From Candidatus Micrarchaeota archaeon (GTDB lineage: Archaea; Micrarchaeota; Micrarchaeia; Anstonellales; Bilamarchaeaceae): a DNA stretch of 64,000 bases. The notes under the pieces are model-generated. The model did not search any database and was not told the origin of the DNA. It saw nothing but the letters and a program-made list of their open reading frames with translations. This document shows positions 1 through 64,000 of the stretch, piece after piece. A program made the position numbers and the translations under genes. Position 1 is the stretch's first letter. Every line of letters begins with the position of its first letter. The stretch covers positions 128,047 to 192,046 of the forward strand of contig JBDRLQ010000003.1 of NCBI GenBank assembly GCA_043812915.1. Reading direction: 5' to 3'.

Positions 1-825
1 CCCGCTCTCATCGCCATGGACTGAAATCAAAGCGGCGTAAATCCTCGAAATGGCAGGGCCGTAGCACGTCTGCCAGACATACTCGTCCTTGCCATTCTCA
101 TCAGTGTACTTGATGTCGAATGCCCTGGAGAAGTTCTGCCCGAGCATATGCGTTGAAGGCAGCTGCAGCGTCCGCCCGTCCGGCATCAGCGTGTCAGCTG
201 CAAAGGTATTGACTGCTCCTGGGAACTTGTCCCATTGGGGCCTCTGGAAGAACAGGAAAGGAATCCCGTACTGCATGTGGAGCACCTCCTCGCTTATTTC
301 CATGTCCTCCCGCACCTGGTTCATCGCATCCTTTTCTGTGGCAAAACAATCGTGCGCCTCAATCCAGTAGAATTCCCTGCTCCTGATGAACGGCTTTGTT
401 GCCTTCGTCTCATGCCTCCACACCTGGCAGCGCTGGTAAAGCTTCAGCGGCAGGTCCTTGAGCCCGTGTATCCACAGCGAGTACATGGTGTACATCGCGG
501 TCTCGCTTGTCGGCCTCATGGCGTATTTCTCTTCCAGCTCATGGCTGCCCGCATGGGTGACCCACATGCACTCTGGAACGAAACCCTCCACATGCTCGCT
601 CTCTTTCGTGAAATAGCTCTCGGGAATGAGCGCTGGGAAGAGCGCCGGCACATGGCCTCTCCTCTCCACTGCCTCCTCCATCATCGCGTACATCCTGTTC
701 ATGGTCATAACCGACCATGGCCTGAATACCACAAAGCCCTTGATTCCATAGCGCAGGTCGCATAGCTCAGCGTCCTTGGTAATCGTATTATACCATTCTG
801 AGAAATCCGATTTGTCGATTTTCAT
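1..825 (-). CDS. proS: Prolyl-tRNA synthetase (archaeal/eukaryal-type class II), N-terminal ~275 codons; the 3' part lies beyond the window start
   Basis: Absent from the ORF track because the frame is open to the window edge. My minus-strand translation from ATG 825-823 gives MKIDKSDFSEWYNTITKDAELCDLRYGIKGFVVFRPWSVMTMNRMYAMMEEAVERRGHVPALFPALIPESYFTKESEHVEGFVPECMWVTHAGSHELEEKYAMRPTSETAMYTMYSLWIHGLKDLPLKLYQRCQVWRHETKATKPFIRSREFYWIEAH. This is colinear with ProRS. Track ORFs 89..370 and 235..765 are antisense shadows. Confidence 0.8.
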   Translation of the reverse strand, partial: MKIDKSDFSEWYNTITKDAELCDLRYGIKGFVVFRPWSVMTMNRMYAMMEEAVERRGHVPALFPALIPESYFTKESEHVEGFVPECMWVTHAGSHELEEKYAMRPTSETAMYTMYSLWIHGLKDLPLKLYQRCQVWRHETKATKPFIRSREFYWIEAHDCFATEKDAMNQVREDMEISEEVLHMQYGIPFLFFQRPQWDKFPGAVNTFAADTLMPDGRTLQLPSTHMLGQNFSRAFDIKYTDENGKDEYVWQTCYGPAISRIYAALISVHGDESG

Positions 826-920
826 TACTATTACCCCGTAGATTGAAGAACAATAATTCCAGCGGGAGTTTTAAAAAAGCAGGAGTATGAAAAACAGACC
901 TTTTTGGGATTTAGAACCAT

Positions 921-929
921 TTTTAAATA
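921..929 (+). promoter_or_regulatory. TATA-box-like element (ttttaaata) upstream of the 951 gene
   Basis: AT-rich octamer 22-30 nt upstream of ATG 951. The same spacing recurs at many genes in this window. Confidence 0.45.
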
Positions 930-950
930 GTTCTTATCACATATATAAGT

Positions 951-2000
951 ATGGATTCCCCTCAAAAATTCAGAAAGCTCAGGCATGATAGCATCTCCAG
1001 GAGAAGGAAGACAGGATACTCCATGGCAAAGTCCATGGTAGTTCCGCTGCTTTCATTTACAACATCAATTCTAGGCTGTGGAATGGGCGCGAGTACTGCT
1101 GATGGCAACAGGCCAGCAGTAACAGCTCCTGATAGCAACCATTCAAAAGCAAGACTAGGCCAGCAGTCGAAAGTGCCGACAGGCCCGGCAAAGCTCACTG
1201 CCCCTCCGGAAGATGAGGTTCTTCCGAACAAGAGGGTGGTAGAGCCAACCAAGAGCGCTGAGCCAAATCCGGATGAACATCCTGGAAAAAGAATGGAGCA
1301 GGTTGAGGATGCCATCTCCAATTTCTTCGGCGGAAGGGGAGAAAATGGCAGAATAAAGAGCGGGACAACCAAGAGCCGCAGCGAGATGCTTGATTTCATT
1401 GACAGCGCAAGATACCCGGAGAGTGATGGCAGCTCCGGAAAAAGGATGTTTCCAGGAGTTGCGGATGCGATAAGGGAGAATCCTCATTATAAGGGAAAAA
1501 GAGGGAGGGTTGCAAGGGCATTCCTGACTGCTTTTTCAGGAGAGAGGATCAGCCTATATAATTCCAGGGCCCTGCTTGAGAACATGCCCAGGACAGTAAC
1601 TGCATACATCGCACAAGCCATTGTAGGTGTTGGCAGGCTGGAAGATCTGCCAGAAAGAGATCCCAGACTGCCGCCCCTCGGCATGAGGAAGACCGCCTAT
1701 TGGTTCACGAATGATATTTCTTTCCTGGTTAGGCTCACTGGCCTGGTGGACCGGGAACCCGTGCACTGGGCATCACTTGATTCTGATTTGGAAAACAGCA
1801 TTCTGACCTGGCACAAGATGGGCCCCCAGACCCGCGAGCTTTGGAGGAGTGCAGGAGTAAATGCGCTCGTTGAGCCTCATGAACTGGCAAGATACGTCCG
1901 CGCCAAGATGAATAGGAGCCACCTGAAAGGGGTAGTTGGAGAATTCCCCCGTGAGCTGAACTACTACTGCCGCGATGATCTTGGAAAGTCAGGAAGATAG
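951..2000 (+). CDS. Hypothetical lipoprotein-like secreted protein
   Basis: 349-aa ORF. It has a basic N-terminus, then a hydrophobic segment ending in a lipobox-like SILGCG, then a Pro/Lys-rich disordered stretch and a globular C-terminal half. I recognise no family. Confidence 0.5.
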   Translation: MDSPQKFRKLRHDSISRRRKTGYSMAKSMVVPLLSFTTSILGCGMGASTADGNRPAVTAPDSNHSKARLGQQSKVPTGPAKLTAPPEDEVLPNKRVVEPTKSAEPNPDEHPGKRMEQVEDAISNFFGGRGENGRIKSGTTKSRSEMLDFIDSARYPESDGSSGKRMFPGVADAIRENPHYKGKRGRVARAFLTAFSGERISLYNSRALLENMPRTVTAYIAQAIVGVGRLEDLPERDPRLPPLGMRKTAYWFTNDISFLVRLTGLVDREPVHWASLDSDLENSILTWHKMGPQTRELWRSAGVNALVEPHELARYVRAKMNRSHLKGVVGEFPRELNYYCRDDLGKSGR

Positions 2001-2861
2001 CACTATTATCGCGGCTCCCAATACCATAAGAAGCGCGCCGGCAAAGCGCTTTAACAATCCTTTTTCTTTCAGGAGAACCCCTCCAAATATTACAGAAAAG
2101 AGGACTGACATCCTGTTTATAGAAATCACATAGGGCACAATCTGCAATGACCATGCGCTGAATGTGAGCGATGTCGCAATGACAAGCGCAAGGGCTGCCA
2201 GGGCAAATGCCCTCTTTTCTTTCCTGAAGCTTTCTACTATCGGCCTTTTCCTGAAAAATGAATAAGCGAGCAGCGCAGTTCCTGATGTCGTCAGGGCTGT
2301 TGCTGGAGTGAACATGAAATCAGAGTTGAGCATGGCAAGCTTGTCGAAATTGGCAAGGAAGGAAAAGAGGAGTGCCGTAATCAGCATGTATATCATGCCC
2401 CTGTTACGGATGATCTCCTCAAAAGGAGAGAGCAAATCATGCTTCGAATTCAGGTTGAGCACGTATGAGCCTCCGACAACAAGGAGAATGCCGAGAATGC
2501 CATCCGGATGCGGGCTCTCCCCGAGTATAATTGATGAGGTGAATATCAGGAAGAGCGGGGTGAATGCCAGCATCGGTATCGCGAGCGAAAGGTCTGTCAT
2601 CTGCAGTGCCCGGAAGTAGAGCGCAGCTGTTGCGATATTCAGCAGGACGGACATCGAGACCGCGAACAGGAACTGCTCTCCTATTTCAGGAAAGCCGTTC
2701 AGCGCTGACAGGGCCAGGAAAGAGAGCCCGGTCAGAAATAATGTCGCCCCGGAGACTATCAGCGGATCCACCCTGGAAACGAGCTTCTTGACCTCCATGA
2801 AATAGATGGCCACAAGAAAAGCGCCGCCAAGGGCGAAGAAGAACCAGAGCATAGCGACCAC
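1989..2861 (-). CDS. DMT/EamA-family membrane transporter
   Basis: 290-aa polytopic membrane protein with about 10 hydrophobic segments in two halves, typical of EamA duplication. Its 3' end overlaps the convergent 951..2000 gene by 12 nt. Confidence 0.65.
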   Translation of the reverse strand: MVAMLWFFFALGGAFLVAIYFMEVKKLVSRVDPLIVSGATLFLTGLSFLALSALNGFPEIGEQFLFAVSMSVLLNIATAALYFRALQMTDLSLAIPMLAFTPLFLIFTSSIILGESPHPDGILGILLVVGGSYVLNLNSKHDLLSPFEEIIRNRGMIYMLITALLFSFLANFDKLAMLNSDFMFTPATALTTSGTALLAYSFFRKRPIVESFRKEKRAFALAALALVIATSLTFSAWSLQIVPYVISINRMSVLFSVIFGGVLLKEKGLLKRFAGALLMVLGAAIIVLSS

Positions 2862-3337
2862 TACGATATTCCCTCGGCAATGGCGAGGAACTTGTCAACG
2901 AACTCATCGGCAACCTGCTTGTTTATCTCGAAGAGGGCATCGACATGCAGCAGGGCGGTCTCCGGGTCGTTCTTGCATAGAGACAAAATGAAAAGCGCCT
3001 TCTCCACTCTCGCGTCCTCCAGCATCTGCAGTGCCTTGAGCACCTCATAGCCTTTGGCATACCTCTTGAGCTCATAATAAGCGCATGCGAGGAAAACCCC
3101 GATTGCGACCATGTCCTCCTGGCTCTCAGCCAGGTTGAATGCCTTGTGCCCTTCGCGCAGGGCAGCGTTGAAGTTCTTCACGCGGTAGCACGACTTGGCA
3201 AAAAGATAGTGCGCCATGAGCGAGCCGGGGAACCCCTCCACGAATTCCTCGCTCAGCTGCACTGCCATCTCGTTATTCCTATTCTGGAGATAGAGGATAA
3301 TCTGCTTCACGAAGGAGTTTTCTCGCTCGAATATCAC
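2861..3337 (-). CDS. Hypothetical helical (TPR-like) protein
   Basis: The ORF is open to ATG 3415 (184 aa). That start would overlap the divergent gene and lie upstream of the shared TATA at 3353-3367. An in-frame GTG at 3337 sits about 27 nt from the TATA centre. ATG 3268 is another option. The sequence is helical with paired-helix character (AHYLFAKSCYRVKNFNAALREGHKAF..ACAYYELKRYAKGYEVL). Confidence 0.4.
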   Translation of the reverse strand: MIFERENSFVKQIILYLQNRNNEMAVQLSEEFVEGFPGSLMAHYLFAKSCYRVKNFNAALREGHKAFNLAESQEDMVAIGVFLACAYYELKRYAKGYEVLKALQMLEDARVEKALFILSLCKNDPETALLHVDALFEINKQVADEFVDKFLAIAEGIS

Positions 3338-3352
3338 AGGGTAACAACACAC

Positions 3353-3367
3353 AAAAAAATTAAATGG
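3353..3367. promoter_or_regulatory. Shared AT-rich TATA region (aaaaaaattaaatgg) between divergent genes
   Basis: ATG 3389 (+) and GTG 3337 (-) lie symmetrically about 27 nt either side of its centre. Confidence 0.4.
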
Positions 3368-3388
3368 TTTGGCATCCCTAATCCCATC

Positions 3389-3643
3389 ATGTTCGGCAGA
3401 CACAGCATCAGCCAATCCCCTGAAGCCAAGAAGAAGAGCCCCAGAGAGAGAAAGCGGGCCATGATAAAAGAATGCGAGAAGAAGTATGGGGTGAGCCTGA
3501 CAGAGGAGGAGCTTGACGGTCTGCTTGATGCGGCGCTTGGTAGTGGAGCGGTTTCCGGGGATACCAAGGGCAAGGTCAGGAAATGCCTGGTGGACAAGAT
3601 GAAGAAGGGAAAGGAATCAAAGATCCCGAAGAAAGGCAAATGA
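3389..3643 (+). CDS. Small basic hypothetical protein (84 aa)
   Basis: This is the downstream part of track ORF 3146..3643. ATG 3389 is about 27 nt from the TATA. Product: MFGRHSISQSPEAKKKSPRERKRAMIKECEKKYGVSLTEEELDGLLDAALG...KKGKESKIPKKGK. It lies immediately upstream of the DHH nuclease gene. An alternative start is ATG 3463. Confidence 0.3.
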   Translation: MFGRHSISQSPEAKKKSPRERKRAMIKECEKKYGVSLTEEELDGLLDAALGSGAVSGDTKGKVRKCLVDKMKKGKESKIPKKGK

Positions 3644-3655
3644 GGCATCATAAGA

Positions 3656-4957
3656 ATGTCTGAATTTCTTGAAAAGTGCGAAGAGGCCAGAAAGCTTGCT
3701 CTTTCTTTCAGCGAGCCGCTGATTGTGCACCATCACGACGCGGACGGCGTGAGCTCGGGGGCCATCGCGGTCGCGGCGCTGCGGGAGGCAGGTAGGAAGC
3801 CCAGGACCGAGTGCATAAAGAAGCTGGATGAGGCGTCCATTGAAAAGCTTGCGAATGAGAAGGAAATCATATTCACTGATCTGGGCGGGGGGAACCGGAG
3901 GGTTAATGAGCTCAATGACGTGCTCATCATAGACCACCACCAGACCGAAGGGATTGAAAAGCCGCAGATAAATCCCATGCTCTTCGGTATTGACGGGGGC
4001 GATGAGCTGAGCGCTTCTGGAACTGCTTACTGTGTTTTTCGAGTTCACGCTGACCTGGGAGTTGTCGGGGCGGTTGGCGATATGCAGTCTCCCCTGCGGG
4101 GCATGAACCGCTTTGTTATGGGTGAGGGGACCAAAAGCGGCGATGTGATGGTCGAGAACGACCTCCGTTTCTATGGAAGGTACTGCAGGCCGCTGGTACA
4201 GTTCCTCACTTATTCCGATGACCCCTACATACCGAATATCTCCTTTCGCGAGGACCGCGCCCTCTCGTTGCTATCAGAGCTCGGGATACCGCTGCTTGAG
4301 GGGGAAAGAAGGAGGGTGTATGCGGACCTTGATGAAGGTGAGAAGACAAAGCTAATCAGCGCGATAGCCAGAATCCTGATTAACACCAACCAGCTCAAAA
4401 AGACGAATGAGCTCCTTGGGGAGAGCTATGTTTTCCCCAAAAGGCCAAAGAACGAAACCTATGAGGCCAATGAGTTGAGCACCGTGCTAAATGCCTGCGG
4501 AAGGCACGGCCGCTCTGATGTCGGGCTGCGCATCTGCCTTGGGGATGAGGATGCGTATGCGGAGGGCAGGAAACTGCTGCAGCAGCACCGGAGGATGCTG
4601 AAGCAGGGGATTGAGTTCGCTTTGGGGAAGGTGCAGGATCTCGGCAGGTTCTATTTCCTTGATGGCAGGGGCGTGGTTGATGAAGGTATAATCGGAATCG
4701 TGTGCGGGATGGCACTCAGGCAGAGCTGGACAAAGCCAATCATCGGGATTTCGCTTGGGGAGAATGACACCATAAAGGCTTCTGGAAGGGCAGGGCGCGC
4801 TCTGGTGGAGGGAGGGCTCAACCTTGGGAAGCTGATGGGCGCTGCCGGAGCAGAAGCAGGAGGGATTGGCGGGGGGCACAGGATTGCCGCTGGAGCGTCC
4901 ATACCAAAAGGCTCCCTGAACAGTTTCCTAGTAGCCGTTGGAAAGTACTTCGGCTAA
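3656..4957 (+). CDS. DHH-family phosphoesterase, archaeal RecJ/Cdc45-like (GAN-type) nuclease
   Basis: 433 aa. DHH motifs are visible: HHHDADGVSSG near the N-terminus and LIIDHHQ. A C-terminal DHHA1-like GGGHRIAAGA is present. Size and layout match archaeal RecJ/GAN. Confidence 0.75.
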   Translation: MSEFLEKCEEARKLALSFSEPLIVHHHDADGVSSGAIAVAALREAGRKPRTECIKKLDEASIEKLANEKEIIFTDLGGGNRRVNELNDVLIIDHHQTEGIEKPQINPMLFGIDGGDELSASGTAYCVFRVHADLGVVGAVGDMQSPLRGMNRFVMGEGTKSGDVMVENDLRFYGRYCRPLVQFLTYSDDPYIPNISFREDRALSLLSELGIPLLEGERRRVYADLDEGEKTKLISAIARILINTNQLKKTNELLGESYVFPKRPKNETYEANELSTVLNACGRHGRSDVGLRICLGDEDAYAEGRKLLQQHRRMLKQGIEFALGKVQDLGRFYFLDGRGVVDEGIIGIVCGMALRQSWTKPIIGISLGENDTIKASGRAGRALVEGGLNLGKLMGAAGAEAGGIGGGHRIAAGASIPKGSLNSFLVAVGKYFG

Positions 4958-4987
4958 GGACGTAATCGACACTGTGGAAAAACGAAT

Positions 4988-4997
4988 GTTTAAATAT
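4988..4997 (+). promoter_or_regulatory. TATA-box-like element (gtttaaatat) upstream of the His-rich ORF
   Basis: Lies 32-41 nt upstream of ATG 5029 in the 71-nt gap after the DHH gene. Confidence 0.4.
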
Positions 4998-5028
4998 TTG
5001 ATGCAACTACTGAAAAGCAGGTAACCCT

Positions 5029-6399
5029 ATGGGAAGGCTCACAACTTTTTGCGTGTTGAGTGGACAAACTGGGAATGCCCAACGAACAAAGCCGGAGCCA
5101 GCGGATGCCCGGCCAAGGAAGCTTCCAGGAACCATGAACCTGGTGATACCCGCCTCTTATCTCCATTCTCTTGATCCTGAGCGGATAAGGAAGCTGCGGG
5201 AGTTCGTTCCATGGCAGTCGTACAGGAAGTGCAGCCGCGGCCTCTACCGCTATTGCAAGAGGGAGCGTGGAAGATGGCATCTTGCGCGAAGGGTAGTTGG
5301 CGGCATGAGGCACAATGCATATGACGAAGAGGGGAAAGCGACGCCTTTAGTGGACCCGCTCCGTCACCTGGCGCCAGGCCTGCCTGCGGGATTGCGCGGA
5401 ATCATTGGTGCTGCCCCTAATGGGAGCATCCTTGAAATGGAGCTGCTTCATGACTCATTCAATATACATATAATGACCCCTGCCCACTCCGCCTGTGAAC
5501 TTGGGCCCCTTTCTGTTTTCGTGCATGTTCCTGTTGCTATGGATGACGGGGTTCCGTTCCGCTTTTTGCATGAGGATTCTCCGCTCGCGGGGATGCAAGC
5601 GCATCCTGACATCGCGCTGACAACGCACGGGCTGGGGGCGGAAACGCGCCCGCATGATCTGGAAGCGCACATCGTTGTCCATGCCGGGCACCATGCACAT
5701 CACGGGCACCAGGAGCATGCCCGCGCTGGGGAGCCCGAGGCGTTTGGCGTATTCTTCCGCGCTTTCCTCAGAATCCCCGGCCTTGATCCGTATGCGGTGT
5801 GCACCGGCGGGCATTTCCATGCCCACCACGAGCACCATGGGCATCACCCAACAACTCATCACGGCCTTCACCATCCGCACCCCGGGCACTATCATTCCGT
5901 TCATGCACATGGGCATAACCAAGGCACTCATCACGCAGGGCACAATGCCTATCCAGAGCACCAAGAGCACCGCCAGCACTCCGGGCATCCACATGAGCAT
6001 CATCAGACCCACCACTCGTCAGGGCGCCCTGGGCCGGGACATCATTCGCGCCATGGGCACCATAATCACGGCGCTAACCGCCATGATGCTCATCACAGTG
6101 CCCATCATGCGGGCCACAACTTGCCAGGGCACCGCGAGCGCCCTACTCATCACGGGCAGGAGCGCTCCCGCCATGAGCACGGATGGAGCCTGAGATTCTT
6201 TGATGCGGTCTGGGGGAAGAAGGTGGGAATTGACCCCACGGCAATCGCGGAAGCCTCAGCTGCAAAGGCAGAGGCAGCCGCGGCCCATGAAGCGTCAAAG
6301 CCGCCGGAAGTCTCGAGATATCATGTGCTAGGAAGGCGGGAAAGAAGGTTTGTGAACCTGAAGGTGACCAGCGCCGCGGACGCGATGCCGCCGCAGTAG
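5029..6399 (+). CDS. Hypothetical extremely histidine-rich protein (putative metal-binding)
   Basis: This 456-aa ORF fills the entire gap between the DHH nuclease and RNase Z genes and has its own TATA. By my count residues ~209-385 contain about 55 His (HHAHHGHQEH, GHFHAHHEHHGHHPTTHHGLHHPHPGHYH, and similar). Two other frames are also open across the biased segment, so the frame assignment is not certain. Confidence 0.45.
   Translation: MGRLTTFCVLSGQTGNAQRTKPEPADARPRKLPGTMNLVIPASYLHSLDPERIRKLREFVPWQSYRKCSRGLYRYCKRERGRWHLARRVVGGMRHNAYDEEGKATPLVDPLRHLAPGLPAGLRGIIGAAPNGSILEMELLHDSFNIHIMTPAHSACELGPLSVFVHVPVAMDDGVPFRFLHEDSPLAGMQAHPDIALTTHGLGAETRPHDLEAHIVVHAGHHAHHGHQEHARAGEPEAFGVFFRAFLRIPGLDPYAVCTGGHFHAHHEHHGHHPTTHHGLHHPHPGHYHSVHAHGHNQGTHHAGHNAYPEHQEHRQHSGHPHEHHQTHHSSGRPGPGHHSRHGHHNHGANRHDAHHSAHHAGHNLPGHRERPTHHGQERSRHEHGWSLRFFDAVWGKKVGIDPTAIAEASAAKAEAAAAHEASKPPEVSRYHVLGRRERRFVNLKVTSAADAMPPQ
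5653..6183 (+). repeat. Low-complexity CAY/ATG-rich segment encoding the His-rich region
   Basis: The compositional bias keeps three frames open: +1 is His-rich, 5654..6193 (+) is Thr/Met/Ile-rich, and 5455..6015 (-) is Met/Val-rich. Confidence 0.6.
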
Positions 6400-6422
6400 G
6401 CTTCCGGAAATCGAGTCTTTTC

Positions 6423-6432
6423 CTTTATAAAA
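6423..6432 (+). promoter_or_regulatory. TATA-box-like element (ctttataaaa) upstream of rnz
   Basis: Lies 13-31 nt upstream of three clustered ATGs (6445, 6448, 6454). The spacing favours a leaderless start at 6454 (MLEITFLGTSG). Confidence 0.45.
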
Positions 6433-6444
6433 CATACCCCTGAA

Positions 6445-7335
6445 ATGATGCTTATGCTTGAGATAACCTTCCTGGGAACATCCGGAAGCATACCGACGAC
6501 AGAACGCGGAATGCCGGCCCTTGCCCTGAAATACGAGAGCGACCTGATGCTCTGGGACTGCGGGGAAGGGACACAGAGGCAGATGATGCGCTATAAGGTG
6601 GGTTACGGCTCAATCTCACAGGTCTGCATCACACACCCGCACCTCGACCATTACCTAGGGCTATCCGGCCTTCTTGAGACTATGAAGCTCTCGGCAGTCT
6701 CCCCGAAGAAAGTTTCTGTCCACTGCCCGGAGATATTTAGCGATGCCCAGAAGGAGCACTATCCATTCGTAGACTTCTCGAGGATGCGGAAGGGCATGTT
6801 ATATAAGAATAATAATTATAGTGTCAGCGCATTTCCGGTCCGCCACTGCAGGGGGTCATACGGCCTGATGTTCGAGGAGGCGGAAACAAGGAAATTCCAC
6901 GAGAAGAAGGCGCACTCCCTTGGCCTCAAGGGAAAGCTGTTCAGGGAAATCCAGCAGAAGGGGCAGGTGAGCGTGGAGGGAAAAAAGGTGACGCTTGACG
7001 AAGTCACCTGGCTGCGGCAAGGGCGCAAGATAGTATATAGCGGAGACGGGAGGCCTTCGGACACCACGGCGGAAGCCGCCAGGGGGGCCGACCTCCTCAT
7101 CCATGAGGGCACATTCGACTCGTCGAAGAAGGCGGAGGCCGAGGAAAGATTGCACTGCACGGTCGCAGAGGCGGCCGGGCTTGCGAAGAAGGCCAAGGTG
7201 TCGAAACTGATAATAACCCACGTCAGCCCCAGGTACTCCGACAATAAGGCTCTCGAGGAGGAAGCCCAGAAAATATTCCCCGGAACAAGCATCGCCTACG
7301 ACGGCATGAAGGTTTCTGTTCCTTTGAGGAAATAG
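6445..7335 (+). CDS. rnz: Ribonuclease Z (tRNA 3' endonuclease, metallo-beta-lactamase fold)
   Basis: 296 aa. It has the N-terminal ITFLGTSGSIPT, the HxHxDH motif as THPHLDHYLG, and the C-terminal ITHVSPRY, all typical of short-form RNase Z. Confidence 0.85.
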   Translation: MMLMLEITFLGTSGSIPTTERGMPALALKYESDLMLWDCGEGTQRQMMRYKVGYGSISQVCITHPHLDHYLGLSGLLETMKLSAVSPKKVSVHCPEIFSDAQKEHYPFVDFSRMRKGMLYKNNNYSVSAFPVRHCRGSYGLMFEEAETRKFHEKKAHSLGLKGKLFREIQQKGQVSVEGKKVTLDEVTWLRQGRKIVYSGDGRPSDTTAEAARGADLLIHEGTFDSSKKAEAEERLHCTVAEAAGLAKKAKVSKLIITHVSPRYSDNKALEEEAQKIFPGTSIAYDGMKVSVPLRK

Positions 7336-7393
7336 GCAAAACTACGTTTCTTTCCGTATGGGTATTTCGGTGATTGTCTTAAACGGAATGATG

Positions 7394-7437
7394 TTTTATA
7401 AACTGGAGTTTATGCTTCTCCAAAGACTTTATAAAGG
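7394..7437 (+). promoter_or_regulatory. Two TATA-like boxes (ttttataaa, ctttataaagg) far upstream of the S-layer gene
   Basis: Both lie about 190-235 nt upstream of ATG 7629, implying a long 5' leader. An SD-like AAGGTGA at 7618-7624 sits 5 nt before the ATG. Confidence 0.35.
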
Positions 7438-7628
7438 TTATGAAGGAGAGGGAAAGAGAATACGGGATAGAAATTGCTCTATCGCGTATCCGAGGGATAT
7501 TTTCCTTCGGGAATTTGGGCCATATCTGTGTCGAAAGGCATGGAGCCAGAAGAAACTTACCGCCGATAATATTTTTTTGTGTGGCCTGAAGGCGGTTTGG
7601 AAAAAAAAACAAAAACAAAGGTGAACAA

Positions 7629-10583
7629 ATGGAACTGAACCTAAAGAAGATGGGGGCAATTGTTGCGGGTGCAACAATTTTGGCCAGCTCAGTCGGTTTT
7701 GCCGGACTTATGTTTGGTGACACCACGCTGGTGGACGACAACGGAGCCCCGTTAGCAAAAGTCGTCCTGGGATCAAAGAGTGCAGCACCTGATGGTGTGG
7801 CAGCTGGTCTCATCGCGGGAAAGATGGTGAGTGAATCGTATGCAGTTGAAGAACTCACCGCACAGGTCGCCGGAACCGCAACTTGCGGTGAGGGCAGCGG
7901 TACCGGAACAGGCACCGGAACTTGTGACATAGCCGATGAGAAAGCTAAACTCCAGATTACAGTACCTGGAAGCGCCATGGAGGGAACTTACACGGTCAAC
8001 AACTTGATCGGTGACTACCTCAACAGGAGGCTCAAGGACAGGGAAGACAATGTCGCAGGAGACTCTGACTCTGACTACCCGATGGGTGGCTCTGACGTCT
8101 CAGAGAACGCGAACCCGTTCACTGACGGCACTGGACCTGGCGGATCAATCGGCCCGAGCGAAACCTTCCTCTACAGGATTGATGGTGGAATGTTCTCTCC
8201 GTTCCAGACGCAGAACCTCGTCGATGACGATGCTGCGAGGAACTACGTCGAAGAGCAGAACATGTGGCTTCAGGGAGACAGCCACTACGATGAATCCCCA
8301 GAGGAAATCGTCGGTGACCTGAGATTCTTGGCATACACGCTCAAGTTCTCTGGCTCAGGTGATGACTTTGGTATCCCGGTGTGTACGACCCCTGATGGAA
8401 CAGACTATGCAGACTGTCTGCTTGGTGCAACTCCGCAGTCCCACTATGAAACCGCAAGCCACAAGGTAAGAGTATACTTCCTTGGCGAGCAGTGGGTCAT
8501 CAGCGACATGAGTCCGCCTTTAACGGCACTCACGTCCGAGACCTCGCTTGTTGATGGTGGATGGGTTAAGCTGGCAAAGGAGTCCATTTCTGGTGTTATC
8601 AACCAGGGTGAGGCACTTCCGGTCGATGACCTGAAGTTCCAGCTGGACGACCTTGAGGCACACGGTGACACGACCGCAGCCATTATCTCTGTCCTTGACG
8701 CGAACGGCAACGTTCTGAAAAAGGACAAGGTTGGTGAGGGTGATACGAAGGAATTCGCAATCGAGGGAACAACTTACAGGTTCCACGTATACAAGGTTGC
8801 ACCTGGTTACACCTTCGGCGCGAAGTGGGCTGATGTAGCTATCTACTCCAAAGAGCTCAAGCTCGAGGATGGACAGCAGCTGGACCCGGACTACGACAAC
8901 AACGAGTACTATGAGGTAGCTCTTGGATGGAAGAACAAGGGCGCTCAGGCTGGTGTTGACGAGCAGCCGGACTTCCTGAGGACCGCGGTGGTCTTCACAG
9001 AAGACATCGGATCAATCTCAAGCGGTGGCGAGGAGCAGTTCGAGGTTGGTGACTACCTGCCTATCGTGCAGGACCCGGTCGCCTGGAGGCTTACCTACCA
9101 GGGCCTGGACATTACCAACAGCGAGAGGACTTACCTTAGGTATGACCTCGAAAGGACAACTGACAAGACCCTTACGGCGAGCCACGGTCCTGTGACCGAG
9201 ACCGCAACTGGGATACGTGTTCAGTGTGACATCACAGCACCCTACGTAGAGGTCAAGTCTGGTGGAACTGGAACTATCTTCGAGATGACCGGTTCAACTG
9301 GTGAAGGTGACCAGGACACAACCCTTGCAGCAACCAGGTTCTATGTAGCAACCAATGGTGCAACTTGTGAAAATGACACAAGCGTTGTGGGTGGTGGATT
9401 CCCGGCTGGATGTCCTCTTGGTGTATGCCCTGCAGGTACTATCTTCATGACTCTCTCCCCGTCGTCCAACGACTATGGGCTCGAGGGCTATGATGAGGTT
9501 GCCGACGGCGGCGCAGCTTGTCCGAACGTATTCCTCAGCCAGGTGGTTGATTACAGCACCATTGGAGATGGTGACACCGACTGGTTGACTGGTGGTATGC
9601 TGGAAGTTTCAAGCTACCTCAGTGCGTCTCCTGCAGCTCAAGGATTTGCAGCAACGGACAACGGATGCAGTTACATGGGAGGCCTCAGGGCAGAGAACAC
9701 AACGCCCTGTATGTCCGACGGTGGAACTGACCCGAGGTGTTTCGGTGACGCGAGGCTGGTTGATGCAGCTGCCAATACCGACTGGTACTTCGGTCTGTCA
9801 GAGAAGGCAGGTGTGGATTCGTCCAACGACTTTGCGGACTACCACCTTGTAGGTCTTGACCTTGATGGTGGGGACTCAACCTTCAACTTCGACAGCCAGA
9901 CTGCCGGTGGTGACTACATCACCAGGGAGGACTACGAACTGTACATGTTCGCAGGACCTGTCTCAAACAGGGGCAACATCCAGACCCAGGAGGAAGGATT
10001 CATCTCTGAAAGGGGCTCTGTCTTCGATGACATCTCTGATACCTCAGTGAGGTATTACATGGCCGACGACCTTGCGTACTCTCAGTGGTACCTTTCGAGC
10101 GTTGAGCAGTCCGAAGCCGAGGCTGGCTCTGTAGTCAGGACCCTTGGTGAGGGCGAGGAAACAACCGTTAACGGCGTTACCGTTAAGGTCCTCGAAATCA
10201 CCGAGACTGTGCTGCCTTGTTCCGTTGGAACTGCAGCAACACCTGCGTGCGGACCTGCCGACATGAGTGGCGTTTCCGCGGTCATCATGCCGCAGAACAC
10301 CGCGACCGTAACCGCCTCGATTCCGTATGCATACAGCAGCTACGGGAACCTGGTTGTCCTTGATAAGGACGCGGTTGGCGTTAACACGCTCGTGTCTGTT
10401 GGTGGTGACAAGGTCAACACTGTAACCAAAGAGCTTCTCTCTGGTTCCGCAGTTGACTGGACAACTACCAAGAAGGTTGTGCGCGAAGTCGTTCAGGGCT
10501 CCAAGATTGTCGTCGCCGGTGCAGAATCCGAGGACACACTCGCAGCAGCTCAGGACTTCGTTAACCAGCTGAGGAGGGTGTAA
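7629..10583 (+). CDS. S-layer protein (Methanococcus-type N- and C-terminal regions)
   Basis: 984 aa. It has an N-terminal signal (LKKMGAIVAGATILASSVGFAG) followed by VVLGSKSAAPDGVAAGLIAGKM. The C-terminus reads LVSVGGDKVNTVTKELL...KIVVAGAESEDTLAAAQDFVNQL, resembling conserved archaeal S-layer termini. There are many Cys pairs and N-x-S/T sequons, and a strong T-rich terminator downstream. Confidence 0.75.
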   Translation: MELNLKKMGAIVAGATILASSVGFAGLMFGDTTLVDDNGAPLAKVVLGSKSAAPDGVAAGLIAGKMVSESYAVEELTAQVAGTATCGEGSGTGTGTGTCDIADEKAKLQITVPGSAMEGTYTVNNLIGDYLNRRLKDREDNVAGDSDSDYPMGGSDVSENANPFTDGTGPGGSIGPSETFLYRIDGGMFSPFQTQNLVDDDAARNYVEEQNMWLQGDSHYDESPEEIVGDLRFLAYTLKFSGSGDDFGIPVCTTPDGTDYADCLLGATPQSHYETASHKVRVYFLGEQWVISDMSPPLTALTSETSLVDGGWVKLAKESISGVINQGEALPVDDLKFQLDDLEAHGDTTAAIISVLDANGNVLKKDKVGEGDTKEFAIEGTTYRFHVYKVAPGYTFGAKWADVAIYSKELKLEDGQQLDPDYDNNEYYEVALGWKNKGAQAGVDEQPDFLRTAVVFTEDIGSISSGGEEQFEVGDYLPIVQDPVAWRLTYQGLDITNSERTYLRYDLERTTDKTLTASHGPVTETATGIRVQCDITAPYVEVKSGGTGTIFEMTGSTGEGDQDTTLAATRFYVATNGATCENDTSVVGGGFPAGCPLGVCPAGTIFMTLSPSSNDYGLEGYDEVADGGAACPNVFLSQVVDYSTIGDGDTDWLTGGMLEVSSYLSASPAAQGFAATDNGCSYMGGLRAENTTPCMSDGGTDPRCFGDARLVDAAANTDWYFGLSEKAGVDSSNDFADYHLVGLDLDGGDSTFNFDSQTAGGDYITREDYELYMFAGPVSNRGNIQTQEEGFISERGSVFDDISDTSVRYYMADDLAYSQWYLSSVEQSEAEAGSVVRTLGEGEETTVNGVTVKVLEITETVLPCSVGTAATPACGPADMSGVSAVIMPQNTATVTASIPYAYSSYGNLVVLDKDAVGVNTLVSVGGDKVNTVTKELLSGSAVDWTTTKKVVREVVQGSKIVVAGAESEDTLAAAQDFVNQLRRV

Positions 10584-10590
10584 TAACCCC

Positions 10591-10621
10591 CTTCTTTTTT
10601 TCTTTTTATTTTCCTTTTTTT
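10591..10621 (+). terminator. Oligo-T terminator after the S-layer gene
   Basis: cttctttttttctttttattttccttttttt immediately after the stop. Archaeal terminators are T-tracts. Confidence 0.6.
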
Positions 10622-10663
10622 ACTCCGCTCTTTCTGACCCTGTTTCCGGCCGTTGAGAAACCT

Positions 10664-10673
10664 TTTTAAATTC
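10664..10673 (+). promoter_or_regulatory. TATA-box-like element (tttttaaatt) upstream of the 10701 gene
   Basis: About 28-37 nt upstream of ATG 10701. A second AT-rich box lies at 10675-10691. Confidence 0.4.
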
Positions 10674-10700
10674 CTCTATACTTATATATAGTGGATTAAT

Positions 10701-11570
10701 ATGGTCAATTCTACTACTGAATCAAAGAACGAATCAAGGAAGCCAATCCAGAGGAAGCTCCAGAATGGTGCAGTTGGCGAGAAGGAGGACTCCGAGAATG
10801 GGGATTCCAAGAGGAAAAGCATCCTCAAGGCGCTCCCGCTGGTCTCGGCTGTCGCTGCGGCGAGCCTTTCATGCCATCTTGATGTCCTTCCGGCAGACGC
10901 TGGCCACGACGCTGGGCAGGACTCGGACGCCCCTGCCGATGCGGACCATGCTGATGCGGATGAGATTGAGGCTGATGTGGAAGCCGATGGCGACCTTGAT
11001 GCTGACATTGACGCGGACCTGGATGTTGATGCGGAGTCTGACGGCGATGTTGAAACCGATGGCGATGCGGATGCAGATGCCGACATGGAGCTTGACGGGG
11101 ACGTTGAGGCTGAGGGCGATGCTGATGTGGATGCAGATGCCGACGCGGATGCAGAGCTCGATGGCGACCTTGACGGCGATGCTGAAACCGATGCAGAAGC
11201 AGAGCTCGACGGTGATGCCCTGACTGATGGCGATGTTGAGGCAGATTCTGAAGCTGACGAGGAAGTTGATGGCTGCCCGTTAATCACGAACGATTCTGAG
11301 CGGGTGACGCTAACTGCGCTGGGCAGTGTGGTTCCAGTCGGAGCCTCGAACGTATCAATAATCCATCAGGGCGAATCCGGCCACATTGTGACCGTGAGGC
11401 TGGTTCTGACGTCCGACCCCTCAGTATTTATCTCGGATGCGGTTCCCTTGGGGAGCGGCCCTGGCCCGGTTGAAATCCCGATGTACTGCGGGGCCACTGC
11501 CACGGCAACGAGCATGACCGTAATAGGTGATGACCTCACAGTAACGATGGCAATAACCGGTGCGGACTGA
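10701..11570 (+). CDS. Hypothetical lipobox-bearing poly-Asp (alternating D-X) protein, paralog A
   Basis: 289 aa. It has a charged N-terminus, then a hydrophobic segment ending in ASLSC, then about 130 aa of D-X alternation (DADADADMELDGDVEAEGDADVDADADADAELDGD), then a ~95-aa non-repetitive C-terminal domain shared with the next gene. The opposite-strand and +2 ORFs are shadows of the repeat. Confidence 0.6.
   Translation: MVNSTTESKNESRKPIQRKLQNGAVGEKEDSENGDSKRKSILKALPLVSAVAAASLSCHLDVLPADAGHDAGQDSDAPADADHADADEIEADVEADGDLDADIDADLDVDAESDGDVETDGDADADADMELDGDVEAEGDADVDADADADAELDGDLDGDAETDAEAELDGDALTDGDVEADSEADEEVDGCPLITNDSERVTLTALGSVVPVGASNVSIIHQGESGHIVTVRLVLTSDPSVFISDAVPLGSGPGPVEIPMYCGATATATSMTVIGDDLTVTMAITGAD
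10881..11270 (+). repeat. GAY-NNN periodic coding repeat (alternating Asp array) in paralog A
   Basis: Asp falls at nearly every second codon over about 130 codons. All three forward frames and the reverse strand stay open. Confidence 0.8.
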
Positions 11571-11600
11571 TTCTTTTTTCTCTTTTTATCTTCATTTTCC
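11571..11600 (+). terminator. T-rich terminator after paralog A
   Basis: ttcttttttctctttttatcttcatttt directly after the stop at 11570. Confidence 0.5.
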
Positions 11601-11635
11601 CATATAATTTGTTTATTTGTGGGGAGTTATGACCA

Positions 11636-11691
11636 ATATTTATAAATGTTGTTATACATTAAACATTCTGATTTAATTTCAAAAAGGAGGG
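11636..11691 (+). promoter_or_regulatory. TATA-like box (atatttataaatg) plus Shine-Dalgarno-like GGAGGG upstream of paralog B
   Basis: TATA at 11636-11648. GGAGGG at 11686-11691 lies 7 nt before ATG 11699. Confidence 0.45.
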
Positions 11692-11698
11692 ATATTGG

Positions 11699-13531
11699 AT
11701 GAGTGGAAATGAAGTGATGAGGCAAGAGAGGACGCTACGGAATGGACAGATTGAGGGCCCAGCAAGAAATCCTGGCAGGTTTGAGAAAGCCGCGAAGAAA
11801 GTCGCGCCGTTTTTTGTCGGCACCACGCTTTTGGCCGGGGCGCTCAGGTGTAGCAGCAGCGGGGAAACCGGGCAGCCGGATGCAGGAACAACTGTTGAGC
11901 TTTGCTCGCAGGAGCCTGGCACATCGTGCAGCGCGCAGACATTCAATACTTTCCTTAACCAGGTAGCGGCCACTTTCAACCACGGCAACGGGCCAGTGGC
12001 ATTCGCCGTCTCACCTTCACTCAATGTGGAGACTCTTGATGTGATTGACCCCGAATCCGGAGTAATCAGCACCAAGAGAATCGTTTCAGCAAGGATTGCG
12101 ACCTTTGTGAGGGTCGATGTCCCAGAAGAGCGCGATGCCGGCGCTGATGCCGGCGACCTTATCTGCGGTGGCAGATGGGAAGTCGTGGAGCAGGCGAACG
12201 TTTATTCAGAAGAGGACGCAAGGGAGATGCGCGCACAGGGATTCGACGCTGTCGGAACCAGGCGCTACAACGCCCTTGGGACCGGGTATGATGTTACCCT
12301 CCTGAACCTTGATGAGGCAGTCCTCACTGATGAAGATGGCAATCCGATTCCTGATGCGGAGGGCAATATGCAGAGGACCTACGCGGTGGGCTTGAGGATT
12401 GACCCGATTTGCGATGGCGAGACCGTCGGCCCGACTGATGGCGATGCGGACGCAGACCTAGACGGAGATGTTGAGGCAGGCGGAGATGTCGACGCAGATG
12501 CGGACATGCATGATGCCGATGTCCTGCCCGATGGCGATATCGTAACTGATGGCGATGCGGATTTGGATGCCGACACGGACAGCGTGGTGGACGCTGACGG
12601 CGATGGCGGTGTCGTCTGCGAGACGAGGGATCACACATGCAACACCGAAAGGCTTGCTGAAGGATGGCTCTCTGCCGGAGAATATTTCATAATGGGAACC
12701 CGCAGGTTCCAGCTTGTCGAGCTTGAGACTGTCGGCGCATATGTGGAGGCAACCTACCGGGTCACCGACAACTGCGCAACCCCGATTCCGGGGCTTGGAG
12801 GGAGCGCCCACATAGGCGAGGAAACGGTACTTGAGAGCGCAGGTGAGGAATCATCCTACACAGTCAGGATAACTGATGTCGTAGGCGGCTCTGTCAGGTT
12901 CGAGGTTGATGAGAACTGCCCGGGAGATGTCACTGATGGCGATGCTGATGTTGACGCTGACGCGGATGCCGACATGGGCCTTGACGGGGACGTTGAGGCT
13001 GACGGCGATGCTGATGTGGATGCGGATGCAGACGCTGATTCGGAACTGGATGCGGATTCCAGCCTTGACAGTGATGTTGAGGCTGACAGCGATGCAGACG
13101 CTGACGCGGATTCAGGATTTGACGCCGATGCCGAAACCGATGTGGATGGGGGTTCGGATGCCGATGCAATAATCCCTGATGCCGATACGGACTTCGATGC
13201 GCCTCTAGGGGCATGCGACGGACTGACAAACGGGGAAGAGAGAATCCGTGTGTTTGCCGAAGTTCCGCGCCACGCACCAGTATCTCCTGATCAGGTTGAA
13301 GACAGTCATATCTCAGTCTATCCGGTCTCAACTGACGACCGGAGCGCCGTTCTAAGGATGGTCCGGACTGATGACCTGTCTGTTGCGGTCTCCGGAGACT
13401 TCGAAGTGTGGGTGGCAACCCCCATAAGGGTGGGGGTTTGCGGCGGAGACGCAACCTTCACAGCAACCACTGTCCTGGGCCGTCAGGTTGAGAGCACTGT
13501 CTCGATTACCGGACTTCCGCCAAGGCCATAG
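11699..13531 (+). CDS. Hypothetical lipobox-bearing poly-Asp (alternating D-X) protein, paralog B
   Basis: 610 aa. It has an N-terminal hydrophobic segment ending in AGALRC, two globular Cys-containing domains, two D-X arrays, and a C-terminal domain alignable to that of paralog A (C..LTN..ER...CG..AT.T..TV.G....ITG). Confidence 0.6.
   Translation: MSGNEVMRQERTLRNGQIEGPARNPGRFEKAAKKVAPFFVGTTLLAGALRCSSSGETGQPDAGTTVELCSQEPGTSCSAQTFNTFLNQVAATFNHGNGPVAFAVSPSLNVETLDVIDPESGVISTKRIVSARIATFVRVDVPEERDAGADAGDLICGGRWEVVEQANVYSEEDAREMRAQGFDAVGTRRYNALGTGYDVTLLNLDEAVLTDEDGNPIPDAEGNMQRTYAVGLRIDPICDGETVGPTDGDADADLDGDVEAGGDVDADADMHDADVLPDGDIVTDGDADLDADTDSVVDADGDGGVVCETRDHTCNTERLAEGWLSAGEYFIMGTRRFQLVELETVGAYVEATYRVTDNCATPIPGLGGSAHIGEETVLESAGEESSYTVRITDVVGGSVRFEVDENCPGDVTDGDADVDADADADMGLDGDVEADGDADVDADADADSELDADSSLDSDVEADSDADADADSGFDADAETDVDGGSDADAIIPDADTDFDAPLGACDGLTNGEERIRVFAEVPRHAPVSPDQVEDSHISVYPVSTDDRSAVLRMVRTDDLSVAVSGDFEVWVATPIRVGVCGGDATFTATTVLGRQVESTVSITGLPPRP
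12437..12610 (+). repeat. Alternating Asp array 1 of paralog B
   Basis: DGDADADLDGDVEAGGDVDADADMHDADVLPDGDIVTDGDADLDADTDSVVDADGDGG. Confidence 0.8.
12926..13198 (+). repeat. Alternating Asp array 2 of paralog B
   Basis: DGDADVDADADADMGLDGDVEADGDADVDADADADSELDADSSLDSDVEADSDADADADSGFDADAETDVDGGSDADAIIPDADTDFD. Nucleotides 12962-13023 are about 90 percent identical to 11073-11134. Confidence 0.8.
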
Positions 13532-13560
13532 TTTTCCTTTAGTTTTTTTCCTTTATTTAT
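13532..13560 (+). terminator. T-rich terminator after paralog B, merging into the TATA-like ctttatttat of the next gene
   Basis: gttttcctttagtttttttcctttatttat. ATG 13586 lies about 27-30 nt from the AT-rich core. Confidence 0.45.
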
Positions 13561-13585
13561 CCAAACGGGTTGGGTGTTGCCTTCC

Positions 13586-15070
13586 ATGAGCTCAAAACTA
13601 CAAAAAAGCCGGAATCTGTCTACAGAAATCAGGAACCCGAATCGCAAGTTCGGGACACGCACAACCCTAAAGGAGTCCATTCTTCTTTCTGCCGCTTCAA
13701 TTGCGGCGACAGTTATATTCACGCTCAGCCCTGCATACGCGCAGAGCGCCAAATGCAGCGCGCGCGTCGTTCCTGGGGAAATTGGAGAGCGCTTCTCGCT
13801 AAAGACAAGCGGAACGAAAGTTGAAGGGCTGACACTGAGGTTTTCCATCCCTGTCAAAGGCTCGCACGGGGAGCTGGCAATCAGCGGGCCCTTCGCGGAC
13901 AGCCTTGTCACAATGCCTGAAGATGTAAGATTCACCGTCCTGAGCAGCAACCTCACAAAGGGCAGGACCCTTCTTTCCTCATCGCGCAGGGCGACATTCG
14001 GATGCATTAGCGGGGATTCAGAAGCCCCGAGCCCTGTTCCAATAGAATCAATCCAGAAGCTTGTTCGTGAAGCTGGGAGCAGGATGAAGCAGCTTGATGC
14101 AACGAGGAAACTAACAGGGGTAAGCTCAAAGACCAAGGGCGATGTTTCAACATTCATATCAAAGCGCGGGCCCCTGATGTCCGCAATCAAGGGCCGTGAT
14201 ATCCCTGGTTTGCAGAGGGCAATCGAGCAGGCAGATTCGCACCTTCTGACCATGAGGTCTGAAGTGGATGCATCGGCCCAGGCGATAAAATCAGAGGCGC
14301 TTGATTTGTCCAGGCAGCTCCGCGAAGCTGCCTCAGAGCTTCCGGAAGGGAGGCAGAAAAGGGCTGCAATCCAATTGGCAGACTCTGTTGAGGCGGAGGC
14401 GGGCCGGGACCAGGTTCGCGTAAGCGCGCTTACAAAGGGCATGGCGAGCATTGGGCGCGCGATTCCGCAGGCCCGGGATGCGGCCGACGCTGCGCGGGAG
14501 AGGCAGGCGACCGCAGACGCAGCTGAAAAGGCACAGGCGGATGCCGCTGAAAAAGTTCGTGTTGAAGCAAGGACGGAAGCTGCAAAAGTGCATGGAATGG
14601 ACAGATGCACGGGGGATTTCCCAGTAAGCATAATCACAGGAAAGGGCGCGGTGGAGAGATATAAGCTCGCTGTTCCGCTTAAGCTTGTCGTGGAGTCCGG
14701 AGGCACTGCGACAAAGGATGGCACGGACCACCCGATAAGGGCCGTCCTGGAGGTTAGCGCCAAATCCATCCTTCCTCAGCATGTCAAAGGCACAATCGAA
14801 TCTGCCACAAAGACAATCAGAAGGAGCCTTGATACAAGATGCCCGGCTGGAAATCCGGCTTCAATCGAAGTAATCGAAACGAATCTGGGAGTTGCCATCA
14901 TGGGACTCCGAAACAAGATGATTAGCAAAATCGATGGCATTACGGCTGATGAGGATGGCAATCCGGAGCGCCCTCTGCTCCTGAAAGTGAGGGGGCTTCT
15001 TGCCGGCAGGTCGAAGGCCGAGGAAGATGCCGCAATATCTGCCGCCAAGCAGAAAGCAGGTGTCCGGTAA
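13586..15070 (+). CDS. Hypothetical secreted protein with a central Ala/Glu/Arg/Lys coiled coil
   Basis: The track ORF starts at GTG 13574. ATG 13586 fits the TATA spacing. The signal-like segment is ESILLSAASIAATVIFTLSPAYAQS. Beta-rich flanks surround a central helical region (ATADAAEKAQADAAEKVRVEARTEAAKV). The 428-aa minus ORF 13483..14769 is a Ser/Ala-rich shadow. Confidence 0.5.
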   Translation: MSSKLQKSRNLSTEIRNPNRKFGTRTTLKESILLSAASIAATVIFTLSPAYAQSAKCSARVVPGEIGERFSLKTSGTKVEGLTLRFSIPVKGSHGELAISGPFADSLVTMPEDVRFTVLSSNLTKGRTLLSSSRRATFGCISGDSEAPSPVPIESIQKLVREAGSRMKQLDATRKLTGVSSKTKGDVSTFISKRGPLMSAIKGRDIPGLQRAIEQADSHLLTMRSEVDASAQAIKSEALDLSRQLREAASELPEGRQKRAAIQLADSVEAEAGRDQVRVSALTKGMASIGRAIPQARDAADAARERQATADAAEKAQADAAEKVRVEARTEAAKVHGMDRCTGDFPVSIITGKGAVERYKLAVPLKLVVESGGTATKDGTDHPIRAVLEVSAKSILPQHVKGTIESATKTIRRSLDTRCPAGNPASIEVIETNLGVAIMGLRNKMISKIDGITADEDGNPERPLLLKVRGLLAGRSKAEEDAAISAAKQKAGVR

Positions 15071-15115
15071 GCCCTTTTTTCTTTGATAATGCCTTTCAGG
15101 CCTTGGCGCAAGGCC
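15071..15115 (+). terminator. T-tract followed by a perfect 7-bp hairpin (ggccttg-gcg-caaggcc)
   Basis: gcccttttttctttg at 15071-15085. The inverted repeat at 15099-15115 lies directly before the next TATA. Confidence 0.4.
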
Positions 15116-15116
15116 G

Positions 15117-15127
15117 CTTTTAAATAT
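15117..15127 (+). promoter_or_regulatory. TATA-box-like element (cttttaaatat) upstream of the lysine-free ORF
   Basis: Its centre is about 26 nt upstream of ATG 15148, so the mRNA is predicted to be leaderless. Confidence 0.5.
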
Positions 15128-15147
15128 CTTTGTTCCTTATCTTTTTC

Positions 15148-17238
15148 ATGGCAGCGCCACCACAACCTCGCGGAATACAGTGCACTGTTGCTATCCAGGA
15201 AATGAATGCCCAGGAGGCCTCCAGGGCAATGGCGAACCCGTTGCAGCGCGAGGGGGAGCGGATTTCAGTCCGTCTGGTTGTCCCGGCAAGGACCGGCTAT
15301 CTTTCCGCCGAGATCCCGGCACAGGCGGTGAATGAGGTGCTTGATTGGGCCTCACATATCCAGAGCCCGCAGGATAGGCGGGATTTTATCAGCCAGTGGC
15401 TCAGCGACAATATCGCGCGCATCAGGCGTGCCCATGACGGCGCCGCCAGGGATGCAACTGCCTTCGATTTCAGCGTTGTTCCTGTCCGGGAAGTGCGCAT
15501 TGTGCGCAGTATCGAGGATATAGTCCCAAGTCTGACTTTCGATCCCACCGCCATTGCCGCGCTCGTTGCCCGGGATGGCCAGGTGGCGGTAGCGAGCCGG
15601 GACACGCGCATATTCTCCGAGAGACGGCAGGCGCTTACTACTTTGGGCAGGGGAATCGGCCGCCTGCTCAGGCTCCACCAAAGAACCAGCGGAGGGCTCA
15701 ACCAGGATCAGATCAGGCTTCTTATCGGCCAGGTCCCTGTCGATCAGATAGAAACACTCCTCCGGCCGCTCGGCCTTGAGCGCAGGGACAGTGCAGCACT
15801 GCAGGAACTGCTTGCAGGTGGCCAGAGGACAACCGCCGGCGATGTCGTGATGGTGCCCGGAATCATCGTGAGAATAAACCAGCTGATGATGGACGAGCCT
15901 GAAAGGGACAGGATTTCCCCGGTCACCCTTGACCGGCGCGCCGCTGATGAGGCAAGGGAGCGCATGACTGAACTCCGGCGCATCGGAAGCGCTGAGGGGA
16001 GAGCGCTTGCCACCAGCATCGAGCGGGCCATCGGAACAGTCCGGAGGCCGCAGCTGCTTTCACTTATAGAGGATGCCGACAGGCTAATCAGCGCCGCTGG
16101 GAGCAGGGACGAAGCTGCTGAAGTCGCTGCAGTGAGGCAGGCAAGCGAGCCTGCACGGACTGCCGCCTCCCGCCTCAGGGAACTTGCCAGGGATACGAGG
16201 GTCGGAAATCTCATGGCATCTGCAACCGTCGCTGCCCTCTCAATCCAGCAGGAACTCGGGCGCGAGGCTCCAAGGTCATCCAGGCTAAGGCAGCTCACAA
16301 CAGAAGCACAGTTACTAATCACGCGCATGGAAGCTGCCATAGCATCGGCCGAAGAGGCTGCTGGAAGGCAGGCTTTGCTTACAGAAAGGCGGGGAATCGC
16401 GCAGGCCAGGATAGCAACCATAGACGGGCTGCAGTCCCAGGATGGGGTTACTCCGGCGCACAGGAGGTCTGCAGCAGCCCTGCTAAGCCAGCTCCGCGCC
16501 GCAAGGGAAGGAACGGATGCCGCACTCCTGCAAAGGAGAGTTGCCGAGGCGGACACCCTGATTGCGCTTTTGCGCGCTGACATTGACAGGCATGCTGCCC
16601 GGGCCCCGCCCGCAGCGCCAACCGGCACCCTGAGGCAGCCCACTGCCGTTGCGGCAGAGCACAGCCAGCTCCTGCAGGAATTCGCCAGGCTCCTCCATCG
16701 GCGCACTGACTTCTACTCCCGCCGCCGGGAAAATCCGATAGTGCTTCACCTTGCGAACCTGTCAGAAACCTACCGGGTTGATGCTGGCGATGTCCTCTAT
16801 GACGGCGGAGTGAGGGAAGCATCCCTCGATTATGAGGGACAGACATTCAGGTATCTTACATTCATTACCGCGGCCGATGTCAGGCAGGTCTATCGTGGCC
16901 TTCCTGAGAGATACAGGACAGCTGCACGGGATGCCCGATTCCGTCCTGCCGGTGCTTCTGCCCTCAGCATGCTAGCGCTTCCTTCGGCCCGTCAGGGCGC
17001 TTCTCCTACTGTGGACGGAGAATTGCTCGAGCAGATACGCACCAGGCTCACAACGCAGTATCTTGCCCAGGCCCGCCGCGCTCTTGAGGCGGCAGGGCTC
17101 AATATGGGTACAAGGATTCAGCTGGAAGGCGGTGCGGAAAGGACCATCGGCCAGATTGTCCAGGACCAGGTTACCGAGGCGGTCCGCGGCGTGCTCCAGG
17201 ATATCACCACAGTTACTACAATAAGGATGGAGCCGTGA
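15148..17238 (+). CDS. Hypothetical large Ala/Arg/Leu/Glu-rich helical protein with no lysine
   Basis: The track ORF begins at TTG 15130. ATG 15148 fits the TATA. I find no K anywhere in the 697-aa product and see no signal peptide. The region is GC-rich and carries a 320-aa shadow ORF on the minus strand. I recognise no family. Confidence 0.55.
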   Translation: MAAPPQPRGIQCTVAIQEMNAQEASRAMANPLQREGERISVRLVVPARTGYLSAEIPAQAVNEVLDWASHIQSPQDRRDFISQWLSDNIARIRRAHDGAARDATAFDFSVVPVREVRIVRSIEDIVPSLTFDPTAIAALVARDGQVAVASRDTRIFSERRQALTTLGRGIGRLLRLHQRTSGGLNQDQIRLLIGQVPVDQIETLLRPLGLERRDSAALQELLAGGQRTTAGDVVMVPGIIVRINQLMMDEPERDRISPVTLDRRAADEARERMTELRRIGSAEGRALATSIERAIGTVRRPQLLSLIEDADRLISAAGSRDEAAEVAAVRQASEPARTAASRLRELARDTRVGNLMASATVAALSIQQELGREAPRSSRLRQLTTEAQLLITRMEAAIASAEEAAGRQALLTERRGIAQARIATIDGLQSQDGVTPAHRRSAAALLSQLRAAREGTDAALLQRRVAEADTLIALLRADIDRHAARAPPAAPTGTLRQPTAVAAEHSQLLQEFARLLHRRTDFYSRRRENPIVLHLANLSETYRVDAGDVLYDGGVREASLDYEGQTFRYLTFITAADVRQVYRGLPERYRTAARDARFRPAGASALSMLALPSARQGASPTVDGELLEQIRTRLTTQYLAQARRALEAAGLNMGTRIQLEGGAERTIGQIVQDQVTEAVRGVLQDITTVTTIRMEP

Positions 17239-17280
17239 TTTTCCGGCATCTCTTTATTCTTTTTATCCCTAATCATCAGC

Positions 17281-17847
17281 ATGGCAAACAGGGCTACTAT
17301 CCAGGAAGAGGTTGTTCGGACTGATTTGGATTTTGTTCCGGTTGATACCAGTTCGACGCAGGAGCAGCGCAGGGAAACCGCGCTGACGCTTGTTGATGAA
17401 CTGCAGGGAAGGCTCCATTCAGCCAGGAATCTGACGAATGCGGACCGGCTCAGGATATTCGATTCCTTATCGGGTCTTGAGGGCGCTGTAGCAGCGGATG
17501 ACAAGGATGGGATGATGGAAGAAATGGCAACTGCGCGGGCCCTTCTGCGCAGGCTTCCGCTGCCACATCCAGGCGGGTACCCTCCCAATGTGGAAACAGG
17601 CACCTTTGAAGAGCAGGATTTCAGGGACACGGCCCAGATGTATGAAGTTAACCTGAGCGGGCAGATTGATGAACTGCGCCAGAGCGGACTTCGGCTCGTT
17701 GTAATGAATTACGCAGAGGAGATTATCAGGCGGCTCCACAACGAGTCCGGGCGCCAGCCGCTGAACAGAACCGCGATAAACGAGCTCATCCAGGAGGCTG
17801 AAGGCATCTCCAGGCAGATTGAGGAAATCATCACTGCAAATCGCTAG
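17281..17847 (+). CDS. Hypothetical 188-aa helical protein with a single lysine
   Basis: Preceded by a T-rich/TATA-like tctttattctttttatccc at 17250-17268. Its composition resembles the upstream lysine-free protein. I recognise no family. Confidence 0.45.
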   Translation: MANRATIQEEVVRTDLDFVPVDTSSTQEQRRETALTLVDELQGRLHSARNLTNADRLRIFDSLSGLEGAVAADDKDGMMEEMATARALLRRLPLPHPGGYPPNVETGTFEEQDFRDTAQMYEVNLSGQIDELRQSGLRLVVMNYAEEIIRRLHNESGRQPLNRTAINELIQEAEGISRQIEEIITANR

Positions 17848-17893
17848 AGGGTTTTTGGCGGACAATCGTTTGCGGCGCTCGTGGCAACCTTAT

Positions 17894-17903
17894 CATTTAT
17901 AAT
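17894..17903 (+). promoter_or_regulatory. TATA-box-like element (catttataat) upstream of the Zn-ribbon gene
   Basis: Its centre is about 27 nt upstream of ATG 17926, so the mRNA is predicted to be leaderless. Confidence 0.45.
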
Positions 17904-17925
17904 CCATCGACTCCCTTATCTGGTG

Positions 17926-18657
17926 ATGGGCAGGTGCATCCGCTGCGGCAGGGAAGGCCATATGGAATACGGCAGTGATGGCCAGGCCTACTGTGGTTCC
18001 TGCGTGTTCTATGGGATGAACAAACCATGCTGGAGGTGTGGGATGTATGTTCCTGCATCAGAGCTCCAGCAGTACAAGGGGCAGTGGATGTGCCCGATAT
18101 GCATAGGGGATGCCAGGGCGGCGGACGCGCGCGTGAGCTACAAAGAGCCGACATACAAGAAAAATGATTATCCTATGCAGGTGCATTCCTACGAGGAGAC
18201 TTGCGAGAAGTGCGGAAGAACTCTTGTCACGGTGTACATCCTCAACGGGAAGAAGCTCTGCTGGACATGCCTGCATGAGGAGCAGGACAAGTGGACAATC
18301 GTTGGTGGGGAGAAGCCGCCGACCGTGCCTATGAAGATGACTGTCGAGGCGCAGAGGAAATCCGCGCTCAGGAAATTCTTCGAGCACGTATTCTCCGAAT
18401 TCCTCGCATTGTTCGGGGTGAGGTGGAAGCCCCGGGAACCAGTCTCGCAGGTTGTCGCGCTCAAGGCAACGCAGTCAAAGAGGCCCAGGCGCTCCTTCGG
18501 CAGGCCGATGGTGTCTGGGATGAGGAAGGAGCGCGAGGATGCGGTTCCAAGCACAGAGGGGATAATCAAGGGGAAGCCGAAAACGCCCCGCAAGAAATCC
18601 TCCGACGTAACCTTCCCGGAATACCAGAAAAAGGACAAAAAGAAGGATAAAAAATGA
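17926..18657 (+). CDS. Hypothetical multi-zinc-ribbon protein with a Lys-rich tail
   Basis: The track ORF starts at GTG 17881. ATG 17926 (MGRCIRCG) fits the TATA. CxxC pairs are CIRCG..CGSC, CWRCG..CPIC and CEKCG..CWTC. The C-terminus reads KGKPKTPRKKSS..KKDKKKDKK. Confidence 0.55.
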   Translation: MGRCIRCGREGHMEYGSDGQAYCGSCVFYGMNKPCWRCGMYVPASELQQYKGQWMCPICIGDARAADARVSYKEPTYKKNDYPMQVHSYEETCEKCGRTLVTVYILNGKKLCWTCLHEEQDKWTIVGGEKPPTVPMKMTVEAQRKSALRKFFEHVFSEFLALFGVRWKPREPVSQVVALKATQSKRPRRSFGRPMVSGMRKEREDAVPSTEGIIKGKPKTPRKKSSDVTFPEYQKKDKKKDKK

Positions 18658-18740
18658 TTACTGCCCTTAAAAAATACTTATAAACCCTACCATACTCTAA
18701 CTAATACAAATAAATCCACGCCCCAGGGCGGGGGAGGGGA

Positions 18741-19244
18741 ATGCTTACATACGCTGTTCTTCGCGATATTCAGAAACGTGAGATGGAATCATCTGCAATC
18801 GTTCAGTTGCAGGATGGCTTCTACACGCAAGTCGCGGAGTTCCTCTCCAGCAAGAAGGACGAGGCCGCCGGTGGGGACATGCTCTCTCTTCGGGAGTATG
18901 AGAACATCAAGAAGATTGTCCGCGATGTCCAGACAAAAAGGGAGGAGAAAATCGTCCTCATGGCAATTCGTGGGAATATTGCGGGCGCGGGGCTCACCTC
19001 CGAGGAGCAGGATATGCTCAGGGAGCTGATATCCACAATCGATAAGGTCCGCGGGAAGCTGGTCGGAATCTGGGGCACCGAGAGAAAGGCCAACCGGAAG
19101 AAGGTCAAGCTCCTTCAGGATGTTGAACAGTATAAAGGTCTTGATAATAAGGTATATGGCCCCTTTAAGCAGGGGGAAGAACAGACGCTGCCAGGCGGTG
19201 AGGCCGAATGGCTTGCCAGATCAGGCATGGCCGAGCTGGCTTAG
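18741..19244 (+). CDS. GINS complex subunit (Gins51/Gins15-type)
   Basis: 167 aa. The N-terminal helical A-domain pattern is LRDIQKRE...LQDGFYTQVAEFL...EYENIKKIVRDVQTKREEKIVLMAI. The C-terminal B-domain is VKLLQDVEQYKGLDNKVYGPFKQGEEQTLPGGEAEWLARSGMAE. This resembles archaeal Gins51. Confidence 0.6.
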   Translation: MLTYAVLRDIQKREMESSAIVQLQDGFYTQVAEFLSSKKDEAAGGDMLSLREYENIKKIVRDVQTKREEKIVLMAIRGNIAGAGLTSEEQDMLRELISTIDKVRGKLVGIWGTERKANRKKVKLLQDVEQYKGLDNKVYGPFKQGEEQTLPGGEAEWLARSGMAELA

Positions 19245-19262
19245 GCAGAAAAGGTGAAGAAA

Positions 19263-19544
19263 ATGAAATTTCCGAAAGAAATCAATGCGTATTGTCCTTT
19301 TTGCATGGCTCACAAGCCGCACAAGGTGAAGCTGGCCAGCAAGGGCAGGCCGCGCACTATGGCAAAGGGCAACAGGGCCCACAACCGCAGCCTCATGGGG
19401 CACGGTGGTAAGAGGGCAGGCGAAAAGTCTGTCAAGAAGCAGGGAAAGAAGCAGAAGGCGATGCTTATGTGCTCGGCGTGCAGCAAGAAGCACGAGAGGA
19501 TAGTCGGCGGCAGGACCACGCGCAAGCTTGAGTTAAGGTCATAG
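19263..19544 (+). CDS. rpl44e: 50S ribosomal protein L44e (eL42)
   Basis: MKFPKEINAYCPFCMAHKPHKVKL...CSACSKKHERIVGGRTTRKLEL, a zinc-ribbon L44e signature. GGTGA lies 8 nt upstream of ATG 19263. The track ORF starts at GTG 19254. Confidence 0.85.
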   Translation: MKFPKEINAYCPFCMAHKPHKVKLASKGRPRTMAKGNRAHNRSLMGHGGKRAGEKSVKKQGKKQKAMLMCSACSKKHERIVGGRTTRKLELRS

Positions 19545-19554
19545 AGGTTTTATT

Positions 19555-19716
19555 ATGAGCAAATATTTCAGAGTGAAGTGCAAGTGCGGCGAGGAGAAGA
19601 ATGTCTTCAGCCATATCACGTCGATTGTTTATTGCGACTCCTGCAAGGAGCCCCTGGCACACCCGTCAGGCGGGGAAGCTGTCATTCATGGCGAAATCGT
19701 CAAAGAGTACGAGTAG
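19555..19716 (+). CDS. rps27e: 30S ribosomal protein S27e (eS27)
   Basis: Below the ORF-track size cutoff. My translation is MSKYFRVKCKCGEEKNVFSHITSIVYCDSCKEPLAHPSGGEAVIHGEIVKEYE, with a C-x-C...C-x2-C zinc ribbon. It sits between L44e and aIF2alpha, as is conserved in archaea. Confidence 0.85.
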   Translation: MSKYFRVKCKCGEEKNVFSHITSIVYCDSCKEPLAHPSGGEAVIHGEIVKEYE

Positions 19717-19755
19717 GTGGTCTAAATCCCGGAACTGCCTGACAGAAATGAGCTT

Positions 19756-20484
19756 GTGATGGCGACCATCAGGAAGATAATGCCCTATGGGGCATTCTGC
19801 ATTCTTCCGGAATACGACAACCTGGAGGCGTTCCTCCATGTTTCCGAGGTCGCCCCCAGATGGATAAAGAACATCCACGAATTCATATCAGAAGGGCAGA
19901 AGCACGTCATGAAAATCCACCGGGTCGACCGGGACAGGAACCAGGTGGATGTTTCCATAAAGCGGGTCAGCGATGAGGAGAGGCGCAGGAAGCAGGAGCA
20001 GGTCCGCACGGAAAAGCGCGCTGAAAAATTGCTGGAGCTTTCCATCAAGACCTCCAAGGCTTCCCTTAAGCCCGAGGAAGCGGCAAAGATAATCGAGGAG
20101 CAGTTCGGAGATGTCTATTCATGCTTCAGGGAGGCGATGGAAGGCGGGGATTCTGTCCTGAAAGAGCTTGACCTCCCAAAGGCGCTCAAGGCAGCAATGG
20201 TTGAAATCGCCAAGAAGAACATCAAGAAGCCAACCGTGATAGTTACCGGGGTTATCTCTCTCACATGCTTTGGCCCCGGAGGGGTATCGGACCTTCACAA
20301 GGCGCTTGATGTGGATGACAAATCGGTCTCAATCCTTTACCTTGGAGCGCCGTCATACAAGATTACGGTCACCGCCTCCGACTACAAGGCTGCAGAGAAG
20401 ACGCTTGCGGCGGTTGTAGAACAAATAAAAGGCTTCGCCCAGAAGAACAATTGCGAGTTCGGCTTTGAGCGGGAAAAGGCCTGA
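19756..20484 (+). CDS. eif2a: Translation initiation factor 2 alpha subunit (aIF2-alpha)
   Basis: S1 domain (MATIRKIMPYGAFCILPEYDNLEAFLHVSEVAPRWIKNI...VDVSIKRV), followed by helical and alpha-beta domains. The first canonical starts are GTG 19756 and ATG 19759. See the finding on the upstream in-frame conserved residues. Confidence 0.85.
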   Translation: MMATIRKIMPYGAFCILPEYDNLEAFLHVSEVAPRWIKNIHEFISEGQKHVMKIHRVDRDRNQVDVSIKRVSDEERRRKQEQVRTEKRAEKLLELSIKTSKASLKPEEAAKIIEEQFGDVYSCFREAMEGGDSVLKELDLPKALKAAMVEIAKKNIKKPTVIVTGVISLTCFGPGGVSDLHKALDVDDKSVSILYLGAPSYKITVTASDYKAAEKTLAAVVEQIKGFAQKNNCEFGFEREKA

Positions 20485-20492
20485 GGGAGCGC

Positions 20493-20651
20493 ATGAAAAA
20501 GATGATGCGCTGTCCGGCCTGCTCCGCATATACTCTTGCTGCGGAACACTGCGGCAGAAGAACGGTATCTGCGCATCCGCCCCCTTTCAAGCCGGATGAC
20601 CGCTACGGAGCTTACCGTAGGCAATGGAAAAAGAGCGGGGTCGTAACATGA
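20493..20651 (+). CDS. nop10: H/ACA RNP component Nop10
   Basis: Below the track cutoff. My translation is MKKMMRCPACSAYTLAAEHCGRRTVSAHPPPFKPDDRYGAYRRQWKKSGVVT, with the Nop10 zinc ribbon and the HP..F.P.D.Y..YR motif. Its stop overlaps the next ATG (ATGA). Confidence 0.8.
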   Translation: MKKMMRCPACSAYTLAAEHCGRRTVSAHPPPFKPDDRYGAYRRQWKKSGVVT

Positions 20652-21406
20652 AAGAAACCACGATAATAGAAAGGGAAGCTGTCAAGCTTAGGGATGGCGT
20701 CCTTATCACGGGATTGCCCGGCATCGGCCTCATCGGCCAGGTGGTCGGCAGGTATCTGGTCAAGGAGCTCAAGGCGAGGAAAATCGCAACGCTCCTTTCC
20801 CCGCATTTTCCGCATCAGGTCTTCATGACCAAGAAAGGCGGGATGCGCATCATCAGGAACAGCTTCTATGTTGTAAAGCGAAAGAAGGCAAACCTGCTCA
20901 TTTTAGTCGGCGACGTGCAGGCGATGAGCTCTGTCGGCCAGTACGAGGTCGCGGACACAATCCTGGATTACGCGCAGAAAGTGGGCGTGAATACTGTCAT
21001 GACTGTCGGCGGGTATAGTACTGGCAAGCTCAGGGAGAAAAGGCGCCTTTTTGCGGTCGCGACATCGGATGAGATAAGAAAGAAATTCAGCAAGTACGGC
21101 GTGATTTTCGGGAAGGCGAAAGGCTCTATCGTAGGGGCCGCCGGATTGCTTCCTGTTCTTGGCAGGCTCAAAGGCCTGGACGGCATCTGCCTGATGGGCG
21201 AAACCCACGGCGGATATGTTGACCCTCTCTCAGCAAGGGAAATCGTGAAGCTGCTTTCGACCTATTTCGAATTCGAGGTAAGCCTGAGGAAGCTGGACGA
21301 GCGCGCAAAAGAGAGTGAGAAGCTCCTCAAGAGGATGGAGGAGGAAATCCAGAAGGGGATGCCGCAGGCCACGCTGCCGACCGAAGGGGTATCATACATA
21401 AGATGA
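20648..21406 (+). CDS. Proteasome assembly chaperone (PAC2) family protein
   Basis: VLITGLPGIGLIGQVVGRYLVKEL...LILVGDVQA...TVGGY match the pattern of archaeal PAC2/COG1938 proteins, and the position after Nop10 is conserved. The track ORF begins at 20624, but ATG 20648 is coupled to the Nop10 stop. Confidence 0.7.
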   Translation: MKETTIIEREAVKLRDGVLITGLPGIGLIGQVVGRYLVKELKARKIATLLSPHFPHQVFMTKKGGMRIIRNSFYVVKRKKANLLILVGDVQAMSSVGQYEVADTILDYAQKVGVNTVMTVGGYSTGKLREKRRLFAVATSDEIRKKFSKYGVIFGKAKGSIVGAAGLLPVLGRLKGLDGICLMGETHGGYVDPLSAREIVKLLSTYFEFEVSLRKLDERAKESEKLLKRMEEEIQKGMPQATLPTEGVSYIR

Positions 21407-21542
21407 GCATGAGTTCCGGGGATATCCATGAGGGCCGGCAGGCACGATTGCCTTAGGCTCTTCATGCGAAATTCTCTCTGCTTCTGCTGACTCAGGAAAA
21501 ACAGCCGTGAGAAACAAAAATGGAAAAATAGCGGTTGAGCGA

Positions 21543-21833
21543 TTATTCAACCGTCATCTTGCCGAATTTGCCAAGGGTGAGCTGGGGGTTTCCCTGCCAC
21601 TCATTGACATAGCCATTCTCAATCTTTATCTTGTTCCCTTCCTTGATTTTGTCAATCTCGTCATTCCAGAGAACAAGTGTTATCGTTCCGCTGTCATCCT
21701 TGATTGTCGCGTTGGCAACCCTCAGCTTCCTGCCATACTTGTTTATCTCGCGGGGCTCTTCAATTGAGACTACTTCGGCGTCAAGATTCACGCTGCCGGT
21801 ACCCGGGCTCAGTTCACTTATTTTCATGTTCAA
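21543..21833 (-). CDS. OB-fold nucleic-acid-binding protein (small SSB/RPA-like)
   Basis: 96 aa: KISELSPGTGSVNLDAEVVSIEEPREINKYGRKLRVANATIKDDSGTITLVLWNDEIDKIKEGNKIKIENGYVNEWQGNPQLTLGKFG. This is a typical single-OB-fold pattern. Confidence 0.65.
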   Translation of the reverse strand: MNMKISELSPGTGSVNLDAEVVSIEEPREINKYGRKLRVANATIKDDSGTITLVLWNDEIDKIKEGNKIKIENGYVNEWQGNPQLTLGKFGKMTVE

Positions 21834-21924
21834 TTACACCTCTCGAATAGATTTCTAAAAATAGAAGGGTAAACTATTTAAAAATTGGCATTACTTCTTT
21901 AGTTGATATCCGGGTGAATATTCT

Positions 21925-24165
21925 ATGAGAGGAGGATACTATCTTGCGGCACTATTCCTGCTGCTTTTCGCATCTGTTTCTGTAGCTGCCCCAGTGGACC
22001 TGTTTCTATCTATTGACAACGGGAACGGGTTCGCCGATTCGGCGTCTGTCACACTGACCATCAACGGAAGCGCGGACGCGATGATATGCGCAATTTCGAA
22101 TGACGGCTCAACCTACGAGAACACAACCGAGGTGCTGACTTTCCCAGCGTCCATGGACATGGCATGGAGCCTTTCAGCTGGCGATGGGGAGAAGACAGTG
22201 CACATGAAATGCGCGAATGCCACGATTAATGCGACATGGTCGCCAGATGTCACTGACACGATAGTATTGGACACCGCCGCCCCCGAAGCCGATACTCCAA
22301 CTCCGGCCGATGGCGGAGCAACCTCAGACACCACCCCGCTCATTTCCATCCATATAACCGACCCTGGCGCGGATCCCTCTGAAATAAATGAGGGGAGCAT
22401 CGAGCTGGAGTTTGATGGGGAGAATGTCACGCACTCCTACAATCCAAGCACAGGGAGCGTGACGTATACTCCGACGGCCGCTTTAGGTGCCGGGACAATA
22501 GAGGCCAGGATATGGTTCGCGGACAACGCTGGCAATGATGCGCAGTTCTCATGGGACTTCACAATAAGCTCCGGGCCCACGCTCTCAGATTTCACTCCAG
22601 AGGACGACTTGGTGACTGATGCGGCCCGCCCGACGATATCGGTAACTGTGGGCGACCCTGGAGTCGGCATAAACACCAGCAGGACCGTATTCAAGATTAA
22701 TGGCGCTGATGAGGCGGATGAGACGCACTACTCGGCATCATCAGGTCTGCTCTCCTACAGCCCGCCCTCGAACCTTGCGGACGGCAATTACACTATCCAG
22801 GTCACAGTATATGACACAAGCGACATGTATGCGATAGCCGAGTGGATGTTCACGGTCGACCGGACCGATCCCTCAATAACGCTGCCCATGCCATCGGACC
22901 TTGAAACATTGTCCTCCCTGAGCGAGATATCCGTTACCGTTGAGGATTCCGGCTCTGGCCTGAACATGTCCACCCTAGAAATGATTGTAGATGGGGTTGA
23001 CGTTATGGACGGTGCCGATTTCGACTCCGATTCCGGAAGGCTCTCCTTCGAGTATGTGCAGGGCCTTGAGGCTGGCATCCACACCATCGAGGTGACCGTC
23101 GAGGACAATGCAGGCAATGGTCAGTCATATTTCTGGAGCTTCACGCTTGAGGCCAAGAAGCCCGTCGTATCAGGCATGTCCCCCAAGGATGACTCGGTAA
23201 TCTCAGACCTGATGCCCGAGATTTCCGCGATTCTCAGTGACAGCGGAACTTCCGGGCTTGACCTGGAGACCATCCGGCTGTATGTCGACAGCGATGAGGT
23301 CACTTCTGATTCCACATTTGATGTCAGCAGCGGAAAGATTTCTTACACCCCCGAGGAAGAGCTTGGGGAAGGGAAGCACACCGTGCGCGTGCGCGTCTCC
23401 AACAACGCAGATTACGAGACTGATGCGAGGTGGGAATTCAACATAGATTCCACGCTTCCCGAGAGGGCGACAAGCCTGCTCGTAACCCACGAGGGTGGCG
23501 TCAATACGCTCACATGGAAAGGCTCAACATCCGATGATGTTGCCGGGTACAAGATTTTCGCCTCAACAACAAAGTTCACTACGACCAGCGGAATCGGCTC
23601 TGTCGGGACCGTTGATTCGGACACCTATGAATTCACCCATACTGGTGGGGGTGTGAGGTACTATTACGCGATTGTTGCCTATGATGAATCCGGCAATGAG
23701 GGCGAGGCTGCCTTCGCCACGAACTGCGGAACGTACAAAAACGGCGTCTGGAATGACCTCGAGTGCTGCTGGGATTCGAACTGCGCATCCGGAAACTGCG
23801 ATGTCGGAACCAACACCTGCGCTGAAGGGGATGATTCAGAGCCCGAAGACCTCATAACCGCGGCAGAGGCTTCGGACAAAATCGATGAGGCTGAGGAAGC
23901 CCTTCTTGATGCCGCAGTTGCCGGAAAGGACATCACAATCGCAGGTTCGCTTATTGACCAGGCCAGGAGCGCTTTCAATGTGGGCAACTACCCGCAGGCG
24001 TACGAGCTTTCAGTCCGTGCCCTGAACGCGCTCGCGGCCGCCCCGCAGGAGGGCCTTCCAGAAGCAACGGAAGAGGGCTCCGGAAAAGAGCCGAACCCAT
24101 GCTGCCCGAGCATGTTCGTCATTCCACTGCTCCTTGTTTCAGCTCTTTTGTTCAGGAGAAGCTGA
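21925..24165 (+). CDS. Secreted surface protein with tandem Ig-like domains, an FN3-like domain and a C-terminal membrane anchor
   Basis: 746 aa. It has a signal peptide (YYLAALFLLLFASVSVAAP) and an N-terminal Ig-like domain. Four ~100-aa repeats share the pattern P.IS..v.D.G.Gi......DG......fd..SG.lSY.P...L..G.HT..V.V.D.AGN....W.F. These are followed by an FN3-like segment, a Cys-rich segment and a terminal CCPSMFVIPLLLVSALLFRRS. Confidence 0.65.
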   Translation: MRGGYYLAALFLLLFASVSVAAPVDLFLSIDNGNGFADSASVTLTINGSADAMICAISNDGSTYENTTEVLTFPASMDMAWSLSAGDGEKTVHMKCANATINATWSPDVTDTIVLDTAAPEADTPTPADGGATSDTTPLISIHITDPGADPSEINEGSIELEFDGENVTHSYNPSTGSVTYTPTAALGAGTIEARIWFADNAGNDAQFSWDFTISSGPTLSDFTPEDDLVTDAARPTISVTVGDPGVGINTSRTVFKINGADEADETHYSASSGLLSYSPPSNLADGNYTIQVTVYDTSDMYAIAEWMFTVDRTDPSITLPMPSDLETLSSLSEISVTVEDSGSGLNMSTLEMIVDGVDVMDGADFDSDSGRLSFEYVQGLEAGIHTIEVTVEDNAGNGQSYFWSFTLEAKKPVVSGMSPKDDSVISDLMPEISAILSDSGTSGLDLETIRLYVDSDEVTSDSTFDVSSGKISYTPEEELGEGKHTVRVRVSNNADYETDARWEFNIDSTLPERATSLLVTHEGGVNTLTWKGSTSDDVAGYKIFASTTKFTTTSGIGSVGTVDSDTYEFTHTGGGVRYYYAIVAYDESGNEGEAAFATNCGTYKNGVWNDLECCWDSNCASGNCDVGTNTCAEGDDSEPEDLITAAEASDKIDEAEEALLDAAVAGKDITIAGSLIDQARSAFNVGNYPQAYELSVRALNALAAAPQEGLPEATEEGSGKEPNPCCPSMFVIPLLLVSALLFRRS
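22270..23445 (+). repeat. Four tandem ~100-codon Ig-like domain repeats within the surface protein
   Basis: Protein-level repeats at approximately aa 116-213, 214-311, 312-408 and 409-507. They are divergent at the nucleotide level. Confidence 0.6.
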
Positions 24166-24182
24166 GCTCTGGAGAATTTGAA

Positions 24183-24303
24183 AGCCTCAGGGGGTATTCG
24201 AAACCCCGACCTCCCGCTTTCCTTGGAGGAGGGCAGTGAACGCAGTTCACAAAAACCTCCCGCTTACAAGGCGGGCGCTCTGACCAGGCTGAGCTACTGA
24301 GGC
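24183..24303 (-). tRNA. tRNA-Thr (anticodon UGU) with a 46-nt intron
   Basis: Manual fold of the minus strand: acceptor GCCTCAG/CTGAGGC, D arm GCTC-AGCCTGGTCA-GAGC, anticodon arm CCCGC-CTTGTAA-GCGGG, variable AGGTC, T arm GGGGT-TTCGAAT-ACCCC, discriminator T. The mature length is 75 nt and no CCA is encoded. With a canonical 37/38 splice the intron is 24219..24264. It contains a 6-bp hairpin, GTGAAC-TGC-GTTCAC. Confidence 0.8.
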
Positions 24304-24329
24304 ATTAGATTCTCTTTTGTATATCACAA

Positions 24330-24340
24330 CTTTTTAAAAC
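24330..24340 (-). promoter_or_regulatory. TATA-box-like element (gttttaaaaag on the minus strand) upstream of tRNA-Thr
   Basis: Its centre is about 32 nt upstream of the tRNA 5' end. Confidence 0.4.
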
Positions 24341-24404
24341 CGATAATCGCAGCGCGGAAATGACGTCTGTTTTTCTTTTTATAATAAAGAGCGGGTAGTT
24401 ATGC

Positions 24405-25487
24405 ATGAGGACCGGAACAGTCGACCTTCCGCTTCATCCTGGGAAGTGCCCGCCATGGCTGTTCAGGCGAATGCGGCCCCTCGCAAAAGCACTGAGTGTG
24501 ATAATCATTGATGAGTATGGCACAGCCGAGCTTCTCCGCCGCCTCTCAGACCCGATGTTCTTCCAGGCGCTTTCGTGCATCCTTGGTTTCGATTGGCACA
24601 GCTCGGGCACGACCACCACTTCCTGCGGCGCGCTAAAGGAAGCGCTCACTCCGGAAATGGGCGTTGTCGCGTGCGGGGGCAAGGGAAAGGCGGGCAGGAA
24701 AGCTCCGGAGGAGATTGCGGGGCATGCGGACATCTTCAATCTCTCCGAGTCGAAAAGGAAGGCTTTGCTTGAAGCAACGAAATTATCCGCGAAGGTGGAC
24801 AGCTCCTGCGTTCAGGACAACCACAATCTGTACCACCATTCTTTCTTCATGGATGAGAAAGGCGGCTGGGCGGTTGTGCAGCAGGGCATGAACCCTGCCA
24901 CTAAATATGCGCGCAGGTATCATTGGCTGCAGACGGAAAACTTCACTAAGAACCCTCCGGAGAGCATTGCGGGCGTGCGGTCTGGTGAAGTGCTCAACCT
25001 TGTTGGCGCCGATGCGGAGGGGGCCAGGGAGGGCAGCGTGGCGCTGGTCTCTGACAATCCGAACCGTCTGAGGAAATACTTCACCGGCCAGACCTGCCTT
25101 TTCGATTATGGGATGAAGACGCTTCCTGCAAGGCATGAAATTCTGCAGTGCGACTTGACCAAAAAGGACTGGCAGGTGCTCAATGACGCCTACGAACTCC
25201 AGCCCGAGAATTACAAGGAGCTTGTTTCGCTAAGCGGGATGGGGAAGAAGAAGCTGCGCGCCCTTGCCCTGGCTTCCAGGCTCCTTTACGGAAGCCGGCT
25301 GGACTGGGAGGATCCGGTGAAATACTCGTTCGCGCACGGAGGGAAGGATGGAATTCCGTATCCTGTGGACAGGAAGAACTACGACCACACGATAAGCTTC
25401 CTGCAGGGCGCGGTGGAGGGCGCTGAGCTCGAAAGCCGGGAGAAAACCGGGGCGCTAAAGACGCTGGCCGCCTTGGGAAGGGTTTAA
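24405..25487 (+). CDS. Conserved archaeal protein, DUF763-like
   Basis: 360 aa. The N-terminal LPLHPGKCPPWLFRRMRPLAKALSVIIIDEYGTAELLRRLSDPMFFQALSCILGFDWHSSGTTTT matches my memory of the DUF763 family signature. A TATA-like tttttataataaa lies at 24376-24388. Confidence 0.55.
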   Translation: MRTGTVDLPLHPGKCPPWLFRRMRPLAKALSVIIIDEYGTAELLRRLSDPMFFQALSCILGFDWHSSGTTTTSCGALKEALTPEMGVVACGGKGKAGRKAPEEIAGHADIFNLSESKRKALLEATKLSAKVDSSCVQDNHNLYHHSFFMDEKGGWAVVQQGMNPATKYARRYHWLQTENFTKNPPESIAGVRSGEVLNLVGADAEGAREGSVALVSDNPNRLRKYFTGQTCLFDYGMKTLPARHEILQCDLTKKDWQVLNDAYELQPENYKELVSLSGMGKKKLRALALASRLLYGSRLDWEDPVKYSFAHGGKDGIPYPVDRKNYDHTISFLQGAVEGAELESREKTGALKTLAALGRV

Positions 25488-25527
25488 TTTCTATTTCTTC
25501 CAATCTTTCTCCTTATTGGTGTTTCTG

Positions 25528-26589
25528 ATGGACATTGAAAGAAAAATTGAGCTCGTTAATAGAAAACCAACAGAAGAGGTGATAACCGAGGAAGGCCTTC
25601 GCGAGATGTTCGAGAATTACGCGCACCCAAAGCACTACATCGGGTTTGAGATTTCCGGAAAGGTGCATCTTGGAACTGGCCTATGCACCGCGCTCAAGCT
25701 CAGGGACTTCATCGAGGCCGGCATAAGGCCAACAATTTTCCTTGCTGACTATCATTCCTGGATAAACGGGAAGCTTGGCGGGGACTTGGAACAGATAAGG
25801 AAAATCGGGACCGGATACTTCAAGCACGCATTCATCTCACTCGGCCTTCCTGAAGACAAAGTCGATTACGTCCTTGCGAGCGACATTTATGACGAATCCT
25901 ACTGGCCGGAAGTATTGCGCATAACCAAGGACACCACAATCAAGCGCATGCTCCGCTGCATCACAATCATGGGAAGGAAAGAGAGCGAGGGCACAAAATC
26001 CTCCGCGATAATGTATCCAGCCATGCAGGCTGCCGACATCTTCAAGCTCGACGTCCAGATTGCCCACGCGGGCATGGACCAGAGGAAAGTGCACATGCTA
26101 GCCTGGGAAGTTGCCAGGAAGCAGGGAAAGAAATTCATCTCTGTCCACGGGCACCTTCTCCCGGGGCTGCAGGGGACGCAGAGGATGAACCCCACGGAGG
26201 ATGAAAAGATCGACGCCAAGATGAGCAAGAGCGTTCCTGGAAGCGCGATATTCATACATGATTCAGAGGATGACATAAGGAAGAAGATTAACAAGGCCCA
26301 TTGCCCTGATAAGGTGATTGAGGGCAATCCGATAATCGAGTACGCCGATTACCTTGTTTTGCGCGACGGCCCGCTTAGGATAGAGAGGCCTGAGAAGTTC
26401 GGAGGGGATATGGAGATTGCAGATGTCCAGGAGCTGGCAAAGGAATTCTCATCCGGCTCGCTCCACCCGGCAGACCTAAAATCAGCAGTCTCATCAGCGC
26501 TCATTGAGATACTCAGGCCAAGCAGGGAATACTTCCAGAAGCACAGCCAATACCTGAAGGATATTGAGTCGGTCACGGTCACTCGGTAG
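25528..26589 (+). CDS. tyrS: Tyrosyl-tRNA synthetase (class I)
   Basis: The Rossmann-fold N-terminus reads IGFEISGKVHLGTG. KMSKS is present (DAKMSKSVPGSAI), and there is a TyrRS-like C-terminal LHPADLKSAVSSALIEIL. The track ORF starts at TTG 25516; ATG 25528 is more likely. Confidence 0.8.
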   Translation: MDIERKIELVNRKPTEEVITEEGLREMFENYAHPKHYIGFEISGKVHLGTGLCTALKLRDFIEAGIRPTIFLADYHSWINGKLGGDLEQIRKIGTGYFKHAFISLGLPEDKVDYVLASDIYDESYWPEVLRITKDTTIKRMLRCITIMGRKESEGTKSSAIMYPAMQAADIFKLDVQIAHAGMDQRKVHMLAWEVARKQGKKFISVHGHLLPGLQGTQRMNPTEDEKIDAKMSKSVPGSAIFIHDSEDDIRKKINKAHCPDKVIEGNPIIEYADYLVLRDGPLRIERPEKFGGDMEIADVQELAKEFSSGSLHPADLKSAVSSALIEILRPSREYFQKHSQYLKDIESVTVTR

Positions 26590-26595
26590 CTTCCG

Positions 26596-27297
26596 CTAGG
26601 CCATCTTGGAGGAAAAGATTTCGAATATCTCCTTGGCATGGGGATGGTATATGCTGACGATGCTGCCGGGAATCCAGTTGACGCGCACATAGTCCCCGAT
26701 TTCGTCATTTCCTAGGCTGATATCCCTTATCCTGCTTTGTTGGGGATAGTAGTTGTATTCGAGATGGAAATCCAGCCTTGACTTGACCTCTGGCAGCTGG
26801 TCAATGCCCTTGTGCCATGCATTGACCTCGCCGAAGACTATGGGCATTATGAAAATGAACTTCGATTCGAATCCAGGGATGGCCTTGGGAGGCTGGATGC
26901 CTATCGTAATCCTTTTGTTGGTTACGATTACCTCGAATATCCGTTTGTGCGAATCCGGAATCAAGCACGGGGTTGGGCCGTAGACTATCCTCTCGCCTTC
27001 AATCAAGTCGAGCCTTGTGTCCACGTTGATGGTATATTTTTTGTGAAGTTCCCATATTACCCTGTCCAGCTCGGCAGCCCGCCTCTTCCCGATCCGTCGT
27101 TTGTAGACCTTTATGAGAATCCCGAAGACAATCGCATATAGGATCACCGCGATGAAGTATGCAGGTCCAATATTTATCGCGCCAGCCATGCCGGACGATT
27201 CCAGAATTGCACCGATTATGAACACGGGGATTGTGGCAAGTAGGAACAACAGCAGCGAGAATCCAACATAGGAAAAAAAGCGCATGAGCCTATCCAT
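26596..27297 (-). CDS. Hypothetical membrane protein (N-terminal TM helices plus soluble C-terminal domain)
   Basis: 233 aa. There are two to three hydrophobic segments in the first 65 aa, followed by a beta-rich domain. I recognise no family. Confidence 0.5.
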   Translation of the reverse strand: MDRLMRFFSYVGFSLLLFLLATIPVFIIGAILESSGMAGAINIGPAYFIAVILYAIVFGILIKVYKRRIGKRRAAELDRVIWELHKKYTINVDTRLDLIEGERIVYGPTPCLIPDSHKRIFEVIVTNKRITIGIQPPKAIPGFESKFIFIMPIVFGEVNAWHKGIDQLPEVKSRLDFHLEYNYYPQQSRIRDISLGNDEIGDYVRVNWIPGSIVSIYHPHAKEIFEIFSSKMA

Positions 27298-27334
27298 CGA
27301 TAATAACGTACATGGACATCTATTTATTCTTTCT

Positions 27335-27934
27335 TCAGATTCGCCCCAGCTCGTCCCCGTCGAACAGGAAGTTCTTCAGGATTTTCTCTCCGTATTCGGA
27401 GTGCCACACCTCGGGATGGAACTGCACGCTGTATATCGGCAGCTTCTCATGGCACATCCCCTCGATATTGCAGTCATCCGAGTGCGCCAGCTTGATGAAA
27501 CCTTTCGGGAGCTCTTTCACTTCGTCATAATGGGATACCCACGCGTTGAAGGTGCGCGGAAGGTCCGCCAGGATGGTGTCCTCCTGCTCGATAGTTATCT
27601 CCCCGATTCCGTACTCCGCGCTCTTTCCCTTATCCACCTTCGCGCCTGCCATATATGCAATCGTCTGGTGGCCATAGCAGATGCCAAGGAGCGGAATGTT
27701 CAGCTGCCCTGTCAGGACCTTTTTCGCGAGTATCTTGGCAAGGTTCTCAGGGTCATTGTATACGGAACTGGGCCCGCCCGAGAGGACTATCTTCTCCACG
27801 CCGCGCAGCAGCAGATCCTCTATCCTCTGGTAGCGGTCGTTGTTCCGCACCATTTCGGCTTCAAACCCGAAGTCGCGGCACTTCCTCTTTATCAGGTGGG
27901 TGTACTGGGAGCCGTTGTCAATGATGAGAATCAT
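27335..27934 (-). CDS. guaA: GMP synthase, glutamine amidotransferase subunit A
   Basis: 199 aa: MILIIDNGSQYTHLIKRKCRDFG...LLGICYGHQ...VQFHPEV. This is a class I GATase catalytic triad context typical of the separate archaeal GuaA-A subunit. Confidence 0.8.
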   Translation of the reverse strand: MILIIDNGSQYTHLIKRKCRDFGFEAEMVRNNDRYQRIEDLLLRGVEKIVLSGGPSSVYNDPENLAKILAKKVLTGQLNIPLLGICYGHQTIAYMAGAKVDKGKSAEYGIGEITIEQEDTILADLPRTFNAWVSHYDEVKELPKGFIKLAHSDDCNIEGMCHEKLPIYSVQFHPEVWHSEYGEKILKNFLFDGDELGRI

Positions 27935-28020
27935 ATGCTAGTGGATTTGCGGTGGAATGTTTAAATAATTTCTACTAGTGAGTGCTTGCCTACTGCCATC
28001 TTTTGGCAGGGGATGAAAAT

Positions 28021-28446
28021 ATGAAAAACTGGAAAATAGGACTATTAGCAGGCTTTTTGCTTGTCGTTTTGGCGGGGAACGCTTTCGCTTCTCCGTATGA
28101 ATGGCTCAGGAGTCCATGGGCTTCAACGTCAGGCACATTCAATGCGAATGCGAACAACACCAATAAGATTTATTGGTATCCTGAGACCAGTGGAAACTAC
28201 TATGAGTATAGGGCCCTTTACCTGCATGATGGTGATGATTGGGTCAGAATTACCGAATGTGACCATGCTGGCTACATAAACGGCAAAGCGACTGACGGAT
28301 GCTTCAACGTTCCATTCTGGGGGTGGTCTGCCGGCACTTACACTGCCAGGGCGACGATACAGTGGAGCGGATGTGGCAGCTACACGCCAACCCCCAATAC
28401 GGCTACTTGTGGCGATTATCACCAATTCAGCCTGACTTTGACATAG
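28021..28446 (+). CDS. Hypothetical small secreted Cys-containing protein
   Basis: A Sec-type signal (MKNWKIGLLAGFLLVVLAGNAFA) is followed by a Trp/Tyr/Gly-rich beta-type sequence with four Cys. The track ORF starts at GTG 27982. Confidence 0.5.
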   Translation: MKNWKIGLLAGFLLVVLAGNAFASPYEWLRSPWASTSGTFNANANNTNKIYWYPETSGNYYEYRALYLHDGDDWVRITECDHAGYINGKATDGCFNVPFWGWSAGTYTARATIQWSGCGSYTPTPNTATCGDYHQFSLTLT

Positions 28447-28452
28447 CCTGGC

Positions 28453-28475
28453 TTTTCTTTTTCCTTTCTTTTTTT
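28453..28475 (+). terminator. T-rich terminator
   Basis: ttttctttttcctttcttttttt directly after the stop at 28446. Confidence 0.5.
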
Positions 28476-28507
28476 CGGAATCATGCCATTTCAACTCCCA
28501 ACTCTAC

Positions 28508-28519
28508 CCTTTTTAAACC
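28508..28519 (+). promoter_or_regulatory. TATA-box-like element (cctttttaaacc) upstream of the RNA polymerase operon
   Basis: Lies about 90 nt upstream of the rpoH start. GGTGG at 28599-28603 serves as an SD before TTG 28610. Confidence 0.35.
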
Positions 28520-28609
28520 TTCCTATGGTAATCTATGATACTCAGGGGTTAGGCTGTTTAGTGGCAACGCTAGACTGTTTGCTGTGAGAGCGTTAAATGG
28601 TGGTCTCGT

Positions 28610-28864
28610 TTGGTAAAGAAGAAGAAAAAAACTACTCAGATAGTTGATGTTTTGGCTCATTCTCTCGTGCCGGAGATGAAGATACTTTCCGACGCTGAGA
28701 AAACAAAAGTCCTGAAAAAATACGACATTAGCGAGGACGAACTTCCGAGGATGCCTGCCAGCGACCCTGCAGTCCTTGCGCTCAAGGCAACTGCCGGAGA
28801 CGTAATCAGGATTGACCGGGATGAGCCCACGGGGAAATATCAGTGCTATAAATTAGTGGTCTGA
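28610..28864 (+). CDS. rpoH: DNA-directed RNA polymerase subunit H (Rpo5)
   Basis: 84 aa: HSLVPEMKILSDAEKTKVLKKYDISEDELPRMPASDPAVLALKATAGDVIRIDRDEPTGKYQCYKLVV. This is the RpoH signature, and the gene sits first in the rpoH-B-A string. The apparent start is TTG. Confidence 0.8.
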   Translation: MVKKKKKTTQIVDVLAHSLVPEMKILSDAEKTKVLKKYDISEDELPRMPASDPAVLALKATAGDVIRIDRDEPTGKYQCYKLVV

Positions 28865-28952
28865 AAAGGGCTGCGCACGTTCATTTGGTTTTATTTAGAG
28901 TTATCTCCGCATTTGCCGGGGATATCGGCCGGCAACGGCCAGAAACAAAGGT

Positions 28953-30413
28953 GTGGCTATGGTCAAAGGGTTAATTGATTCGTATTATAAAGCAAATACG
29001 CTGGTGAACCAGCAGCTTGTTTCATACAACAAGTTCCTGGATGTCGGCATTCAGAGGGTCGTCGACAGGATTGGGAGAATCCAGACAAATGTTGAGGGCT
29101 TCGAGCTCAAACTCGGAAAAGTGAGGATTGAGCAACCCCGATACTACGAGGTCAAGGGAGGGTATCGCCAGATAATGCCCAGCGAGGCTAGGCTGAGGAA
29201 CATCAGCTACTCCGCGCCCATCTTCCTTGAGATTGTCCCTGTTTTCAACGGCGTTGAAAGGCCGGTATACTCAGACGTCTTCATCGGTGAAATCCCGGTG
29301 ATGTCCAAGTCCAAGCTCTGCTACCTATCCCACATGGGCAGGGATGAGCTGATTGCGAACGGCGAGGACCCTGATGACCCTGGGGGGTACTTCATCATCA
29401 ACGGCAGTGAGAGGGTGCTCGTCAGCATCGAGGATCTTGTGCCGAACAAGCTCATAGTCACTAAGGAGAGGAAGGGCATCGTATCAAAAATCTTCTCCAC
29501 GCACCACGGTTTCAGAGCACGCTGTGTGGTCGACCGCAACGCAGACGGGATATTCACGGTGGAATTCCCTTCCACACCAACCGGCATATCATTCATCCAG
29601 ATGGTCAAGGTACTAGGTCTAGAGAGGGACGCTGACATCAAGAAGGCATTCTCTGAAGAGAAGAGGCTCCAGAATGATATCATCCTCAACCTGGAGAATG
29701 AGGCTACGACCACGAAGGACGAGGCCGTCGATGCCCTTAGCCGGAAGCTCTCTCCGGGGCAGCCGCCCGAATTCAGGCTAACCAGGATGGAGAACCTTCT
29801 TGACAACTACCTGCTTCCACACATCGGGGTCACCAAGACCGCGAGGATGGATAAGGCAAGGTTTCTGGTCAGGATGGCCGAGCGCGCCGTGCGCGTCGCC
29901 ACAAAGGAGATACCCTCCGATGACAAGGACCACTATGCCAATAAGCGCGTGAAGCTCGCAGGGGATCTTATGGAAGAGCTGTTCAGGTACGCATTCCAGT
30001 TCCTCATAAAAGACCTGGTCTACCAGGCATCGCGCGCCAACGCGCGAGGGAGGAGGCTGCAGGTGCACACGCTCATCAGGCAGGACGCGATGGGGGACCG
30101 CATCAGATACGCGATGGCGACAGGAAACTGGATTGCCGGGCAGACCGGTGTGTCTCAGCTCCTTGATCGTGTGAGCCACATCTCCACGATATCGCACCTG
30201 CGGAGAATCATCTCGCCGCTGAGCAAGAAGCATCCGCACTTCAAGGCCAGAGACCTGCATGGCACGCATCTGGGGAAGCTCTGCCCGAACGAGACGCCCG
30301 AAGGTCCAAGCTGTTCACTGGTGAAGAACCTTGCGGTGCAGGCCGAAGTCTCCATAGGCGTGGAGGAGGATGAGATTGTCCGCATCCTGAAGGCATATGA
30401 CGTTAAAGAATAG
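28953..30413 (+). CDS. rpoB2: DNA-directed RNA polymerase subunit B'' (N-terminal half of the split Rpo2)
   Basis: 486 aa with conserved blocks (LVNQQLVSYNKFL, GGYFIINGSERVLVS, GTHLGKLCPNETPEGPSCSLVKNL). Confidence 0.9.
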   Translation: MAMVKGLIDSYYKANTLVNQQLVSYNKFLDVGIQRVVDRIGRIQTNVEGFELKLGKVRIEQPRYYEVKGGYRQIMPSEARLRNISYSAPIFLEIVPVFNGVERPVYSDVFIGEIPVMSKSKLCYLSHMGRDELIANGEDPDDPGGYFIINGSERVLVSIEDLVPNKLIVTKERKGIVSKIFSTHHGFRARCVVDRNADGIFTVEFPSTPTGISFIQMVKVLGLERDADIKKAFSEEKRLQNDIILNLENEATTTKDEAVDALSRKLSPGQPPEFRLTRMENLLDNYLLPHIGVTKTARMDKARFLVRMAERAVRVATKEIPSDDKDHYANKRVKLAGDLMEELFRYAFQFLIKDLVYQASRANARGRRLQVHTLIRQDAMGDRIRYAMATGNWIAGQTGVSQLLDRVSHISTISHLRRIISPLSKKHPHFKARDLHGTHLGKLCPNETPEGPSCSLVKNLAVQAEVSIGVEEDEIVRILKAYDVKE

Positions 30414-32258
30414 GTGAGCTTGATGGTCAAAAAGAAAAGAAAAATCCCGGAAAGAACCAGCGTCTTCCTGAACGGTAAGATGGTCGGATATCACCCGGAT
30501 GGCAAGAGCCTTTCCAGCAGGCTTAGGGAAAGAAGGAGGATGAACGAGCTCAACAACCAGGTCAATATATATTACAATCCCAAAGTGAACGAGCTCCATC
30601 TTATTACTGACAAAGGGAGGGTGAGAAGGCCATATATCGTAGTGGAGAACGGGAAATCCAGGCTCACCCCGGAAATCGCGGCAAGAATCAAGAACAGCGA
30701 GCTCACTTGGAACCACCTCGTAAAGATGGGGATCATCGAGTATCTGGATGCTCTTGAAGAGGAGAACTGCCTCATCGCAATCAGGGATGAGGACATATCC
30801 GAAGAGCATAGCCACCTTGAAGTGGATTCCGCGAACATATTCGGTGTTGTGGCATCAGTGCTCCCTTACCCTGAGCACAACTCATCACCGAGGATTACGA
30901 TGGCCTGCGCTATGGCCAAGCAGTCATTGGGCATGTATACCTCAAACTTCAACTCCAGGTATGACACCAGGGCGTATGTGATGTACTACCCCCAGCAGCC
31001 CATTGTGCAGACCAGCGTATATCGCGCCCTTGGCCTGAAGAACAAGGCGGCCGGGCAGAATGTCGTTGTCGCGCTCACGAGCTTCCACGGATACAACATG
31101 GCGGACGCTATCGTTGTGAATCGGTCCGCAATCGACCGCGGCCTCTCAAGGGTCGTCATGTTCAAGACCTATGAGACCGAGGAGAGGATGTATCCGGGCG
31201 GCCAGAAGGACAAGATTGAGCTTCCAACCCCGGAGGTGGTAGGATTCAGGGGAGAGGAAGCTTACAGGCACCTTGATGATGATGGCATTGTTATGCCGGA
31301 AGCGGAGGTCGGAAGCAAGGATGTCCTTGTTGGAAAGACCTCGCCCCCAAGATTCCTTGAGGAAATCTCCGTCTTCGGGGCAGTCGAGGAGAAGAAGAGG
31401 GAAAGCTCACTGTCGCTCAAAAGCGGGGAAGCCGGAAAGGTCGACTCCGTGCTTATTACTGAGGGGCCTAGCGGAAACAGGCTCGTGAAGGTGAGGATGA
31501 GAGCGATAAAGACCCCGGAAATCGGGGACAAGCTCGCGTCCAGGCACGGGCAGAAGGGAGTCATCGGGCTTCTTGTCCCGCATGAGAACATGCCGTTCAC
31601 CGAGAGCGGAATAACTCCTGATTTGATTGTCAATCCGCACGCCATACCTTCCCGTATGACGGCAGGTCACCTGCTTGAAACCCTTGGGGGGAAGGCCGGC
31701 TCTCTTGCGGGCGTGCTCAATGACGGGAGCGCGTTCAGCGGAAACACGGAAGAGGAGTATCAGGAAGTGCTCAAGAAGGCAGGCTTCATGGAATCCGGGG
31801 AGGAAGTCCTCTATGACGGCCTTACCGGGAATAGGATTCATGTTAAGATATTCATTGGAGTGACCTACTACCAGAGGCTCCACCACCTCGTGTCCAACAA
31901 GATGCATGTGAGGAGCAGGGGCCCTGTACAGCTGCTTACCCACCAGCCGACCGAAGGGCGTGCAAGGGAGGGAGGTCTGCGTTTCGGAGAGATGGAACGT
32001 GACTGCCTCATCGGCTATGGCGCCAGCATGCTGACCAAGGAAAGGCTGCTCGAAGAGAGCGACAAGACGATACAGCTTGTCTGCAAGGATTGCGGCTCTA
32101 CCGCCACCCACGACTATGCGCGCAACAGGGACATCTGCCCTATCTGCGAGAGCGAGAATGTGGAGCCGGTGGAGATGAGCTATGCGTTCAAGCTGCTGCT
32201 GGATGAGATTAAATCTCTGTACATATTCCCGAGGCTGCTGCTGAAGGAGAAGGGTTGA
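30414..32258 (+). CDS. rpoB1: DNA-directed RNA polymerase subunit B' (C-terminal half of the split Rpo2)
   Basis: 614 aa with conserved blocks (PEHNSSPRITMACAMAKQSLG, ASRHGQKGVIG, GLRFGEMERDCLIGYGA) and a C-terminal Zn ribbon CKDCG...CPIC. Confidence 0.9.
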   Translation: MSLMVKKKRKIPERTSVFLNGKMVGYHPDGKSLSSRLRERRRMNELNNQVNIYYNPKVNELHLITDKGRVRRPYIVVENGKSRLTPEIAARIKNSELTWNHLVKMGIIEYLDALEEENCLIAIRDEDISEEHSHLEVDSANIFGVVASVLPYPEHNSSPRITMACAMAKQSLGMYTSNFNSRYDTRAYVMYYPQQPIVQTSVYRALGLKNKAAGQNVVVALTSFHGYNMADAIVVNRSAIDRGLSRVVMFKTYETEERMYPGGQKDKIELPTPEVVGFRGEEAYRHLDDDGIVMPEAEVGSKDVLVGKTSPPRFLEEISVFGAVEEKKRESSLSLKSGEAGKVDSVLITEGPSGNRLVKVRMRAIKTPEIGDKLASRHGQKGVIGLLVPHENMPFTESGITPDLIVNPHAIPSRMTAGHLLETLGGKAGSLAGVLNDGSAFSGNTEEEYQEVLKKAGFMESGEEVLYDGLTGNRIHVKIFIGVTYYQRLHHLVSNKMHVRSRGPVQLLTHQPTEGRAREGGLRFGEMERDCLIGYGASMLTKERLLEESDKTIQLVCKDCGSTATHDYARNRDICPICESENVEPVEMSYAFKLLLDEIKSLYIFPRLLLKEKG

Positions 32259-34924
32259 TTTTTACCGAGGTAATCGCTATGGAAGTCAGTAAAGTCCTTA
32301 ACAAAATAAAATTCTCAATCTTCTCACCGGAGATGATTAGGAAGATGTCCGCATCAAAGATTGTGGTGCCGGATACCTATGATGACGACGGCTACCCGAT
32401 TGATGGCGGCCTTGTCGATACCCGGCTTGGTGTCGTCGACCCGGGTCTGCGCTGCAAGACATGCGGTGGAAGGGTGAAGGAGTGCCCCGGCCATTTCGCG
32501 CACATCGACCTGGTGCGCCCGGTCGTGCACGTTGAGTTCGCAAAGCACATCTACCTTGTGCTCAAGAACACCTGCCCGCACTGCCACAAGCTGATTGGCA
32601 AGATGGGAAAGGCGGTTGCGAAGGCGAAGGCGGAAGAAGCCCTGCCGGAACAGGCTGAGAATCCGAAGGAAGATGCCAGCGCCGAAGTGCCATCACTCCT
32701 AGAGATTACCAAAGAGGAGGCGAATGCGGAAAATCCTGCCGGAGACACTGTTGAGCCCCTTCCGGAGAAGCCGAAGAAGAAGGAGAAGGGTGCGGCAAAG
32801 ACCTGCAATAATTGCGGAACTGAACTTCCCGAGATTAAGCTCCTGAAACCATCATCATTCTTCAAGGAGAAGGAGATGATGCTGCCCACAGACGTGCGTG
32901 ACTGGCTTGCGAGCATCAGCGACGATGACCTCCGGGAACTCGGCTTCGACCCGCTTTACGCAAGGCCGGAATGGATGATCATTACTGCGCTGCCGGTGCC
33001 TCCTGTCAATGTCAGGCCGTCGATTACGCTTGAAACGGGTGAAAGGAGCGAAGATGACCTCACGCACAAGCTGGTCGATATCATCAGGATTAACCAGAAG
33101 CTGGAGGCCAACATCAATGCAGGCGCCCCACAGCTGATTATCGAGGACCTTTGGGAGCTTCTGCAGTATCACGTCACCACCTATTTCGACAACGAGACCG
33201 CCAACATCCCGCCGGCGAGGCACAGGAGCGGAAGGCCGCTCAAGACCCTTGCGCAGAGGCTTAAGGGGAAGGAGGGCCGTTTCAGGTACAATCTTTCAGG
33301 AAAGCGTGTAAACTTCTCGGCCCGTACTGTAATTTCACCGGACCCGCGAATCAGCCTCAAGGAAGTCGGCGTCCCGATGCCGATTGCCCAGGAGCTCACT
33401 GTCCCTATGCACGTTACGGAATGGAACGTCGAGAAAGCCAAGGAATATATCCTCAGCCCAGGATATCCGCGCGCCATATACATCAGCAGGCCTGACGGAA
33501 AGCGCCTGAAAGTGGGCGATACGGATGAAGTCCGCAATGAGCAGGCGGAGAACCTGAAGGTGGGATGGACAATCGAGCGCCAGATAGTGAACGGCGATAT
33601 TTCCATATTCAACAGGCAGCCTTCCCTCCACAGGATTTCTATGATGGGCCATGAAGTGAGGGTTCTTCCAGGAAAGACATTCAGGCTCAACCCGGTGACA
33701 ATCTCGCCATACAACGCGGACTTCGATGGAGACGAAATGAACCTGCATATCATCCAGACTGAAGAGGCCCAGGCTGAGGCGCGCTACCTTATGAGCGTGG
33801 ACAAGCAGATGCTCTCACCGCGTCACGGGCATGCGATTATCAAGCCGCAGGAGGACCACGTATCCGGATTCTACTTCCTTACGCAGGATAGCATGGAGTT
33901 CAGCAAGGACGAGGCTTCCAGCCTTCTATACCTTGTTGGCATCACCGAGCTGCCAAAGCCCGATCGGAAGGATGGCAGGTTCTCAGGAAAGCTCCTGTTC
34001 TCTCTTCTCCTTCCGGACGACCTTTCAATAAAGGTCCAGTCGAAGATGAGGGAGGAGGTCATCATCCGCAATGGAAAGCTCATCAAGGGCGCCGTGGACA
34101 GCAAGGTTGCCGAGAGCGAGCTCATCGAGAAGATTTTCATAAACAACGGGCCCGAGGCCGCAAGGCAATTCCTGGATATGGGGACGAGGATGGCTCTTGA
34201 GGCGATTTCAATCCACGGGCTTTCAGTATCCCTGAAGGATTATACCCTCTCTGAAAAGGCCGAGGTCAAGAAGAAGGAGATAACCGACAAGATGAACCGG
34301 GAAATCGACAACCTGGTGATGCAGTACAAGAACAGGTCCCTGGAGCGCTCTCCGGGCATGAGCCTGAAGGAGACCCTCGAAGGCCTTATTGTCAATATAA
34401 CCTCTCTAACCCGTGAGGAGATTGGAAAGCTCGTTGAGCAGGATCTTACCCTTGCGAACCCGTCCATCATCATGGCCAAGATTGGAGCGCGTGGAAGCCT
34501 GCTTAACGCCATCCAGATGTCCGCGACAGTGGCGCAGCAGACAGTTAGGAGCAAGAGGCCATCCCGCGGCTACAAGGGAAGGCTGCTTCCGTACTTCAAG
34601 AAGGGGGTGCTCACCGCAAAGGAACGCGGGTTCGTATACTCATCCTTCCGCGAGGGGCTCACGCCCTACGAGTTCATGAGCCACTCCATGGGAGGCCGTG
34701 AAGCCCTTGTCAACACGGCTATCCGCACGGCCCGCTCAGGTTACATGCAGCGCAGGCTGATTAACGCGCTTCAGGATCTTGTGGTGTTCGATGACCTCAC
34801 GGTGAGGAATGCGGACATGAGCGTTGTCCAGTTCATATACGGCGGTGACGGGAGAGACCCGATGTTTTCCAGCAGCACGGAGGCAGTAGATATCGTGAAG
34901 CAGGACGATATCGATACAGCATAG
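32255..34924 (+). CDS. rpoA1: DNA-directed RNA polymerase subunit A' (Rpo1N)
   Basis: 889 aa with conserved blocks (GHFAHIDLVRPVVHVEF, NADFDGDEMNLH). The likely start is ATG 32279. A low-complexity insert lies between the zinc-binding Cys pairs. Confidence 0.9.
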   Translation: MIFTEVIAMEVSKVLNKIKFSIFSPEMIRKMSASKIVVPDTYDDDGYPIDGGLVDTRLGVVDPGLRCKTCGGRVKECPGHFAHIDLVRPVVHVEFAKHIYLVLKNTCPHCHKLIGKMGKAVAKAKAEEALPEQAENPKEDASAEVPSLLEITKEEANAENPAGDTVEPLPEKPKKKEKGAAKTCNNCGTELPEIKLLKPSSFFKEKEMMLPTDVRDWLASISDDDLRELGFDPLYARPEWMIITALPVPPVNVRPSITLETGERSEDDLTHKLVDIIRINQKLEANINAGAPQLIIEDLWELLQYHVTTYFDNETANIPPARHRSGRPLKTLAQRLKGKEGRFRYNLSGKRVNFSARTVISPDPRISLKEVGVPMPIAQELTVPMHVTEWNVEKAKEYILSPGYPRAIYISRPDGKRLKVGDTDEVRNEQAENLKVGWTIERQIVNGDISIFNRQPSLHRISMMGHEVRVLPGKTFRLNPVTISPYNADFDGDEMNLHIIQTEEAQAEARYLMSVDKQMLSPRHGHAIIKPQEDHVSGFYFLTQDSMEFSKDEASSLLYLVGITELPKPDRKDGRFSGKLLFSLLLPDDLSIKVQSKMREEVIIRNGKLIKGAVDSKVAESELIEKIFINNGPEAARQFLDMGTRMALEAISIHGLSVSLKDYTLSEKAEVKKKEITDKMNREIDNLVMQYKNRSLERSPGMSLKETLEGLIVNITSLTREEIGKLVEQDLTLANPSIIMAKIGARGSLLNAIQMSATVAQQTVRSKRPSRGYKGRLLPYFKKGVLTAKERGFVYSSFREGLTPYEFMSHSMGGREALVNTAIRTARSGYMQRRLINALQDLVVFDDLTVRNADMSVVQFIYGGDGRDPMFSSSTEAVDIVKQDDIDTA

Positions 34925-35983
34925 GTGATTATGATGTCAGCAAAAAAACCAGTAGCCATGATTCCGCCCTTCGAGGCGGTCGGTGTTGTGTGCGCTCAGA
35001 GTATTGGTGAGCCGGGCACGCAGATGACAATGAGAACATTCCACTACGCGGGTGTCGCCGAGCACGTGCCGACAGGCCTGCCCAGGCTCATCGAGATTGT
35101 GGATGCGAAGAAGGAGCCAAAGAAGGCAATTATCGACATCTACCTCAAGAGAGCGGCCGCAAGGAGCAGGACTGAGGCCGAGAAGGTGGCCAGGGACCTT
35201 AGCTCTGTCTTCGTTTCAGATGTCGCCTCAGTTGGTGATGATCTTGAGAGCCTCACCATATTGGTCGTGGTCAATGAAAGGGACGCCAAGGCGCTTGGCG
35301 TGACCCTTCCGGCAGTGAGGAAAGCGCTTGAGGAGTTCTCCCCGGGCCTGAAGGCGAATGGCAACAAGTTCCTCCTGCAGCCGGTTAAGGACGTCGCTAA
35401 GGACCCCAAGACTGGCGAGAAGAAGGAGAAGAAGGTGACTGCAAAGGCGGTGAGGAGGCTTGCCAACAAGGTGCGCGAAGCCCTCGTCAAGGGGGTCAAA
35501 GGCGTTTATCGGGCCGTCGTAATCAAGGGGGACAATGAGTATTTCGTCCGGGCCGGAGGATTCAACATACTCGGCACAATGACTCATCCTATGGTTGACC
35601 CGAAGCGCGTATATACCAATAACATAAAGGAAATCGAGAAGGTTTTCGGCATTGAAGCTGCAAGGAACGCCATTATAAAGGAAGTGAATGACGTCCTTAA
35701 GCTGCAGAACCTTTATGTTGACATGCGCCACATAATGCTTCTTGCTGACGCCATGACCTTCGGTGGCATTGTAAAATCAATCGGAAGGCATGGGCTTTCC
35801 GGTCAGAAGGTCGGCGTCCTCGGAAGGGCGGCATTCGAAGAGACTGTAAAGCACCTCGTGAACGCGAGCGCTACGGCAGAAGAGGAGAATCTTATCGGAG
35901 TGACGGAGAATATCATCGTCGGGCAGACGGTGCCTGTCGGGACTGGCAAGGTCCGCCTGATTATGAAGAGAACCAAGAAATGA
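34925..35983 (+). CDS. rpoA2: DNA-directed RNA polymerase subunit A'' (Rpo1C)
   Basis: 352 aa: [28 protein letters not shown] and a C-terminal [14 protein letters not shown]. Confidence 0.9.
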
Positions 35984-36005
35984 TATTTGATTGCAGGTGA
36001 ACGAA

Positions 36006-36443
36006 ATGGCAGAAGAGGAAGAGACAATCACAGAAGCTATTCAGGAAGATGTTGAAGTTTCTGAAGAAGATGAAGAAAAGCCCAAAAAGAAAAGGAAAAA
36101 GGTCGTTCGAAGGAGGAAGACCAAGAAAGAGAAGGAGAATCCTCTTGATAGCGCCCTCAGGCTGACTGTGGAGAGCGGGAAGGTTGACTTCGGCGCAAGG
36201 ACCGGAATCGTTGCCTCCCTTATGGGTAAGGCGAAGGCCTTCGTCCTCGCAAAGAACACGCCCGCGGAAACCCGCAAGCGCGTTAGTGAGTATGCAAAGA
36301 AATCGAAAATCCCAGTACTTGAGTTCGACGGAAGCACAATGGAGCTTGGCTCTGCGTGCGGAAAGCCGTTCTCTGTATCGGTGCTTTCGGTGTATGATGT
36401 TGGCGCGTCCAACCTCATGGACCTGGCAGGGGAATCTAAGTAA
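36006..36443 (+). CDS. rpl30e: 50S ribosomal protein L30e (eL30) with an N-terminal acidic/basic extension
   Basis: The core LDSALRLTVESGKVDFGARTG...AKKSKIPVLEFDGSTMELGSACGKPFSVSVLSV matches L30e. AGGTGA lies 5 nt upstream of ATG 36006. There is no in-frame start between that ATG and the conserved core. Confidence 0.8.
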   Translation: MAEEEETITEAIQEDVEVSEEDEEKPKKKRKKVVRRRKTKKEKENPLDSALRLTVESGKVDFGARTGIVASLMGKAKAFVLAKNTPAETRKRVSEYAKKSKIPVLEFDGSTMELGSACGKPFSVSVLSVYDVGASNLMDLAGESK

Positions 36444-36456
36444 CCTGGTGTCATTG

Positions 36457-36891
36457 ATGGTTGAACTAACGGGGGAGGACCTTACTTTTTTTTCCAAATT
36501 CGAGTCGATTACCGGCGTTATGCCCAAAGACTATGTGGCCTCGGAAAATGTGCTCACATTCCTTGTCGATGGGAATAAGCTCGGCAAGGCCATCGGGAAA
36601 AAAGGGGCGAATATACAGAAGCTTGGGAAGATTTTCAGGAAGAAGGTCGTCATCACAGGAGACAGCGATGACCTTGAGCAGTTCGTCCGCGGATTCTTCA
36701 GCAACATCGGGATCCAGAACATCGAAGTCCGGGACATTATGGGTGAGAAAGCCGTGATGATGATTATCGATGAGAAGGACCGCGGAATCGCCATTGGAAG
36801 GGGCGGGGAGAGGATAAAGGCCGCCAAGTCCTTCCTGGGCAAGAAGTTCAAGGCAACCATCCATCTTAGGACAAGAAGGACTGCAATCTAG
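36457..36891 (+). CDS. nusA: Archaeal NusA-like transcription factor (two KH domains)
   Basis: This is the downstream part of track ORF 36184..36891, starting at ATG 36457: MVELTGEDLTFFSKFESITG...GKAIGKKGANIQKLGKIF...RGIAIGRGGERIKAAKSFLGKKF. It carries two GxxG KH motifs and sits in the conserved position after L30e. Confidence 0.8.
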   Translation: MVELTGEDLTFFSKFESITGVMPKDYVASENVLTFLVDGNKLGKAIGKKGANIQKLGKIFRKKVVITGDSDDLEQFVRGFFSNIGIQNIEVRDIMGEKAVMMIIDEKDRGIAIGRGGERIKAAKSFLGKKFKATIHLRTRRTAI

Positions 36892-36911
36892 TCCTTTTCT
36901 TTTTCTATTTT

Positions 36912-38033
36912 TCAATAATGCCCTGCGAGGTATTTCTCTATTTTCTGCAGCTGCACTACGAAAATCAATCCGGGTGCTGGTCCGAGCGCCTTGGCAACCG
37001 CAACGAACATCGGCCCGACAATGTTGTCAGGCGTTATCTGCCCTGTGCTAGCCAGATATGCGACTATTGGCAGCCGGAGCCCCTGGATCAAGATGAATAG
37101 CGACTCCATCACGCCCGCGTAGAATCCGGCTTCGCGATATGTAGTGTTCAGTTCTTCAACCTCGACTCTCTTCCCTCTCCAGGTGCTCCTGAATCCATCA
37201 ACAAACCCTTTTCCGAATTCATAGGCACCTCTGAATATTCCGCAGTTTTCATCCCTGTTCCTTCTAACCGCAATTTTCCATAGAATGCCGAATGTCGGCC
37301 AGAGCGCTGCTGTGCCCACAGCGGTTCCGAATGCTACTGCGGCCATCGCACCTAATGGAGTGACAGTAGTATCCGAGAACTCTCCTGCCAGAAATGTGGT
37401 TCCGGCGGCCAGGCCTGCAATTCCAAGGGTATCACTAATTTCCATTGCTCCTAGGAATGTCGGCAGGTTAGGGCCAAGGGACTTCCTCTGCATCTCGAAT
37501 CCCATAAGGCGCTTTGCCGGCCTGATGACTAAACTGCTAAGCAGGAAGGGCGTGGAGAATACCAGCGGATATGCAAGGCTGCCTGTTATCCCACCCCCGA
37601 TTGCGGAATCAAGGGCCTTTCCGGCAACTGCAAGCCCGACGCAGGCACCCCAGAGGCTGGCAATGTCAATCGCCTTTGACAGATATAAGAGTCCTTTGCT
37701 CTTGCTAAGTATCGCCAGTCTCTCGTCAATACGGCCAATCTCCAGATTCATCATCTTATTAAGCATCCTACTCGAGATTGTGAGGCCTGCCGTTTCAAGG
37801 GCACTAAGGGCCACGGCTCTCTCTTTTTCATTGTCCGGCGCTTTCACCGTCTCCCTGCATGTCTTGAGCTTGATATCATCATCTCTGTTCCTGCGCTTCT
37901 CCACAAGGCTGAGGCTGGCAATGCCCTTGGCCATCTCGTTCCTCTCTTTCCAGACAAGTGCCCTGGCCTTCAGACTGGACACGCGCTTGCCTATTGTGCC
38001 GAATCCAGGATCTCTATGATAAATCCTCCTCAT
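36912..38033 (-). CDS. Hypothetical membrane protein
   Basis: 373 aa. A charged N-terminal region is followed by several Gly/Ala-rich hydrophobic segments. An AT-rich promoter region lies upstream at 38034-38147. The + strand ORF 37285..38019 looks like a shadow. Confidence 0.5.
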   Translation of the reverse strand: MRRIYHRDPGFGTIGKRVSSLKARALVWKERNEMAKGIASLSLVEKRRNRDDDIKLKTCRETVKAPDNEKERAVALSALETAGLTISSRMLNKMMNLEIGRIDERLAILSKSKGLLYLSKAIDIASLWGACVGLAVAGKALDSAIGGGITGSLAYPLVFSTPFLLSSLVIRPAKRLMGFEMQRKSLGPNLPTFLGAMEISDTLGIAGLAAGTTFLAGEFSDTTVTPLGAMAAVAFGTAVGTAALWPTFGILWKIAVRRNRDENCGIFRGAYEFGKGFVDGFRSTWRGKRVEVEELNTTYREAGFYAGVMESLFILIQGLRLPIVAYLASTGQITPDNIVGPMFVAVAKALGPAPGLIFVVQLQKIEKYLAGHY

Positions 38034-38147
38034 GATAATCCTCCTTTCTTGTGTGTGCTTAAGAACAATAATGATATATTAATGAAATTGAGAATTTTTT
38101 TGACAAAAACATATTTTTATAAACTAAATTTATAAGAAAGTAAAATA

Positions 38148-39113
38148 ATGGAGAAAATCGATAAAAAGGATAAAATCCTGCTATACGAGCTTCGCCGGAA
38201 CTGCAGGCAGCCCTACAGCAGGCTAGCCAAGGCAGCAAAGCTCTCAAAGCAGATGGTTCAATACCGAGTAAGCCGGCTTGTTAGGCTGGGCATCCTTGAT
38301 GGCACCGTGCTTGCAATGGATGCCGGCCGCCTGGGCTTTCAGAATTACGCAGTATATTTCCAGTGGGGGGATGATTCTCCGAAGGAATCCTTCGTAAAGG
38401 ATGTCATGAATGATGCAACAACCCGGTATGCCGCTGAAAGTAGCGGGAGGGTGGACTTCATCGTTTCATTTTTCGCCAGGAATCCGCTTGAGTTCCAGCA
38501 GGTCTGGGATAAATATGTCTCCAAGTACGGGGCTGCAATCAGGAGCCATTCGATATATATTTCTACAGAGCACCGCGCATTTGAAAGGACCGGGCTACTC
38601 GGGGAAAAACCGAGCAAGGAAAGGGAGGTTTTCCTCGGGAGCGCAGGAGAGCCGGTCAAGACTGATGATTCTGATCGGAACATAGTGAAAGCACTTGCGA
38701 AAACCCCGAGGGCATCTATCGTTTCAATCGCCAATACCTGTTCCCTTGCCCCTGATACTGTGAAGTCGAGGCTGAAAAGGCTGGAAAAGAGCGGCCTGAT
38801 ACAGGGCTATGCGTGGCTTTACAATCCCGAGACCCTTGGCCTGAGGATGTATGAGCTTCTTCTTTCCCTTAGGGGCATGGACTCAAGGAAATGGGAAGAA
38901 TTGCGCGCATACTGCCAGAGCAATTCGAAGATAACATACTTCATACGCAGCATAGGTGCATTCGACGCAGATATCATATTCGAGGTCGGGGATGATTCAG
39001 AATTCTACGAAGAGCTCCATAAGCTCAGGAAGCTTTTCTCAATCCACATCCATGACTTTGATGTGGTAAAAATACTGAAGGAGCACAAGTTCTCCTATGC
39101 TCCTTTCCTGTAG
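38148..39113 (+). CDS. Lrp/AsnC-family transcriptional regulator, tandem-duplicated
   Basis: There are two HTH_AsnC-like modules (DKILLYELRRNCRQPYSRLAKAAKLSKQMVQYRVSRLVRLGIL and DRNIVKALAKTPRASIVSIANTCSLAPDTVKSRLKRLEKSGLI). Each is followed by a RAM-like domain. Confidence 0.7.
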   Translation: MEKIDKKDKILLYELRRNCRQPYSRLAKAAKLSKQMVQYRVSRLVRLGILDGTVLAMDAGRLGFQNYAVYFQWGDDSPKESFVKDVMNDATTRYAAESSGRVDFIVSFFARNPLEFQQVWDKYVSKYGAAIRSHSIYISTEHRAFERTGLLGEKPSKEREVFLGSAGEPVKTDDSDRNIVKALAKTPRASIVSIANTCSLAPDTVKSRLKRLEKSGLIQGYAWLYNPETLGLRMYELLLSLRGMDSRKWEELRAYCQSNSKITYFIRSIGAFDADIIFEVGDDSEFYEELHKLRKLFSIHIHDFDVVKILKEHKFSYAPFL

Positions 39114-40942
39114 CTCTTTTCAGGCAGTTCCTGTATGAATCTTGAGGGCTCGAGCTCCTCGAAGGTGTAAAACTTCCCGCTGGTCTTAGGATAGCTCATG
39201 ACGAGCTTTTTCCTTGCCCTGGAGGCGGCCACATAGAACAGCCTCCTCTCCTCATCAAAATCAGTCGCCCTGCCGATAGGGAGCATACCGTCAGCAGCGC
39301 AGATTATGTAAACAGAATCCCATTCAAGCCCCTTTGCCTGGTGGATTGTTGAAAGTATCGTCTGGCTCGCCCTCTCCTTTGGCCGGACCTCATCCAGTGA
39401 GAAAGAGCTAAGGAAGTCCCCAACGCTCTCGAATCTGGAGGCTGTCCCAATCAGCGCTTCGATGTCCGACTGCCTCTCCTCCCAGTTGTCGAACTCATTC
39501 TTCATGTAATCCCTGTAGAACTGCTCATAGAACCGGTCAAGCATGCCAGCAGCATTCCTTCCTTCTGAGAATATCCCCCGGAGCATCTTGGCCAGCCCGC
39601 CGCCCTTCTTCTCTATTGCGGCAAGCGCCTTAACGGCATCCTCAGCAGTCCCAATATCATCTGCCGCGCTCTCGGCCTTCTTCCCCCCTATTCCGGGGAA
39701 AAGAGTGAAAAGCCTCAGCACTCCGGAGGAATCGAGAGGGTTCTCAAAGACTTTAAGCAGGGCAACCATGTCCTTCACATGCTTCTGCTCGAAGAATTTC
39801 ACCCCTCCGCGCAATTCATACTGGATTCCCCTCTGCGTAAGCTCTGTTTCCAGCTCTGCAGCAAAATACGCCGCCCTGAACAGAACCCCGACAGTCCTGC
39901 CTTCCTTGAGGTCCTTCTCAATCATGCCGGCAATGTTCCAGGCCTCATCAGCCTTGTCATCCAGCCCGATGAGCGCAGGCAACTCACCTTCAGAGCCAAT
40001 CGCGTTGAGTTCCTTCTTCATTCCCTGTCCGCTCTGTTCCATGCACCCGTTCACGAGCCCAACGATGCTGGAGGTGCTTCGGTAATTGGATTTGAGGTAA
40101 TGCACCTTTGCCCCGAACTTGTCCTTGAATTCGAGGATATTGCGGATTTCTGCCCCCCTGAACGAATAGATGCTTTGGAAATCGTCCCCGACCACCATCA
40201 GGTTCTTTCCATCAGCGTATAGAAGCTCGAGAATCTGCGCCTGCAGCCTGTCAGTATCCTGGAACTCGTCAACAAGTATGTTGGCGAACCTTCTCTGGTA
40301 CCCCTGTCGCACACCCTCATTCTCAGAGAGCAGCTTCCAGGCAAAAAGAAGCAAGTCATCGAAATCAAGGGCGTTCATCCTTCTCTTGTTCATGGTATAT
40401 GCGGAGGCAATCTTCCCAACAGTCTCATCATACTGCCCCCTGAAGAGCACGAACTCACTGTCATTTTCGATGATGTCTGAAACCGGCTGCATCCTGAGCG
40501 TTGAAAGGGATATGATCCGCCTCACCATGGAGATTATGTTCTTCTTGGTGCCGGCACCGCACTCGGCAACTACCGCCTTCTTGAGCGCCTGCATGGCATC
40601 CTGCTCATCCAGGATTGTGAAATTGCTCTTCAGGCCGACGCGGTCGGCATGTTTCCTAAGAAGAAGATTCGCGAAATGATGAAACGTGCCGGCAGTAATC
40701 CTGTCAGCGTCATCCCCTATGAGCTTCCTAGCCCGCTCTTTCATCTCCCTGGCGGCCTTGTTCGTGAAAGTAAGAAGGAGCACGCTCTCAGGGGCCGCTC
40801 CCTGCCCGAGAATCCTGCAAATCCTGAAAACAACTGTGCGGGTCTTTCCTGAGCCCGGCCCGGCAATCACCAGCGTGGCTCCATCCCCGTTAAGCACAGC
40901 CTCGGCCTGCTCGCTGTTAAGTTCCTTCCTATAGTCCACCAT
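39095..40942 (-). CDS. UvrD/Rep/PcrA-family superfamily 1 DNA helicase
   Basis: 615 aa: LNSEQAEAVLNGDGATLVIAGPGSGKTRT (Walker A), ILVDEFQDT (DExx), VGDDFQSIYSFRGA and TIHQAKGLEWDSV. Confidence 0.8.
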   Translation of the reverse strand: MVDYRKELNSEQAEAVLNGDGATLVIAGPGSGKTRTVVFRICRILGQGAAPESVLLLTFTNKAAREMKERARKLIGDDADRITAGTFHHFANLLLRKHADRVGLKSNFTILDEQDAMQALKKAVVAECGAGTKKNIISMVRRIISLSTLRMQPVSDIIENDSEFVLFRGQYDETVGKIASAYTMNKRRMNALDFDDLLLFAWKLLSENEGVRQGYQRRFANILVDEFQDTDRLQAQILELLYADGKNLMVVGDDFQSIYSFRGAEIRNILEFKDKFGAKVHYLKSNYRSTSSIVGLVNGCMEQSGQGMKKELNAIGSEGELPALIGLDDKADEAWNIAGMIEKDLKEGRTVGVLFRAAYFAAELETELTQRGIQYELRGGVKFFEQKHVKDMVALLKVFENPLDSSGVLRLFTLFPGIGGKKAESAADDIGTAEDAVKALAAIEKKGGGLAKMLRGIFSEGRNAAGMLDRFYEQFYRDYMKNEFDNWEERQSDIEALIGTASRFESVGDFLSSFSLDEVRPKERASQTILSTIHQAKGLEWDSVYIICAADGMLPIGRATDFDEERRLFYVAASRARKKLVMSYPKTSGKFYTFEELEPSRFIQELPEKSYRKGA

Positions 40943-40954
40943 GAGAATACCGGA

Positions 40955-41689
40955 TCATACTTCGAAATACTCGAGCGATATCTTGGTTACCGTGATATTC
41001 TTGTTAACCGCGATTTCCTGGAGGTCCGTTCCACTCTCGAATCCGACTGGCTTTCCGCTCACCCAGAAGTATGCCTCCCCATTCGGGTCAAACTTCTTTG
41101 TTACCTGGGTGTCGAACCTCTTTTTCTGAAGGTTCTTTGTCATCACCATCTTCGGGCTGGTAAGGTCGTCCGGAAGGTTCACGCTGAAGAAGCTGTCAGT
41201 CTCCATCCCGTTCTTTGTGAGCTTTTTAGAGACCTCAAGCACAAGCTTCTTCATCTTCTTCAGATCCCCCCATGAAGCCTTGTCCCTCCAGTCACGGTGT
41301 GTGGTATATCTGGAGAATCCGATACCTGGAACCCCCTCAAGGATTCCCTGCCAGCACGCCCCTAGCGTACCTGAGCCAAGAAGCGGCCCAAGCCCCGCGT
41401 TGTCCCCCCAGTTTATCCCAGAGAGAATCATATCAGGCTTCTCTACCTCTTTTGAATAGCAGGCAAAGAGCACGCAGTCGGCCGGGGTGCCGTTTATCTC
41501 ATAAATGTCCTTCTCCCTTTTATGCAGCCTGAGCGGCTTGTGGAGGGTCAGCGCTCCTGAAACCGCGCTCATCTGCTTTGCCGGAATGACGGCGTAAGCG
41601 TCCCCGAGCTTCCTGGCGACTTCCATCAGCACCTTGAAGCCCTCACTGTATCCGTCATCGTTGGTGACAAGTATCTTCATTAAGAGCAC
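40955..41689 (-). CDS. surE: 5'/3'-nucleotidase SurE
   Basis: MKILVTNDDGYSEGF...SGINWGDN is the SurE signature. The likely start is ATG 41680. Confidence 0.8.
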   Translation of the reverse strand: MLLMKILVTNDDGYSEGFKVLMEVARKLGDAYAVIPAKQMSAVSGALTLHKPLRLHKREKDIYEINGTPADCVLFACYSKEVEKPDMILSGINWGDNAGLGPLLGSGTLGACWQGILEGVPGIGFSRYTTHRDWRDKASWGDLKKMKKLVLEVSKKLTKNGMETDSFFSVNLPDDLTSPKMVMTKNLQKKRFDTQVTKKFDPNGEAYFWVSGKPVGFESGTDLQEIAVNKNITVTKISLEYFEV

Positions 41690-42994
41690 CTACGGATGCA
41701 GCCTCGTCCTATCCCTTGGGAACAGCATGCACTCCCTGATATTCTCCTGGTTGCAGATTTTCATTGTGGCCCTCTCAAGCCCGATGCTCCATCCTGCGTG
41801 CGGCGGCGCCCCCATCCTGAACGCGTCTATGTAGAACTCGAAGTCATTCGGGTCAAGCCCCCTTTTCTTGAGCTGCCTCTCAAGTATTGCGGGAATGTGG
41901 ATACGCTTTGCACCGCTTGCAAGCTCCATGCCCTTGTACATAAGGTCGAAGGCATGGCAGACATTCTCGTCCTTTTCATCAGGCATGGAATAGAATGCGC
42001 GGATCTCGGTCGGCCAGTCGTAGATGAAGTAGATGTCCTCACCAAGAAGCTCGTACATCTTCTTTTCGGCTTCCCTTGAGAAGTCCTCCCCCATCTCAAT
42101 CTTGTAACCTGCGGCCTGCAGCTTCTCAATCAGTTCCTTGTAGGTGTACCTTGGAATCTTCTTTGGAATGCTTATCTCATTGCCCATTTTGGCAATCTCG
42201 GGCCCGGCCTTCTCCTTCACCCTTGCCAGAATATGCAGGAACACCTCCTCAAGCACGCCCATTGCGTCCTCATGGTCCGCAAATCCCATCTCCACATCCA
42301 TCTGGACTATCTCATTGAGGTGTGATGTGGTATTGTGCTTCTCCGCGCGGAAGACCGGCACGGTCATGCTGACCTTATCGAAGCCCCCGACCACTGCAAG
42401 CTGCTTGTAAAGCTGGGGCGACTGCACGAGGAACGCCTTGTTCTCGAAGTACTGTATCGGGAAGACGTCTGCCCCGCCTTCTGTTGCGGCGCCGGTAATC
42501 GCGGAAGGATGGATCTCAATGAATCCGAGCTCTGCCAGCTTCTCCCTGAACGCCCCTGCTATTACGGCTTTCGCCTTGAAAATAGTTGAAATATCCTTCT
42601 TCCGAAGGTCAATGTACCTGAAATCCAGCCTGGTGTCGAGCTCTGAAGGCACCTTCCCTGTCGGATCGACCGGGAGCTTCCTCTCGACCTTGCCCAGGAG
42701 CTCGAAAGAAGAGGGCACCAGTTCAACGCCATCAGGTGAAATCTTGTTCTCCCTAAGCTCCCCCTCGAAGGAAACCACATCCTCCTTGTTCACCTGGACG
42801 GCCTCGAGCAGCGCATCATCCACAACGCCTTTCTTCATGGTAACCTGCATGATGCCCGTGATGTCCCGAAGGTGTACGAACTTGAGCTTTCCAAGATCCC
42901 TAACGTCATGAACCCAGCCGGCAATCTTGACCTTCTTGCCGGTTCCGGTCTCCTTCTTTGCCTCTTCAACATAATGACTTCTGTTCATTGTCAA
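41690..42994 (-). CDS. aspS: Aspartyl-tRNA synthetase (archaeal-type class IIb)
   Basis: 434 aa. The N-terminal OB anticodon-binding domain reads VKIAGWVHDVRDLGKLKFVHLRD. Class II motifs are present (FRAEKHNTTSHLNE, GMELASGAKRIH, GAPPHAGWSIGLERATM). Confidence 0.9.
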   Translation of the reverse strand: MTMNRSHYVEEAKKETGTGKKVKIAGWVHDVRDLGKLKFVHLRDITGIMQVTMKKGVVDDALLEAVQVNKEDVVSFEGELRENKISPDGVELVPSSFELLGKVERKLPVDPTGKVPSELDTRLDFRYIDLRKKDISTIFKAKAVIAGAFREKLAELGFIEIHPSAITGAATEGGADVFPIQYFENKAFLVQSPQLYKQLAVVGGFDKVSMTVPVFRAEKHNTTSHLNEIVQMDVEMGFADHEDAMGVLEEVFLHILARVKEKAGPEIAKMGNEISIPKKIPRYTYKELIEKLQAAGYKIEMGEDFSREAEKKMYELLGEDIYFIYDWPTEIRAFYSMPDEKDENVCHAFDLMYKGMELASGAKRIHIPAILERQLKKRGLDPNDFEFYIDAFRMGAPPHAGWSIGLERATMKICNQENIRECMLFPRDRTRLHP

Positions 42995-43103
42995 TCAGCC
43001 TCTGCAGAACCGAAAATTCTTATTCATTCTAGTTAGTACAATAACCGTTTAAATACATCCCGTATCCAGCCTTTTTTCTGCCCTGCCCGCGAAATCTCTC
43101 TCC

Positions 43104-43116
43104 GATATAATAAAAA
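43104..43116 (+). promoter_or_regulatory. TATA-box-like element (gatataataaaaa) upstream of leuS
   Basis: Its centre is about 30 nt upstream of ATG 43141. Confidence 0.45.
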
Positions 43117-43140
43117 CCCTTTCCAGCTAATACCGACGTT

Positions 43141-45882
43141 ATGGATGCTAATGCTATTGAAGCGAAATGGCGCAAAAGGTGGGCTGAGGAGAAGTGCTTC
43201 GAGCCAGATCTGGACGCCAGCAAGGAGAAGCGATACATCACAGCGGCGTTTCCCTATCCTAACTCGCCGCAGCACATAGGGCATGGGAGGACCTACACCA
43301 CTGCGGACATCTATGCCAGATACCTGAGGCTAAGAGGCTTCCATGTCCTTTTCCCGATGGCATTCCATGTCACCGGCACCCCAATCCTGGCGATGGCCAA
43401 GAGGATTGCCAAGAAGGACAAGGAAGTGCTTGAAGTATTCGAGAACATCTACGGGATTGACGCCAAAACCGCCGAGTCCCTCACGGACCCCGAGGCCCTC
43501 GTCACCTATTTCTCCAAGGAAATAGAGCAGGGGATGAAGGAAATCGGCTATTCCATGGACTGGAGGCGCAAGTTCTACTCGTTCGACCCTAAGTTCAACA
43601 AGTTCATCCAATGGCAGTTCCGGAAGCTCAAGGAGCTTGGCTACCTGATAAAAGGCGAATACCCCATTGCCTGGTGCCCCTCTGACGGGAACGCGCTCAG
43701 CGCCCACGACACGAAAGGGGACGTGGACCCTGAATTGGAGGATGTCACCGTAATCAAGTTCAGGACCGGAAAGGGCCAGCCTTCACTGGTTGTCACAACC
43801 TACAGGCCCGAGACTATCTACGGGGTTACAAACATCTGGGTCAATCCTGATGCGGAATATGTCAAGGCGGAATACAAGGGAGAGCAGATTTACATCGCCA
43901 AGAAGGCGGCTGAAGTGCTCAATCTGCAGATGAAGCTCAAGATTCTTGGGGATGTGGATGCTGATAAGCTCCTCAGGCTTGAGGCTGAGAATCCGATGGA
44001 CGGCAAGAAGGTGCCGGTGTACGAGGCAAGCTTCGTCAGCCCGGAAGTTGGGACCGGAATCGTGATGAGCGTCCCTGCCCACGCGCCGCTTGATTACCTC
44101 GCCTTGCGCGACCTTGGAAAAGGGGACATGGAGATGCCCCAGGTGCTCTTCCTCAAGGGATACAGCAGCATGCCTGCCAAAGACGCGGTCGAGAAACTGG
44201 GCGTTAAGGACCAGGACGACCCGACGGCCGAGGAAGCAACAAAGGAAATCTACACAAAAGAAGCGCATGAGGGCGTGATGGTCACCGGCAAGTACAAGGG
44301 CCAGAAAGGGATAGATGCCAAGGTGAAGATTGCAAAAGACCTGGAAGAAGCCAACAGCGCATTCCAGATAGTCACCCTGGCAAACGGCCCTGTCTTCTGC
44401 AGGTGCGGAACGCAGGGGGTGGTGAACATCCTCAAGGACCAGTGGTTTATCGACTATGGCCAGCCCGAATGGAAGAAGAAGGCGATGGAATGCCTCGGGG
44501 AGATGAGCACGATACCGGCAAAGACCCGAGATGAGTATGTTTATACCATAGACTGGCTCAAGACCCGGCCGTGCACGCGCGCCTCCGGACTGGGAACGCG
44601 GTTCCCGTTCGATGAGAGCAAGATGATTGAGGCCCTTTCCGATTCAACAATCTACATGGCATTCTATACGATCAGCCATATGCTCGGGGATTTCGAGCCG
44701 GAGGCTCTGGGCGAGGCTTTCTTCGACTATGTGCTTCTTGGCAAGGGAAAGCCCAAGGGCAAGGATATGGAGGCTCTAAGGAAGAGCTTCCTTTACTGGT
44801 ATCCGGTCGATTCCAGGCACAGCGCCGGGGACCTTATCCGGAACCACCTCACGCTCTACATATTCAACCATGTGGGCATATTCGAGAAGAAGCTCTGGCC
44901 CAGGCAGATTGTCACGAACGGATTCGTAACCATGGACGGGGCGAAGATGAGCAAGAGCATGGGCAACATCCTGCCTCTAAGAAAAGCAATCAGGGAATAC
45001 GGCGCGGACGTGGTGCGATTCTCTGTCGTGTGCGGAGCCGACCTTACCCATGACACTGACTTCAACCGGACAGTTGCGGATGGAATGAGGGGAAGGCTGG
45101 CATTCATCAATGAGCTTATTGCCGAGGCCGCCAGGCAGAAGGACGGCAAGGAGCACAGCAGGGCCGACAAGTGGCTTCTCTCAAGGCTCAACCGCAGAAT
45201 CAAGCGCGCCCAGGAGCTCTATGAGCAGGTTGCGATAAGGCACCTCGCCCTCGAGATATTCTATGACCTAATCAATGACCTCCACTGGTATGACAAGCGC
45301 ACCAAGGAAAGGAACCTCCACGGATTCTTCAGGAACTGGGCCGTTATGATTGCCCCGTTCATGCCCCACCTCGCTGAGGAGTGGTGGTCAATGCTCGGTG
45401 GCAAGGGCCTGGTGTCCTTCGCGCAGTTCCCCGAGCCGGATGAGAAACTGATTAGCGATGAGGTGGAGAAGGGCGAAGAGCTTGTCCGGTCTGTCCATGA
45501 GGACATCGATAAGATATCAAAGCTCATCGGAAAGAAGCCAGGGGGTGTGTTTGTGTATGTCGCGGGTAACTGGAAGAGGAAGGCATATGAACTTCTCAAG
45601 AAGGAAAAATCCTTCGACGGCTTCATGAAGGGCGCCTATGCGGATGCGGAGCTCAAGCCCCACATGAAGGAGCTAACCGGCATGGCCAAGCAGCTAATGA
45701 AGAATGTCCATTCCCTGCCTGATATCCTCGGGGCGGAAGAGGAGCTCGCTTCACTAAAGGACGCCCAGATGTTCCTCTCTGAGGAGTTCGGCTGCACCGT
45801 TACAGTGCTCCCTGATTCAGAGGGCAAGCATCCCAAGGCGAAGAATGCCAGCCCGAACAAGCCGGCAATTGTCATCGAGTGA
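43141..45882 (+). CDS. leuS: Leucyl-tRNA synthetase (archaeal type)
   Basis: 913 aa with a HIGH-type PYPNSPQHIGHGRTY, an editing-domain insert and KMSKSMGN. Confidence 0.9.
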   Translation: MDANAIEAKWRKRWAEEKCFEPDLDASKEKRYITAAFPYPNSPQHIGHGRTYTTADIYARYLRLRGFHVLFPMAFHVTGTPILAMAKRIAKKDKEVLEVFENIYGIDAKTAESLTDPEALVTYFSKEIEQGMKEIGYSMDWRRKFYSFDPKFNKFIQWQFRKLKELGYLIKGEYPIAWCPSDGNALSAHDTKGDVDPELEDVTVIKFRTGKGQPSLVVTTYRPETIYGVTNIWVNPDAEYVKAEYKGEQIYIAKKAAEVLNLQMKLKILGDVDADKLLRLEAENPMDGKKVPVYEASFVSPEVGTGIVMSVPAHAPLDYLALRDLGKGDMEMPQVLFLKGYSSMPAKDAVEKLGVKDQDDPTAEEATKEIYTKEAHEGVMVTGKYKGQKGIDAKVKIAKDLEEANSAFQIVTLANGPVFCRCGTQGVVNILKDQWFIDYGQPEWKKKAMECLGEMSTIPAKTRDEYVYTIDWLKTRPCTRASGLGTRFPFDESKMIEALSDSTIYMAFYTISHMLGDFEPEALGEAFFDYVLLGKGKPKGKDMEALRKSFLYWYPVDSRHSAGDLIRNHLTLYIFNHVGIFEKKLWPRQIVTNGFVTMDGAKMSKSMGNILPLRKAIREYGADVVRFSVVCGADLTHDTDFNRTVADGMRGRLAFINELIAEAARQKDGKEHSRADKWLLSRLNRRIKRAQELYEQVAIRHLALEIFYDLINDLHWYDKRTKERNLHGFFRNWAVMIAPFMPHLAEEWWSMLGGKGLVSFAQFPEPDEKLISDEVEKGEELVRSVHEDIDKISKLIGKKPGGVFVYVAGNWKRKAYELLKKEKSFDGFMKGAYADAELKPHMKELTGMAKQLMKNVHSLPDILGAEEELASLKDAQMFLSEEFGCTVTVLPDSEGKHPKAKNASPNKPAIVIE

Positions 45883-45891
45883 CGTGTTCCT

Positions 45892-46911
45892 ATGAAATTC
45901 ATCAGGGTTCCGAGGAGCGAAGGCGAAAGAATCCGCAGGCAACTGATTGACGCGGGGGCGTTCGTCCATGGCTACAGCATTATATCAGGGGAGCAGTTCC
46001 TCCTTTTCCCGGTGAACGTTGAAAAATGGCATGATTATGAGATTGTCGAGCGGGACGCCAAGAAGCTGCCGGAGAAGTATCTCAAGCTCAAGGGCCTGCT
46101 TATGAATTGCCTCACCGAGACAGAGTTGGAGGAGCTCACAACCTCCTACGATGTTATAGGGGACATAATAATCGCCGAAATCCCCGAAGGCCTGGAGGGC
46201 AAGGAGAAGATAATCGCCGACGCGCTCCTGAAGGTGAACCCCTCGGTGAAAGTCGTCACCAAGAAGCTTGGGCCGATGGAAGGGGAATTCCGGGTCCGCA
46301 GGATAAAGGTAATCGGCGGGGAAGGGCGGACAGAAACCGTTTATAAGGAGCACGGCTGCCGGATGAAACTGGATGTCGGCAAGGTGTATTTCTCAGTGCG
46401 CCTTGGAACAGAGCGCAAGAGGATAGCAGAGCTGGTGCAGCCAGGGGAAAAGATACTTGCACTCTTTGCCGGGGTTGGGCCGTTCGCCCTGGTGATTAGC
46501 AAAACCCATCCGGATTCCGAAATAGTTGCAATCGAGCTCAATCCTGATGCCGTGGAATACATGAAGGAGAACATCGCGCTCAACAAGATGGAGAATATCA
46601 CGCCGGTCCTGGGGGATGCGCGCGAAATCGTCATGAAGAGTTATCAGGGCTTTGCGGACCGGATAATCATGCCGCTTCCAAAGAGCGCAGCCCAGTTTCT
46701 GGACGTTGCCATTGCCGGGGCAAAAGACGGCGGGACAATCCACTTCTATACGTTTGATGCCGAGGGCAAGAGCTTTCCGGAAGCCAGGAAAGCTGTAATG
46801 GAAGCGGCCGGAAAGGCAGGAGTGAAAGCGGAATTCCTTAATGAGAAAATTGTACGCCCCTATGCTCCAGGGCTTGTCCAGGTTGTTATCGATTTTAAGG
46901 TCAGAAAATAA
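45892..46911 (+). CDS. tRNA (guanine37-N1)-methyltransferase Trm5 / Met-10 family
   Basis: 339 aa. SYDVIGDIIIAEIPEGL, YFSVRLGTERKRIA and the SAM-binding ILALFAGVGPFALVI, IELNPDAVEYMKENI are typical of Trm5/Taw22. Confidence 0.75.
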   Translation: MKFIRVPRSEGERIRRQLIDAGAFVHGYSIISGEQFLLFPVNVEKWHDYEIVERDAKKLPEKYLKLKGLLMNCLTETELEELTTSYDVIGDIIIAEIPEGLEGKEKIIADALLKVNPSVKVVTKKLGPMEGEFRVRRIKVIGGEGRTETVYKEHGCRMKLDVGKVYFSVRLGTERKRIAELVQPGEKILALFAGVGPFALVISKTHPDSEIVAIELNPDAVEYMKENIALNKMENITPVLGDAREIVMKSYQGFADRIIMPLPKSAAQFLDVAIAGAKDGGTIHFYTFDAEGKSFPEARKAVMEAAGKAGVKAEFLNEKIVRPYAPGLVQVVIDFKVRK

Positions 46912-46967
46912 TCGGCCGCTACAGTTTCCTTAATTAACCTTATCTTTGATTTCAAGTCAGTGATTTC

Positions 46968-47300
46968 ATGAAGGCCGAGACCAAGAACAGAGCCATATGG
47001 TTAAACCTGCTCAAGATAGCGTCAGTTTTCTTCTTCATAATCGGATTCGTGATGGTGCTGCTGGACACCCGGTATATCGAAGGAATCCAGTATTTGCTGA
47101 CCGCGTCGCTGTTCATGTTCACAATCCTGTTCATCAGCTATGACCGGATGGAGCTGGACTTTACGAACCCGGAAAAATCCGTTTTCCTGACGCTAGGCTT
47201 CATATTCTCGGTTATCGGCCTGAATATGAATCTTGGAATCTGGGCGCTTGGAATCGCCTTCTTTGTTACTGGCACGTTCAATGGCAGCAAAAAAGCCTAG
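46968..47300 (+). CDS. Hypothetical small membrane protein (about 4 TM)
   Basis: 110 aa with four hydrophobic segments. Its 3' end overlaps the convergent protease gene by 4 nt. Confidence 0.4.
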   Translation: MKAETKNRAIWLNLLKIASVFFFIIGFVMVLLDTRYIEGIQYLLTASLFMFTILFISYDRMELDFTNPEKSVFLTLGFIFSVIGLNMNLGIWALGIAFFVTGTFNGSKKA

Positions 47301-48133
47301 TAGAACCCAAGGAGCATCCCAAGGAGCAGGAAGACAATCATCCCGGCGACTATTGGAGGCAATGCGGGCAGGACCATCTTCTTTTTCCACACAATCCCCA
47401 GGAAGAGCGCCATCGATATCAAGGACCCTATGAATACGAACGCGGTCGCGACAGGGTTGAATGCCAGAGTGGACACTTCCAGCATTATCGGGGCAATCAG
47501 GTCTCCTGTCCCAAGGTCAATCCGCTGCTCTTTCTTTCCAGGGAGTTTTTCTCTTGCGGTAATCGTGAACGCTAAGTCCTTCTTGACTACATAATCGGCA
47601 AGCTCCACCATGTGCTTTGTGAAGAAAACTGCCGAATAATCATAGATTGAGAGCAGGATGAGGAAAAGTATCAGCGGGATCAGCCCGAGGGATACTCCGA
47701 AAACGACACCCACCCCTGCAGTTGCCAGAATAACAGCGAAGTTCTTGAGGCCTGGCCTGAAAAATTTAGCGGCGGATAGGGCAAGCCCGAACAAAATGCC
47801 TGCGAGCATGCTTACCTCGAATCCGAAGGCAAGCCTAAGGACAGAGTAGAAAACTATTGAGGAAGCCCCAGCGATGAGGACTATCTCAAGGAACCTGAAT
47901 ATCGCCGGAAGCTTGAGCAGCCGGATTGCCAGAATCATGCCGATTGCGCCCGCAAGAATATACGCGATGAAGAACACCGCGTTCGCAGGGTCATCCGCAT
48001 CGGAAGTGACTATGAGGGCATTGACATAAGGGTTCTCCATGATGTCAAGCAGCACAATGACTCCGGTGAAAATGCCGACAACCTGGGCGAGGATAAACAA
48101 AAGGAGCAATTTGTCCACGAGCTTCATCATCAC
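47297..48133 (-). CDS. Presenilin/signal-peptide-peptidase family (A22) intramembrane aspartyl protease
   Basis: 278-aa polytopic protein carrying the YD motif (LSIYDYSAVF), the GxGD motif (LGTGDLIAP) and the PAL motif (LPALPPI) in the canonical order. Confidence 0.75.
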   Translation of the reverse strand: MMMKLVDKLLLLFILAQVVGIFTGVIVLLDIMENPYVNALIVTSDADDPANAVFFIAYILAGAIGMILAIRLLKLPAIFRFLEIVLIAGASSIVFYSVLRLAFGFEVSMLAGILFGLALSAAKFFRPGLKNFAVILATAGVGVVFGVSLGLIPLILFLILLSIYDYSAVFFTKHMVELADYVVKKDLAFTITAREKLPGKKEQRIDLGTGDLIAPIMLEVSTLAFNPVATAFVFIGSLISMALFLGIVWKKKMVLPALPPIVAGMIVFLLLGMLLGFY

Positions 48134-48159
48134 AATCCTCCGACAAGGTATAAAAACCG

Positions 48160-50205
48160 CTATCTCTCGCCGACTATCCTTACATGGCCGTGCTCTTTCT
48201 CGTAAATTTCCCCTTTTCGGAGAAGCTCGGTGATTATCCTTCTTGCGACTTTGTCGTCAAGATCATATTTGGCGGCATCCTGGATAATCTCCTCAATGTC
48301 CGCAGTGTCTTTCTGCCGCAGGTGCTCCCTTACGATTTCCATTATGGTGTCCGTGCGCTGCAGCTTCTCCCTCTCTGATCTGGGCTTTCCTGTGGCTACG
48401 ACATCCACATCGAACGCGCCCGTCTCTTTGTCCGTCATAATCTGCCGCATTACATAGTTGAACAGCTCTATTGCCACATTGGCGTCATTCTCATCGACCG
48501 AATGGCTCAGGCGAAGCTTCGCGTTGGCCTCAGCCAGCCTGACTAAGCCCTCAAGATAACGCGGGGTGATTGCGACAGAGCCGGCTTCCTTGCTCTTTCC
48601 CCTCAAATCAACGTAGAATTCCCTGATTTTCTCAGATGCCGGCATGGTGAGCTTCGGGAAGACGGTTCTCCTCGCGAACGATATATACTTCCTTAGAAGG
48701 TCCTTGTCAAGTTCCTCAATCTCAGACTTCTCCTCCTGGCCCATGTGCGTTGCCAGGATATGCTTTGCCAGTTTCGAGTCCCTTTCCTCATCAAGGACGT
48801 CTACAATCGGGAATATCAGGTCGAACCTGGAGAGCAGGGTCGGGGGCACATCGAATTGGTCAGCCAGATTCTTCGTCTGGTCGAACCTGCCATACTTGGG
48901 GTTGGCAGCAGCGAGGATTGCGGTTTTGGTCTTGAACTTGGCGACTATGCCTGCCTTGGCGACAGAGACGGTCTGCGTTTCCATCACTTCATGCAGGGCA
49001 GAGCGGTCCTCCTCCGGAATCTTGTCGAACTCGTCCACCTGCGCGCTTCCACCGCTCGCAAGCACAAGCGCTCCAGCCTTCAGGGTCCAGCCCCCTTCCC
49101 CGAGCTCATCCTTCTCAGCTGTAACTGTAAGTCCTGCTGAAGACACGCTTTTTCCGCTCACATATATGCTTTTTGGGGCGATTTCTGAAACGGAGTGCAG
49201 GAATCTCGATTTGGCAATGCCCGGGTCACCGATAAGCAGGATATGGATATCATCCCTGATTTTGGCGCCGCCCTTCATGGTCTTCCCTTTCGTCCCTCCG
49301 AAAAGCTGAAGCGCGATTGCGCGTTTCACTTCATCATGCCCGTAGATGAAGGATGCGATGGAATGCCGGATTATCTGGTCTATGTTCGGGTCCTTTGAAA
49401 GGTCGATAAGGCGCTGCTCATCCTCATTGGTGATTTCAATCTCCTCGAAATCCCGCTTCATGCTCTTTGCGCTGTTGACTTCGATGAACCTTCCATACAC
49501 CAGCTCCTGCTTCTGCTTCACCTTCAGTGGCGGCCTGAGCCTCAGCGTCCCTACGACCTCGATATTGTCCCCAGGAGAGACGGTGTTGACCATGTCGTCC
49601 TCAAGGTATAGCTCGATATGCGCAGCCGGAGCACCTCCGCGCACCCTCTCAAGCAATTCCTGCACCTCTGCCCTCTGGATATCAGTGAATGTGCTCTGCT
49701 CCTCATCCTGCTGCAGGCTCATCTTCTTGCAGCTGTCGCAGCGCTTTGGCGGAACGAAGTTTTTCCCGACAAACAGGCGGATTTCAGAGTCGCACAGCTG
49801 GCATTTGTACACCGCCACCTTCACCCTGTGCATCACCTCTGCCCGGCGCGTGATGACCCCCTTGAAATAGACCATCTCATTGATGCTCTTGGAGCCGATA
49901 TGCTCAATCATCGTCTCATTGGAGCACATATTGAAGAACCTGACATGCGGGGCGAACTTCTGCCCGGTCGGTATGATAAGGTTCATCTCCAGTATGGACT
50001 CCTTTGCGGCATCCAGGACAACGTCCGGGTCCTTTACCAGCTTATCCGCCAGCTCGGGGTCGAATTTCTCAAGGTCAAGATAGTCCACCTCGATGCTCCT
50101 GATGGTCGGATAATTGAGGAGCACCCTGTTGACCTTCTCCTTATATACTAAAGTGAAGAAATCATGGAACAGGGAGATTAGGGGTGACAGGTCTACTTTT
50201 TCCAT
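48160..50205 (-). CDS. mcm: Replicative helicase MCM
   Basis: The N-terminal OB/Zn domain contains CQLCDS..CDSC. The AAA+ core shows Walker A ILLIGDPGIAKS, Walker B DEFDK and the arginine finger SRFDLIF. A C-terminal winged helix is present. The start is set at ATG 50205 (MEKVDLSPL); the track extension to 50442 overlaps apgM and looks non-coding. Confidence 0.9.
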   Translation of the reverse strand: MEKVDLSPLISLFHDFFTLVYKEKVNRVLLNYPTIRSIEVDYLDLEKFDPELADKLVKDPDVVLDAAKESILEMNLIIPTGQKFAPHVRFFNMCSNETMIEHIGSKSINEMVYFKGVITRRAEVMHRVKVAVYKCQLCDSEIRLFVGKNFVPPKRCDSCKKMSLQQDEEQSTFTDIQRAEVQELLERVRGGAPAAHIELYLEDDMVNTVSPGDNIEVVGTLRLRPPLKVKQKQELVYGRFIEVNSAKSMKRDFEEIEITNEDEQRLIDLSKDPNIDQIIRHSIASFIYGHDEVKRAIALQLFGGTKGKTMKGGAKIRDDIHILLIGDPGIAKSRFLHSVSEIAPKSIYVSGKSVSSAGLTVTAEKDELGEGGWTLKAGALVLASGGSAQVDEFDKIPEEDRSALHEVMETQTVSVAKAGIVAKFKTKTAILAAANPKYGRFDQTKNLADQFDVPPTLLSRFDLIFPIVDVLDEERDSKLAKHILATHMGQEEKSEIEELDKDLLRKYISFARRTVFPKLTMPASEKIREFYVDLRGKSKEAGSVAITPRYLEGLVRLAEANAKLRLSHSVDENDANVAIELFNYVMRQIMTDKETGAFDVDVVATGKPRSEREKLQRTDTIMEIVREHLRQKDTADIEEIIQDAAKYDLDDKVARRIITELLRKGEIYEKEHGHVRIVGER

Positions 50206-50278
50206 ATGACCACGCGAATAATTAGTGGTATTACTAACGCCTAGCAAGTCTTTAATACTTTGTTTCGTATAGTGGGCT

Positions 50279-51484
50279 ATGAATAAGGTCATTCTTTTTA
50301 TCATAGACGGACTTGGGGACCTACCGACGCCAAAGACGCCTCTCCAGGCTGCAAAAACTCCAAATCTTGACAAGATTGCACACAAAGGAATAACCGGCCT
50401 GCTCGCTCCCTTGGGAAGGGGGGTCGTGCCTGGCAGCGACACCTCTCATCTTGAGCTTCTTGGATATGACCCGAGGCTCTTTTACTGCGGAAGGGGCCCC
50501 CTGGAAGCCCTTGGGATAGGGATGGAGCTGGAAGAGGGCGATGTCGCCTTCAGGGCCAACTTCGCCACTGTCAAAGACGGCAAGATTGTGGATAGGAGAG
50601 CCGGCAGGATTGACACCGCCTCGGCCTCAAAGCTCGCTGAGGGCCTTTCTATGGAGATCGAGGGCACCCGGGTGATGTTCCAGAACTCAGTTGAGCACCG
50701 CGGCGCTGTTGTACTCCGCGGAACAGGCATAAGCCACATGGTCAGCAGCACCGACGCCAAGCCGGGCTACCCGCCCGCGCTAAGCCATCCCTTTGACCAG
50801 TCCGGGGAATCCCAGAAGACCGCCAGGATAGTGAATACCTACATGCAGAAAGTCATGGAGAAGCTTGGCAAGTCCCCCGAGAATGAAAGCAGGGTGAAAA
50901 AGGGCCTTCCACCTGCCAACGCCCTGCTGCTTCGGGGCGCCGGCTCATTCGTTGAAGTGCCCACCTTCGAGGAGCGCTTTTCTGTAAAAGCCGCCTGTGT
51001 CGCGGGCGGAGCGCTATACCGCGGAGTGGCTAAATATCTGGGCATGGATGTCTTCATGCTAGCCGGGGATACGGGCGATAAGAACACCGACCTGAAAGCC
51101 AAGGCTATCGCGGTCGTAAAGGCCCTGGAGGACTATGACCTGCTTTTCGTGCACGTCAAGGGGTGCGACAACTACGGACATGACGGCGATTTCAAGGGCA
51201 AGACGGAAATGCTGGAGCGCATTGACCGGGATATGATATCCGCCCTCGCAAAAACCGGCGCGGACCTTGTTATTACCGGGGACCATTCCACGCCCTGCAT
51301 CAGGAAGGCTCACTCAGGCCACGAAGTCCCAATCCTGTTCTTCGGCGACAACGAGAGATATGATAATGTGAAGAAGTTCGATGAAATCAGCTGCATGGAT
51401 GGCGGCCTTGGGCATATTGAGGGAAAAGACGTAATGCCCATGATTCTGAACATGCTTGGAAAAGCGAGGAAATACGGGAGCTAG
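50279..51484 (+). CDS. apgM: 2,3-bisphosphoglycerate-independent phosphoglycerate mutase (archaeal ApgM type)
   Basis: 401 aa: ILFIIDGLGDLP, TPNLDKIA, FVHVKGCDNYGHDGD, TGDHSTP. Confidence 0.85.
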   Translation: MNKVILFIIDGLGDLPTPKTPLQAAKTPNLDKIAHKGITGLLAPLGRGVVPGSDTSHLELLGYDPRLFYCGRGPLEALGIGMELEEGDVAFRANFATVKDGKIVDRRAGRIDTASASKLAEGLSMEIEGTRVMFQNSVEHRGAVVLRGTGISHMVSSTDAKPGYPPALSHPFDQSGESQKTARIVNTYMQKVMEKLGKSPENESRVKKGLPPANALLLRGAGSFVEVPTFEERFSVKAACVAGGALYRGVAKYLGMDVFMLAGDTGDKNTDLKAKAIAVVKALEDYDLLFVHVKGCDNYGHDGDFKGKTEMLERIDRDMISALAKTGADLVITGDHSTPCIRKAHSGHEVPILFFGDNERYDNVKKFDEISCMDGGLGHIEGKDVMPMILNMLGKARKYGS

Positions 51485-52500
51485 GCCCTCTTGAGCCTTG
51501 CCAGGACTTCTGGCCTGGCCGTTTTACTCTTTCTTATTGTTTCATGCCTGGCTCTTAGCCTCCTTCTGGACTGGCAGATCTCGAGGTCGGTACAGTCCTG
51601 GTTGAATCCCTGGATTCTCAGCACAACTCCCTGCTCACGGAGCTTTCTTGTAAATACATGCGCCCAATGATTCCTTCGCGGGTCCTGGCTGGCCTCATAA
51701 AGTCCCTTTTCAAGCTTCCTGATGGTCCAGTCATCCGGATACCCGAAGAACCTCACTTCCTCCAGCCTGTCGAGGATGGCTGTGGCTTCTGACAATATGT
51801 CTTCCCTCTTGCAGCCCTCCACCATCGGCACGATCCAGTAGATGAGGTCGTTCCTGCGCTCATCAATAATCTGCGGGAGCAGTTTCCGTATCCACGGAAG
51901 CGCATTCCCATCAGCCATTGCCTTGCAGCAGACGATTGCCAGCTTCTCCAGGGTGCCGGGGCAGGTCATGCCCAGCTCCTTCCCCCCCAAAGAATGCAGG
52001 AGCTCCTCTGCCCGCTTCGATGAGAATGGGTCCCTCAATGCTGCGATGAGCGGAGCGATAATCGTGATTCCCCTATTCCCCGCAATCTCCACAAGCAGCC
52101 CGAAGGCGAATTCCGTCCTTCGCATATGCAGCGCTTTTTCATCTTCGTCCAGCCCACTCTTTCCTGCAGTGCCAGCAAGGCATGAAACGAGGGCGCCGGC
52201 AATCCCGTGCCTGGCCTTCAGGCTGGGCTTGAGGCTTTCCTGCTCTTCCAGGGAGAGGATAAGCCTCCTTAGTATCTCCTGCTTGCCCGGGTCTCCAGCA
52301 TTCTTGAAGTGCATCACGGCCTTGCGGACTATCAGGTGGTCGAGCTTTGACTCTGCAGCCATCCCAACCAATATCACGGCATTATCCGGATTGGTGCCAA
52401 GCGAATCGGCGAGCCTGAATATCTCCCTGCGGGCATCTGCTACCATTTCCACCAAACCTGTGTATGCAAATATCTTGGTGTGGAAATGTTTAAAAATCAT
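51481..52500 (-). CDS. Hypothetical helical-repeat protein
   Basis: 339 aa, predominantly helical with a basic C-terminal tail. I recognise no family. It lies downstream of the pilin gene on the same strand but after a T-rich terminator. The + ORF 51842..52522 is a Ser-rich shadow. Confidence 0.45.
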   Translation of the reverse strand: MIFKHFHTKIFAYTGLVEMVADARREIFRLADSLGTNPDNAVILVGMAAESKLDHLIVRKAVMHFKNAGDPGKQEILRRLILSLEEQESLKPSLKARHGIAGALVSCLAGTAGKSGLDEDEKALHMRRTEFAFGLLVEIAGNRGITIIAPLIAALRDPFSSKRAEELLHSLGGKELGMTCPGTLEKLAIVCCKAMADGNALPWIRKLLPQIIDERRNDLIYWIVPMVEGCKREDILSEATAILDRLEEVRFFGYPDDWTIRKLEKGLYEASQDPRRNHWAHVFTRKLREQGVVLRIQGFNQDCTDLEICQSRRRLRARHETIRKSKTARPEVLARLKRA

Positions 52501-52525
52501 GGATAGAACTGGACAAATGTGATTT

Positions 52526-52556
52526 TAGAAAAAGAGAAAATAAAAAGAAAAAAGGA
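52526..52556 (-). terminator. T-rich terminator (on the minus strand) after the pilin gene
   Basis: The plus strand reads agaaaaagagaaaataaaaagaaaaaaggaa, which is an oligo-T run on the coding strand directly after the pilin stop. Confidence 0.5.
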
Positions 52557-52561
52557 AACAA

Positions 52562-53125
52562 TCAGCTTGTTTCCTCAAGCACGTTCCCTGTGAGCTTCGC
52601 GGTAGCCTTCCTTGCGGGCGCGTCTGGCACCTCATCATGGAAGTTGTACCACACCACCAGGAATCCATTGAAGTTTGAATTCGGGGTGAGTTCTACCTGG
52701 TTCCCTTCAGCATCAATGCAGGGCAGCCTATTCGGACTTCCTATAAGGAGGCTTCCGCCTGACCCAATGGTTCCGTCTGCGTCTGCCGGCAAATTAGCGG
52801 AATCAATCGCATACTCGTCATCCAACCGTATGTCTCCTGCAGGCGCGGTCGTGCAAAGAACGTGCGAAACCGTTATCTGCTGGCCCTGGTAGTTGTTCAG
52901 CTGGAACGTCACATGGACGTTGTCCGAGGCATCAGCCACGATGACCGGCTTTCGGTCCTGGCAGCTGAACCCAGATTCCTGGAACAGGCAGCTCTCTGGA
53001 GCCCTTAGGAACTGTGGAAGGAATCCCACCAGTATCACGAGAACAATGACAATGACGAGGATGGCCCAGCCATAGGTCATCAGGTATTCCATAGCGGCCT
53101 GCCCTTTCTTTTTCTTATCAAACAT
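52562..53125 (-). CDS. Archaeal type IV pilin-like protein (class III signal peptide)
   Basis: The N-terminus MFDKKKKGQAAMEYLMTYGWAILVIVIVLVILVGFL has the KG/Q-x-x-x-E-Y-L prepilin motif followed by a hydrophobic helix. The rest is a beta-rich globular domain with Cys pairs. Confidence 0.7.
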   Translation of the reverse strand: MFDKKKKGQAAMEYLMTYGWAILVIVIVLVILVGFLPQFLRAPESCLFQESGFSCQDRKPVIVADASDNVHVTFQLNNYQGQQITVSHVLCTTAPAGDIRLDDEYAIDSANLPADADGTIGSGGSLLIGSPNRLPCIDAEGNQVELTPNSNFNGFLVVWYNFHDEVPDAPARKATAKLTGNVLEETS

Positions 53126-53136
53126 AGCATTTCACC

Positions 53137-54216
53137 TTACATAAACATCGAGAAGAACGATGTGAGCACGTTATCTGTGAACCAGTAAATCAGGTACGAG
53201 GCCACCAGGAGGAACGGGAAGTATTTCAGCCCCTGGCTCTTGGTGCCGGTCCTAATCACGCTGATGATGAATGAAGAAATCAGCGCCGTCACGAACATCG
53301 TCGGAAGCGCAAAATACAGGAAATCCGCCGAAGTGATTATCGGCCCTGAGAGCGTGAATGTGGATGCCGCCCCGAATGCCCCTCCGCCTACGTTCGAGCT
53401 GGATGGAAGATGCGGGGAGATATTCTCGAACACCTGGATTAGCTTGGTGGCTACCGCGAACAGGAACGGGGTTCCGATTGCGGATGCGAAAAGCACGAAA
53501 ATCTCGTACATGATGAGCGAGGCCGCAATCTCCTTCTTCATAATGATGGTGTTGCGCACGTCATCGGCGGTCCTTTCAAGCACTTCAGTGAGTTCGCCTC
53601 CGGTCGCGGTGGCCTGCTTCAGGAGCAGGATTGTCCTGTTGAACACCTTGGAATCGAACCTCTTTGCCAGTTTGTCGAGGGAAATCTCCAGAGATTCACC
53701 GCTGAACGAGCCCTTGATGACATGCCTCACGTCTTCTGAGAGCAGCCCGAATTCAGGCTTCGCGGAATACCACATCGCCTGGTCAAGCGTCATCCCTGCC
53801 TTTATGTTGGAAGCGACAAGGGTTAGGAAATCTGGCAGGGACTCTTCCAGCACGTTCCTCCTGTTCTCCGCCTTCATGATAAGGTATGTGGACATCAGCA
53901 CCATGGTAGCCAGATAGACGATTATAAGCATCACAATCAGGAGCAGCAGGGCGATGATCACAACTGGCAGCTCGAAAGGCAGTGCGCCATTCATAAGAGA
54001 AACAAGGGTCTGCCTCACAGGCTCGAAAGCCATTAGGATAAGGGTGATGAAGAATGCCACGACCAGGATGTTTATCGCGGCGTATCCTGCGAATGCCTCT
54101 GCGGGCAAATCAACGCCCGCAGTGCTCAGTTCCTTTTCCAGGCGCCTGACGCGGTTCCTGCTGAAGAAGAACCTTCCGGCATATTCAAAGAGCGATTCGT
54201 TGACCATTGTAATCAC
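53137..54216 (-). CDS. Type II secretion system F-domain platform protein (TadC/EpdK-like, single domain)
   Basis: 359 aa. The T2SSF-like cytoplasmic helical domain reads LPDFLTLVASNIKAGMTLDQAMWYSA...LLKQATATGGELTEVLERTADDV, flanked by TM segments. Confidence 0.7.
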   Translation of the reverse strand: MITMVNESLFEYAGRFFFSRNRVRRLEKELSTAGVDLPAEAFAGYAAINILVVAFFITLILMAFEPVRQTLVSLMNGALPFELPVVIIALLLLIVMLIIVYLATMVLMSTYLIMKAENRRNVLEESLPDFLTLVASNIKAGMTLDQAMWYSAKPEFGLLSEDVRHVIKGSFSGESLEISLDKLAKRFDSKVFNRTILLLKQATATGGELTEVLERTADDVRNTIIMKKEIAASLIMYEIFVLFASAIGTPFLFAVATKLIQVFENISPHLPSSSNVGGGAFGAASTFTLSGPIITSADFLYFALPTMFVTALISSFIISVIRTGTKSQGLKYFPFLLVASYLIYWFTDNVLTSFFSMFM

Positions 54217-55071
54217 CTATATGAGGTATCTGGGCCTGGAGCTTTCCATAACCCCAAGGAACAGGAACTGCACTATGGCAATCAGGAAGAACGTCGGAAC
54301 GAGTATCACTGATGTGAGGCCCAGCTCCCCGCCGCTGATTGCGGAGAATACCACCGTCGCGAGCACCACGCCCAATGAGGGCACGATGATGCCAAAGACC
54401 ATGTAGAACATCACAATCGGGGTTAGCTTCTGGCTGTATTCCTTGAGCTGAATCATCTGCTCCTTTGATATCTGGTTGAGAACCGACTCCAGTGCCTCGC
54501 CGACATCAGCGCCGCTCGCCAGGGAGTTGGCTATCTGCATCAGAATCCTCACAAAGTATGGAGAGGGATTCTCGTGGGCCACTTCCCGGATGGCCTGGGT
54601 GGTCGGGACACCGACAATCACCTTATCCACAATCTTCACGAACTCCTTGCTGACCGCCCCGTAGCCGCTTGAGGCACCTACGAACGTGTCGAAGAGTGGC
54701 ATGCCGGACTGCAGCGCAATCACGATGTGTCTGCATGCGAATACAATCTCATAATTAAGCTCCTTCCTTCTCTTGATTATGGCTGCTTCAGGATAGAGCA
54801 TGAAATAGCCGAAGACTGCCAGCGGGAAGACGAATGCGAGAAGGACAATCCATAAGAGGCTTATGCCATTGGTGAACATGAAAAGCGCTGAGACAAGCAG
54901 CAGCGAAAGGCTGATGAACACTGTTGATGTCACGGCCTTGAGCAGGAAGGTTATAGGCTGCTCTTTGGAATCAGCCATCCGGAGCTTCTTTCTCAGATCC
55001 GGGAACCGTGGGGCAATCGTCTCGGCTATCGAGAGGAAAACTCCCCTTTTTCTTGAAGTCGTATCGGCCAT
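54217..55071 (-). CDS. Type II secretion system F-domain platform protein (TadB/EpdJ-like, single domain)
   Basis: 284 aa: ACRHIVIALQSGMPLFDTFVGASSGYGAVSKEFVKIVDKVIVGVPTTQAIREVA...MQIANSLASGADVGEALESV, flanked by TM segments. The stop and start abut the next gene. Confidence 0.7.
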   Translation of the reverse strand: MADTTSRKRGVFLSIAETIAPRFPDLRKKLRMADSKEQPITFLLKAVTSTVFISLSLLLVSALFMFTNGISLLWIVLLAFVFPLAVFGYFMLYPEAAIIKRRKELNYEIVFACRHIVIALQSGMPLFDTFVGASSGYGAVSKEFVKIVDKVIVGVPTTQAIREVAHENPSPYFVRILMQIANSLASGADVGEALESVLNQISKEQMIQLKEYSQKLTPIVMFYMVFGIIVPSLGVVLATVVFSAISGGELGLTSVILVPTFFLIAIVQFLFLGVMESSRPRYLI

Positions 55072-55072
55072 T

Positions 55073-56713
55073 TTACCCCTCTGATTCGCTGAAATACTTC
55101 CTAATCATATCATCACTTAAACCCTTCTCCTTCGCCATGAGCGCCTTGGCTTTAAGGAGCGCTTCTGCCTTCCCGACATTCCTGCGCTCGTACTTCTTGT
55201 AGTAGTCCCTGTCCTTCGAGTGGAGGTAGAAGAGCAGCGTGCCCTCGTCCATCTCGTTTATCTCAAATATCCTGTCCTGGTCCTGCGTGGCTTTATCCTC
55301 CTTTTTGGGTTTCGTCTCAATCTCCTCTTCCTTTTTCTCATCTTTCTCGACGAAAACCTCGCGGCCCGCGGCCTCTATGACATTATCTATTTCCTTAGTG
55401 ACTATGTTCCTGATTGAGGAAAGCTCTTCAGGATATGAGCTTTCAATCTCATTCATCCTCTTCCCCGCCGTGGATGCGGTCTTGGTGTCCTTCGTGCCAA
55501 GGCTCTCCTGGAGCCTCTTCAGCTCGGCCATGTGCTTCTTCATCAGGAAGTCCTCATACTTCTCGACGATATTCGGAATCTGCTCTGACAATGAAGTGAG
55601 CGTGAACACGAGGGCCTCGTACCTCTCCTTCTTCTCCTTCTCATCGCTAAGCCCCTTCATGCTCTCATAGAATCTGGCCTTGGCGGTATTGAGCTGTTCC
55701 CTGAACGGCCCAGTAATCTTGTCCTTTGTGGAGGCTATCTCGGATTCCTGGCTCTTCACGAGCGAGTCAAGGACCTGCGCATTGGCCATGGTGTCCGTGA
55801 CCTTCTTGCCCTTGGCGGCTGTGCCTTTTACCGCCTTCCCTCCGAGCATGTTCTTGAGTATCGCAATCTCTGCCTTGATCTCTTCCCTGCGGTTGACGCT
55901 CTTCTCCTTGAATAGCTGCTTTGTCAGCTCGAGCATCTTCTTCTTGAGCTCGGTCTCATTGACATTCTCGCCCAGGGCCCCCTTTACAGTGCCTTCAATC
56001 TCCTCGAACTTCCTGCTCGCAGCCTCATCCGGGTCTTCCTGGAGGATTGGGGGTATGGCGATGACCATCTTCTTCTCGATCTTCTGTTCTGCCCTGGGCT
56101 CTGCCGCCTCCGGCTTCTTTGGCTCCTCCTCTTTTTCCGGAGTCTCCAATTCGATTTCCGGGTGCTCCTTCCTCTCAAGGGTCTCGAATTCTATGGCCTC
56201 GGGCCCCTCTTCTTCGGCCGCCATCCCCTCTTTTGGTTTTTTGCCAGCCCTCTCCCTTTCTTCAGCAGGAATGGTTTCGAATTCGATTCCCTGCGATTTG
56301 GGTCTCTCAACTTCGGGCGGCCGGGCAGCCTCGGGCTTTCCTTCCGCGGCATTCTTCTGGTCCTTGCGCATCTCGACGCCGATTTTCTCAGCCATCTCAA
56401 CGCTTTCAGTGCTCATCTCCTTGAGCCTGCTCTCCACCTCCTCGCTCTTTTCAGTTTCGTTGGCGGCTGGAATGGGCGTTTTCTCGGCTGCCATCGCCTC
56501 CGCGCCATAGATGTCGAGCTTCGCGGCGCTCCTGATCTTCTCCGTCCTCTCAAAAAGGTTGAGCAGGTCCCGGTAATTCATGTCAATATATTCCTGCGGC
56601 GACAAATCTACCGCCATCTCCACGCGCACGTCTCCTGTGTATGGCTTGTACTCAAGAGCCTTTTTCTCAAGCTTCTTGGCATCATCCTGAACATCGTGGA
56701 AATTGTCATCCAT
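55073..56713 (-). CDS. Hypothetical Glu/Lys-rich protein embedded in the pilus operon
   Basis: 546 aa with no TM segment. It contains three copies of an IEFET/IELET motif, long charged helical stretches and a short globular C-terminus (LLFYLHSKDRDYYKKYERRNVGKAEALLKAKALMAKEKGLSDDMIRKYF). It is tightly packed between the ATPase and platform genes. Confidence 0.55.
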   Translation of the reverse strand: MDDNFHDVQDDAKKLEKKALEYKPYTGDVRVEMAVDLSPQEYIDMNYRDLLNLFERTEKIRSAAKLDIYGAEAMAAEKTPIPAANETEKSEEVESRLKEMSTESVEMAEKIGVEMRKDQKNAAEGKPEAARPPEVERPKSQGIEFETIPAEERERAGKKPKEGMAAEEEGPEAIEFETLERKEHPEIELETPEKEEEPKKPEAAEPRAEQKIEKKMVIAIPPILQEDPDEAASRKFEEIEGTVKGALGENVNETELKKKMLELTKQLFKEKSVNRREEIKAEIAILKNMLGGKAVKGTAAKGKKVTDTMANAQVLDSLVKSQESEIASTKDKITGPFREQLNTAKARFYESMKGLSDEKEKKERYEALVFTLTSLSEQIPNIVEKYEDFLMKKHMAELKRLQESLGTKDTKTASTAGKRMNEIESSYPEELSSIRNIVTKEIDNVIEAAGREVFVEKDEKKEEEIETKPKKEDKATQDQDRIFEINEMDEGTLLFYLHSKDRDYYKKYERRNVGKAEALLKAKALMAKEKGLSDDMIRKYFSESEG

Positions 56714-56729
56714 GCTCGCGCACCCTCAA

Positions 56730-58376
56730 TTATCTTTTGAACTGCCAGCGGGCGTTCTTCTTCACCGCATCAAGAACGAATGCCGGGTCCAGGTAATAAT
56801 GGGCTACGATCTCACCCACTTCATCAACGTCCTCGTAGTCGTTCTTGACCATCCAGTTCAGCACGCTGATTTTCTCATCGACATCGTCTTCGATTTCCTT
56901 CTCGTCCATTCCCGCGTACAGCGAAAGCAGCTCCACAAGCCGCTCCATCTTCCCGACCCCCTTGACCCGGTCGTTCTTGACGTCCCAGCGGTAGAGCGTA
57001 TTCTCAGTGCCCTTCTTGGTGACCTCTGCGAATTCAAGCACCCTCCTGATATTGAATCTCCTGTGCCTGAAGGTGACCACGATTCCGGCAAGCGCATCAA
57101 GCATCTCCTTGGGCACATTCACCGGCGGGTTCGTAAGCCTTGAGATTGTCTGCTCGGCATTGTCCGCGTGCAATGTCGCGTAAACAGAGTGGCCAGTGTG
57201 CATGGCCTCGAACATCACTTCAGCTTCCCTCTGCCTCCTGATTTCTCCGACCAGTATGCGGTCAGGCCTCTGACGCAGGGCGTTCACCATCAAGTCAAGC
57301 ATTGTGACCTCGCCCTTCCCCTCAGGGTTCGGCTCCCTGACCACCATCGGCACCCATTGGAGGAACGAGGGCAGTGTCAGCTCCCGTGTATCCTCGATGC
57401 TGATAATCCTCTGGTTGGCCGGGATAAGCCCCGCCATCGCGTTCAGGAAAGACGTCTTACCTGAACCTGTGCCTCCGGAAACAAGCAGTGAGAGCTCGTT
57501 CTGGATGCAGAGCCATACTATTGCCGCAACTTCAGGGGAAATCGTCTTGGACTTCAGGAAATTGGTAATGGTCCAGGGGTTTCTGGAGAACTTCCTGATT
57601 GTTAGCGTGTTTCCGAAGTTTGAAATCGGGAACAGGGTCGCGTTCACACGGTCCCCGTTCGGAAGGTGGGCGTCCATCATCGGGTTGAGGACGTTTATCT
57701 GCCTTCCGATTTTCCTGGCAATCATGCTCGAATAATCATATACCATATTCTCGTTCTTGATGTGCAGGTTTGTCTTGCACCATCCGAATGTCTTGTGGTA
57801 AACCCAGACAGGTTCGTTCGCGTTGTTGACAGCGACTTCTTCCAGGTAGTCGTCCGAGAGGAGCGCTTCAATCTCGCCTAGGCCCAGGGTGTGCTGGATG
57901 AGGTAGACTGCAAGAATCTCTTTCTTGTCGGGTGGCAGTGACGGGAAGCTCCTCTGCAGTATGTTGTTCGCAGAAAGCAGGAACTTCGCCTTCACTTCCT
58001 CGTATTTCTTCGGATCGAGTATTTCGCTGATGTCCAGTTTGACATCTGTTACCAACTCTCCCTTGAGCTTAGTCTCAAGGATGAGCTTGGTCCCCTCAGC
58101 GATGCCTGGGATGGTGACTTCGTATTTCGGGACGAAATCCCGGCCACGGATAATCCTGATTTCTACCGGAAGGCCCTCGCTGTTGTATGAGTATGCTGCA
58201 AGGAGTGCGGACTTTGCCCTCGGGACTTCTGCGGGCGGGGGTGCTGCCGGGGCCTTTATGGGGGGCGGCGCTCCAGCGCCTTCAGCCTCGGATTCCTTCT
58301 TTTCCGAGACCCTCTTCATCTCCTCGGCCTTCAATTTCTCCTTTATCTTTTCTTTAATGTTATCTCCCTTCGGCAT
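56730..58376 (-). CDS. Type II/IV secretion system ATPase (FlaI/ArlI / TadA / EpdL-like pilus assembly ATPase)
   Basis: Walker A is LVSGGTGSGKTSFLNAM (codons at about 57453-57476). Also present are Walker B/Asp box LVGEIR and the His box HTGHSVYATLHA. The N-terminus is Lys/Pro/Ala-rich. The track starts at GTG 58388; ATG 58376, preceded by GGTGAT, is more likely. Confidence 0.85.
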   Translation of the reverse strand: MPKGDNIKEKIKEKLKAEEMKRVSEKKESEAEGAGAPPPIKAPAAPPPAEVPRAKSALLAAYSYNSEGLPVEIRIIRGRDFVPKYEVTIPGIAEGTKLILETKLKGELVTDVKLDISEILDPKKYEEVKAKFLLSANNILQRSFPSLPPDKKEILAVYLIQHTLGLGEIEALLSDDYLEEVAVNNANEPVWVYHKTFGWCKTNLHIKNENMVYDYSSMIARKIGRQINVLNPMMDAHLPNGDRVNATLFPISNFGNTLTIRKFSRNPWTITNFLKSKTISPEVAAIVWLCIQNELSLLVSGGTGSGKTSFLNAMAGLIPANQRIISIEDTRELTLPSFLQWVPMVVREPNPEGKGEVTMLDLMVNALRQRPDRILVGEIRRQREAEVMFEAMHTGHSVYATLHADNAEQTISRLTNPPVNVPKEMLDALAGIVVTFRHRRFNIRRVLEFAEVTKKGTENTLYRWDVKNDRVKGVGKMERLVELLSLYAGMDEKEIEDDVDEKISVLNWMVKNDYEDVDEVGEIVAHYYLDPAFVLDAVKKNARWQFKR

Positions 58377-58464
58377 TTCAATCACCACGAGGAACCTCTT
58401 TCATAAGGCGGTTCCTACGGTTTCTCCACCTTGGGTGGATGCTCATCATGAATTGGTTCGTGAA

Positions 58465-58473
58465 GTTTATAAG
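58465..58473 (-). promoter_or_regulatory. TATA-box-like element (cttataaac on the minus strand) upstream of the ATPase gene
   Basis: Lies 9-17 nt after the stop of the upstream coiled-coil gene and predicts a roughly 60-70 nt leader containing two hairpins. Confidence 0.4.
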
Positions 58474-58481
58474 AGCTCCAG

Positions 58482-60203
58482 TCATGATTCTTCCCACAGT
58501 TTTTTGATAAGTCTCTTTAGTTCTGTCCTCTTTCTCTTGAATTCCTTCTCCTCATCCTTTGTGAGCTCAAGCCTGTCCTTCACTTCCTTTGGCGTTGGAG
58601 CTTCCCCGCTGCTGGGTTCTGTTGGCGGCGGCGCTCCACCGCCTCCGCGCAGCTCGAGCAGCCTCGCTTCCCTTGAGAGCAGCGTCACTCTCTTGTTGAG
58701 GTTCTCGGAAGCGCTCTTGAGCTCCTGGAGAGAAGCCCGGATGTTATCGAGAGCCTCCCTCTTGGCGCGCACTTCTTCGGCAAGCTTGCTTACCTCTCCA
58801 ACTTCCTTGCCCTTAAGGGTGCTCTTGAACTTCGCCATCTCTTCCTTGGCTTCCTTCTTTGCCGCCAGGACATCCTCCTTCGCTTTCTTCATCTCATTAT
58901 CAAGGCCTTCCAGCTCCTTCCGGTAGTTGTCGATTGAGGGTGCTATTCTCTCCTTGATTTTCTGGAATGTTAAGTATGTCGATTTTTCATCCTCTAGCGA
59001 AGCCGAGAGGCTGTCCGATTCCCTGCGCAGCGACTCCACCTTGTGGCCAATCCTCTTGCTCAGCTCCTCGAATTCCCTGATTGTCACCTGCCTTCCGCCC
59101 ACGGCATCAAGGATTTTCTTGAGCGAGTTGTTCTGCTCCTCAACCCTCGCCTCTTCCTCCTTGATTTTCTCAACTTCATCCGCCAGTTTCTTGGCTGACG
59201 GGAAGCGCGTAAGTATCCCTCGTGCGACTTCCAGGGAATCGGCGAACCTTTCAACGGTATCCGCGTTCTCCCGAACGTGCTTTACTATCTCACTGCTCCT
59301 TTTCTCCAGCACGTCCGCCTCTTTCAGCGTGGCTGCAACATCCTTCTGGAGTTTCGTCATCTGTTTTTCGTGGCCCTTGAGCGAGGAGGTAACCTCACTC
59401 AGGATTCCCTGGGTCTCCTGGATGTTGATTAATTCCTCCCTCAGGCGCGCATTCCTGCTCTTGATGTCCGTGAACTCCTTCCGCATGGCCTCGAATTTAT
59501 TCTTGATTTCATGCATGTCCGGGAGCTTGACGTCCTGGGGCAGGCCCTTTTGCTGCTGGGCGGTCCTTTCCCTGAGCGCATCCCCTTCCTTCTCCAACTC
59601 GGCAAGCTCTTTTTTGAGCTGCTCTATCCTCTCAAGCGAGAGCGTGCTCTTTCCCGCCTTTATTCCCTTGCCCATGGTGTCCAGTTCCGACAATGCTTCG
59701 GAAAGCGACTGCTTCACTTCGTCAAGCCTGCCGGCAAGCTCGTCCAGCTTGTCTGACTTGGTGTCGAAAGAGCCTTCTGCCAGCGCCCTTTTTGCAAGTG
59801 CGGGCGAGGCCGCTTTCTCAAGCTTCTCCAGGCGCGGGTGAACTTTCTTGTAGAATTCCTCGAATTGCGCTTCGAGTTCAGAAATGCTTTCTATCTCCGG
59901 AGAAATCCGGGTCTTTACTCCTTCCACTTCCTTCTGCAGGGTCTCCCTCTCGGAATAGAACGATTCCCTCTCCTCCTCTATTTCTGATTCGGTCGGGGTG
60001 ACCCACACAATGTAGATTTTTGTGAGCCGGTACTCCATGGAAAGGATTCCCTCCTCCTCGAGCACCCTTGCCCACTCCTCGATTGTTGAGATAGGTATAT
60101 TCAGGAGCCGCGAGCATTCCTCAAGTTCGATTTTCCCCTTCCTTTTGACAAGACGCACTAATGCATCTACGCCTGTAGTGATGAGGAGTTCATCGAATTC
60201 CAT
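58482..60203 (-). CDS. Hypothetical protein: N-terminal winged-helix-like module plus a ~480-aa coiled coil
   Basis: 573 aa. The N-terminus GVDALVRLVKRKGKIELEECSRLLNIPISTIEEWARVLEEEGILSMEY is followed by a continuous heptad-like Glu/Lys/Leu-rich sequence. It is the first gene of the pilus gene string. A TATA-like attaataaag at 60225-60234 is centred about 27 nt upstream of ATG 60203. Confidence 0.55.
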   Translation of the reverse strand: MEFDELLITTGVDALVRLVKRKGKIELEECSRLLNIPISTIEEWARVLEEEGILSMEYRLTKIYIVWVTPTESEIEEERESFYSERETLQKEVEGVKTRISPEIESISELEAQFEEFYKKVHPRLEKLEKAASPALAKRALAEGSFDTKSDKLDELAGRLDEVKQSLSEALSELDTMGKGIKAGKSTLSLERIEQLKKELAELEKEGDALRERTAQQQKGLPQDVKLPDMHEIKNKFEAMRKEFTDIKSRNARLREELINIQETQGILSEVTSSLKGHEKQMTKLQKDVAATLKEADVLEKRSSEIVKHVRENADTVERFADSLEVARGILTRFPSAKKLADEVEKIKEEEARVEEQNNSLKKILDAVGGRQVTIREFEELSKRIGHKVESLRRESDSLSASLEDEKSTYLTFQKIKERIAPSIDNYRKELEGLDNEMKKAKEDVLAAKKEAKEEMAKFKSTLKGKEVGEVSKLAEEVRAKREALDNIRASLQELKSASENLNKRVTLLSREARLLELRGGGGAPPPTEPSSGEAPTPKEVKDRLELTKDEEKEFKRKRTELKRLIKKLWEES

Positions 60204-60224
60204 GAGCTAGATATCATTCAGCAC

Positions 60225-60325
60225 ATTAATAAAGATTATGACGGTCTCCGGGAAGTTATGGCGCCGTTGATGCTGTTTTTTTCATGATATGTGTGAGGGA
60301 ACTGAGACAAGTTAATAAACATTTT
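60225..60325. promoter_or_regulatory. Divergent promoter region with two TATA-like boxes
   Basis: attaataaag (60225-60234) serves the minus-strand gene at 60203. gttaataaacatttt (60311-60325) serves the plus-strand gene at 60351/60360. Confidence 0.4.
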
Positions 60326-60359
60326 GGAGATAGATAAGTAGAAACTCAGTGTGGTGCCG

Positions 60360-61886
60360 ATGAAGCAAGGTGCGGACTATAGGATTACTAAATTAGAGAA
60401 GGGCCCTCTCCAGAGATTCAAGAATCAGAATCTTATCCTGAAAAAATTCGGGGAGTCAGGCCTCCAGATTTACAAGGCCATTACCGGAAAAAGGACTTCA
60501 AATGAGCTGAAGGCAGACCTCGGAATTGATGATGATGTTTTTTACAGCGCGCTCAGCTTCATGGAGGAGCAGGGCATGCTGGAGCTCACGCCCGCTGATG
60601 CCCAGAGGCCTCCTGCGCCGGCCGATGAAGAGCTCGAAATAGAAGAAGGGGAAGCTCCGGAAGAGGCACCCGAAGAGGCCCAAGAAGATTCACATGCCGA
60701 GCTGGAGGAGCTCCCTCCGGATGATGAGGAAGCGCCCGATGAAGAGGCGGCTCCGCTTGAAGAGGAGATTGAGGCACCTCCTGAAAATGAGGATGAGGAA
60801 ATCACCCACGAGAGCGCTGAGGATGAGATAAAGCCGATTACTTTTGACGATATGGACGAGGAACCTCCTGAGGACGAGAAGCCCAAGGGGGAGGATGAAG
60901 AGGAGCCCCAGCCCGAGGAGTACAAGCCTGAAGAGGAAGCTCCCGACGAGGAGGAAGCGCCCGAAGAAGAGCAGCCCGAGGGGGGGCAAGAGGGTGACAT
61001 TGAGCTCGAGGGCCAGGGTGATGAGCTTCCATTGGAGGACGAAACCCTCAGTCCCGTGGAAAAAATAATCAAGGACAAGTATGGGGATACTGGTCTTAGG
61101 GTGTACGCGCTTATTGATGGGGCGAGGACTGCTGAGGAAATCATGAATGACACTGGCCTTACTGAGTCCAAGCTTGTCGAGATTCTTGACTTCATGGATG
61201 CGCAGGGGATAATCAAGCTTGACTACCCGAAAGGGAAGCCGCCTCCAAGAGGCGGAAAGAAAGAGAGGGCTAGTGAGCCTAGCGCTTTCGGCGGGCGGAG
61301 AGACACCGGCAGATATGCGCCACCGGTCCTGCCAAAGGAAAAATCGGGAGGGCCCGGCTTTGCACCCATGATTGAGGATGATGATGCGCTTGAAGTTGCC
61401 AGAGGAGTTTCATCTCCGGTGGAAAAGCCTGTCAAGGCCCCGGTCGATTTAATCAAATCAGTGCAGATGAAGACCAAAATCATGTTCAAGTTCGGGAAGA
61501 AGGGCAGCAAGGTGCTTGAATTAATCGATGGCAAGAACGATGTCATCGATATCGCGCTGAAGGCGGATATTCCGCTTTATACGGTCGTCGAAGTGCTCTC
61601 GTTCCTTCTTGAGAATGGATTCGTCCTTCTCAAGCCGCTGACAAGAAGTGACGTACACAAGAAATACGGTGATGATGGCTACTCGGTGTACAAGGTCTAC
61701 GGGAAAGAGGGCCTGATGCTATACGAGCTCATCGGAAAGGAGCTTACAATAAGGCAGATGGCGGACAAGATTACCAAGGAGCGCGCGATGATTGTGGACA
61801 TGTTCATATTCATCCACCAGGTCCTTGGCATAGAGCTCCCGATAGACAAGGACGTCCTCATGAAGCAGCTGGAGCTTAAGGGCTAG
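60360..61886 (+). CDS. Hypothetical protein with four winged-helix-like modules and a long acidic linker
   Basis: The track ORF starts at GTG 60351. The four modules fit the pattern kyG..G..vY.lI.G.rt..EI....gl....v.eil.fl...G.i.L. Examples are FGESGLQIYKAITGKRTSNELKADLGIDDDVFYSALSFMEEQGMLEL and YGDTGLRVYALIDGARTAEEIMNDTGLTESKLVEILDFMDAQGIIKL, with two more in the C-terminal third. About 140 aa of Glu/Pro/Asp/Ala-rich linker follows module 1. Confidence 0.55.
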   Translation: MKQGADYRITKLEKGPLQRFKNQNLILKKFGESGLQIYKAITGKRTSNELKADLGIDDDVFYSALSFMEEQGMLELTPADAQRPPAPADEELEIEEGEAPEEAPEEAQEDSHAELEELPPDDEEAPDEEAAPLEEEIEAPPENEDEEITHESAEDEIKPITFDDMDEEPPEDEKPKGEDEEEPQPEEYKPEEEAPDEEEAPEEEQPEGGQEGDIELEGQGDELPLEDETLSPVEKIIKDKYGDTGLRVYALIDGARTAEEIMNDTGLTESKLVEILDFMDAQGIIKLDYPKGKPPPRGGKKERASEPSAFGGRRDTGRYAPPVLPKEKSGGPGFAPMIEDDDALEVARGVSSPVEKPVKAPVDLIKSVQMKTKIMFKFGKKGSKVLELIDGKNDVIDIALKADIPLYTVVEVLSFLLENGFVLLKPLTRSDVHKKYGDDGYSVYKVYGKEGLMLYELIGKELTIRQMADKITKERAMIVDMFIFIHQVLGIELPIDKDVLMKQLELKG

Positions 61887-62269
61887 ATTCTGCCAAGCGA
61901 AATCCGCTCCAGCGCGAGCGGCTCGGCCTTTTTCTTCATATTGAGGGGCTTCTCCCTCATTTTCAGTTTATTCAGATCCATCCCTCCCTTGAGGAACACC
62001 AGCAGGAAATCCTTCCCGCTCTCCGCGCCCGTTGCCTTCAGCGCGCGCCTTATATCCGTCTTCCCGGAGAGCCAGAGCAGGAATTCATACTTCAGTTTCT
62101 TGGCGATATTCCTCTTCTTCTCAAAGGCGTCGCTGGCCAGGTGGAGGGCGAGCATGAGCTCCTCATCGGACTGCACGCAGTCCGGCCGTATCGCAACTGC
62201 TTCCTCGTCAATGAGAAGCCCCTCGATTTCCTCAGCCGAAAGGGAGCTTGACGCCTTGAGCACTATCAT
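61883..62269 (-). CDS. cgi121: KEOPS complex subunit Cgi121
   Basis: ALHLASDAFEKKRNIAKKLKYEFLLWLSGKTDIRRALKATGAESGKDFLLV aligns well with my memory of the archaeal Cgi121 core. The ORF is open to ATG 62332, but MIVLKASS at 62269 matches the family N-terminus and lies downstream of the TATA-like gttttaaaatc at about 62305-62315. Confidence 0.6.
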   Translation of the reverse strand: MIVLKASSSLSAEEIEGLLIDEEAVAIRPDCVQSDEELMLALHLASDAFEKKRNIAKKLKYEFLLWLSGKTDIRRALKATGAESGKDFLLVFLKGGMDLNKLKMREKPLNMKKKAEPLALERISLGRI

Positions 62270-62360
62270 AACTGGATTCCACCGTATTTTCGTCCTATGA
62301 CAATGTTTTAAAATCTCTCCAATCAATAGCAATAGCTACCAACTTCTATAAGTGATAATT

Positions 62361-62744
62361 ATGGATGAGTATCATAGACCTCATGGCAAGAAAGTAGGCT
62401 CCGGAACCGGAGGCCGAAGAAGGAAGGCAAGGGACAAGAAGCTCTCCCATATCGGGGGCGTATTCAGCGCGACCAAGGTCAGCCCCAAGGATGTCCGCAA
62501 GGAGAAACGGACAAGGGGTGGCAACCGCGGCATCAAGCTCAAGAAGGCCGCATTGGTCAATGTCATCACGAAAGAAGGCGGCAAGAAGACTGAGATTGTT
62601 CGTGTCATCGAGAGCCACAATCCAGAATTCGTGAGAACCAACACCATCACAAAGGGCGCGGTTTTAGAAACCAAGCTCGGGAAAGTGAGGGTGACCAACC
62701 GCGTCGGGCAGGATGGAGTTGTGAACGGCGTTCTCTTGGCTTAA
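62361..62744 (+). CDS. rps8e: 30S ribosomal protein S8e (eS8)
   Basis: MDEYHRPHGKKVGSGTGGRRRKARDKKLSHIGG...GGNRGIKLKKAALVNV...VRVTNRVGQDGVVNGVLL is the S8e pattern. The track ORF starts at GTG 62352. Confidence 0.85.
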   Translation: MDEYHRPHGKKVGSGTGGRRRKARDKKLSHIGGVFSATKVSPKDVRKEKRTRGGNRGIKLKKAALVNVITKEGGKKTEIVRVIESHNPEFVRTNTITKGAVLETKLGKVRVTNRVGQDGVVNGVLLA

Positions 62745-62774
62745 TGTTTCCTTTTTACTTTCTTTTTGGGCTTT

Positions 62775-64000
62775 TCAGCTGATTTTCCCATCCTTTATCT
62801 TGGTGGTCTTGAGCCTCTGCCCTCCGGCTGAGAGCGCCTTCCCTTCCGCCAGGGCCAGGTAGTCCTTTACTTCAAGCTTCACTTTGCCGAATTCCTTGAA
62901 CGAGATATGCCCCTTCGGCTTGCTTTCTATTCCTTCCGCTGTAATCTTGTCGCCGACTTTAGCGTCCTTGCAGTCAAAGACTTCCACCATGTCTCCTTCC
63001 GTATCTGCGACAAGCAGCATCCCCTGTGATTCCACCCCGCGCAGCTTTGCCGGCAGCAGGTTGCGCAGCACCACAATCCTCTTTCCTAAAAGCTGCTCCT
63101 CGCTGTAGTGTGGAACGAGCCCGGAAACAATCTGGATTTCCCCATCGCCGAGCCTCACTTTCTCTATGTAGAGCTTCTCGGCGTCAGGATGCCTCTCGAT
63201 AGCAGTGATTTCGCCGACTTCAAGGTCAAGGTCTAAGAAAGATACGACTGGGGTTTTTGGGGCGTCCTTCTCCTGAATCTCTTTTGGGTCAAGCTTCGTG
63301 AAGAGTATTTTTGCATCCCCGACCGGATGGCCGCTATGAACTGACATATCCCCAAGGTTATTCCATTCCTGCGCCTTGATATTCAGCTGCGAGAAAATCC
63401 CATTTGACGTGTGTGGCATGTATGGCGCTACTAATATTGCCGCGTCCTTGACCTGGTTTATAAGAACATACAGGAGAGTTCCCGCCCTTTCCTTATCACT
63501 CTTCACAGCCTCCCATGGCTTGTTGTCCTGGAAGTATTTGTTCGTGTTTTTCGTGAAGTGCATTATGTGCTGCAGCGCTTCTTTCAGTTCCATATCATCG
63601 AGAAGCCCAGTCACTGTTTGGATCGTTTTTTTCTGGGCTTTGAGGAATTCCTCATCCACGTCCTGAAGCCTGCCCTCCGGCACTTTCCCGTCAAAGTTGT
63701 TCTTGAGGAAAACCATGGTCCTATTTACAAGATTCCCCAGGTTCGCAAGCAATTCGGTGTTATTCTTCTCAACCAATGCCTTTTCCGAGAAATCCCCGTC
63801 GTCGAAGGTAGGGACCTCGCTGAGAAGGCAATATCTGAGCGGGTCGACGCCATATGTTTTCGTAAGGAAAAAAGGATCTATGATATTGCCAAGGCTTTTG
63901 CTCATTTTCTGTCCTTCAACCGTGATGTATCCATGCACGAAAATCGTTTTTGGCAATTCCAAGCCCGCGGACAACAGAATTGCCGGCCAATACACTGCGT
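62775..64000 (-). CDS. metG: Methionyl-tRNA synthetase, C-terminal part (5' end beyond the window)
   Basis: The sequence shows KMSKSLGNIIDP, an anticodon-binding helical domain and a C-terminal EMAP/Trbp111-like tRNA-binding domain (DLEVGEITAIERHPDAEKLYIEKVRLGDGEIQIVSGL...LRGVESQGMLL). The frame is open to the window end. Confidence 0.85.
   Translation of the reverse strand, partial: AVYWPAILLSAGLELPKTIFVHGYITVEGQKMSKSLGNIIDPFFLTKTYGVDPLRYCLLSEVPTFDDGDFSEKALVEKNNTELLANLGNLVNRTMVFLKNNFDGKVPEGRLQDVDEEFLKAQKKTIQTVTGLLDDMELKEALQHIMHFTKNTNKYFQDNKPWEAVKSDKERAGTLLYVLINQVKDAAILVAPYMPHTSNGIFSQLNIKAQEWNNLGDMSVHSGHPVGDAKILFTKLDPKEIQEKDAPKTPVVSFLDLDLEVGEITAIERHPDAEKLYIEKVRLGDGEIQIVSGLVPHYSEEQLLGKRIVVLRNLLPAKLRGVESQGMLLVADTEGDMVEVFDCKDAKVGDKITAEGIESKPKGHISFKEFGKVKLEVKDYLALAEGKALSAGGQRLKTTKIKDGKIS

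Follow-up and report, generated by a model that had tools for sequence, protein, structure and literature searches.

What are the genes that follow the S-layer gene of this archaeon, and did they arrive as a foreign island or do they belong to the chromosome in which they sit? The window, that is, the whole 64-kb stretch of DNA analyzed, belongs to the core chromosome of a tiny symbiotic archaeon represented by a Candidatus Micrarchaeota MAG, and the genes in question are flanked by core genes (RNase Z, GINS, L44e, eIF2-alpha, RNA polymerase, and MCM). Five consecutive ORFs (O1 to O5) follow the S-layer gene on the plus strand, as a sequence-only reading had stated, and identical calls appear in the public record GCA_043826765.1. 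We found that all five are native, vertically inherited genes, which form an enlarged local version of a Micrarchaeota-specific module.

The module has a conserved neighbor on either side. Upstream, the S-layer gene (7629..10583, plus strand; 984 aa) matches PF05124 at 45.4 bits (cutoff, 23.9) and TIGR01564 at 25.7 bits (cutoff, 25), and its product is 50 to 53% identical to the S-layer proteins encoded at 27 Micrarchaeota loci. The sole hydrophobic segment of this protein is its N-terminal signal (residues 8 to 29); a hydrophobic-segment scan of all 984 aa found no C-terminal anchor. Downstream, the boundary is a gene for a Zn-ribbon protein (17926..18657, plus strand) with six CxxC pairs (12 Cys) and a Lys-rich tail, followed by GINS, L44e, S27e, eIF2-alpha, Nop10, and PAC2. 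Homologs of the Zn-ribbon gene were found in 36 loci, each time between the module and GINS.

None of the five products could be assigned to a known family. Searches against Pfam, NCBIfam, PHROGs, and PADLOC returned only subthreshold matches on low-complexity or coiled-coil stretches, and no relative of the module proteins was found in Pfam, PDB, or Foldseek. The ORFs are real genes, with homologs at 31 to 52% identity and domains that AlphaFold2 (AF2) models confidently. The sequence-only reading had proposed an undescribed system whose genes are kept together, and this proved correct: the module is a previously undescribed, Micrarchaeota-specific gene set beside the S-layer gene, and the same genes recur in the same order in relatives that span 45 to 63% GC, conserved in sequence as well as in order. 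In locus L089 (GC, 0.47), RNase Z and the S-layer gene are followed by homologs of O1, O2, O3, and O4. The order in L083 (GC, 0.63) is an acidic protein, homologs of O3, O4, and O5, and the Zn-ribbon gene, while L085 and L088 (GC of the latter, 0.45) both carry homologs of O3 and O4 followed by the Zn-ribbon gene and GINS. Across 27 loci, the slot that separates the S-layer gene from the Zn-ribbon/GINS block measures 127 bp to 4.5 kb. Three relatives have almost nothing in it (L024, L036, and L042; gaps of 127 to 302 bp), and in about 25 Micrarchaeota loci it usually holds one exported and one signal-less paralog, in either order. The two types form a single HMM family of 41 members, and the pair occurs phylum-wide. 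Very few homologs are present in public data; sequences diverge quickly and the spacer varies in length.

The pairing of O3 with O4 had escaped the sequence-only reading; the two are paralogs of one family. The pair appears to share a plan of N-domain, variable spacer, and C-domain, with conserved cysteines kept in the exported copy. In the sub-clade of the window, both spacers became long helical rods and O1, O2, and O5 were added. O3 (13586..15070, plus strand; 494 aa) is the predicted exported, or A-type, member; it carries a signal with an AYA|Q site, and its N-domain is joined to the C-domain through a helical spacer. Its homologs were detected in L085 and L089 (E = 6e-93), L083 (E = 6e-36), and L088 (E = 8e-31), and four of its cysteines are invariant (C57, C140, C341, and C419). 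A short A-type HMM matches O3 residues 27 to 151 at 5.5e-10, and the O3 C-domain aligns with the short B-type C-domain in hhalign (E = 7.5e-5; probability, 62%).

O4 (15148..17238, plus strand; 696 aa) is the signal-less, or B-type, member and has a head-rod-tail layout. Searching 1.84 billion representatives with a profile yielded 19 matches, all from the same family as O4, and O4 shares 52% identity over 479 aa with P0002 (1 Lys and 98 Arg); O4 itself has 0 Lys and 94 Arg. The AF2 model has a mean pLDDT of 72.9. Its family-defining alpha/beta N-domain (residues 10 to 110; 15175..15477, plus strand) reaches a pLDDT of 86 to 92, contains or adjoins the residues that are invariant across 19 sequences (P57, V61, R77, W84, F106, and P127), and was matched by tblastn at 8 loci, each time at the syntenic position. 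The rod (residues 258 to 485; 15919..16602, plus strand) is modeled as long alpha-helices (258-279, 282-294, 300-369, 375-429, 436-454, and 458-485) with pLDDT up to 97. N- and C-domains are confidently folded in AF2 models (pLDDT, ~90). The canonical C-domain motif GGxGTxxxPY is undetectable in O4, whose tail is poorly modeled. Short orthologs have a disordered Pro-rich linker in place of the O4 rod, so the rod is a spacer and not necessarily a polymerizing element. Next to O4 lies O5 (17281..17847, plus strand; 188 aa), a helical, signal-less, Lys-poor protein (1 Lys and 20 Arg) with a full-length homolog directly after the O4 homolog of L083 (31% identity; E = 1e-14) and weak similarity to a rod segment of P0015 (E = 0.009). 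The L085 and L088 lineages yielded no O5 homolog.

O1 and O2 are of a different kind. O1 (10701..11570, plus strand; 289 aa) is a putative exported polyanionic protein (18% Asp) composed of a Lys-rich N-tail, a hydrophobic segment (residues 40 to 58) ending in Cys58, Asp-X repeats, and a C-terminal domain of ~95 aa. The repeats are encoded by a degenerate GAT-GCN array (10932..11277, plus strand) with a period of 6/12/18 nt. Its homolog in L089 lies directly after the S-layer gene (E = 6e-30) and has an LAAGC lipobox. O2 (11699..13531, plus strand; 610 aa; 33 Arg versus 4 Lys) is an O1 paralog: its N terminus follows the plan of O1 (Cys51), and it has globular parts rich in cysteine, two Asp-X blocks (repeat arrays at 12434-12611 and 12911-13191), and an O1-type C-terminal domain; by BLASTP, the C-terminal domains share 34% identity over 154 aa (E = 2e-6). 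Homologs of O2 were found in L089 (E = 4.5e-44) and L086 (E = 7e-29). In O1, O2, and O3 alike, a single hydrophobic segment lies at the N terminus, with Cys after it; O4 and O5 have no such segment at that end. The prediction of export signals on three products and none on the other two therefore fits O1 to O3 on one side and O4 and O5 on the other.

The genes also have the separate expression signals that the sequence-only reading had described. TATA-like boxes lie at -39 (O1), -60 with GGAGG (O2), -35 (O3), -31 (O4), and -22 (O5), and runs of 5 to 7 T follow all five stop codons; a T-rich intergenic motif (family D5) recurs. The O4 box, TTTTAAATAT (15117..15126, plus strand), stands ~30 nt before the ATG, as does a TATA box in every signal-less paralog examined, and the O4 promoter string is near-identical in L002 and L089.

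The amino acid usage of the module, rich in Asp, Ala, Arg, and Gly, is indeed unlike that of the rest of the window, where lysine makes up 7.5% of residues. The earlier description of a region that almost lacks lysine applies to O4 (0/696; P = 2.6e-24), O2 (4/610, three of them in the N-terminal tail; P = 6e-16), and O5 (1/188; P = 7e-6), and to O1 beyond its first 43 residues, which hold all of its lysines (7/289), but not to O3, whose count is normal (35/494). Long O4 homologs contain 0/826, 0/1055, 1/979, and 1/661 Lys, and short signal-less homologs have 0 to 1 Lys and 11 to 17% Arg in genomes of 39 to 61% GC. Of the 857 ORFs with 200 aa or more that came from 1.3 Mb of Micrarchaeota loci, 30 had at most 0.5% Lys; 19 of these belong to the O3/O4 family, and the remainder are mostly antisense shadow ORFs. 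That lysine lack is a conserved, family-specific trait, independent of GC, had gone unnoticed before. The signal-less paralog has 0 to 1 Lys and 12 to 17% Arg in most lineages, among them genomes of 39% GC, and normal lysine in others, with few intermediates, and lysine-free and lysine-rich orthologs are interleaved in a rough neighbor-joining tree built without support values. Normal lysine occurs in about a third of signal-less paralogs, so lysine-freeness is not needed for the core function. The trait keeps positive charge: Lys plus Arg amounts to 14.3% in lysine-free versus 15.4% in lysine-containing orthologs (Asp plus Glu, 10.2% in both), and Arg fills 34% of Lys columns.

Taken together, the evidence tips modestly toward a role of this enlarged native module in the architecture of the cell envelope. 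We infer from it a function as an envelope scaffold, and with that the localization of the proteins, a link to the S-layer, and a reason for avoiding lysine. O1, O2, and O3 would act on the outer side of the membrane, beneath the S-layer; their signals followed by Cys, and the four invariant cysteines of O3, point to that location. O1 and O2, tethered to the membrane, may form a cation-binding polyanionic brush, and O3 could be a spacer or stalk that joins the membrane to the anchor-less S-layer protein, a link suggested by gene adjacency. Gfrerer et al. (bioRxiv 10.1101/2021.04.28.441871), who measured a pseudoperiplasm of 20 to 25 nm, state that a second protein may be required as a stalk for the Micrarchaeota S-layer. 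On the cytoplasmic side, the partner would be O4, perhaps together with O5: a long-lived scaffold of rod-like shape that replacement of Lys by Arg throughout might keep beyond the reach of lysine-directed tagging or chemistry. The earlier idea of a cell-envelope module is thus plausible, given the export signals, the conserved cysteines of exported members, and the fixed S-layer adjacency in many genomes. A cytoplasmic paralog of an exported protein is an odd functional partner, which speaks against an envelope role, and O4 itself could leave the cell by another route. O3 and the S-layer protein keep lysine while O1 and O2 are Lys-poor though outside, so a single reason for lysine avoidance fits poorly. 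Also against this reading, the 64-kb window contains no ubiquitin-like, E1, or JAMM gene.

A possible but distinctly less probable explanation is that the module is directed at a host archaeon. O4 and O5, and perhaps also O1 and O2 in their mature portions, would be exposed to or delivered into the host, building or crossing a cell-cell contact, and would avoid lysine as a guard against host tagging (of the SAMP/Urm1-proteasome type) or Lys-specific proteases. Lysine avoidance that is all-or-none and varies by lineage is expected under such host- or partner-dependent pressure. Four of the five products are Lys-poor whatever their apparent side of the membrane, charge is retained while lysine is removed, the module adjoins a surface-layer gene, and sequence and spacer length change rapidly. 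Ubiquitin-like lysine tagging occurs in archaea (PMC4895103 and PMC4569737). However, O4 and O5 lack an export signal, the nearby genes include no secretion system, the MAG has no known host, the well-conserved N-domain is atypical of arms-race effectors, and the exported paralog O3 retains 7% lysine.

It is unlikely that lysine-free proteins are instead an adaptation of supply or translation that allows synthesis to continue during a shortage of lysine or charged tRNA-Lys, whether from symbiont starvation or from anticodon nuclease attack on tRNA-Lys. DPANN archaea rely on partners for amino acids, the trait behaves in an all-or-none manner, and AAA and AAG are wholly absent in frame from O4, although the two other frames have 18 and 20 occurrences. 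Yet lysine is retained in the co-located O3 and in the S-layer protein, which is far more abundant, substitution by Arg is costly, and no anticodon nuclease or related gene was seen.

Very improbable is the horizontally acquired island, encoding a cell-cell interaction system, that the sequence-only reading had considered. It could draw on the scarcity of public homologs, on amino acid usage unlike that of the flanks, and on a GC raised by 1 to 3.6 SD. The GC shift is real and modest: O1 to O5 have GC of 0.55 to 0.61 versus 0.533 ± 0.022 for 42 other window genes (z = +2.0, +2.0, +1.0, +3.6, and +0.8), so that of a stretch described as clearly GC-richer, only O4 is a clear outlier. The rise is confined to GC1 and GC2 and therefore reflects amino acid usage, a by-product of Asp/Ala/Arg/Gly-rich, Lys-free proteins; GC3 falls below background (z = -0.6 to -2.0), and AGG dominates the Arg codons as elsewhere in the window. 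Relatives likewise show GC1 and GC2 up and GC3 down in every lineage, with module GC tracking genome GC. Together with the conserved locus and a search around the module that found no integrase or other mobility genes, att-like repeats, or bordering tRNA, this contradicts acquisition. A mobile element, provirus, defense locus, or noncoding DNA with chance ORFs is the least credible proposal, since the orphan status of five genes, the long antisense shadow ORFs that had been reported and are present (13483-14769 and 15744-16706), and the weak matches to PHROG (phrog_9992, on Asp-X repeats) and PADLOC (JetC, on a coiled coil) are outweighed by conserved chromosomal position, protein homologs, confident AF2 domains, and the absence of any match in 50,697 phage records or BFVD.

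Several known systems resemble parts of the module. Lysine-desert proteins of the eukaryotic ubiquitin-proteasome system and of the proteomes and phages of pupylating Actinobacteria (PMC10169902 and PMC10665810) share with O4 long conserved lysine-free stretches (696 aa in O4 and up to 1,055 aa in homologs), with Arg taking over positive charge and Ala, Gly, and Pro enriched. In contrast, the host here is an archaeon (DPANN), a domain that both papers leave untreated; the word "archaea" is absent from PMC10665810, and no paper in the library searched contains both "lysine desert" and "archaea." Furthermore, the module deserts occur in genomes of 39 to 48% GC, so high GC, as in Actinobacteria, cannot explain them, and the trait switches between orthologs; a link of O4 to a tagging system is conjecture. 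O3 recalls SlaB, the stalk of the Sulfolobales S-layer, which as the second protein of that layer anchors its lattice by a coiled coil: both genes adjoin the S-layer gene, and O3 is apparently exported, has a long coiled-coil or Pro-rich spacer, and accompanies an anchor-less S-layer protein. Unlike SlaB, whose anchor is C-terminal, O3 has its only hydrophobic segment at the N terminus, where it may be cleaved at AYA|Q; O3 also has a cytoplasmic paralog encoded alongside, which SlaB lacks, and shows no sequence or fold similarity to it. The A chains of AB toxins (ricin, cholera toxin, and Shiga toxin) are Lys-poor, keep Arg, and escape ubiquitination. O4 resembles them in selective Lys loss with Arg retained but has neither a catalytic domain nor a B-chain partner, and its entry into cells is conjecture. 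O1 and O2 share with the staphylococcal Ser-Asp adhesins (SdrC/SdrD/ClfA/ClfB; MSCRAMM) acidic dipeptide-like repeats between signal and folded domain; the match is purely compositional. NCBIfam models align to the repeats at ~50 bits versus cutoffs of 999 to 2500, and O1 and O2 repeat Asp-Ala/Gly/Val, lack LPXTG and an A-domain, and come from an archaeon. Finally, despite a lack of sequence similarity, O4 is built like the coiled-coil-rich, intermediate-filament-like cytoskeletal proteins crescentin and Ccrp, with a folded head, long helices that span ~230 residues, and a tail.

Five consecutive open reading frames on the forward strand, O1 (10701-11570), O2 (11699-13531), O3 (13586-15070), O4 (15148-17238), and O5 (17281-17847), follow an S-layer gene of the Methanococcales type (7629-10583; PF05124, 45.4 bits against a cut-off of 23.9; TIGR01564, 25.7 against 25). 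This arrangement is as the sequence-only reading had described it. The same five ORFs, with identical public gene calls, were recovered by exact-sequence match on contig JBDRPU010000014.1 of assembly GCA_043826765.1. A near-identical twin MAG also encodes O1 to O5, and both records are labelled Candidatus Micrarchaeota. The S-layer protein has a single hydrophobic segment, the N-terminal signal, and no second one. It measures 984 aa in the window versus 957 aa in the twin MAG, within the same 90% cluster, so its length is polymorphic in this species. Elsewhere the window consists of core informational DNA (RNA polymerase, NusA, MCM, and aminoacyl-tRNA synthetases).

The expectation that none of the five proteins could be placed in a known family held. 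All fell below curated thresholds in Pfam, NCBIfam, PHROGs, and PADLOC, and sub-threshold matches in these databases landed either on the coiled coil of O3 or on the Asp-X repeats that O1 and O2 carry. The proposed division into three signal-bearing and two signal-less products was also recovered: each of O1, O2, and O3 contains just one hydrophobic segment, located at the N terminus and with a Cys after it, and O4 and O5 have none there. Likewise, the TATA-like boxes were found before all five starts (at -39, -60 with a GGAGG, -35, -31, and -22 for O1 to O5), and the T-rich terminators correspond to runs of 5 to 7 T after all five stop codons. One T-rich motif (family D5) is common to all intergenic regions. 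Two long antisense ORFs (13483-14769 and 15744-16706) exist as noted earlier, but they were rejected as genes, since conservation at the protein level lies in the sense frames and marks them as shadows.

For synteny, we retrieved 80 Micrarchaeota loci around the eIF2-alpha gene. The conserved order is RNase Z, S-layer gene, a slot holding the module, Zn-ribbon protein, GINS, L44e, eIF2-alpha, and PAC2, with a slot length of 127 bp to 4.5 kb in relatives versus 7.3 kb in the window. Most slots contain two genes, in either order. One encodes an exported protein with a signal followed by Cys (type A) and the other a protein without a signal (type B), which carries the motif RGEVRSITLTIPLLSDRNSYLVVRLP. 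A single HMM family of 41 members takes in both types, which are therefore paralogues. O3 is the type A protein of the window, and O4 is the type B protein. An HMM of short type A proteins matched residues 27-151 of O3 (5.5e-10), and hhalign aligned the C-domain of the O3 family with that of short type B proteins (E = 7.5e-5). An alignment of O3 with its homologue from locus L085 was used for a metagenome scan.

Co-occurrence and synteny beside S-layer genes, which the idea of a module kept together had implied, were observed in relatives. In L089 (GC, 0.47), RNase Z and the S-layer gene are followed, in the order seen here, by homologues of O1 (6e-30), O2 (4.5e-44), O3 (2.5e-93), and O4. Homologues of O3 and O4 precede the Zn-ribbon and GINS genes in L085 (GC, 0.48) and L088 (GC, 0.45), the latter continuing to a DUF763 gene as in the window. 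In L083 (GC, 0.63), an acidic protein is followed by homologues of O3, O4, and O5 (the last with 31% identity, 1e-14) and then by the Zn-ribbon protein; of these last three loci, only L083 showed an O5 homologue. These comparisons show that O1 to O5 make up a module that is conserved and linked to the S-layer gene.

A word-indexed search with full-length O4 returned only O4 itself and P0002 (49% identity; 1 Lys, 98 Arg), and its N-terminal 135 aa alone gave no match in an index of 5.8 billion proteins. An exhaustive profile search of 1.84 billion representatives yielded 19 proteins. Long members of the family (826, 1055, and 979 aa) contain 0, 0, and 1 Lys and 120 to 145 Arg; the remaining matches are about 300 aa, with only an N-terminal domain of about 110 aa in common. 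A profile search of the protein index gave 28 clusters, none with a Pfam domain, and every named one is a "hypothetical protein" from Candidatus Micrarchaeota or Micrarchaeia. O3 and O4 are shown to be paralogues within a family that is restricted to Micrarchaeota and has no known relatives. The earlier proposal of an undescribed envelope-linked system is kept and sharpened.

Several neighboring features were recorded alongside the module. The Zn-ribbon protein (17926-18657, forward strand) contains six CxxC pairs and has a Lys-rich tail; in 36 Micrarchaeota loci its gene invariably separates the module from GINS. We found no family and no PDB relative for it, and its fixed position next to the lysine-free protein could be meaningful or incidental. 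A 456-aa orphan (5029-6399, forward strand; GC, 0.60; GC1, 0.71; 2.4% Lys, 8.1% Arg) sits between a DHH-family gene and RNase Z, is kept at that position in L089 (E = 1.6e-96), and has no Pfam or NCBIfam match, making it a second compositionally odd gene without a family near the module. An acidic protein of 746 aa (21925-24165, forward strand; 2.0% K, 9.1% D), with faint matches to Big-like domains, is conserved in L088 (E = 4e-199), L003, and L004 and is probably another surface protein of the lineage. The string TTTTAAATATCTTTG(T/C)T(C/A)CTTATC(T/C)TTTT(C/T)ATG precedes the O4 gene and is near-identical in three lineages (window, 15116-15147; L002, 40-73; L089, 11485-11516) in which the O4 proteins are 31 to 52% identical. 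In all signal-less paralogues examined a TATA box lies about 30 nt upstream of the ATG, which suggests leaderless transcripts.

Structural models pointed to a modular plan. The AlphaFold2 model of O4, built from 19 sequences, had a mean pLDDT of 72.9, with a confident alpha/beta N-domain (residues 10-110; pLDDT, 86-92), a helical region (133-250), long helices (258-485; pLDDT up to 97), and a poorly defined tail. In P0018, a short orthologue, the N-domain and C-domain (pLDDT of about 90 each) are joined by a disordered Pro-rich linker. From the rod of O4 and the linker of P0018, we derive a plan of head, spacer, and tail, with the spacer being either Pro-rich or a helical rod. Foldseek returned nothing at E <= 1e-3 for both models against PDB or for P0018 against BFVD. 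Its top matches, to the DnaK substrate-binding domain/lid (E = 0.3), the eIF2-alpha C-domain (E = 0.2), and ABM monooxygenases, were discarded as non-significant. Sequence and profile searches of PDB gave only chance-level matches (E >= 0.06). A ribbon-helix-helix DNA-binding function of the N-domain was rejected because its strand lies in an intrachain sheet in the model and Foldseek gives no protein of that fold.

Lysine makes up 7.5% of the window proteome. The claim that this region almost lacks Lys stands for O4 (0 of 696 residues, with 94 Arg; P = 2.6e-24), O2 (4 of 610, three of them in the N-terminal tail), O5 (1 of 188), and O1 (7 of 289, all before residue 44), but not for O3, which is normal (35 of 494). 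In the O4 gene, no AAA or AAG stands in frame, against 18 and 20 of these codons in the two alternative frames, so selection acts on the protein. Under a published definition (PMC10665810), a lysine desert is a run of 150 aa or more, or of 50% or more of the length, without Lys; such deserts span all 696 aa of O4, residues 127-610 of O2, 44-289 of O1, and 76-188 of O5 (60% of its length). The desert is conserved among orthologues at 24 to 52% identity (0 to 1 K; genomes of 39 to 63% GC). Type B proteins with 0 to 1 Lys and 11 to 17% Arg occur in at least 17 lineages with genomes from 39% to 63% GC, such as L021 (39% GC; 0 K, 32 R) and L031 (47% GC; 0 K, 48 R). A normal Lys content of 5 to 10% is found in about a third of type B proteins, intermediates are few, and lysine is at normal levels in the exported type A proteins. 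A survey of 857 ORFs (200 aa or longer, from 1.3 Mb of Micrarchaeota loci) gave a median Lys of 7.6%; 30 ORFs had 0.5% or less, 19 of which are members of this family, and most of the others are antisense shadows. Two divergent long slot proteins, one in L023 (6647-8095; 482 aa; 2 K, 48 R) and one in L035 (5525-7993; 822 aa; 3 K, 66 R), come from genomes of 39% and 43% GC, carry a YLV..(I/V)P motif, and do not reach the HMM threshold of the family; both are probably additional lysine-free members.

Lysine is lost without loss of charge. The sum of K and R is 14.3% in lysine-free and 15.4% in lysine-containing type B proteins, and D plus E is 10.2% in both, so that charge is kept and only Lys removed; Arg occupies 34% of the columns in which the lysine-containing group has Lys. 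On a rough neighbor-joining tree of the N-domain, drawn without support values, the two states are interleaved, which suggests, as a lead only, that the lysine state switched several times. The signal-less paralogue is shown to be under strong selection against lysine that varies between lineages. The sequence-only reading had noticed the scarcity of Lys but only touched on this element. With up to 1055 residues free of Lys, and in AT-rich genomes, this paralogue is among the cleanest cases of selection against one amino acid.

Loss of Lys with charge retained, together with switching, points to a lysine-specific process (tagging, proteolysis, or chemistry), either in these cells or in their hosts; Micrarchaeota are small symbionts that are for the most part uncultured. 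O4 and O5 may act as cytoplasmic partners shielded from lysine-directed modification. No gene for lysine-directed tagging was seen in the window, in an analysis that covered these 64 kb of the genome and 20-kb loci of relatives. In the main rival reading, the Lys-free proteins would be turned towards the host cell and not towards the cytoplasm of the symbiont itself. Natural pairs of orthologues with and without lysine offer a means of finding the process.

GC bias was rejected as the cause of Lys loss because lysine-free orthologues occur in genomes of 39 to 48% GC in which neighboring genes have 7 to 10% Lys; absence of lysine belongs to the family and is not an effect of GC.

The proposal that the five genes form a horizontally acquired island was also rejected. 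The stretch is indeed GC-richer, with z scores of +2.0, +2.0, +1.0, +3.6, and +0.8 for O1 to O5 against 42 other window genes (GC, 0.533 +/- 0.022), but it does not carry a foreign-DNA signature. The excess sits in codon positions 1 and 2, GC3 is below background (z of -0.6 to -2.0), and Arg codons are AGG-dominated, like the window background. Homologous modules in genomes of 45%, 47%, and 63% GC likewise have high GC1 and GC2 and low GC3, with overall GC tracking the genome. Amino-acid make-up (Asp, Ala, Arg, and Gly; no Lys), not foreign DNA, therefore accounts for the shift. Furthermore, about 24 of 27 loci of relatives carry the paralogue pair, and the same gene order beside the S-layer gene contradicts horizontal acquisition. 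Domain and family searches found no integrase or transposase in the window, and the module has no flanking att-like direct repeats and no tRNA at its border. The sole tRNA, 6 kb away (24183-24303, reverse strand; Rfam, 55.8 bits), spans 121 nt against a model of 71 positions and so probably contains an intron; ARAGORN reported no tRNA anywhere in the window. O1 to O5 are thus shown to be real genes, native to the genome and vertically inherited, and the case illustrates that a GC bump arising from amino-acid usage can mimic an acquired island. Module GC3 is lower than that of housekeeping neighbors in most lineages (0.25-0.34 versus 0.44-0.52 in L089; 0.57-0.64 versus 0.67 in the window), in a comparison covering the window, L089, L085, L088, L031, and L021, the last without measured flanking genes. 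L083 showed little difference between module and neighbors. Low GC3 may reflect weaker codon selection or faster evolution.

The weakest alternative, a prophage or anti-phage defence locus, was dismissed because PHROG and PADLOC matches were weak and lay on repeats or coiled coil; tblastn against phages gave no match, and BFVD gave none at E <= 1e-3. Matches to Bactofilin, DUF2807, TrAA12, MSCRAMM, and phrog_9992 all fell on Asp-X repeats, and those to JetC, LmuB, and Talin fell on the O3 coiled coil; all were judged compositional. Bactofilin (PF04519) reached 22.7 bits against a gathering cut-off of 27.9 on the repeat region of O1, and the MSCRAMM Sdr/Clf adhesins reached 45 to 53 bits against cut-offs of 999 to 2500, with alignments only on the repeats. 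The paralogues O1 and O2 are built alike: a Lys-rich N-tail leads into a hydrophobic segment that ends in Cys, and both proteins have degenerate Asp-X repeats with a period of 6/12/18 nt, cysteine-rich parts, and a common C-terminal domain (about 95 aa). A clear LAAGC lipobox is present in the O1 homologue of L089, with all Lys of that protein upstream of it. O5, a helical protein, has a single full-length homologue, in L083, and weakly resembles a rod segment of a long type B protein. A 20-nt string encoding (T/A)DEDGNP is 95% identical between O2 (12327-12346) and O3 (14946-14965; family D6) and may be chance or a short motif in common.

The most interesting element is the conserved, switch-like, charge-preserving absence of Lys in a family without a detectable structural relative, beside a DPANN S-layer gene. 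The lysine-desert papers found treat eukaryotes and pupylating Actinobacteria, not archaea (PMC10665810 among them). A joint reading, which we regard as rather unlikely, is that this would be the first lysine-desert family described in archaea, marking a lysine-directed tagging or attack system at the DPANN symbiont-host interface, with the exported paralogue as an S-layer stalk. If so, the head-rod-tail O4, together with its partners, would serve to contact or enter a host cell; lysines would be shed where a host or the cell's own proteasome system targets them and regained where that pressure is absent; and the exported paralogue would be the missing anchor stalk of the Micrarchaeota S-layer.

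According to Gfrerer et al. (bioRxiv 10.1101/2021.04.28.441871), the Micrarchaeota S-layer may need a second stalk protein, and the pseudoperiplasm is 20 to 25 nm wide. The signal of O3, with AYA|Q, occupies residues 30-50; the protein also has four invariant Cys and a spacer of about 190 aa between conserved domains. By our own arithmetic, a helical spacer of 190 residues or an extended Pro-rich linker of 60 to 100 residues is on the order of 20 to 25 nm. O1 to O3 would act in the space between membrane and S-layer, and, judged from its sequence, O3 may be the stalk needed by the anchor-less S-layer protein, a concrete and testable candidate. The O3 family differs from the known stalk SlaB in that sequence-based searches gave no Pfam or PDB match for it. 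Its likeness to SlaB is that it is exported, has a long spacer, and is encoded beside an S-layer gene whose product lacks an anchor.

Follow-up and report, generated by a model that had tools for sequence, protein, structure and literature searches.

The design closest to the one described here is that of tethered lipoproteins, among them the bacterial proteins with Lpp-type sorting linkers and the archaeal lipobox proteins handled by AliA and AliB, in which a signal segment ending in Cys is followed by a low-complexity linker and a folded domain. Bacterial lipoproteins are known to carry disordered linkers at the N-terminus (bioRxiv 10.1101/2021.01.05.425367), and lipoproteins and AliA have been reported to be prevalent in DPANN archaea (PMC12462473). 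Long dipeptide arrays with Asp at every second position occur in the staphylococcal Clf/Sdr MSCRAMM adhesins, whose SD stalks act as spacers between anchor and binding domain. Very similar D-X arrays, for example DADVDADADIDADADVDADAD, are found in YqiJ_N/NfeD-associated inner-membrane proteins (PF21001; here P0009, P0013, P0024, P0029 and P0031). Short Asp-rich, Gly-containing repeats on extracellular proteins also characterize DxDxDG loops, thrombospondin type 3 repeats and the RTX beta-roll. In 1975, Weiner and Hood reportedly put forward an (Asp-Y)n model for the acidic mollusc shell-matrix proteins, in which alternating Asp residues line up their carboxylates on one side of an extended strand. 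The SlaB stalk proteins of the Sulfolobales, lastly, are membrane-anchored elongated proteins encoded beside an S-layer gene, with beta domains, a trimeric coiled coil and a C-terminal transmembrane helix.

Two adjacent genes of a Candidatus Micrarchaeota archaeon, here called A and B, look like a variant of the tethered-lipoprotein design and not like a new kind of system. They differ from its described members in a signal peptide of about twice the usual length that carries a semi-conserved n-region motif, in a degenerate lipobox (Arg or Lys at position -1 in B), and in a linker that is a strictly alternating polyanion of up to 130 aa. The Clf/Sdr adhesins provided the sole NCBIfam matches (E about 1e-13 to 1e-14), which covered the repeat region only and scored 40-53 bits against cut-offs of 999-2500. 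Because X in A and B is Ala, Gly or Val and not Ser, their arrays have no glycosylation sites, unlike those of Clf/Sdr; the anchor is an N-terminal Cys, a C-terminal LPXTG sorting signal is absent from A and B, and there is no A-domain. The likeness to these stalks is analogous, not homologous. YqiJ_N proteins have their array between a pair of transmembrane segments, with an NfeD-like C-terminal domain after it, and the PF21001 profile matched neither A nor B. The shell-matrix model concerns other organisms and another context, and X in A and B is mainly Ala instead of Ser or Gly. Compared with SlaB, A and B are anchored N-terminally and lack a coiled coil, and most Micrarchaeota do not have them.

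With somewhat better than even confidence, we read A and B as lipid-anchored proteins in which a disordered polyanionic (Asp-X)n tether carries a variable binding head. Both proteins would be exported by means of a signal peptide of unusual length (~50-58 aa) that combines a charged n-region with an h-region of 13-17 aa. Its invariant terminal Cys would most likely be lipid-modified by the archaeal lipoprotein pathway, which would keep the protein attached to the cytoplasmic membrane on its outer face. The (Asp/Glu-X)n arrays (X being Ala, Gly, Val, Leu, Ser or Thr) would not be folded Ca2+-binding repeats but polyanionic spacers, 60-130 residues long, that are intrinsically disordered and stiffened electrostatically and that carry roughly one negative charge per 0.7 nm of extended chain. 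Such spacers may keep the small Cys-bracketed beta domains off the membrane, beneath or within the S-layer, where divalent cations would inevitably condense on them, and the head domains would be rapidly diverging binding modules.

Layout of the locus

The window is the whole 64,000-nucleotide stretch of DNA analysed, and the S-layer gene, genes A and B with their domains, and the elements assigned to A and B lie on its + strand. RNase Z, archaeal RecJ and a split RNA polymerase B identify the source organism as an archaeon. It is a DPANN member of Candidatus Micrarchaeota, and its nearest genomes are all Micrarchaeota MAGs. Immediately 5' of gene A is an S-layer protein gene (7629..10583; 984 aa; PF05124 S_layer_C at 45.4 bits, TIGR01564 at 25.7 bits), and the gene order RNase Z - S-layer gene is kept across Micrarchaeota loci. 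Gene A (10701..11570) encodes 289 aa, comprising an extended signal peptide, Cys58, an (Asp-X)n array and a C-terminal beta domain. Gene B (11699..13531) encodes 610 aa in the order extended signal peptide, Cys51, N-domain, array 1, middle domain, array 2 and C-terminal domain. Both have orthologues in the related population L069, and a third, B-like paralogue (P0008, locus L064) is located elsewhere in the same genome. The A protein is identical in L001 and L002, and the B protein in L001/L002 shows one difference, V264A.

Several candidate expression signals can be read from the sequence. A T-rich tract (10590-10621) after the stop of the S-layer gene precedes a TATA-box-like element, TTTTTAAA (10663..10670), which lies ~30 bp 5' of the ATG of A, a spacing that points to a transcript with a short leader or none. 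The stop codon of A is followed by a T-rich, archaeal terminator-like tract (11571..11602). Gene B is preceded by a second TATA-box-like element, TTTATAAA (11639..11646), and by a Shine-Dalgarno-like GGAGGG (11686-11691), and a further T-rich tract (13532..13562) lies 3' of its stop codon. With a TATA-like box and a T-rich terminator for each, and ORFs that are intact in orthologues at ~32% identity, A and B are real genes that are predicted to be independently expressed.

Head domains and distribution of the family

That A and B are paralogues had been proposed from a shared C-terminal domain, and alignment bears this out: A residues 191-289 (11271..11567) and B residues 501-610 (13199..13528) are 30% identical over 103 residues (E=7e-7), with the described motifs C..TN..ER near the start and CG..AT.T..TV.G....ITG near the end. 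The domain of A contains two Cys (C192 and C263) and is predicted by AlphaFold2 to be 8-stranded and all-beta (pLDDT 87.5 and pTM 0.77, from a 3-sequence alignment). This small head is without known relatives, giving no significant match in Pfam, PDB, BFVD or 1.84 billion representative proteins and no Foldseek neighbour; homologous C-terminal domains occur in A, B, P0008, L069_A and L069_B. The other non-repetitive parts of B are a Cys-containing N-domain (residues 52-245, 11852..12433), conserved in the B-like proteins of L069 and L065 and with no match in Pfam or PDB, and a middle domain (residues 304-408, 12608..12922) with no significant similarity to the C-terminal domain.

We define the family by an extended signal with Cys, an acidic alternating array and a Cys-bracketed C-terminal domain of ~100 aa in Micrarchaeota, a description that A and B fit. 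In three related populations (L069, L065/L066 and L068), orthologues come after the S-layer gene. The same architecture, with C-terminal domains that are not detectably homologous, is seen in P0005, P0007, P0016, P0023, L065_245, L067_438 and the paralogues of L062, a more distant micrarchaeon with a five-gene cluster. Linkers are interchangeable in that cluster, where one type of C-terminal domain is joined to the Cys by D-X arrays, by a Gly-rich linker or by a Pro/Asp-rich linker. Four metagenomic proteins (P0010, P0017, P0018 and P0030) have a lipobox-like N-terminus with the same D-X array directly after the Cys; the gene neighbourhood of P0017, the one checked among the four, is bacterial. 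The genome has at least three paralogues of this lineage-restricted, fast-evolving kind of cell-envelope protein, A and B among them, and between the window and L069 A and B retain ~32% identity, compared with 75% for RNase Z and 78% for the S-layer protein.

Micrarchaeota are episymbionts, and a possible, though distinctly less probable, alternative is that A and B are host-contact or variable surface proteins, whose tether brings the head up to the S-layer, or through it, to bind a host surface, or whose head is a decoy or target for viruses. Either role would drive diversifying evolution and paralogue turnover. Consistent with this are the very fast divergence relative to neighbouring genes, the lineage-restricted distribution, and the tandem multi-copy arrangements, in which copy number varies and different head domains sit on one chassis; DPANN surfaces are also thought to mediate host interaction. 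However, Pfam and Foldseek searches detected no adhesin-type domain, copies from the same population differ by a single SNP, and weak constraint could equally give fast evolution.

N-terminal segments and the conserved cysteine

The N-terminus of A consists of a 43-aa Lys/Glu/Arg-rich segment followed by ALPLVSAVAAASLS-C58, and that of B of 34 charged residues followed by VAPFFVGTTLLAGALR-C51. Residues 1-58 of A (10701..10874) comprise an n-region containing RKLQNG, a 15-aa h-region and ASLS-C58, the putative lipid-attachment Cys; residues 1-51 of B (11699..11851) comprise an n-region containing RTLRNG, a 15-aa h-region and AGALR-C51. This is the n- and h-region arrangement of lipoproteins, with K/R-rich residues 1-43 in A and 1-34 in B, each followed by 15 uncharged residues, and each protein has a single N-terminal hydrophobic segment. 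Across the family, n-regions of 34-45 aa contain a semi-conserved R-[KT]-[LVI]-x-[ND]-G motif, and h-regions span ~13-17 residues. A Cys ends the h-region in all of the same-architecture members examined (18/18), and 17/18 have an odd number of Cys in the mature protein, that is, one Cys plus disulfide pairs. The proposed export of both proteins is also what we would predict from the signal segment and a Cys conserved in all 18 members.

The lipobox that the sequence-only reading assigned to both proteins holds in part. The hydrophobic segment does end in Cys, and the S-L-S-C of A fits the residue classes of PROSITE PS51257, though not the canonical L-[AS]-[GA]-C. The L-R-C of B is non-canonical because Arg at -1 violates both patterns, and the L069 orthologue of B has Lys at this position. 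Among 18 relatives, position -1 is G, S, A, T or N in 15 and K or R in two B orthologues; in P0023, where either of two Cys could be the relevant one (GICSSC), it is ambiguous (I or S). Moreover, Cys58 of A and Cys51 of B are too distant, both lying beyond the first ~35 residues to which the lipobox position rule confines the Cys; its position ranges from 19 to 59 across the family, some members of which have a canonical VAGC lipobox. Elsewhere in the window, ORF 951-2000 combines a long n-region with a canonical SILGC lipobox.

The very long n-regions with their semi-conserved motif and the Arg or Lys at -1 in B orthologues would also suit an uncleaved signal anchor, by which A and B would be type II membrane proteins with a conserved Cys that is not lipidated and a long n-region that stays cytoplasmic. 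We consider this unlikely. The h-regions, at ~15 aa, are too short for a stable transmembrane helix, the Cys at their end is invariant, the mature Cys counts are odd, and canonical V-A-G-C or I-L-G-C sequences follow equally long n-regions in relatives and in ORF 951-2000.

S-layer context and the acidic arrays

A second stalk protein has been suggested for Micrarchaeota, whose mode of S-layer anchoring is not settled (bioRxiv 10.1101/2021.04.28.441871). A and B could be S-layer struts or anchors, each with a lipid-anchored N-terminus, an array across the pseudo-periplasm and a C-terminal domain docked to the inner face of the lattice, thus doing the job of SlaB in Sulfolobales, possibly with divalent-cation bridges. 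In the window, as in L069, L065/L066 and L068, the genes directly follow the S-layer gene, so the adjacency noted in the sequence-only reading does recur; the S-layer protein here is without an obvious membrane anchor after signal cleavage, and the contour length of 60-130 residues would span some 20 nm. Yet neither P0008 in the same genome nor the L062 cluster adjoins an S-layer gene, and flanking of S-layer genes by D-X genes is no family rule among relatives: ten more distant Micrarchaeota loci keep the S-layer synteny, with S-layer homologues 46-53% identical, and have no genes like A and B after the S-layer gene. In addition, the C-terminal domain falls to ~30% identity while the S-layer protein holds 78%, which is unexpected for an obligate structural partner, and gene C, conserved downstream, is the stronger candidate for this role. 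A strut function is thus quite unlikely.

The arrays measure 130 aa in A (residues 61-190, 10881..11270) and 58 and 92 aa in B (array 1, residues 246-303, 12434..12607; array 2, residues 409-500, 12923..13198), in agreement with the earlier estimates of ~130, ~58 and ~90 aa. The strict run of A, residues 88-173, contains 43 uninterrupted [D/E]-X dipeptides (86 aa), whereas shuffling that segment 20,000 times gave runs of at most 20. Occupancy of X follows the order Ala > Gly > Val > Leu > Ser/Thr, charged residues never occur there, and the arrays have no higher-order periodicity beyond 2. The underlying DNA is not a simple repeat: TRF reports periods of 6, 12 and 18 with matches of only 66-88%, GAT and GAC are mixed, and all four Ala codons are used. 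The array of A includes an island, DADM-E-LDGDVEA-E-GDADVD (11076..11140), whose 65-nt tract matches 12965-13029 in B at 94% identity, where array 2 has DADM-G-LDGDVEA-D-GDADVD; the motif DADM-x-LDGDVEA is kept inside arrays across paralogues and genomes.

For the lipid-anchored, tethered proteins that we favour, the array would be a linker, as several features suggest. The arrays fall on the disordered side of a charge-hydropathy plot, a call made from composition alone, and the flanking domains on the folded side; between orthologues the array sequence drifts freely while alternation and X-class are maintained; Pro is found at X positions in homologues; and linkers are swapped in L062. The full-length AlphaFold2 model of B (pLDDT 38) is too poor for use, and its arrays are coil at low confidence. 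A spacer role alone leaves unexplained the strictness of the alternation, the conserved island and the exclusion of Lys even from folded domains; as had been noted, the ~820 post-signal residues contain a single Lys (K126 of B; none in A).

Strict alternation with small or aliphatic X is also the pattern of an amphipathic beta strand, and the primary function could instead be divalent-cation binding or storage, or mineral templating, with a Ca2+/Mg2+-bound array in extended beta conformation presenting the one all-carboxylate face that the sequence-only reading had suggested. The array would then resemble DxDxDG, thrombospondin type 3 or RTX repeats, or the classical shell-matrix model. Its conserved island contains DGD, its charge density would, from polyelectrolyte theory, be at the level where divalent counter-ions condense, and in A only it matched the beta-helical families Bactofilin (PF04519) and DUF2807, although at 22.7 and 18.5 bits these matches are under the Pfam gathering thresholds of 27.9 and 24.2. 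The likeness to calcium-binding repeats did not survive a count of the motifs: A contains one DxDxDG where 2.4 are expected and B two where 4.7 are expected, the full thrombospondin type 3 motif DxDxDGxxDxxD has 0 occurrences in A and B, and the RTX nonapeptide GGxGxDxUx matches neither. Set against this function as well are the lack of periodicity beyond 2, Pro at X in homologues, the Gly-rich linker that replaces the array in one paralogue, and the predicted coil, and we regard it as very doubtful.

That the arrays are a non-coding GAY-GCN simple-sequence tract giving chance open frames, as a 201-aa Ser/Ala ORF on the reverse strand (10682-11287) and low-complexity matches to SD-repeat adhesins might hint, has a negligible probability and is refuted by the comparative data, in which the order signal, array, domain and the alternation itself persist in intact ORFs of several genomes at ~32% identity, as expected of arrays that are coding and maintained. 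The non-repetitive domains, too, are conserved and give confident models, each gene is flanked by elements resembling promoters and terminators, and codons within the arrays are heterogeneous.

The Asp-X genes and their relatives

The S-layer gene (7629-10583, forward strand; 984 aa; PF05124 S_layer_C at 45.4 bits, TIGR01564 at 25.7 bits) is directly followed by gene A (10701-11570, forward strand; 289 aa) and then, on the same strand, by gene B (11699-13531, forward strand; 610 aa). Reading the flanking sequence, we located a TATA-like AT-rich box for A (TTTTTAAA, 10663-10670) and another for B (TTTATAAA, 11639-11646), a GGAGGG site 8 nt 5' of the ATG of B, and a T-rich tract 3' of each gene. 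With its own TATA-like box and T-rich tract, each looks like an independently transcribed archaeal gene, and the long N-termini of both proteins are probably genuine. A Ser/Ala-rich ORF of 201 aa on the reverse strand (10682-11287) overlaps A and was rejected as a gene, being a mere mirror image of the GAY-GCN array. GC3 in genes A to D (10701-17238) was 0.57-0.64, below the 0.66-0.73 of the window's housekeeping genes, and the GAT:GAC ratio was higher than in those genes; the S-layer gene showed a strong GAC preference (65:22).

The window encodes archaeal RecJ, RNase Z, a split RpoB, RpoA'/A'', aIF2-alpha and an intron-containing tRNA, and the closest relatives of its RNase Z (47-63% identity) were exclusively Candidatus Micrarchaeota MAGs. 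A tRNA of 121 nt, presumably the intron-containing one (24183-24303, reverse strand; Rfam 55.8 bits), was missed by ARAGORN. The same population is represented in GCA_043826765.1 (locus L001) and SRR26275510 (locus L002), which differ from the window by one SNP in 5.9 kb, giving V264A in an array of B at the position alternating with Asp/Glu (X).

Proteins of the same architecture were retrieved with full-length A, and their contigs were then fetched for comparison. A and B are real, lineage-restricted genes. A third paralogue, P0008 (475 aa, B-like), lies in the same genome on another contig (L064), not near an S-layer gene. In a related Micrarchaeon (L069) the order is RNase Z, S-layer gene, A orthologue, B orthologue and orthologue of C, the gene downstream of B. 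Elsewhere such genes come after the 3' end of an S-layer gene, three of them in L065/L066 (245 aa, 279 aa and B-like) and two in L068, and one contig, L067, has an A-like gene with a B-like gene behind it. A more distant Micrarchaeon (L062), whose DP2 polymerase shares 60% identity with the one encoded in a Micrarchaeota MAG, has five clustered paralogous lipobox proteins (L062 10001-18307), away from any S-layer gene. In this cluster one type of C-terminal domain (CTD), with the consensus VC.G..N...G..Y.G.PV.VGGY...N.G...GGI.V.I.CG...DGK.I.L.N.S..A.VAN..I.VE.L, is joined to the lipobox Cys via D-X, Gly-rich (15412-16083) or Pro/Asp-rich (10878-11498) linkers, and one member has two CTD copies. 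Near the cluster we also noted giant Beta_helix/NosD-repeat proteins of 1185 and >2800 aa (L062 1-3656; L016), one of them 53% identical to a protein at another Micrarchaeota locus; such giants are typical DPANN surface protein candidates.

About ten Micrarchaeota loci keep the synteny of RNase Z, S-layer gene, an intervening gap, Zn-ribbon gene and aIF2-alpha, with S-layer proteins 46-53% identical to that of the window. In all of these ~10 more distant loci (L005-L018) the gap between S-layer and Zn-ribbon genes is filled by divergent homologues of C and D only, with no D-X array protein. Gene C (13574-15070) encodes a long n-region (the charged segment of a signal peptide), an h-region (the hydrophobic segment), a cleavage-like site between AYA and QS, and an Ala/Lys/Glu-rich middle; gene D (15130-17238; 702 aa) encodes a protein with no Lys and 13.4% Arg. 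C and D are better candidates than A and B for a conserved S-layer-associated module.

Composition of the Asp-X arrays

Arrays in which Asp or Glu alternates with X occupy residues 61-190 of A and 246-303 and 409-500 of B. Across residues 88-173 of A, 43 [D/E]-X dipeptides follow one another without a break (86 aa), far beyond the longest run of 20 seen when this segment was shuffled 20,000 times. The array structure described for both proteins by the sequence-only reading is confirmed. X is most often Ala, followed by Gly, Val, Leu and Ser/Thr, and is never charged; Pro occurs at X in homologues. In a charge-hydropathy plot, the boundary places the arrays among disordered sequences and every other segment among folded ones. 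Halophily was rejected as the source of the acidity and low Lys content, since the window's cytoplasmic proteins have an ordinary 5-13% Lys and a pI mostly near-neutral to basic, which is not a halophile proteome signature.

The array DNA has periods of 6, 12 and 18, with only 66-88% matches and mixed synonymous codons, and is therefore not a simple repeat. Between the window and L069 the array sequence differs freely, while the alternation and the class of X residues are kept; comparative data refute the reading of the arrays as non-coding simple sequence. A, B, P0008 and the retrieved protein P0005 all keep one island, DADM-x-LDGDVEA-[DE]-GDADVD, with many synonymous differences, and P0005 carries it twice. 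The island is encoded by a 65-nt tract whose copies in A (11076-11140) and B (12965-13029) are 94% identical, against about 70-75% for the flanking array DNA. This nucleotide pattern suggests a small gene-conversion patch; the tract may also, or instead, be a functional site in the array. With this one tract excepted, recent slippage or gene conversion was rejected as the origin of the arrays, given the ~70-75% DNA identity and the many synonymous differences.

N-terminal segments and C-terminal domains

In A, 43 Lys/Arg/Glu-rich residues precede 15 uncharged residues ending in ASLS-C58; in B, 34 charged residues precede VAPFFVGTTLLAGALR-C51. Both had been described as lipobox proteins, and each does have the charged segment, the hydrophobic stretch and the Cys; the sole correction is that the "lipobox" of B has Arg at -1, and the earlier description of A and B is otherwise correct as a whole. 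Judged as members of the lipoprotein class, both proteins have conforming n- and h-regions, the lipobox residues are borderline in A and fail at -1 in B, and the position of the Cys departs from the class rule. In 18 of 18 family proteins the h-region ends in a Cys, which lies at position 19-59. This Cys is preceded by G/S/A/T/N in 15 of them and by R/K in the two B orthologues; P0023, with two candidate Cys (GICSSC), is ambiguous here. Mature Cys counts are odd in 17 of 18, which fits one modified Cys plus disulfide pairs. The paucity of Lys noted earlier was borne out: after the signal segments there is none in A and one in B, and the 16 D-X array members have 0-2 in their mature parts, with 10 and 3 in two L062 paralogues that have non-D-X linkers. 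Full-length D-X members carry net charges of -48 to -101.

Many family n-regions share a semi-conserved motif, R-[KT]-[LVI]-x-[ND]-G (RKLQNG, RTLRNG, RTLQNG, RKVADG, RKVGDG), ~25-35 residues upstream of the h-region; it is present in the N-termini of A (10701-10830), B (11699-11800), P0008, P0005 and the B-like protein of L065. By analogy, it possibly marks an extended signal peptide region, in idea like the ESPR or YSIRK motifs. In a 349-aa ORF (951-2000, forward strand), a charged n-region of 28 aa leads into a canonical lipobox, SILG-C, whereas the S-layer protein and an acidic 746-aa protein (21925-24165) have short n-regions; in this genome, lipobox proteins and long n-regions seem to go together. 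Lipoproteins and a candidate lipidation enzyme, AliA, have been reported as prevalent in DPANN (PMC12462473).

The CTDs of A and B align at 30% identity (E=7e-7), in agreement with the shared domain proposed for them, and a local HMM found the CTDs of A, B, P0008, L069_A and L069_B (the L069 orthologues) to be homologous (E 1e-5 to 1e-7 before inclusion). The CTDs of the remaining architecture-mates had no detectable relation to those of A and B; an hhalign probability of 0.5% indicates that the window family and L062 share architecture only. The middle domain of B was tried as a third CTD copy and rejected: MAFFT was suggestive, but BLASTP gave E=0.23 and 5.2 and hhalign nothing. A profile search with the CTD alone, as the sequence-only reading had proposed, was run exhaustively against 1.84 billion representatives and found A, B and two spurious summed-repeat matches only, one to a Bacteroidetes-type protein whose 17 tandem repeats are nearly identical and one to an ankyrin protein, leaving the CTD family an orphan there. 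A further search with the 5-sequence CTD profile was empty, array-masked B matched B alone in a word-indexed search of 5.8 billion proteins, Pfam and NCBIfam gave nothing above threshold for the non-repetitive parts, PDB sequence searches with the CTD and the N- and middle domains of B found no match, and a viral-contig scan with A found no relatives. At the level of sequence, these searches show the non-repetitive parts of A and B to be orphans.

AlphaFold2 modelled the CTD of A, from a 3-sequence alignment, as an 8-stranded all-beta domain (pLDDT 87.5, pTM 0.77); the single-sequence model of full-length B (pLDDT 38) was too poor for use. With the CTD model as query, Foldseek had no hit at E<0.01 in PDB or BFVD (best E 0.16 and 0.012), and a best TM-score of ~0.63, to flavivirus E protein domain I, was taken as generic beta-barrel similarity. 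Identity to the L069 counterparts is 75% in RNase Z, 78% in the S-layer protein and 40% in C, falling to 32% in both A and B. An orphan beta domain evolving so much faster than the adjacent S-layer gene may be an interaction or recognition module.

Proposed tethered lipoproteins and competing readings

The best-supported reading is that A and B are tethered lipoproteins, with putative lipidation; we infer their lipidation, disorder and localisation, as well as any binding activity. They would be exported via an extended signal peptide and probably cleaved and lipidated at the invariant Cys, after which a polyanionic, non-collapsing (Asp-X)n spacer would carry a small, fast-evolving beta head domain at its far end; B-type proteins would string extra domains on two spacers. 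Charge at every second array residue amounts to about one charge per 0.7 nm of chain, so that, by polyelectrolyte theory, the chain should stay extended and condense divalent cations. A spacer role is favoured by the interchangeable linkers of the L062 paralogues, by the free drift of array sequence under a conserved pattern, by the Pro at X positions and by D-X arrays directly after the lipobox-like Cys of unrelated proteins in other metagenomes (P0010, which has an FGE-sulfatase domain, P0017, P0018 and P0030); disordered N-terminal linkers are, moreover, a known lipoprotein feature (bioRxiv 10.1101/2021.01.05.425367). The neighbourhood of P0017 was confirmed as bacterial (OmpA, alpha-2-macroglobulin, PEGA kinases).

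Little is understood of the envelopes of DPANN archaea, which live attached to host cells. A conjectural host-contact or variable-surface role for A and B would fit their rapid evolution and paralogue turnover. It is also possible that the N-terminus is an uncleaved signal anchor, as the long conserved n-region and the degenerate lipobox would allow. An attractive but weakened reading makes A and B struts of the S-layer, the genes being adjacent in four populations and S-layer anchoring in Micrarchaeota being an open question (bioRxiv 10.1101/2021.04.28.441871). However, most Micrarchaeota that have homologous S-layers lack genes of this type, some paralogues lie away from any S-layer gene, divergence is much faster in the CTD than in the S-layer protein, and the conserved gene C would suit the part better. 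In its full form, which we consider improbable, the (Asp-X)n lipoproteins of this Micrarchaeota clade would supply the missing link between membrane and S-layer: lipid-anchored polyelectrolyte struts, with arrays that condense Ca2+/Mg2+ and so define how wide the pseudo-periplasm is, and with beta heads that dock to the S-layer lattice or reach through it to the host; this would be a new, non-coiled-coil solution to archaeal S-layer anchoring. The likeness to DxDxDG and thrombospondin type 3 repeats that had been suggested did not hold, and a folded Ca2+-binding repeat is disfavoured, as A and B fail tests for thrombospondin type 3 and RTX repeats, all three motifs are absent or not enriched, and beta-helix Pfam matches are sub-threshold.

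As tethered lipoproteins, A and B would work most like known tethered lipoproteins and like the stalks that SD repeats form in staphylococcal adhesins. They do not belong to these adhesin families: they score 40-53 bits where the cut-offs are 999-2500, lack LPXTG and have an N-terminal anchor. The tethered design is known; new are the orphan head domain, the unusually strict alternating polyanionic linker and the clade-specific association with an S-layer gene. The family provides concrete candidates for envelope lipoproteins in a phylum predicted to have lipoproteins, an unusually clean natural case of a strictly alternating polyanionic linker, and a type of extended signal peptide whose n-region motif is conserved. 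Should the arrays be spacers only, this is a modest addition to lipoprotein biology; should A and B link the membrane to the S-layer, or act in host contact, it would matter for DPANN cell biology.

A literature search on alternating-Asp linkers in archaeal lipoproteins or YqiJ found nothing specific, and the papers covered appear to describe no role for the YqiJ arrays. The D-X linker recurs in lipobox-type proteins of other metagenomes, at least one of them from a bacterial gene neighbourhood, and in YqiJ-type proteins; A and B resemble YqiJ_N proteins in having such arrays, without matching the family. Seven of the proteins retrieved with A (P0009, P0013, P0014, P0019, P0024, P0029 and P0031) are YqiJ_N/NfeD-type membrane proteins with long D-X arrays, which sit between the first two transmembrane segments and in some cases have His at X.

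Follow-up and report, generated by a model that had tools for sequence, protein, structure and literature searches.

A lysine-free protein family encoded in a Micrarchaeota-specific gene cassette adjoining the S-layer gene

Introduction

Why would a protein of almost 700 residues contain no lysine at all? The question is raised by a gene identified in the window, by which is meant the whole stretch of 64,000 nucleotides analysed here from a Candidatus Micrarchaeota archaeon. Selective Lys avoidance is known for eukaryotic ubiquitin-system components, AB toxins and pupylating Actinobacteria, and no description of it in archaea was found in the literature searched. Lysine deserts, operationally defined as stretches without Lys that span 150 aa or more or make up at least 50% of a sequence (PMC10665810), shield UPS components and are over-represented in pupylating Actinobacteria and in the phages of these bacteria (PMC10665810, PMC10169902); archaea lie outside the coverage of these two surveys.

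Results

The cassette and its surroundings

The Lys-free gene and the small gene following it are real genes of a Micrarchaeota-specific cassette located after an S-layer gene. The cassette is previously undescribed and adjoins the S-layer gene of a tiny symbiotic archaeon. Its features, with coordinates in the window and strand, are the following:

7629..10583, + strand: S-layer protein gene, upstream anchor of the cassette (Pfam PF05124 S_layer_C, E 9e-12; 33 Lys, 3.4%)
10701..11570, + strand: W_289, Asp-rich exported or anchored protein; 7 Lys, all at residues 9-43, ahead of a hydrophobic segment
11699..13531, + strand: W_610, Asp-rich exported protein; Lys at residues 30, 33 and 34 (signal n-region) and 126
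13586..15070, + strand: W_494, exported paralogue of the Lys-free family; signal peptide, two conserved Cys, 35 Lys (7.0%)
15118..15147, + strand: promoter with TATA box TTTTAAATAT (15118-15127), beginning 30 nt upstream of the ATG
15148..17238, + strand: P0001, Lys-free long-form member of the family; 696 aa with 0 Lys, 94 Arg and 1 Cys
15148..15492, + strand: family-defining N-terminal alpha/beta domain, aa 1-115 (beta-alpha-beta-beta-beta-alpha-alpha-beta)
15535..16602, + strand: helical region rich in Ala, Arg, Glu, Gln and Leu, aa 130-485 (AF2 secondary structure, pLDDT 80-97)
16375-16584, + strand: module common to the family and the exported paralogue, aa 410-479 (hhalign of A8 against A9, E 2.3e-5)
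17281..17847, + strand: W_188, small helical Lys-poor protein, 188 aa with 1 Lys, encoded by AAG at 17503-17505 in the stretch DDKDG
17881..18657, + strand: multi-CxxC Zn-ribbon protein, downstream boundary of the cassette; Lys-rich tail (11% Lys), weak DZR matches only
18741..19244, + strand: GINS gene, first of a conserved housekeeping block (Pfam; synteny)

The position of the family is constant, between the S-layer gene and the Zn-ribbon/GINS block and adjoining the paralogue with a signal peptide. In long-form cassettes an Asp-rich exported protein is followed by the exported paralogue of normal Lys content, the Lys-free paralogue without signal peptide, in some cases a small Lys-poor protein, the Zn-ribbon protein and finally GINS. 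An S-layer gene upstream of a family member was also identified in L004, L006, L008 and the P0021 contig, the Lys content of the S-layer proteins being 3.4-5.9%. P0001, W_188 and W_494 gave no match to the S-layer family PF05124, which was matched by 7629..10583 alone. Orthologues of the Zn-ribbon protein are encoded directly downstream of a family member in L004, L005, L006, L008, L009 and L011 (phmmer E 1e-56 to 1e-94); the true start of this gene in the window is probably the ATG at 17926. The housekeeping block comprises GINS, L44e, S27e, eIF2alpha, Nop10 and PAC2.

The lysine-free gene

P0001 comprises 94 Arg (13.5%), 106 Ala and no Lys in 696 aa, so the large Lys-free protein described in an earlier note on this DNA is borne out by the count, with the length corrected from 697 aa. 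Mean Lys content in the other window ORFs (17,553 residues) is 7.3%, and the binomial probability of finding no Lys in 696 residues is about 1e-23, in agreement with the view of that note that chance was unlikely. Lys codons (AAA or AAG) are absent in frame and number 18 and 20 in the other two frames. The sum of Lys and Arg is 13.5% versus 12.9% in the background, so positive charge is kept and borne wholly by Arg. Gln is enriched 2.1-2.6-fold in P0001 and in its family member P0007, and Cys, Met, Trp, Tyr and His are likewise depleted in both.

A mis-called frame, which the earlier note had named as one way in which it could be wrong, was ruled out by a 661-aa homologue (46-49% identity over the full length) and by the confidence of the AlphaFold2 model (pLDDT ~90 in the N-terminal domain and 80-97 in the helical region). 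The conserved TATA-ATG spacing also backs the frame. The position of the TATA box, 30 nt ahead of the ATG, implies a leaderless mRNA. The promoter is identical in 33 of 34 nt to that of L001, though the proteins are 46-49% identical, and its core lies at equal distance from the ATG in L011, L009, L005 and L004. This 24-nt core (15118-15141) occurs once in the window; searched against the genome contigs collection it gave chance Weissella matches and nothing else.

A Micrarchaeota-specific family

The family is restricted to Micrarchaeota and has about 23 members. Its N-terminal domain is common to all 19 HMMER matches, with P57, V61, R77, W84 and F106 invariant in the 19-sequence alignment (A3), and was modelled by AF2 with pLDDT 83 and pTM 0.72. 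The word-index protein search with profile A3 returned three proteins and a metagenome scan with the short forms one new locus. P0001, its neighbours and six relatives were compared with Pfam, PHROGs, NCBIfam and PADLOC, and no significant match was obtained for the family; nothing significant was returned by sequence-profile searches of PDB with the N-domain, long-form and C-domain profiles. No signal peptide was predicted in the P0001 family or in the 188-aa protein, and no TM segment in P0001. These results uphold the description of P0001 in the earlier note as a protein of no recognised family and without signal peptide. The structure prediction and Foldseek search proposed there gave a confident AF2 model and no fold match below E 0.06 (full model and N-domain against PDB, N-domain against BFVD).

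Conserved residues of catalytic type were not found in the family, the invariant ones being P, V, R, W and F only, nor was a catalytic toxin domain (Pfam, NCBIfam, PADLOC, PHROG, PDB). Two scans of viral contigs (IMG/VR) identified no relatives. A viral or mobile origin was rejected: there is no PHROG, IMG/VR or BFVD match and the syntenic position is fixed.

Lysine content across orthologues

Strong purifying selection, specific to this residue, has purged the mature proteins of Lys. Lys content in the family falls in two classes, 0-1.4% or 4.6-10.9%, in an all-or-none manner: 19 of the ~23 members have at most 1.4%, including long forms with 0/826, 0/1055, 1/979 and 1/661 Lys, and four short orthologues have a normal content of 4.6-10.9%. 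Lys-normal orthologues had been named in the earlier note as evidence that would count against it; the 19 depleted members sustain its claim and the four others do not, and the latter indicate a constraint that is lineage-dependent and not universal.

The Arg-for-Lys substitution that the note had suggested looking for was found. Lys columns of the Lys-containing orthologues align to Arg in the Lys-free ones in 25% of cases, versus a baseline of 8.8%. Among columns with an Arg mismatch, Lys was the partner in 1/588 within the family, versus 162/333 in flanking housekeeping orthologues of the same genomes.

The GC of 15148..17238 is 0.61 versus a window mean of ~0.53, with 0.68/0.52 at codon positions 1/2 (background 0.56/0.39) and a GC3 of 0.64 (background 0.66). 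The raised GC is therefore confined to codon positions 1 and 2 and follows from amino-acid composition. Codon usage is host-like, AGG being the main Arg codon. Lys-free orthologues occur in genomes whose GC ranges from 45 to 63%, the lowest GC3 being 0.31; together with the near absence of Arg-Lys exchange, this bears out the earlier claim that the depletion is specific to the protein and not GC-driven. P0007, from a genome of 45% GC, has 1 Lys in 979 residues; relative to the background this is 0.01x, compared with a normal 1.10x for Asn and 0.94x for Ile. AGR codons, which differ from a Lys codon by one transition, account for 80 of its 120 Arg. P0005 has 0 Lys in 826 residues at GC3 0.31, with neighbouring proteins of 9-20% Lys. 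The pattern of a high-GC composition artefact (raised GC3 and a decrease in all AT-coded residues) was not found, nor was the acidic, Lys-poor composition of halophile type. The latter was rejected on the grounds that P0001 is not strongly acidic (R 94 + H 8 versus D 39 + E 47) and that its neighbours are Lys-rich (7-20%).

The exported paralogue and the Asp-rich proteins

The upstream gene 13586..15070 is Lys-normal, as the earlier note had stated, with 35 Lys in 494 aa. Orthologues of its product W_494 are L011_13 (E 1e-92; 9.4% Lys), L009_623 (E 1e-35; 6.5%) and L005_424 (E 1e-30; 8.7%). In four of four long-form genomes the exported paralogue keeps 6.5-9.4% Lys and adjoins the Lys-free member. 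By hhalign W_494 matches the P0001 family in the N-domain (E 8.6e-6) and in the helical module (E 2.3e-5); the relationship is visible only profile to profile, the single W_494 sequence being negative against the N-domain profile. In L004 the exported paralogue is also Lys-free and in L006 both paralogues are Lys-rich, so the contrast in Lys between secreted and cytoplasmic members is not universal.

The depletion goes beyond the two reading frames first described and includes the exported parts of 10701..11570 and 11699..13531, whose products W_289 and W_610 are paralogous (phmmer E 2e-27). After the hydrophobic segment W_289 has 246 aa and no Lys. W_610 contains a 484-aa Lys-free run with ~30 Arg, its exported part having 1 Lys in ~560 aa; homologues at the matching position were identified in L012 (2 Lys in 429 residues) and L009 (0 in 165, a partial sequence). 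In W_289, W_610 and L004_205 Lys is nearly confined to the N-terminal signal or anchor region, W_610 having K126 besides. This tolerance by position indicates that selection acts on the mature protein and not on codons or mRNA. Replacement is mainly by Arg in the P0001 family, whereas Lys was simply lost in the Asp-rich neighbours, with Arg in W_610 at 5.4% versus 5.6% in the background. W_289 gave nothing beyond low-complexity, sub-threshold matches to bactofilin and SD-repeat models.

The 188-aa protein

The single Lys reported for this product, in DDKDG, was confirmed by count. Its homologue is encoded at L009:5504-6082 (192 aa, 3 Lys), at the matching position in the cassette (phmmer E 2e-15; BLASTP 31% identity, E 1e-14). 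K75 of the 188-aa protein is aligned to K73 of this homologue, the sole one known; the idea of the earlier note that a unique Lys might be reserved as a cross-linking acceptor gains slight support from this comparison of two sequences. A word-index search with the 188-aa protein returned nothing beyond itself. The gene downstream of P0002 in L001 is also Lys-poor, but has no detectable similarity to it. Descent of the 188-aa protein or of the P0001 C-terminus from the family C-domain ('GGxGTxxxPY') as a copy found no support (hhalign E 0.38 and 0.27).

Discussion

The best candidate explanation, favoured tentatively and with more doubt than confidence, is evasion of a Lys-directed covalent process, most plausibly ubiquitin-like isopeptide tagging and proteasomal removal. 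The absolute purge in unrelated cassette proteins, the exemption of signal and anchor segments and the all-or-none relaxation suggest that a single Lys is harmful in these proteins. Its epsilon-amino group would be the handle of the process: a ubiquitin-like modifier would form an isopeptide bond there and removal by the proteasome would follow. Scaffold or surface-interface proteins of non-enzymatic nature would escape by having no Lys, and tagging could take place either within the symbiont or in its host, a cell with which Micrarchaeota reportedly share cytoplasmic bridges. The cassette proteins would then be archaeal lysine deserts at their extreme. Consistent with this are the loss of Lys at low GC in P0007 and P0005, the single Arg-Lys pair in 588 columns, the paired Lys-normal paralogue, the all-or-none spread and the lack of catalytic-type residues. 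SAMP-type tagging, Lys-specific proteolysis and delivery to another cell had been put forward in the earlier note as putative causes. No Ubl, E1-like, JAMM or proteasome-targeting gene was identified among the scanned window ORFs.

Several observations concern the place of such tagging. Two Lys-free proteins are exported, which speaks against the symbiont cytoplasm; if the N-terminal segments of the exported proteins are uncleaved anchors, Lys is retained precisely on the cytoplasmic side. Lys is abundant in other cytoplasmic proteins of these cells, and both paralogues are Lys-free in L004 and Lys-rich in L006, which also count against. In a cultivated Micrarchaeon, cryo-ET has suggested that host nanotubes bridge both cytoplasms and are wide enough for unfolded protein (PMC11329633). 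Delivery of cassette proteins into the host cell may occur, purely by inference. That the cassette is the first recognisable set of DPANN proteins working inside or at the interface with a host archaeon, Lys-free to evade a Lys-directed defence of the host or of a shared cytoplasm (ubiquitin-like/proteasome or other), is an unlikely proposition.

Other explanations have to be weighed against tagging. Directed cross-linking is a rather doubtful one, where Lys-free, Gln-enriched proteins would be acyl donors or inert partners and designated amines (the Lys of the exported paralogue and the conserved single Lys of the 188-aa protein) would build an S-layer-associated structure, all other Lys being removed to prevent self- or mis-cross-linking. 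It would account for the 2.1-2.6-fold Gln enrichment in P0001 and P0007, the Lys-normal paralogue always adjoining in long-form cassettes, the adjoining S-layer gene and the aligned Lys of the 188-aa protein, although this last point comes from two sequences; moreover, no transglutaminase- or sortase-like gene was identified among the scanned window ORFs, the lack of a signal peptide in the family places the predicted partners on opposite sides of the membrane, and L004 and L006 have paralogues both without Lys or both rich in it. A physico-chemical design based on Arg only is improbable as well. Here the guanidinium group would be needed and Lys out-competed, for instance in bidentate salt bridges to the poly-Asp neighbours, acidic glycans, lipids or nucleic acid, or for helix or condensate properties. 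The conserved sum of Lys and Arg in P0001 and the side-by-side encoding of Arg-rich and Asp-rich Lys-free proteins agree with it, but a preference predicts low and not zero Lys over 700-1,055 residues and would not bar Arg-Lys exchange wherever the surface varies (1/588); in the Asp-rich proteins the loss of Lys brought no gain in Arg (W_610), and a Lys content of 5-11% is compatible with function in four orthologues.

Still harder to sustain is the idea that lack of Lys protects the proteins, at the cell surface or where they meet the host, from a Lys-specific protease or from amine-reactive chemistry (aldehydes, glycation, chloramines). In its favour, W_289, W_610 and L004_205 combine a Lys-free exported part with an N-terminal segment, cytoplasmic or cleaved, that keeps Lys; P0001 and P0007 are also poor in Cys, Met, Trp, Tyr and His, and the S-layer gene is adjacent. 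However, a signal peptide is lacking both in the family and in the 188-aa protein, the exposed S-layer protein (3.4-5.9%) and the exported paralogue (6.5-9.4%) bear Lys, and Arg is kept, so that trypsin-like enzymes would still cut. Avoidance of AAA/AAG at the codon level, for translation when Lys or charged tRNA-Lys is scarce, as in an auxotrophic symbiont off its host or after tRNA-Lys cleavage, is very improbable. DPANN archaea take amino acids from their hosts and 15148..17238 has zero in-frame Lys codons, but Lys codons are present in W_289 (7) and W_610 (3) in the signal/anchor regions and in W_494 (35), so the module needs tRNA-Lys, and the tolerance by position is an effect on the mature protein and not on mRNA. 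Least credible, to the point of being negligible, is that Lys is under no selection and that its absence reflects mutational bias, the recent acquisition of the gene from a high-GC donor or a wrongly called frame. The gene GC above the window mean and an Ala/Arg-rich composition like that of high-GC proteomes would favour bias or transfer; both were rejected on the GC3 (0.64 versus 0.66), the host-like choice of Arg codons, the Lys-free orthologues at GC3 0.31-0.41, the exchange count of 1/588 and the conserved syntenic position among core genes, and homologues and AF2 confirm the frame.

The cassette proteins resemble lysine deserts, which are read as protection from Lys-directed isopeptide tagging (PMC10169902, PMC10665810), in having long, conserved Lys-free stretches with Arg kept. 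The Lys-free runs are 696/696 aa in P0001, 484 aa in W_610 and 246 aa in W_289, beyond the defining length, and depletion is conserved in 19 of ~23 orthologues, with the four short members as exceptions. Unlike known deserts, 100% of proteins of 300-1,055 aa is covered, the organisms are DPANN archaea of mid or low GC, the proteins are largely well folded and not disordered, and the link to tagging is putative. The A chains of ER-translocating AB toxins (ricin A, cholera toxin A1, pertussis S1; reviewed in PMC4030972) share the strong paucity of Lys with normal Arg and must survive in the cytosol of another cell; they are enzymes with known delivery routes, whereas the P0001 family has no catalytic signature or toxin homology and its delivery is hypothetical.

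Other similarities concern the cell surface. As in SlaA/SlaB two-component S-layers, the genes directly 3' of the S-layer gene are specific to a lineage and one of their products is helical and either exported or anchored, and the SlaA/SlaB-type stalk or anchor partner is an open question for Micrarchaeota (10.1101/2021.04.28.441871). Unlike SlaA/SlaB, there is no similarity in sequence or structure, the Lys-free member has no signal peptide or TM segment, and the S-layer link comes from gene position. Exported W_289 and W_610 have low-complexity Asp-dipeptide repeats like the Ser-Asp repeat stalks of staphylococcal Sdr/Clf; the scores, ~50 bits where the cut-offs are 999-2,500, make this an analogy of composition and not homology.

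A new Micrarchaeota-specific protein family without detectable relatives is defined here, a candidate part of the DPANN cell envelope or host interface. It offers a clean case of Lys avoidance, with proteins Lys-free up to 1,055 residues in mid- and low-GC genomes, Lys-normal paralogues adjoining, neighbours that tolerate Lys in signal or anchor segments and relaxed lineages as a natural comparison. The pattern implies a Lys-directed process acting on an S-layer-linked protein set of an obligate symbiont, be it tagging, cross-linking or cleavage, and the question is open to test by comparison of Lys-free with Lys-rich lineages and by R-to-K variants. If evasion of a Lys-directed defence of the host or of a shared cytoplasm were true, the return of Lys in a lineage would signal that its host had changed or that the defence system had been lost, and the lack of lysine would be a sequence signature for inter-archaeal effectors.

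Lysine content of the window genes

The genes concerned lie in the cassette between the S-layer gene and the Zn-ribbon/GINS block and are the following:

10701..11570 (+), W_289, exported Asp-rich protein; 7/7 Lys in residues 9-43, ahead of a hydrophobic segment, and 0 in the other 246 aa
11699..13531 (+), W_610, exported Asp-rich protein; Lys at 30, 33, 34 and 126, then a 484-aa Lys-free run with about 30 Arg
13586..15070, exported paralogue upstream of P0001; 494 aa with 35 Lys
15148..17238 (+), P0001, Lys-free protein; 696 aa with Lys 0, Arg 94 and Ala 106 (translation)
17281..17847 (+), Lys-poor 188-aa protein; a single Lys (AAG at 17503-17505), in DDKDG

The computed counts (0/696 and 1/188) agree with the earlier note, which had described a Lys-free protein of about 700 aa, a 188-aa protein with one Lys and an upstream gene with about 35 Lys. 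The remaining window ORFs average 7.3% Lys (17,553 residues in total) and none contains a Lys-free run approaching 700 residues; under a binomial model a 696-residue protein would lack Lys altogether with a probability of about 1e-23. Within the P0001 gene, AAA and AAG are missing from the coding frame only; the other two frames contain 18 and 20.

A frame error is excluded by the full-length alignment of P0001 with P0002, a 661-aa homologue from the related locus L001 (identity 46-49%), and by the AlphaFold2 model, where the N-domain and helical region reach pLDDT of about 80-97. The data also exclude GC bias and foreign origin: the surplus GC is located in codon positions 1 and 2, GC3 is not above background (0.64 vs 0.66), and Arg codons match host usage (AGG 44%, AGA 6%), so that half of them are one transition away from a Lys codon. 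Judging by the names that identical proteins carry, the window derives from a Candidatus Micrarchaeota MAG.

The protein family

HMMER, run exhaustively with a P0001/P0002 profile over 1.84 billion representative proteins, retrieved 19 of them, and additional searches gave further members; all those bearing a name are Micrarchaeota or Micrarchaeia. Common to all is a 115-aa N-terminal alpha/beta domain with P57, V61, R77, W84 and F106 invariant. The short forms (about 260-390 aa) comprise this domain, a Pro-rich linker and a C-domain starting GGxGTxxxPY, and the long forms (661-1,055 aa) have an extended helical region inserted after the N-domain.

Lysine content of family members
Long forms and one fragment: 0/696, 1/661, 0/826, 0/1055, 1/979, 0/156
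Six short members (one partial sequence among them): 0
Six further short members or fragments: 1-3
Four short members: 4.6%, 8.3%, 10.6%, 10.9%

Lys scarcity in orthologues, proposed earlier as a check, thus holds for most members, including all long forms (at most one Lys), and fails in four short ones. In a neighbour-joining distance tree without support values, built with Lys recoded as Arg, the long forms make up one all-Lys-free clade and the Lys-rich short forms fall among Lys-free ones, a placement which suggests that relaxation or acquisition took place independently at least twice.

Selection against lysine

The homologue P0007 is encoded on a contig of 45% GC whose other genes mostly have 9-19% Lys; relative to background its Asn (1.10x) and Ile (0.94x) are normal and its Lys is 0.01x, and AGR accounts for 80 of its 120 Arg codons. 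P0005 has 0 Lys in 826 aa at GC3 0.31, P0006 has 0 in 1,055 aa at 63% GC, and P0017, from a 53% GC genome, has 8.3%. The comparison shows that Lys avoidance in the family is residue-specific and independent of genome composition. In pairwise alignments of Lys-free members, Lys is the partner in 1/588 Arg-replaced columns, against 162/333 in control proteins from the same loci (GINS, eIF2alpha, PAC2, the Zn-ribbon protein and the exported paralogue), and Lys columns of Lys-rich orthologues stand opposite Arg in Lys-free ones in 25% of cases vs a baseline of 8.8%. Together with the Lys-free members across GC contexts, these counts show purifying selection against Lys itself. The main inference of the earlier note, that the depletion is protein-specific and selected, is upheld by GC3, codon choice, homologues in other GC contexts and Arg/Lys exchange.

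The exported and Lys-poor neighbours

A signal-peptide-bearing paralogue is always present immediately upstream of the family gene. In L004 and L006 the short exported proteins match the family N-domain (E 1e-10), the four exported proteins as a profile match the N-domain profile (hhalign E 8.6e-6), and a 70-aa helical module is common to the long exported proteins and the long forms (E 2.3e-5). Two Cys are conserved in these paralogues. Their Lys content is normal in all four long-form genomes (7.0%, 9.4%, 6.5% and 8.7%), and in L004 Lys is confined to positions 13, 18 and 21.

Proteins resembling W_610 have the same Lys pattern in L012 (2/429) and L009 (0/165). W_610 itself has lost Lys and not gained Arg (5.4% vs background 5.6%), so the trait is avoidance of Lys, not preference for Arg. 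The Lys that are permitted sit precisely in the signal/anchor region at the N-terminus; selection therefore works on the chemistry that the protein has once mature or exposed, not on codons or mutation.

The two Asp-rich proteins (10701-13531, +) are exported paralogues with long Asp-dipeptide repeats (D 14-18%), and L012 and L009 have homologues of them in the corresponding place. Their matches to the SD-repeat part of staphylococcal Sdr/Clf adhesin models and to a phage baseplate PHROG arise only through low complexity.

The 188-aa protein is matched by a homologue of 192 aa that occupies the corresponding position in L009 (31% identity, E 1e-14). One of the three Lys of this homologue aligns with the sole Lys of the window protein, which, in two sequences only, is suggestive of conservation. 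Downstream of P0002, L001 2187-2648 (+) encodes another Lys-poor product (3/154 Lys, 23 Arg) with no detectable similarity to the 188-aa protein.

Genomic setting and promoter

The order of the locus is a tRNase-Z-like MBL gene, the S-layer gene (PF05124), the cassette, a multi-CxxC Zn-ribbon protein and GINS, followed by L44e, S27e, eIF2alpha, Nop10 and PAC2, and the family gene has a fixed position among them. A separate TATA box (TTTAAATA) precedes each family gene, beginning 30 nt before the ATG and implying leaderless mRNAs. Between the window and L001, 33/34 nt upstream of the ATG are identical while the proteins are only 46-49% identical. The promoter core cTTTTAAATATyTTTGyT (window 15115-15147; L001 41-73) also occurs at a fixed distance upstream of the family gene in L011, L009, L005 and L004, which with the window and L001 covers every long-form locus plus one of the short-form loci.

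The CxxC protein (17881-18657, +) is conserved in Micrarchaeota and belongs to no assigned family. It carries six CxxC pairs and a tail rich in Lys, and every locus has its gene between cassette and GINS. Translation probably starts at the ATG at 17926 and not at the listed GTG (17881); in L005 and L011 gene callers truncated its N-terminus. In L006 an IS605 OrfB / Cas12f-like TnpB gene (3271-4404, -) lies between GINS and L44e, breaking the otherwise conserved housekeeping block.

Other features of the window

5029-6399 (+), 456-aa ORF without family match; its core is extremely rich in His (HHxHHGH-type runs), and 293 consecutive residues (aa 104-396) lack Lys; it could encode a metal-binding protein, or be GC-rich non-coding DNA that only looks like a gene
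24183-24303 (-), 121-nt tRNA by Rfam (55.8 bits), absent from ARAGORN output and probably intron-containing
52562-61886, pilin-like ORF (class III signal peptide MFDKKKKGQAAMEYLMTYGWAILVI), adjoining three ORFs very rich in Glu and Lys (E 16-17%, K 9-13%); the cluster may be related to a type IV pilus or archaellum

Possible function and mechanism

The earlier statement that P0001 belongs to no recognised family stands: the cassette proteins have no significant match in Pfam, NCBIfam, PHROGs or PADLOC, nor in PDB by sequence profile, and IMG/VR holds no relatives of the family. Structure prediction and fold comparison, also proposed earlier, gave a model with no fold match in PDB or BFVD. The conserved residues are not catalytic-looking, and we infer that the proteins serve as scaffolds, adaptors or structural elements connected with the cell envelope or the interface to the host.

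Lys is purged all-or-none from proteins that share a cassette but no relationship, as would fit if a single Lys sufficed for harm; the processes this suggests are covalent tagging, cross-linking and cleavage at specific sites. Ranked first, if tentatively, is evasion of Lys-directed tagging of the lysine-desert type (PMC10665810, PMC10169902); such tagging might be encountered where symbiont and host have a common cytoplasm, a situation suggested by PMC11329633. Directed cross-linking comes second and is unlikely. Physical chemistry depending on Arg only, placed third, is doubtful, W_610 having lost Lys without Arg gain, and protease or amine-reactive stress, in fourth place, seems rather improbable. 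Translation independent of Lys codons is very improbable, weakened as it is by the Lys in N-terminal signal/anchor regions of cassette members. Bias, HGT or artefact as the cause of Lys absence is refuted and retains next to no probability.

The protein family is new and its context is conserved and S-layer-linked. The finding is an extreme archaeal form, itself new, of the lysine-desert phenomenon.
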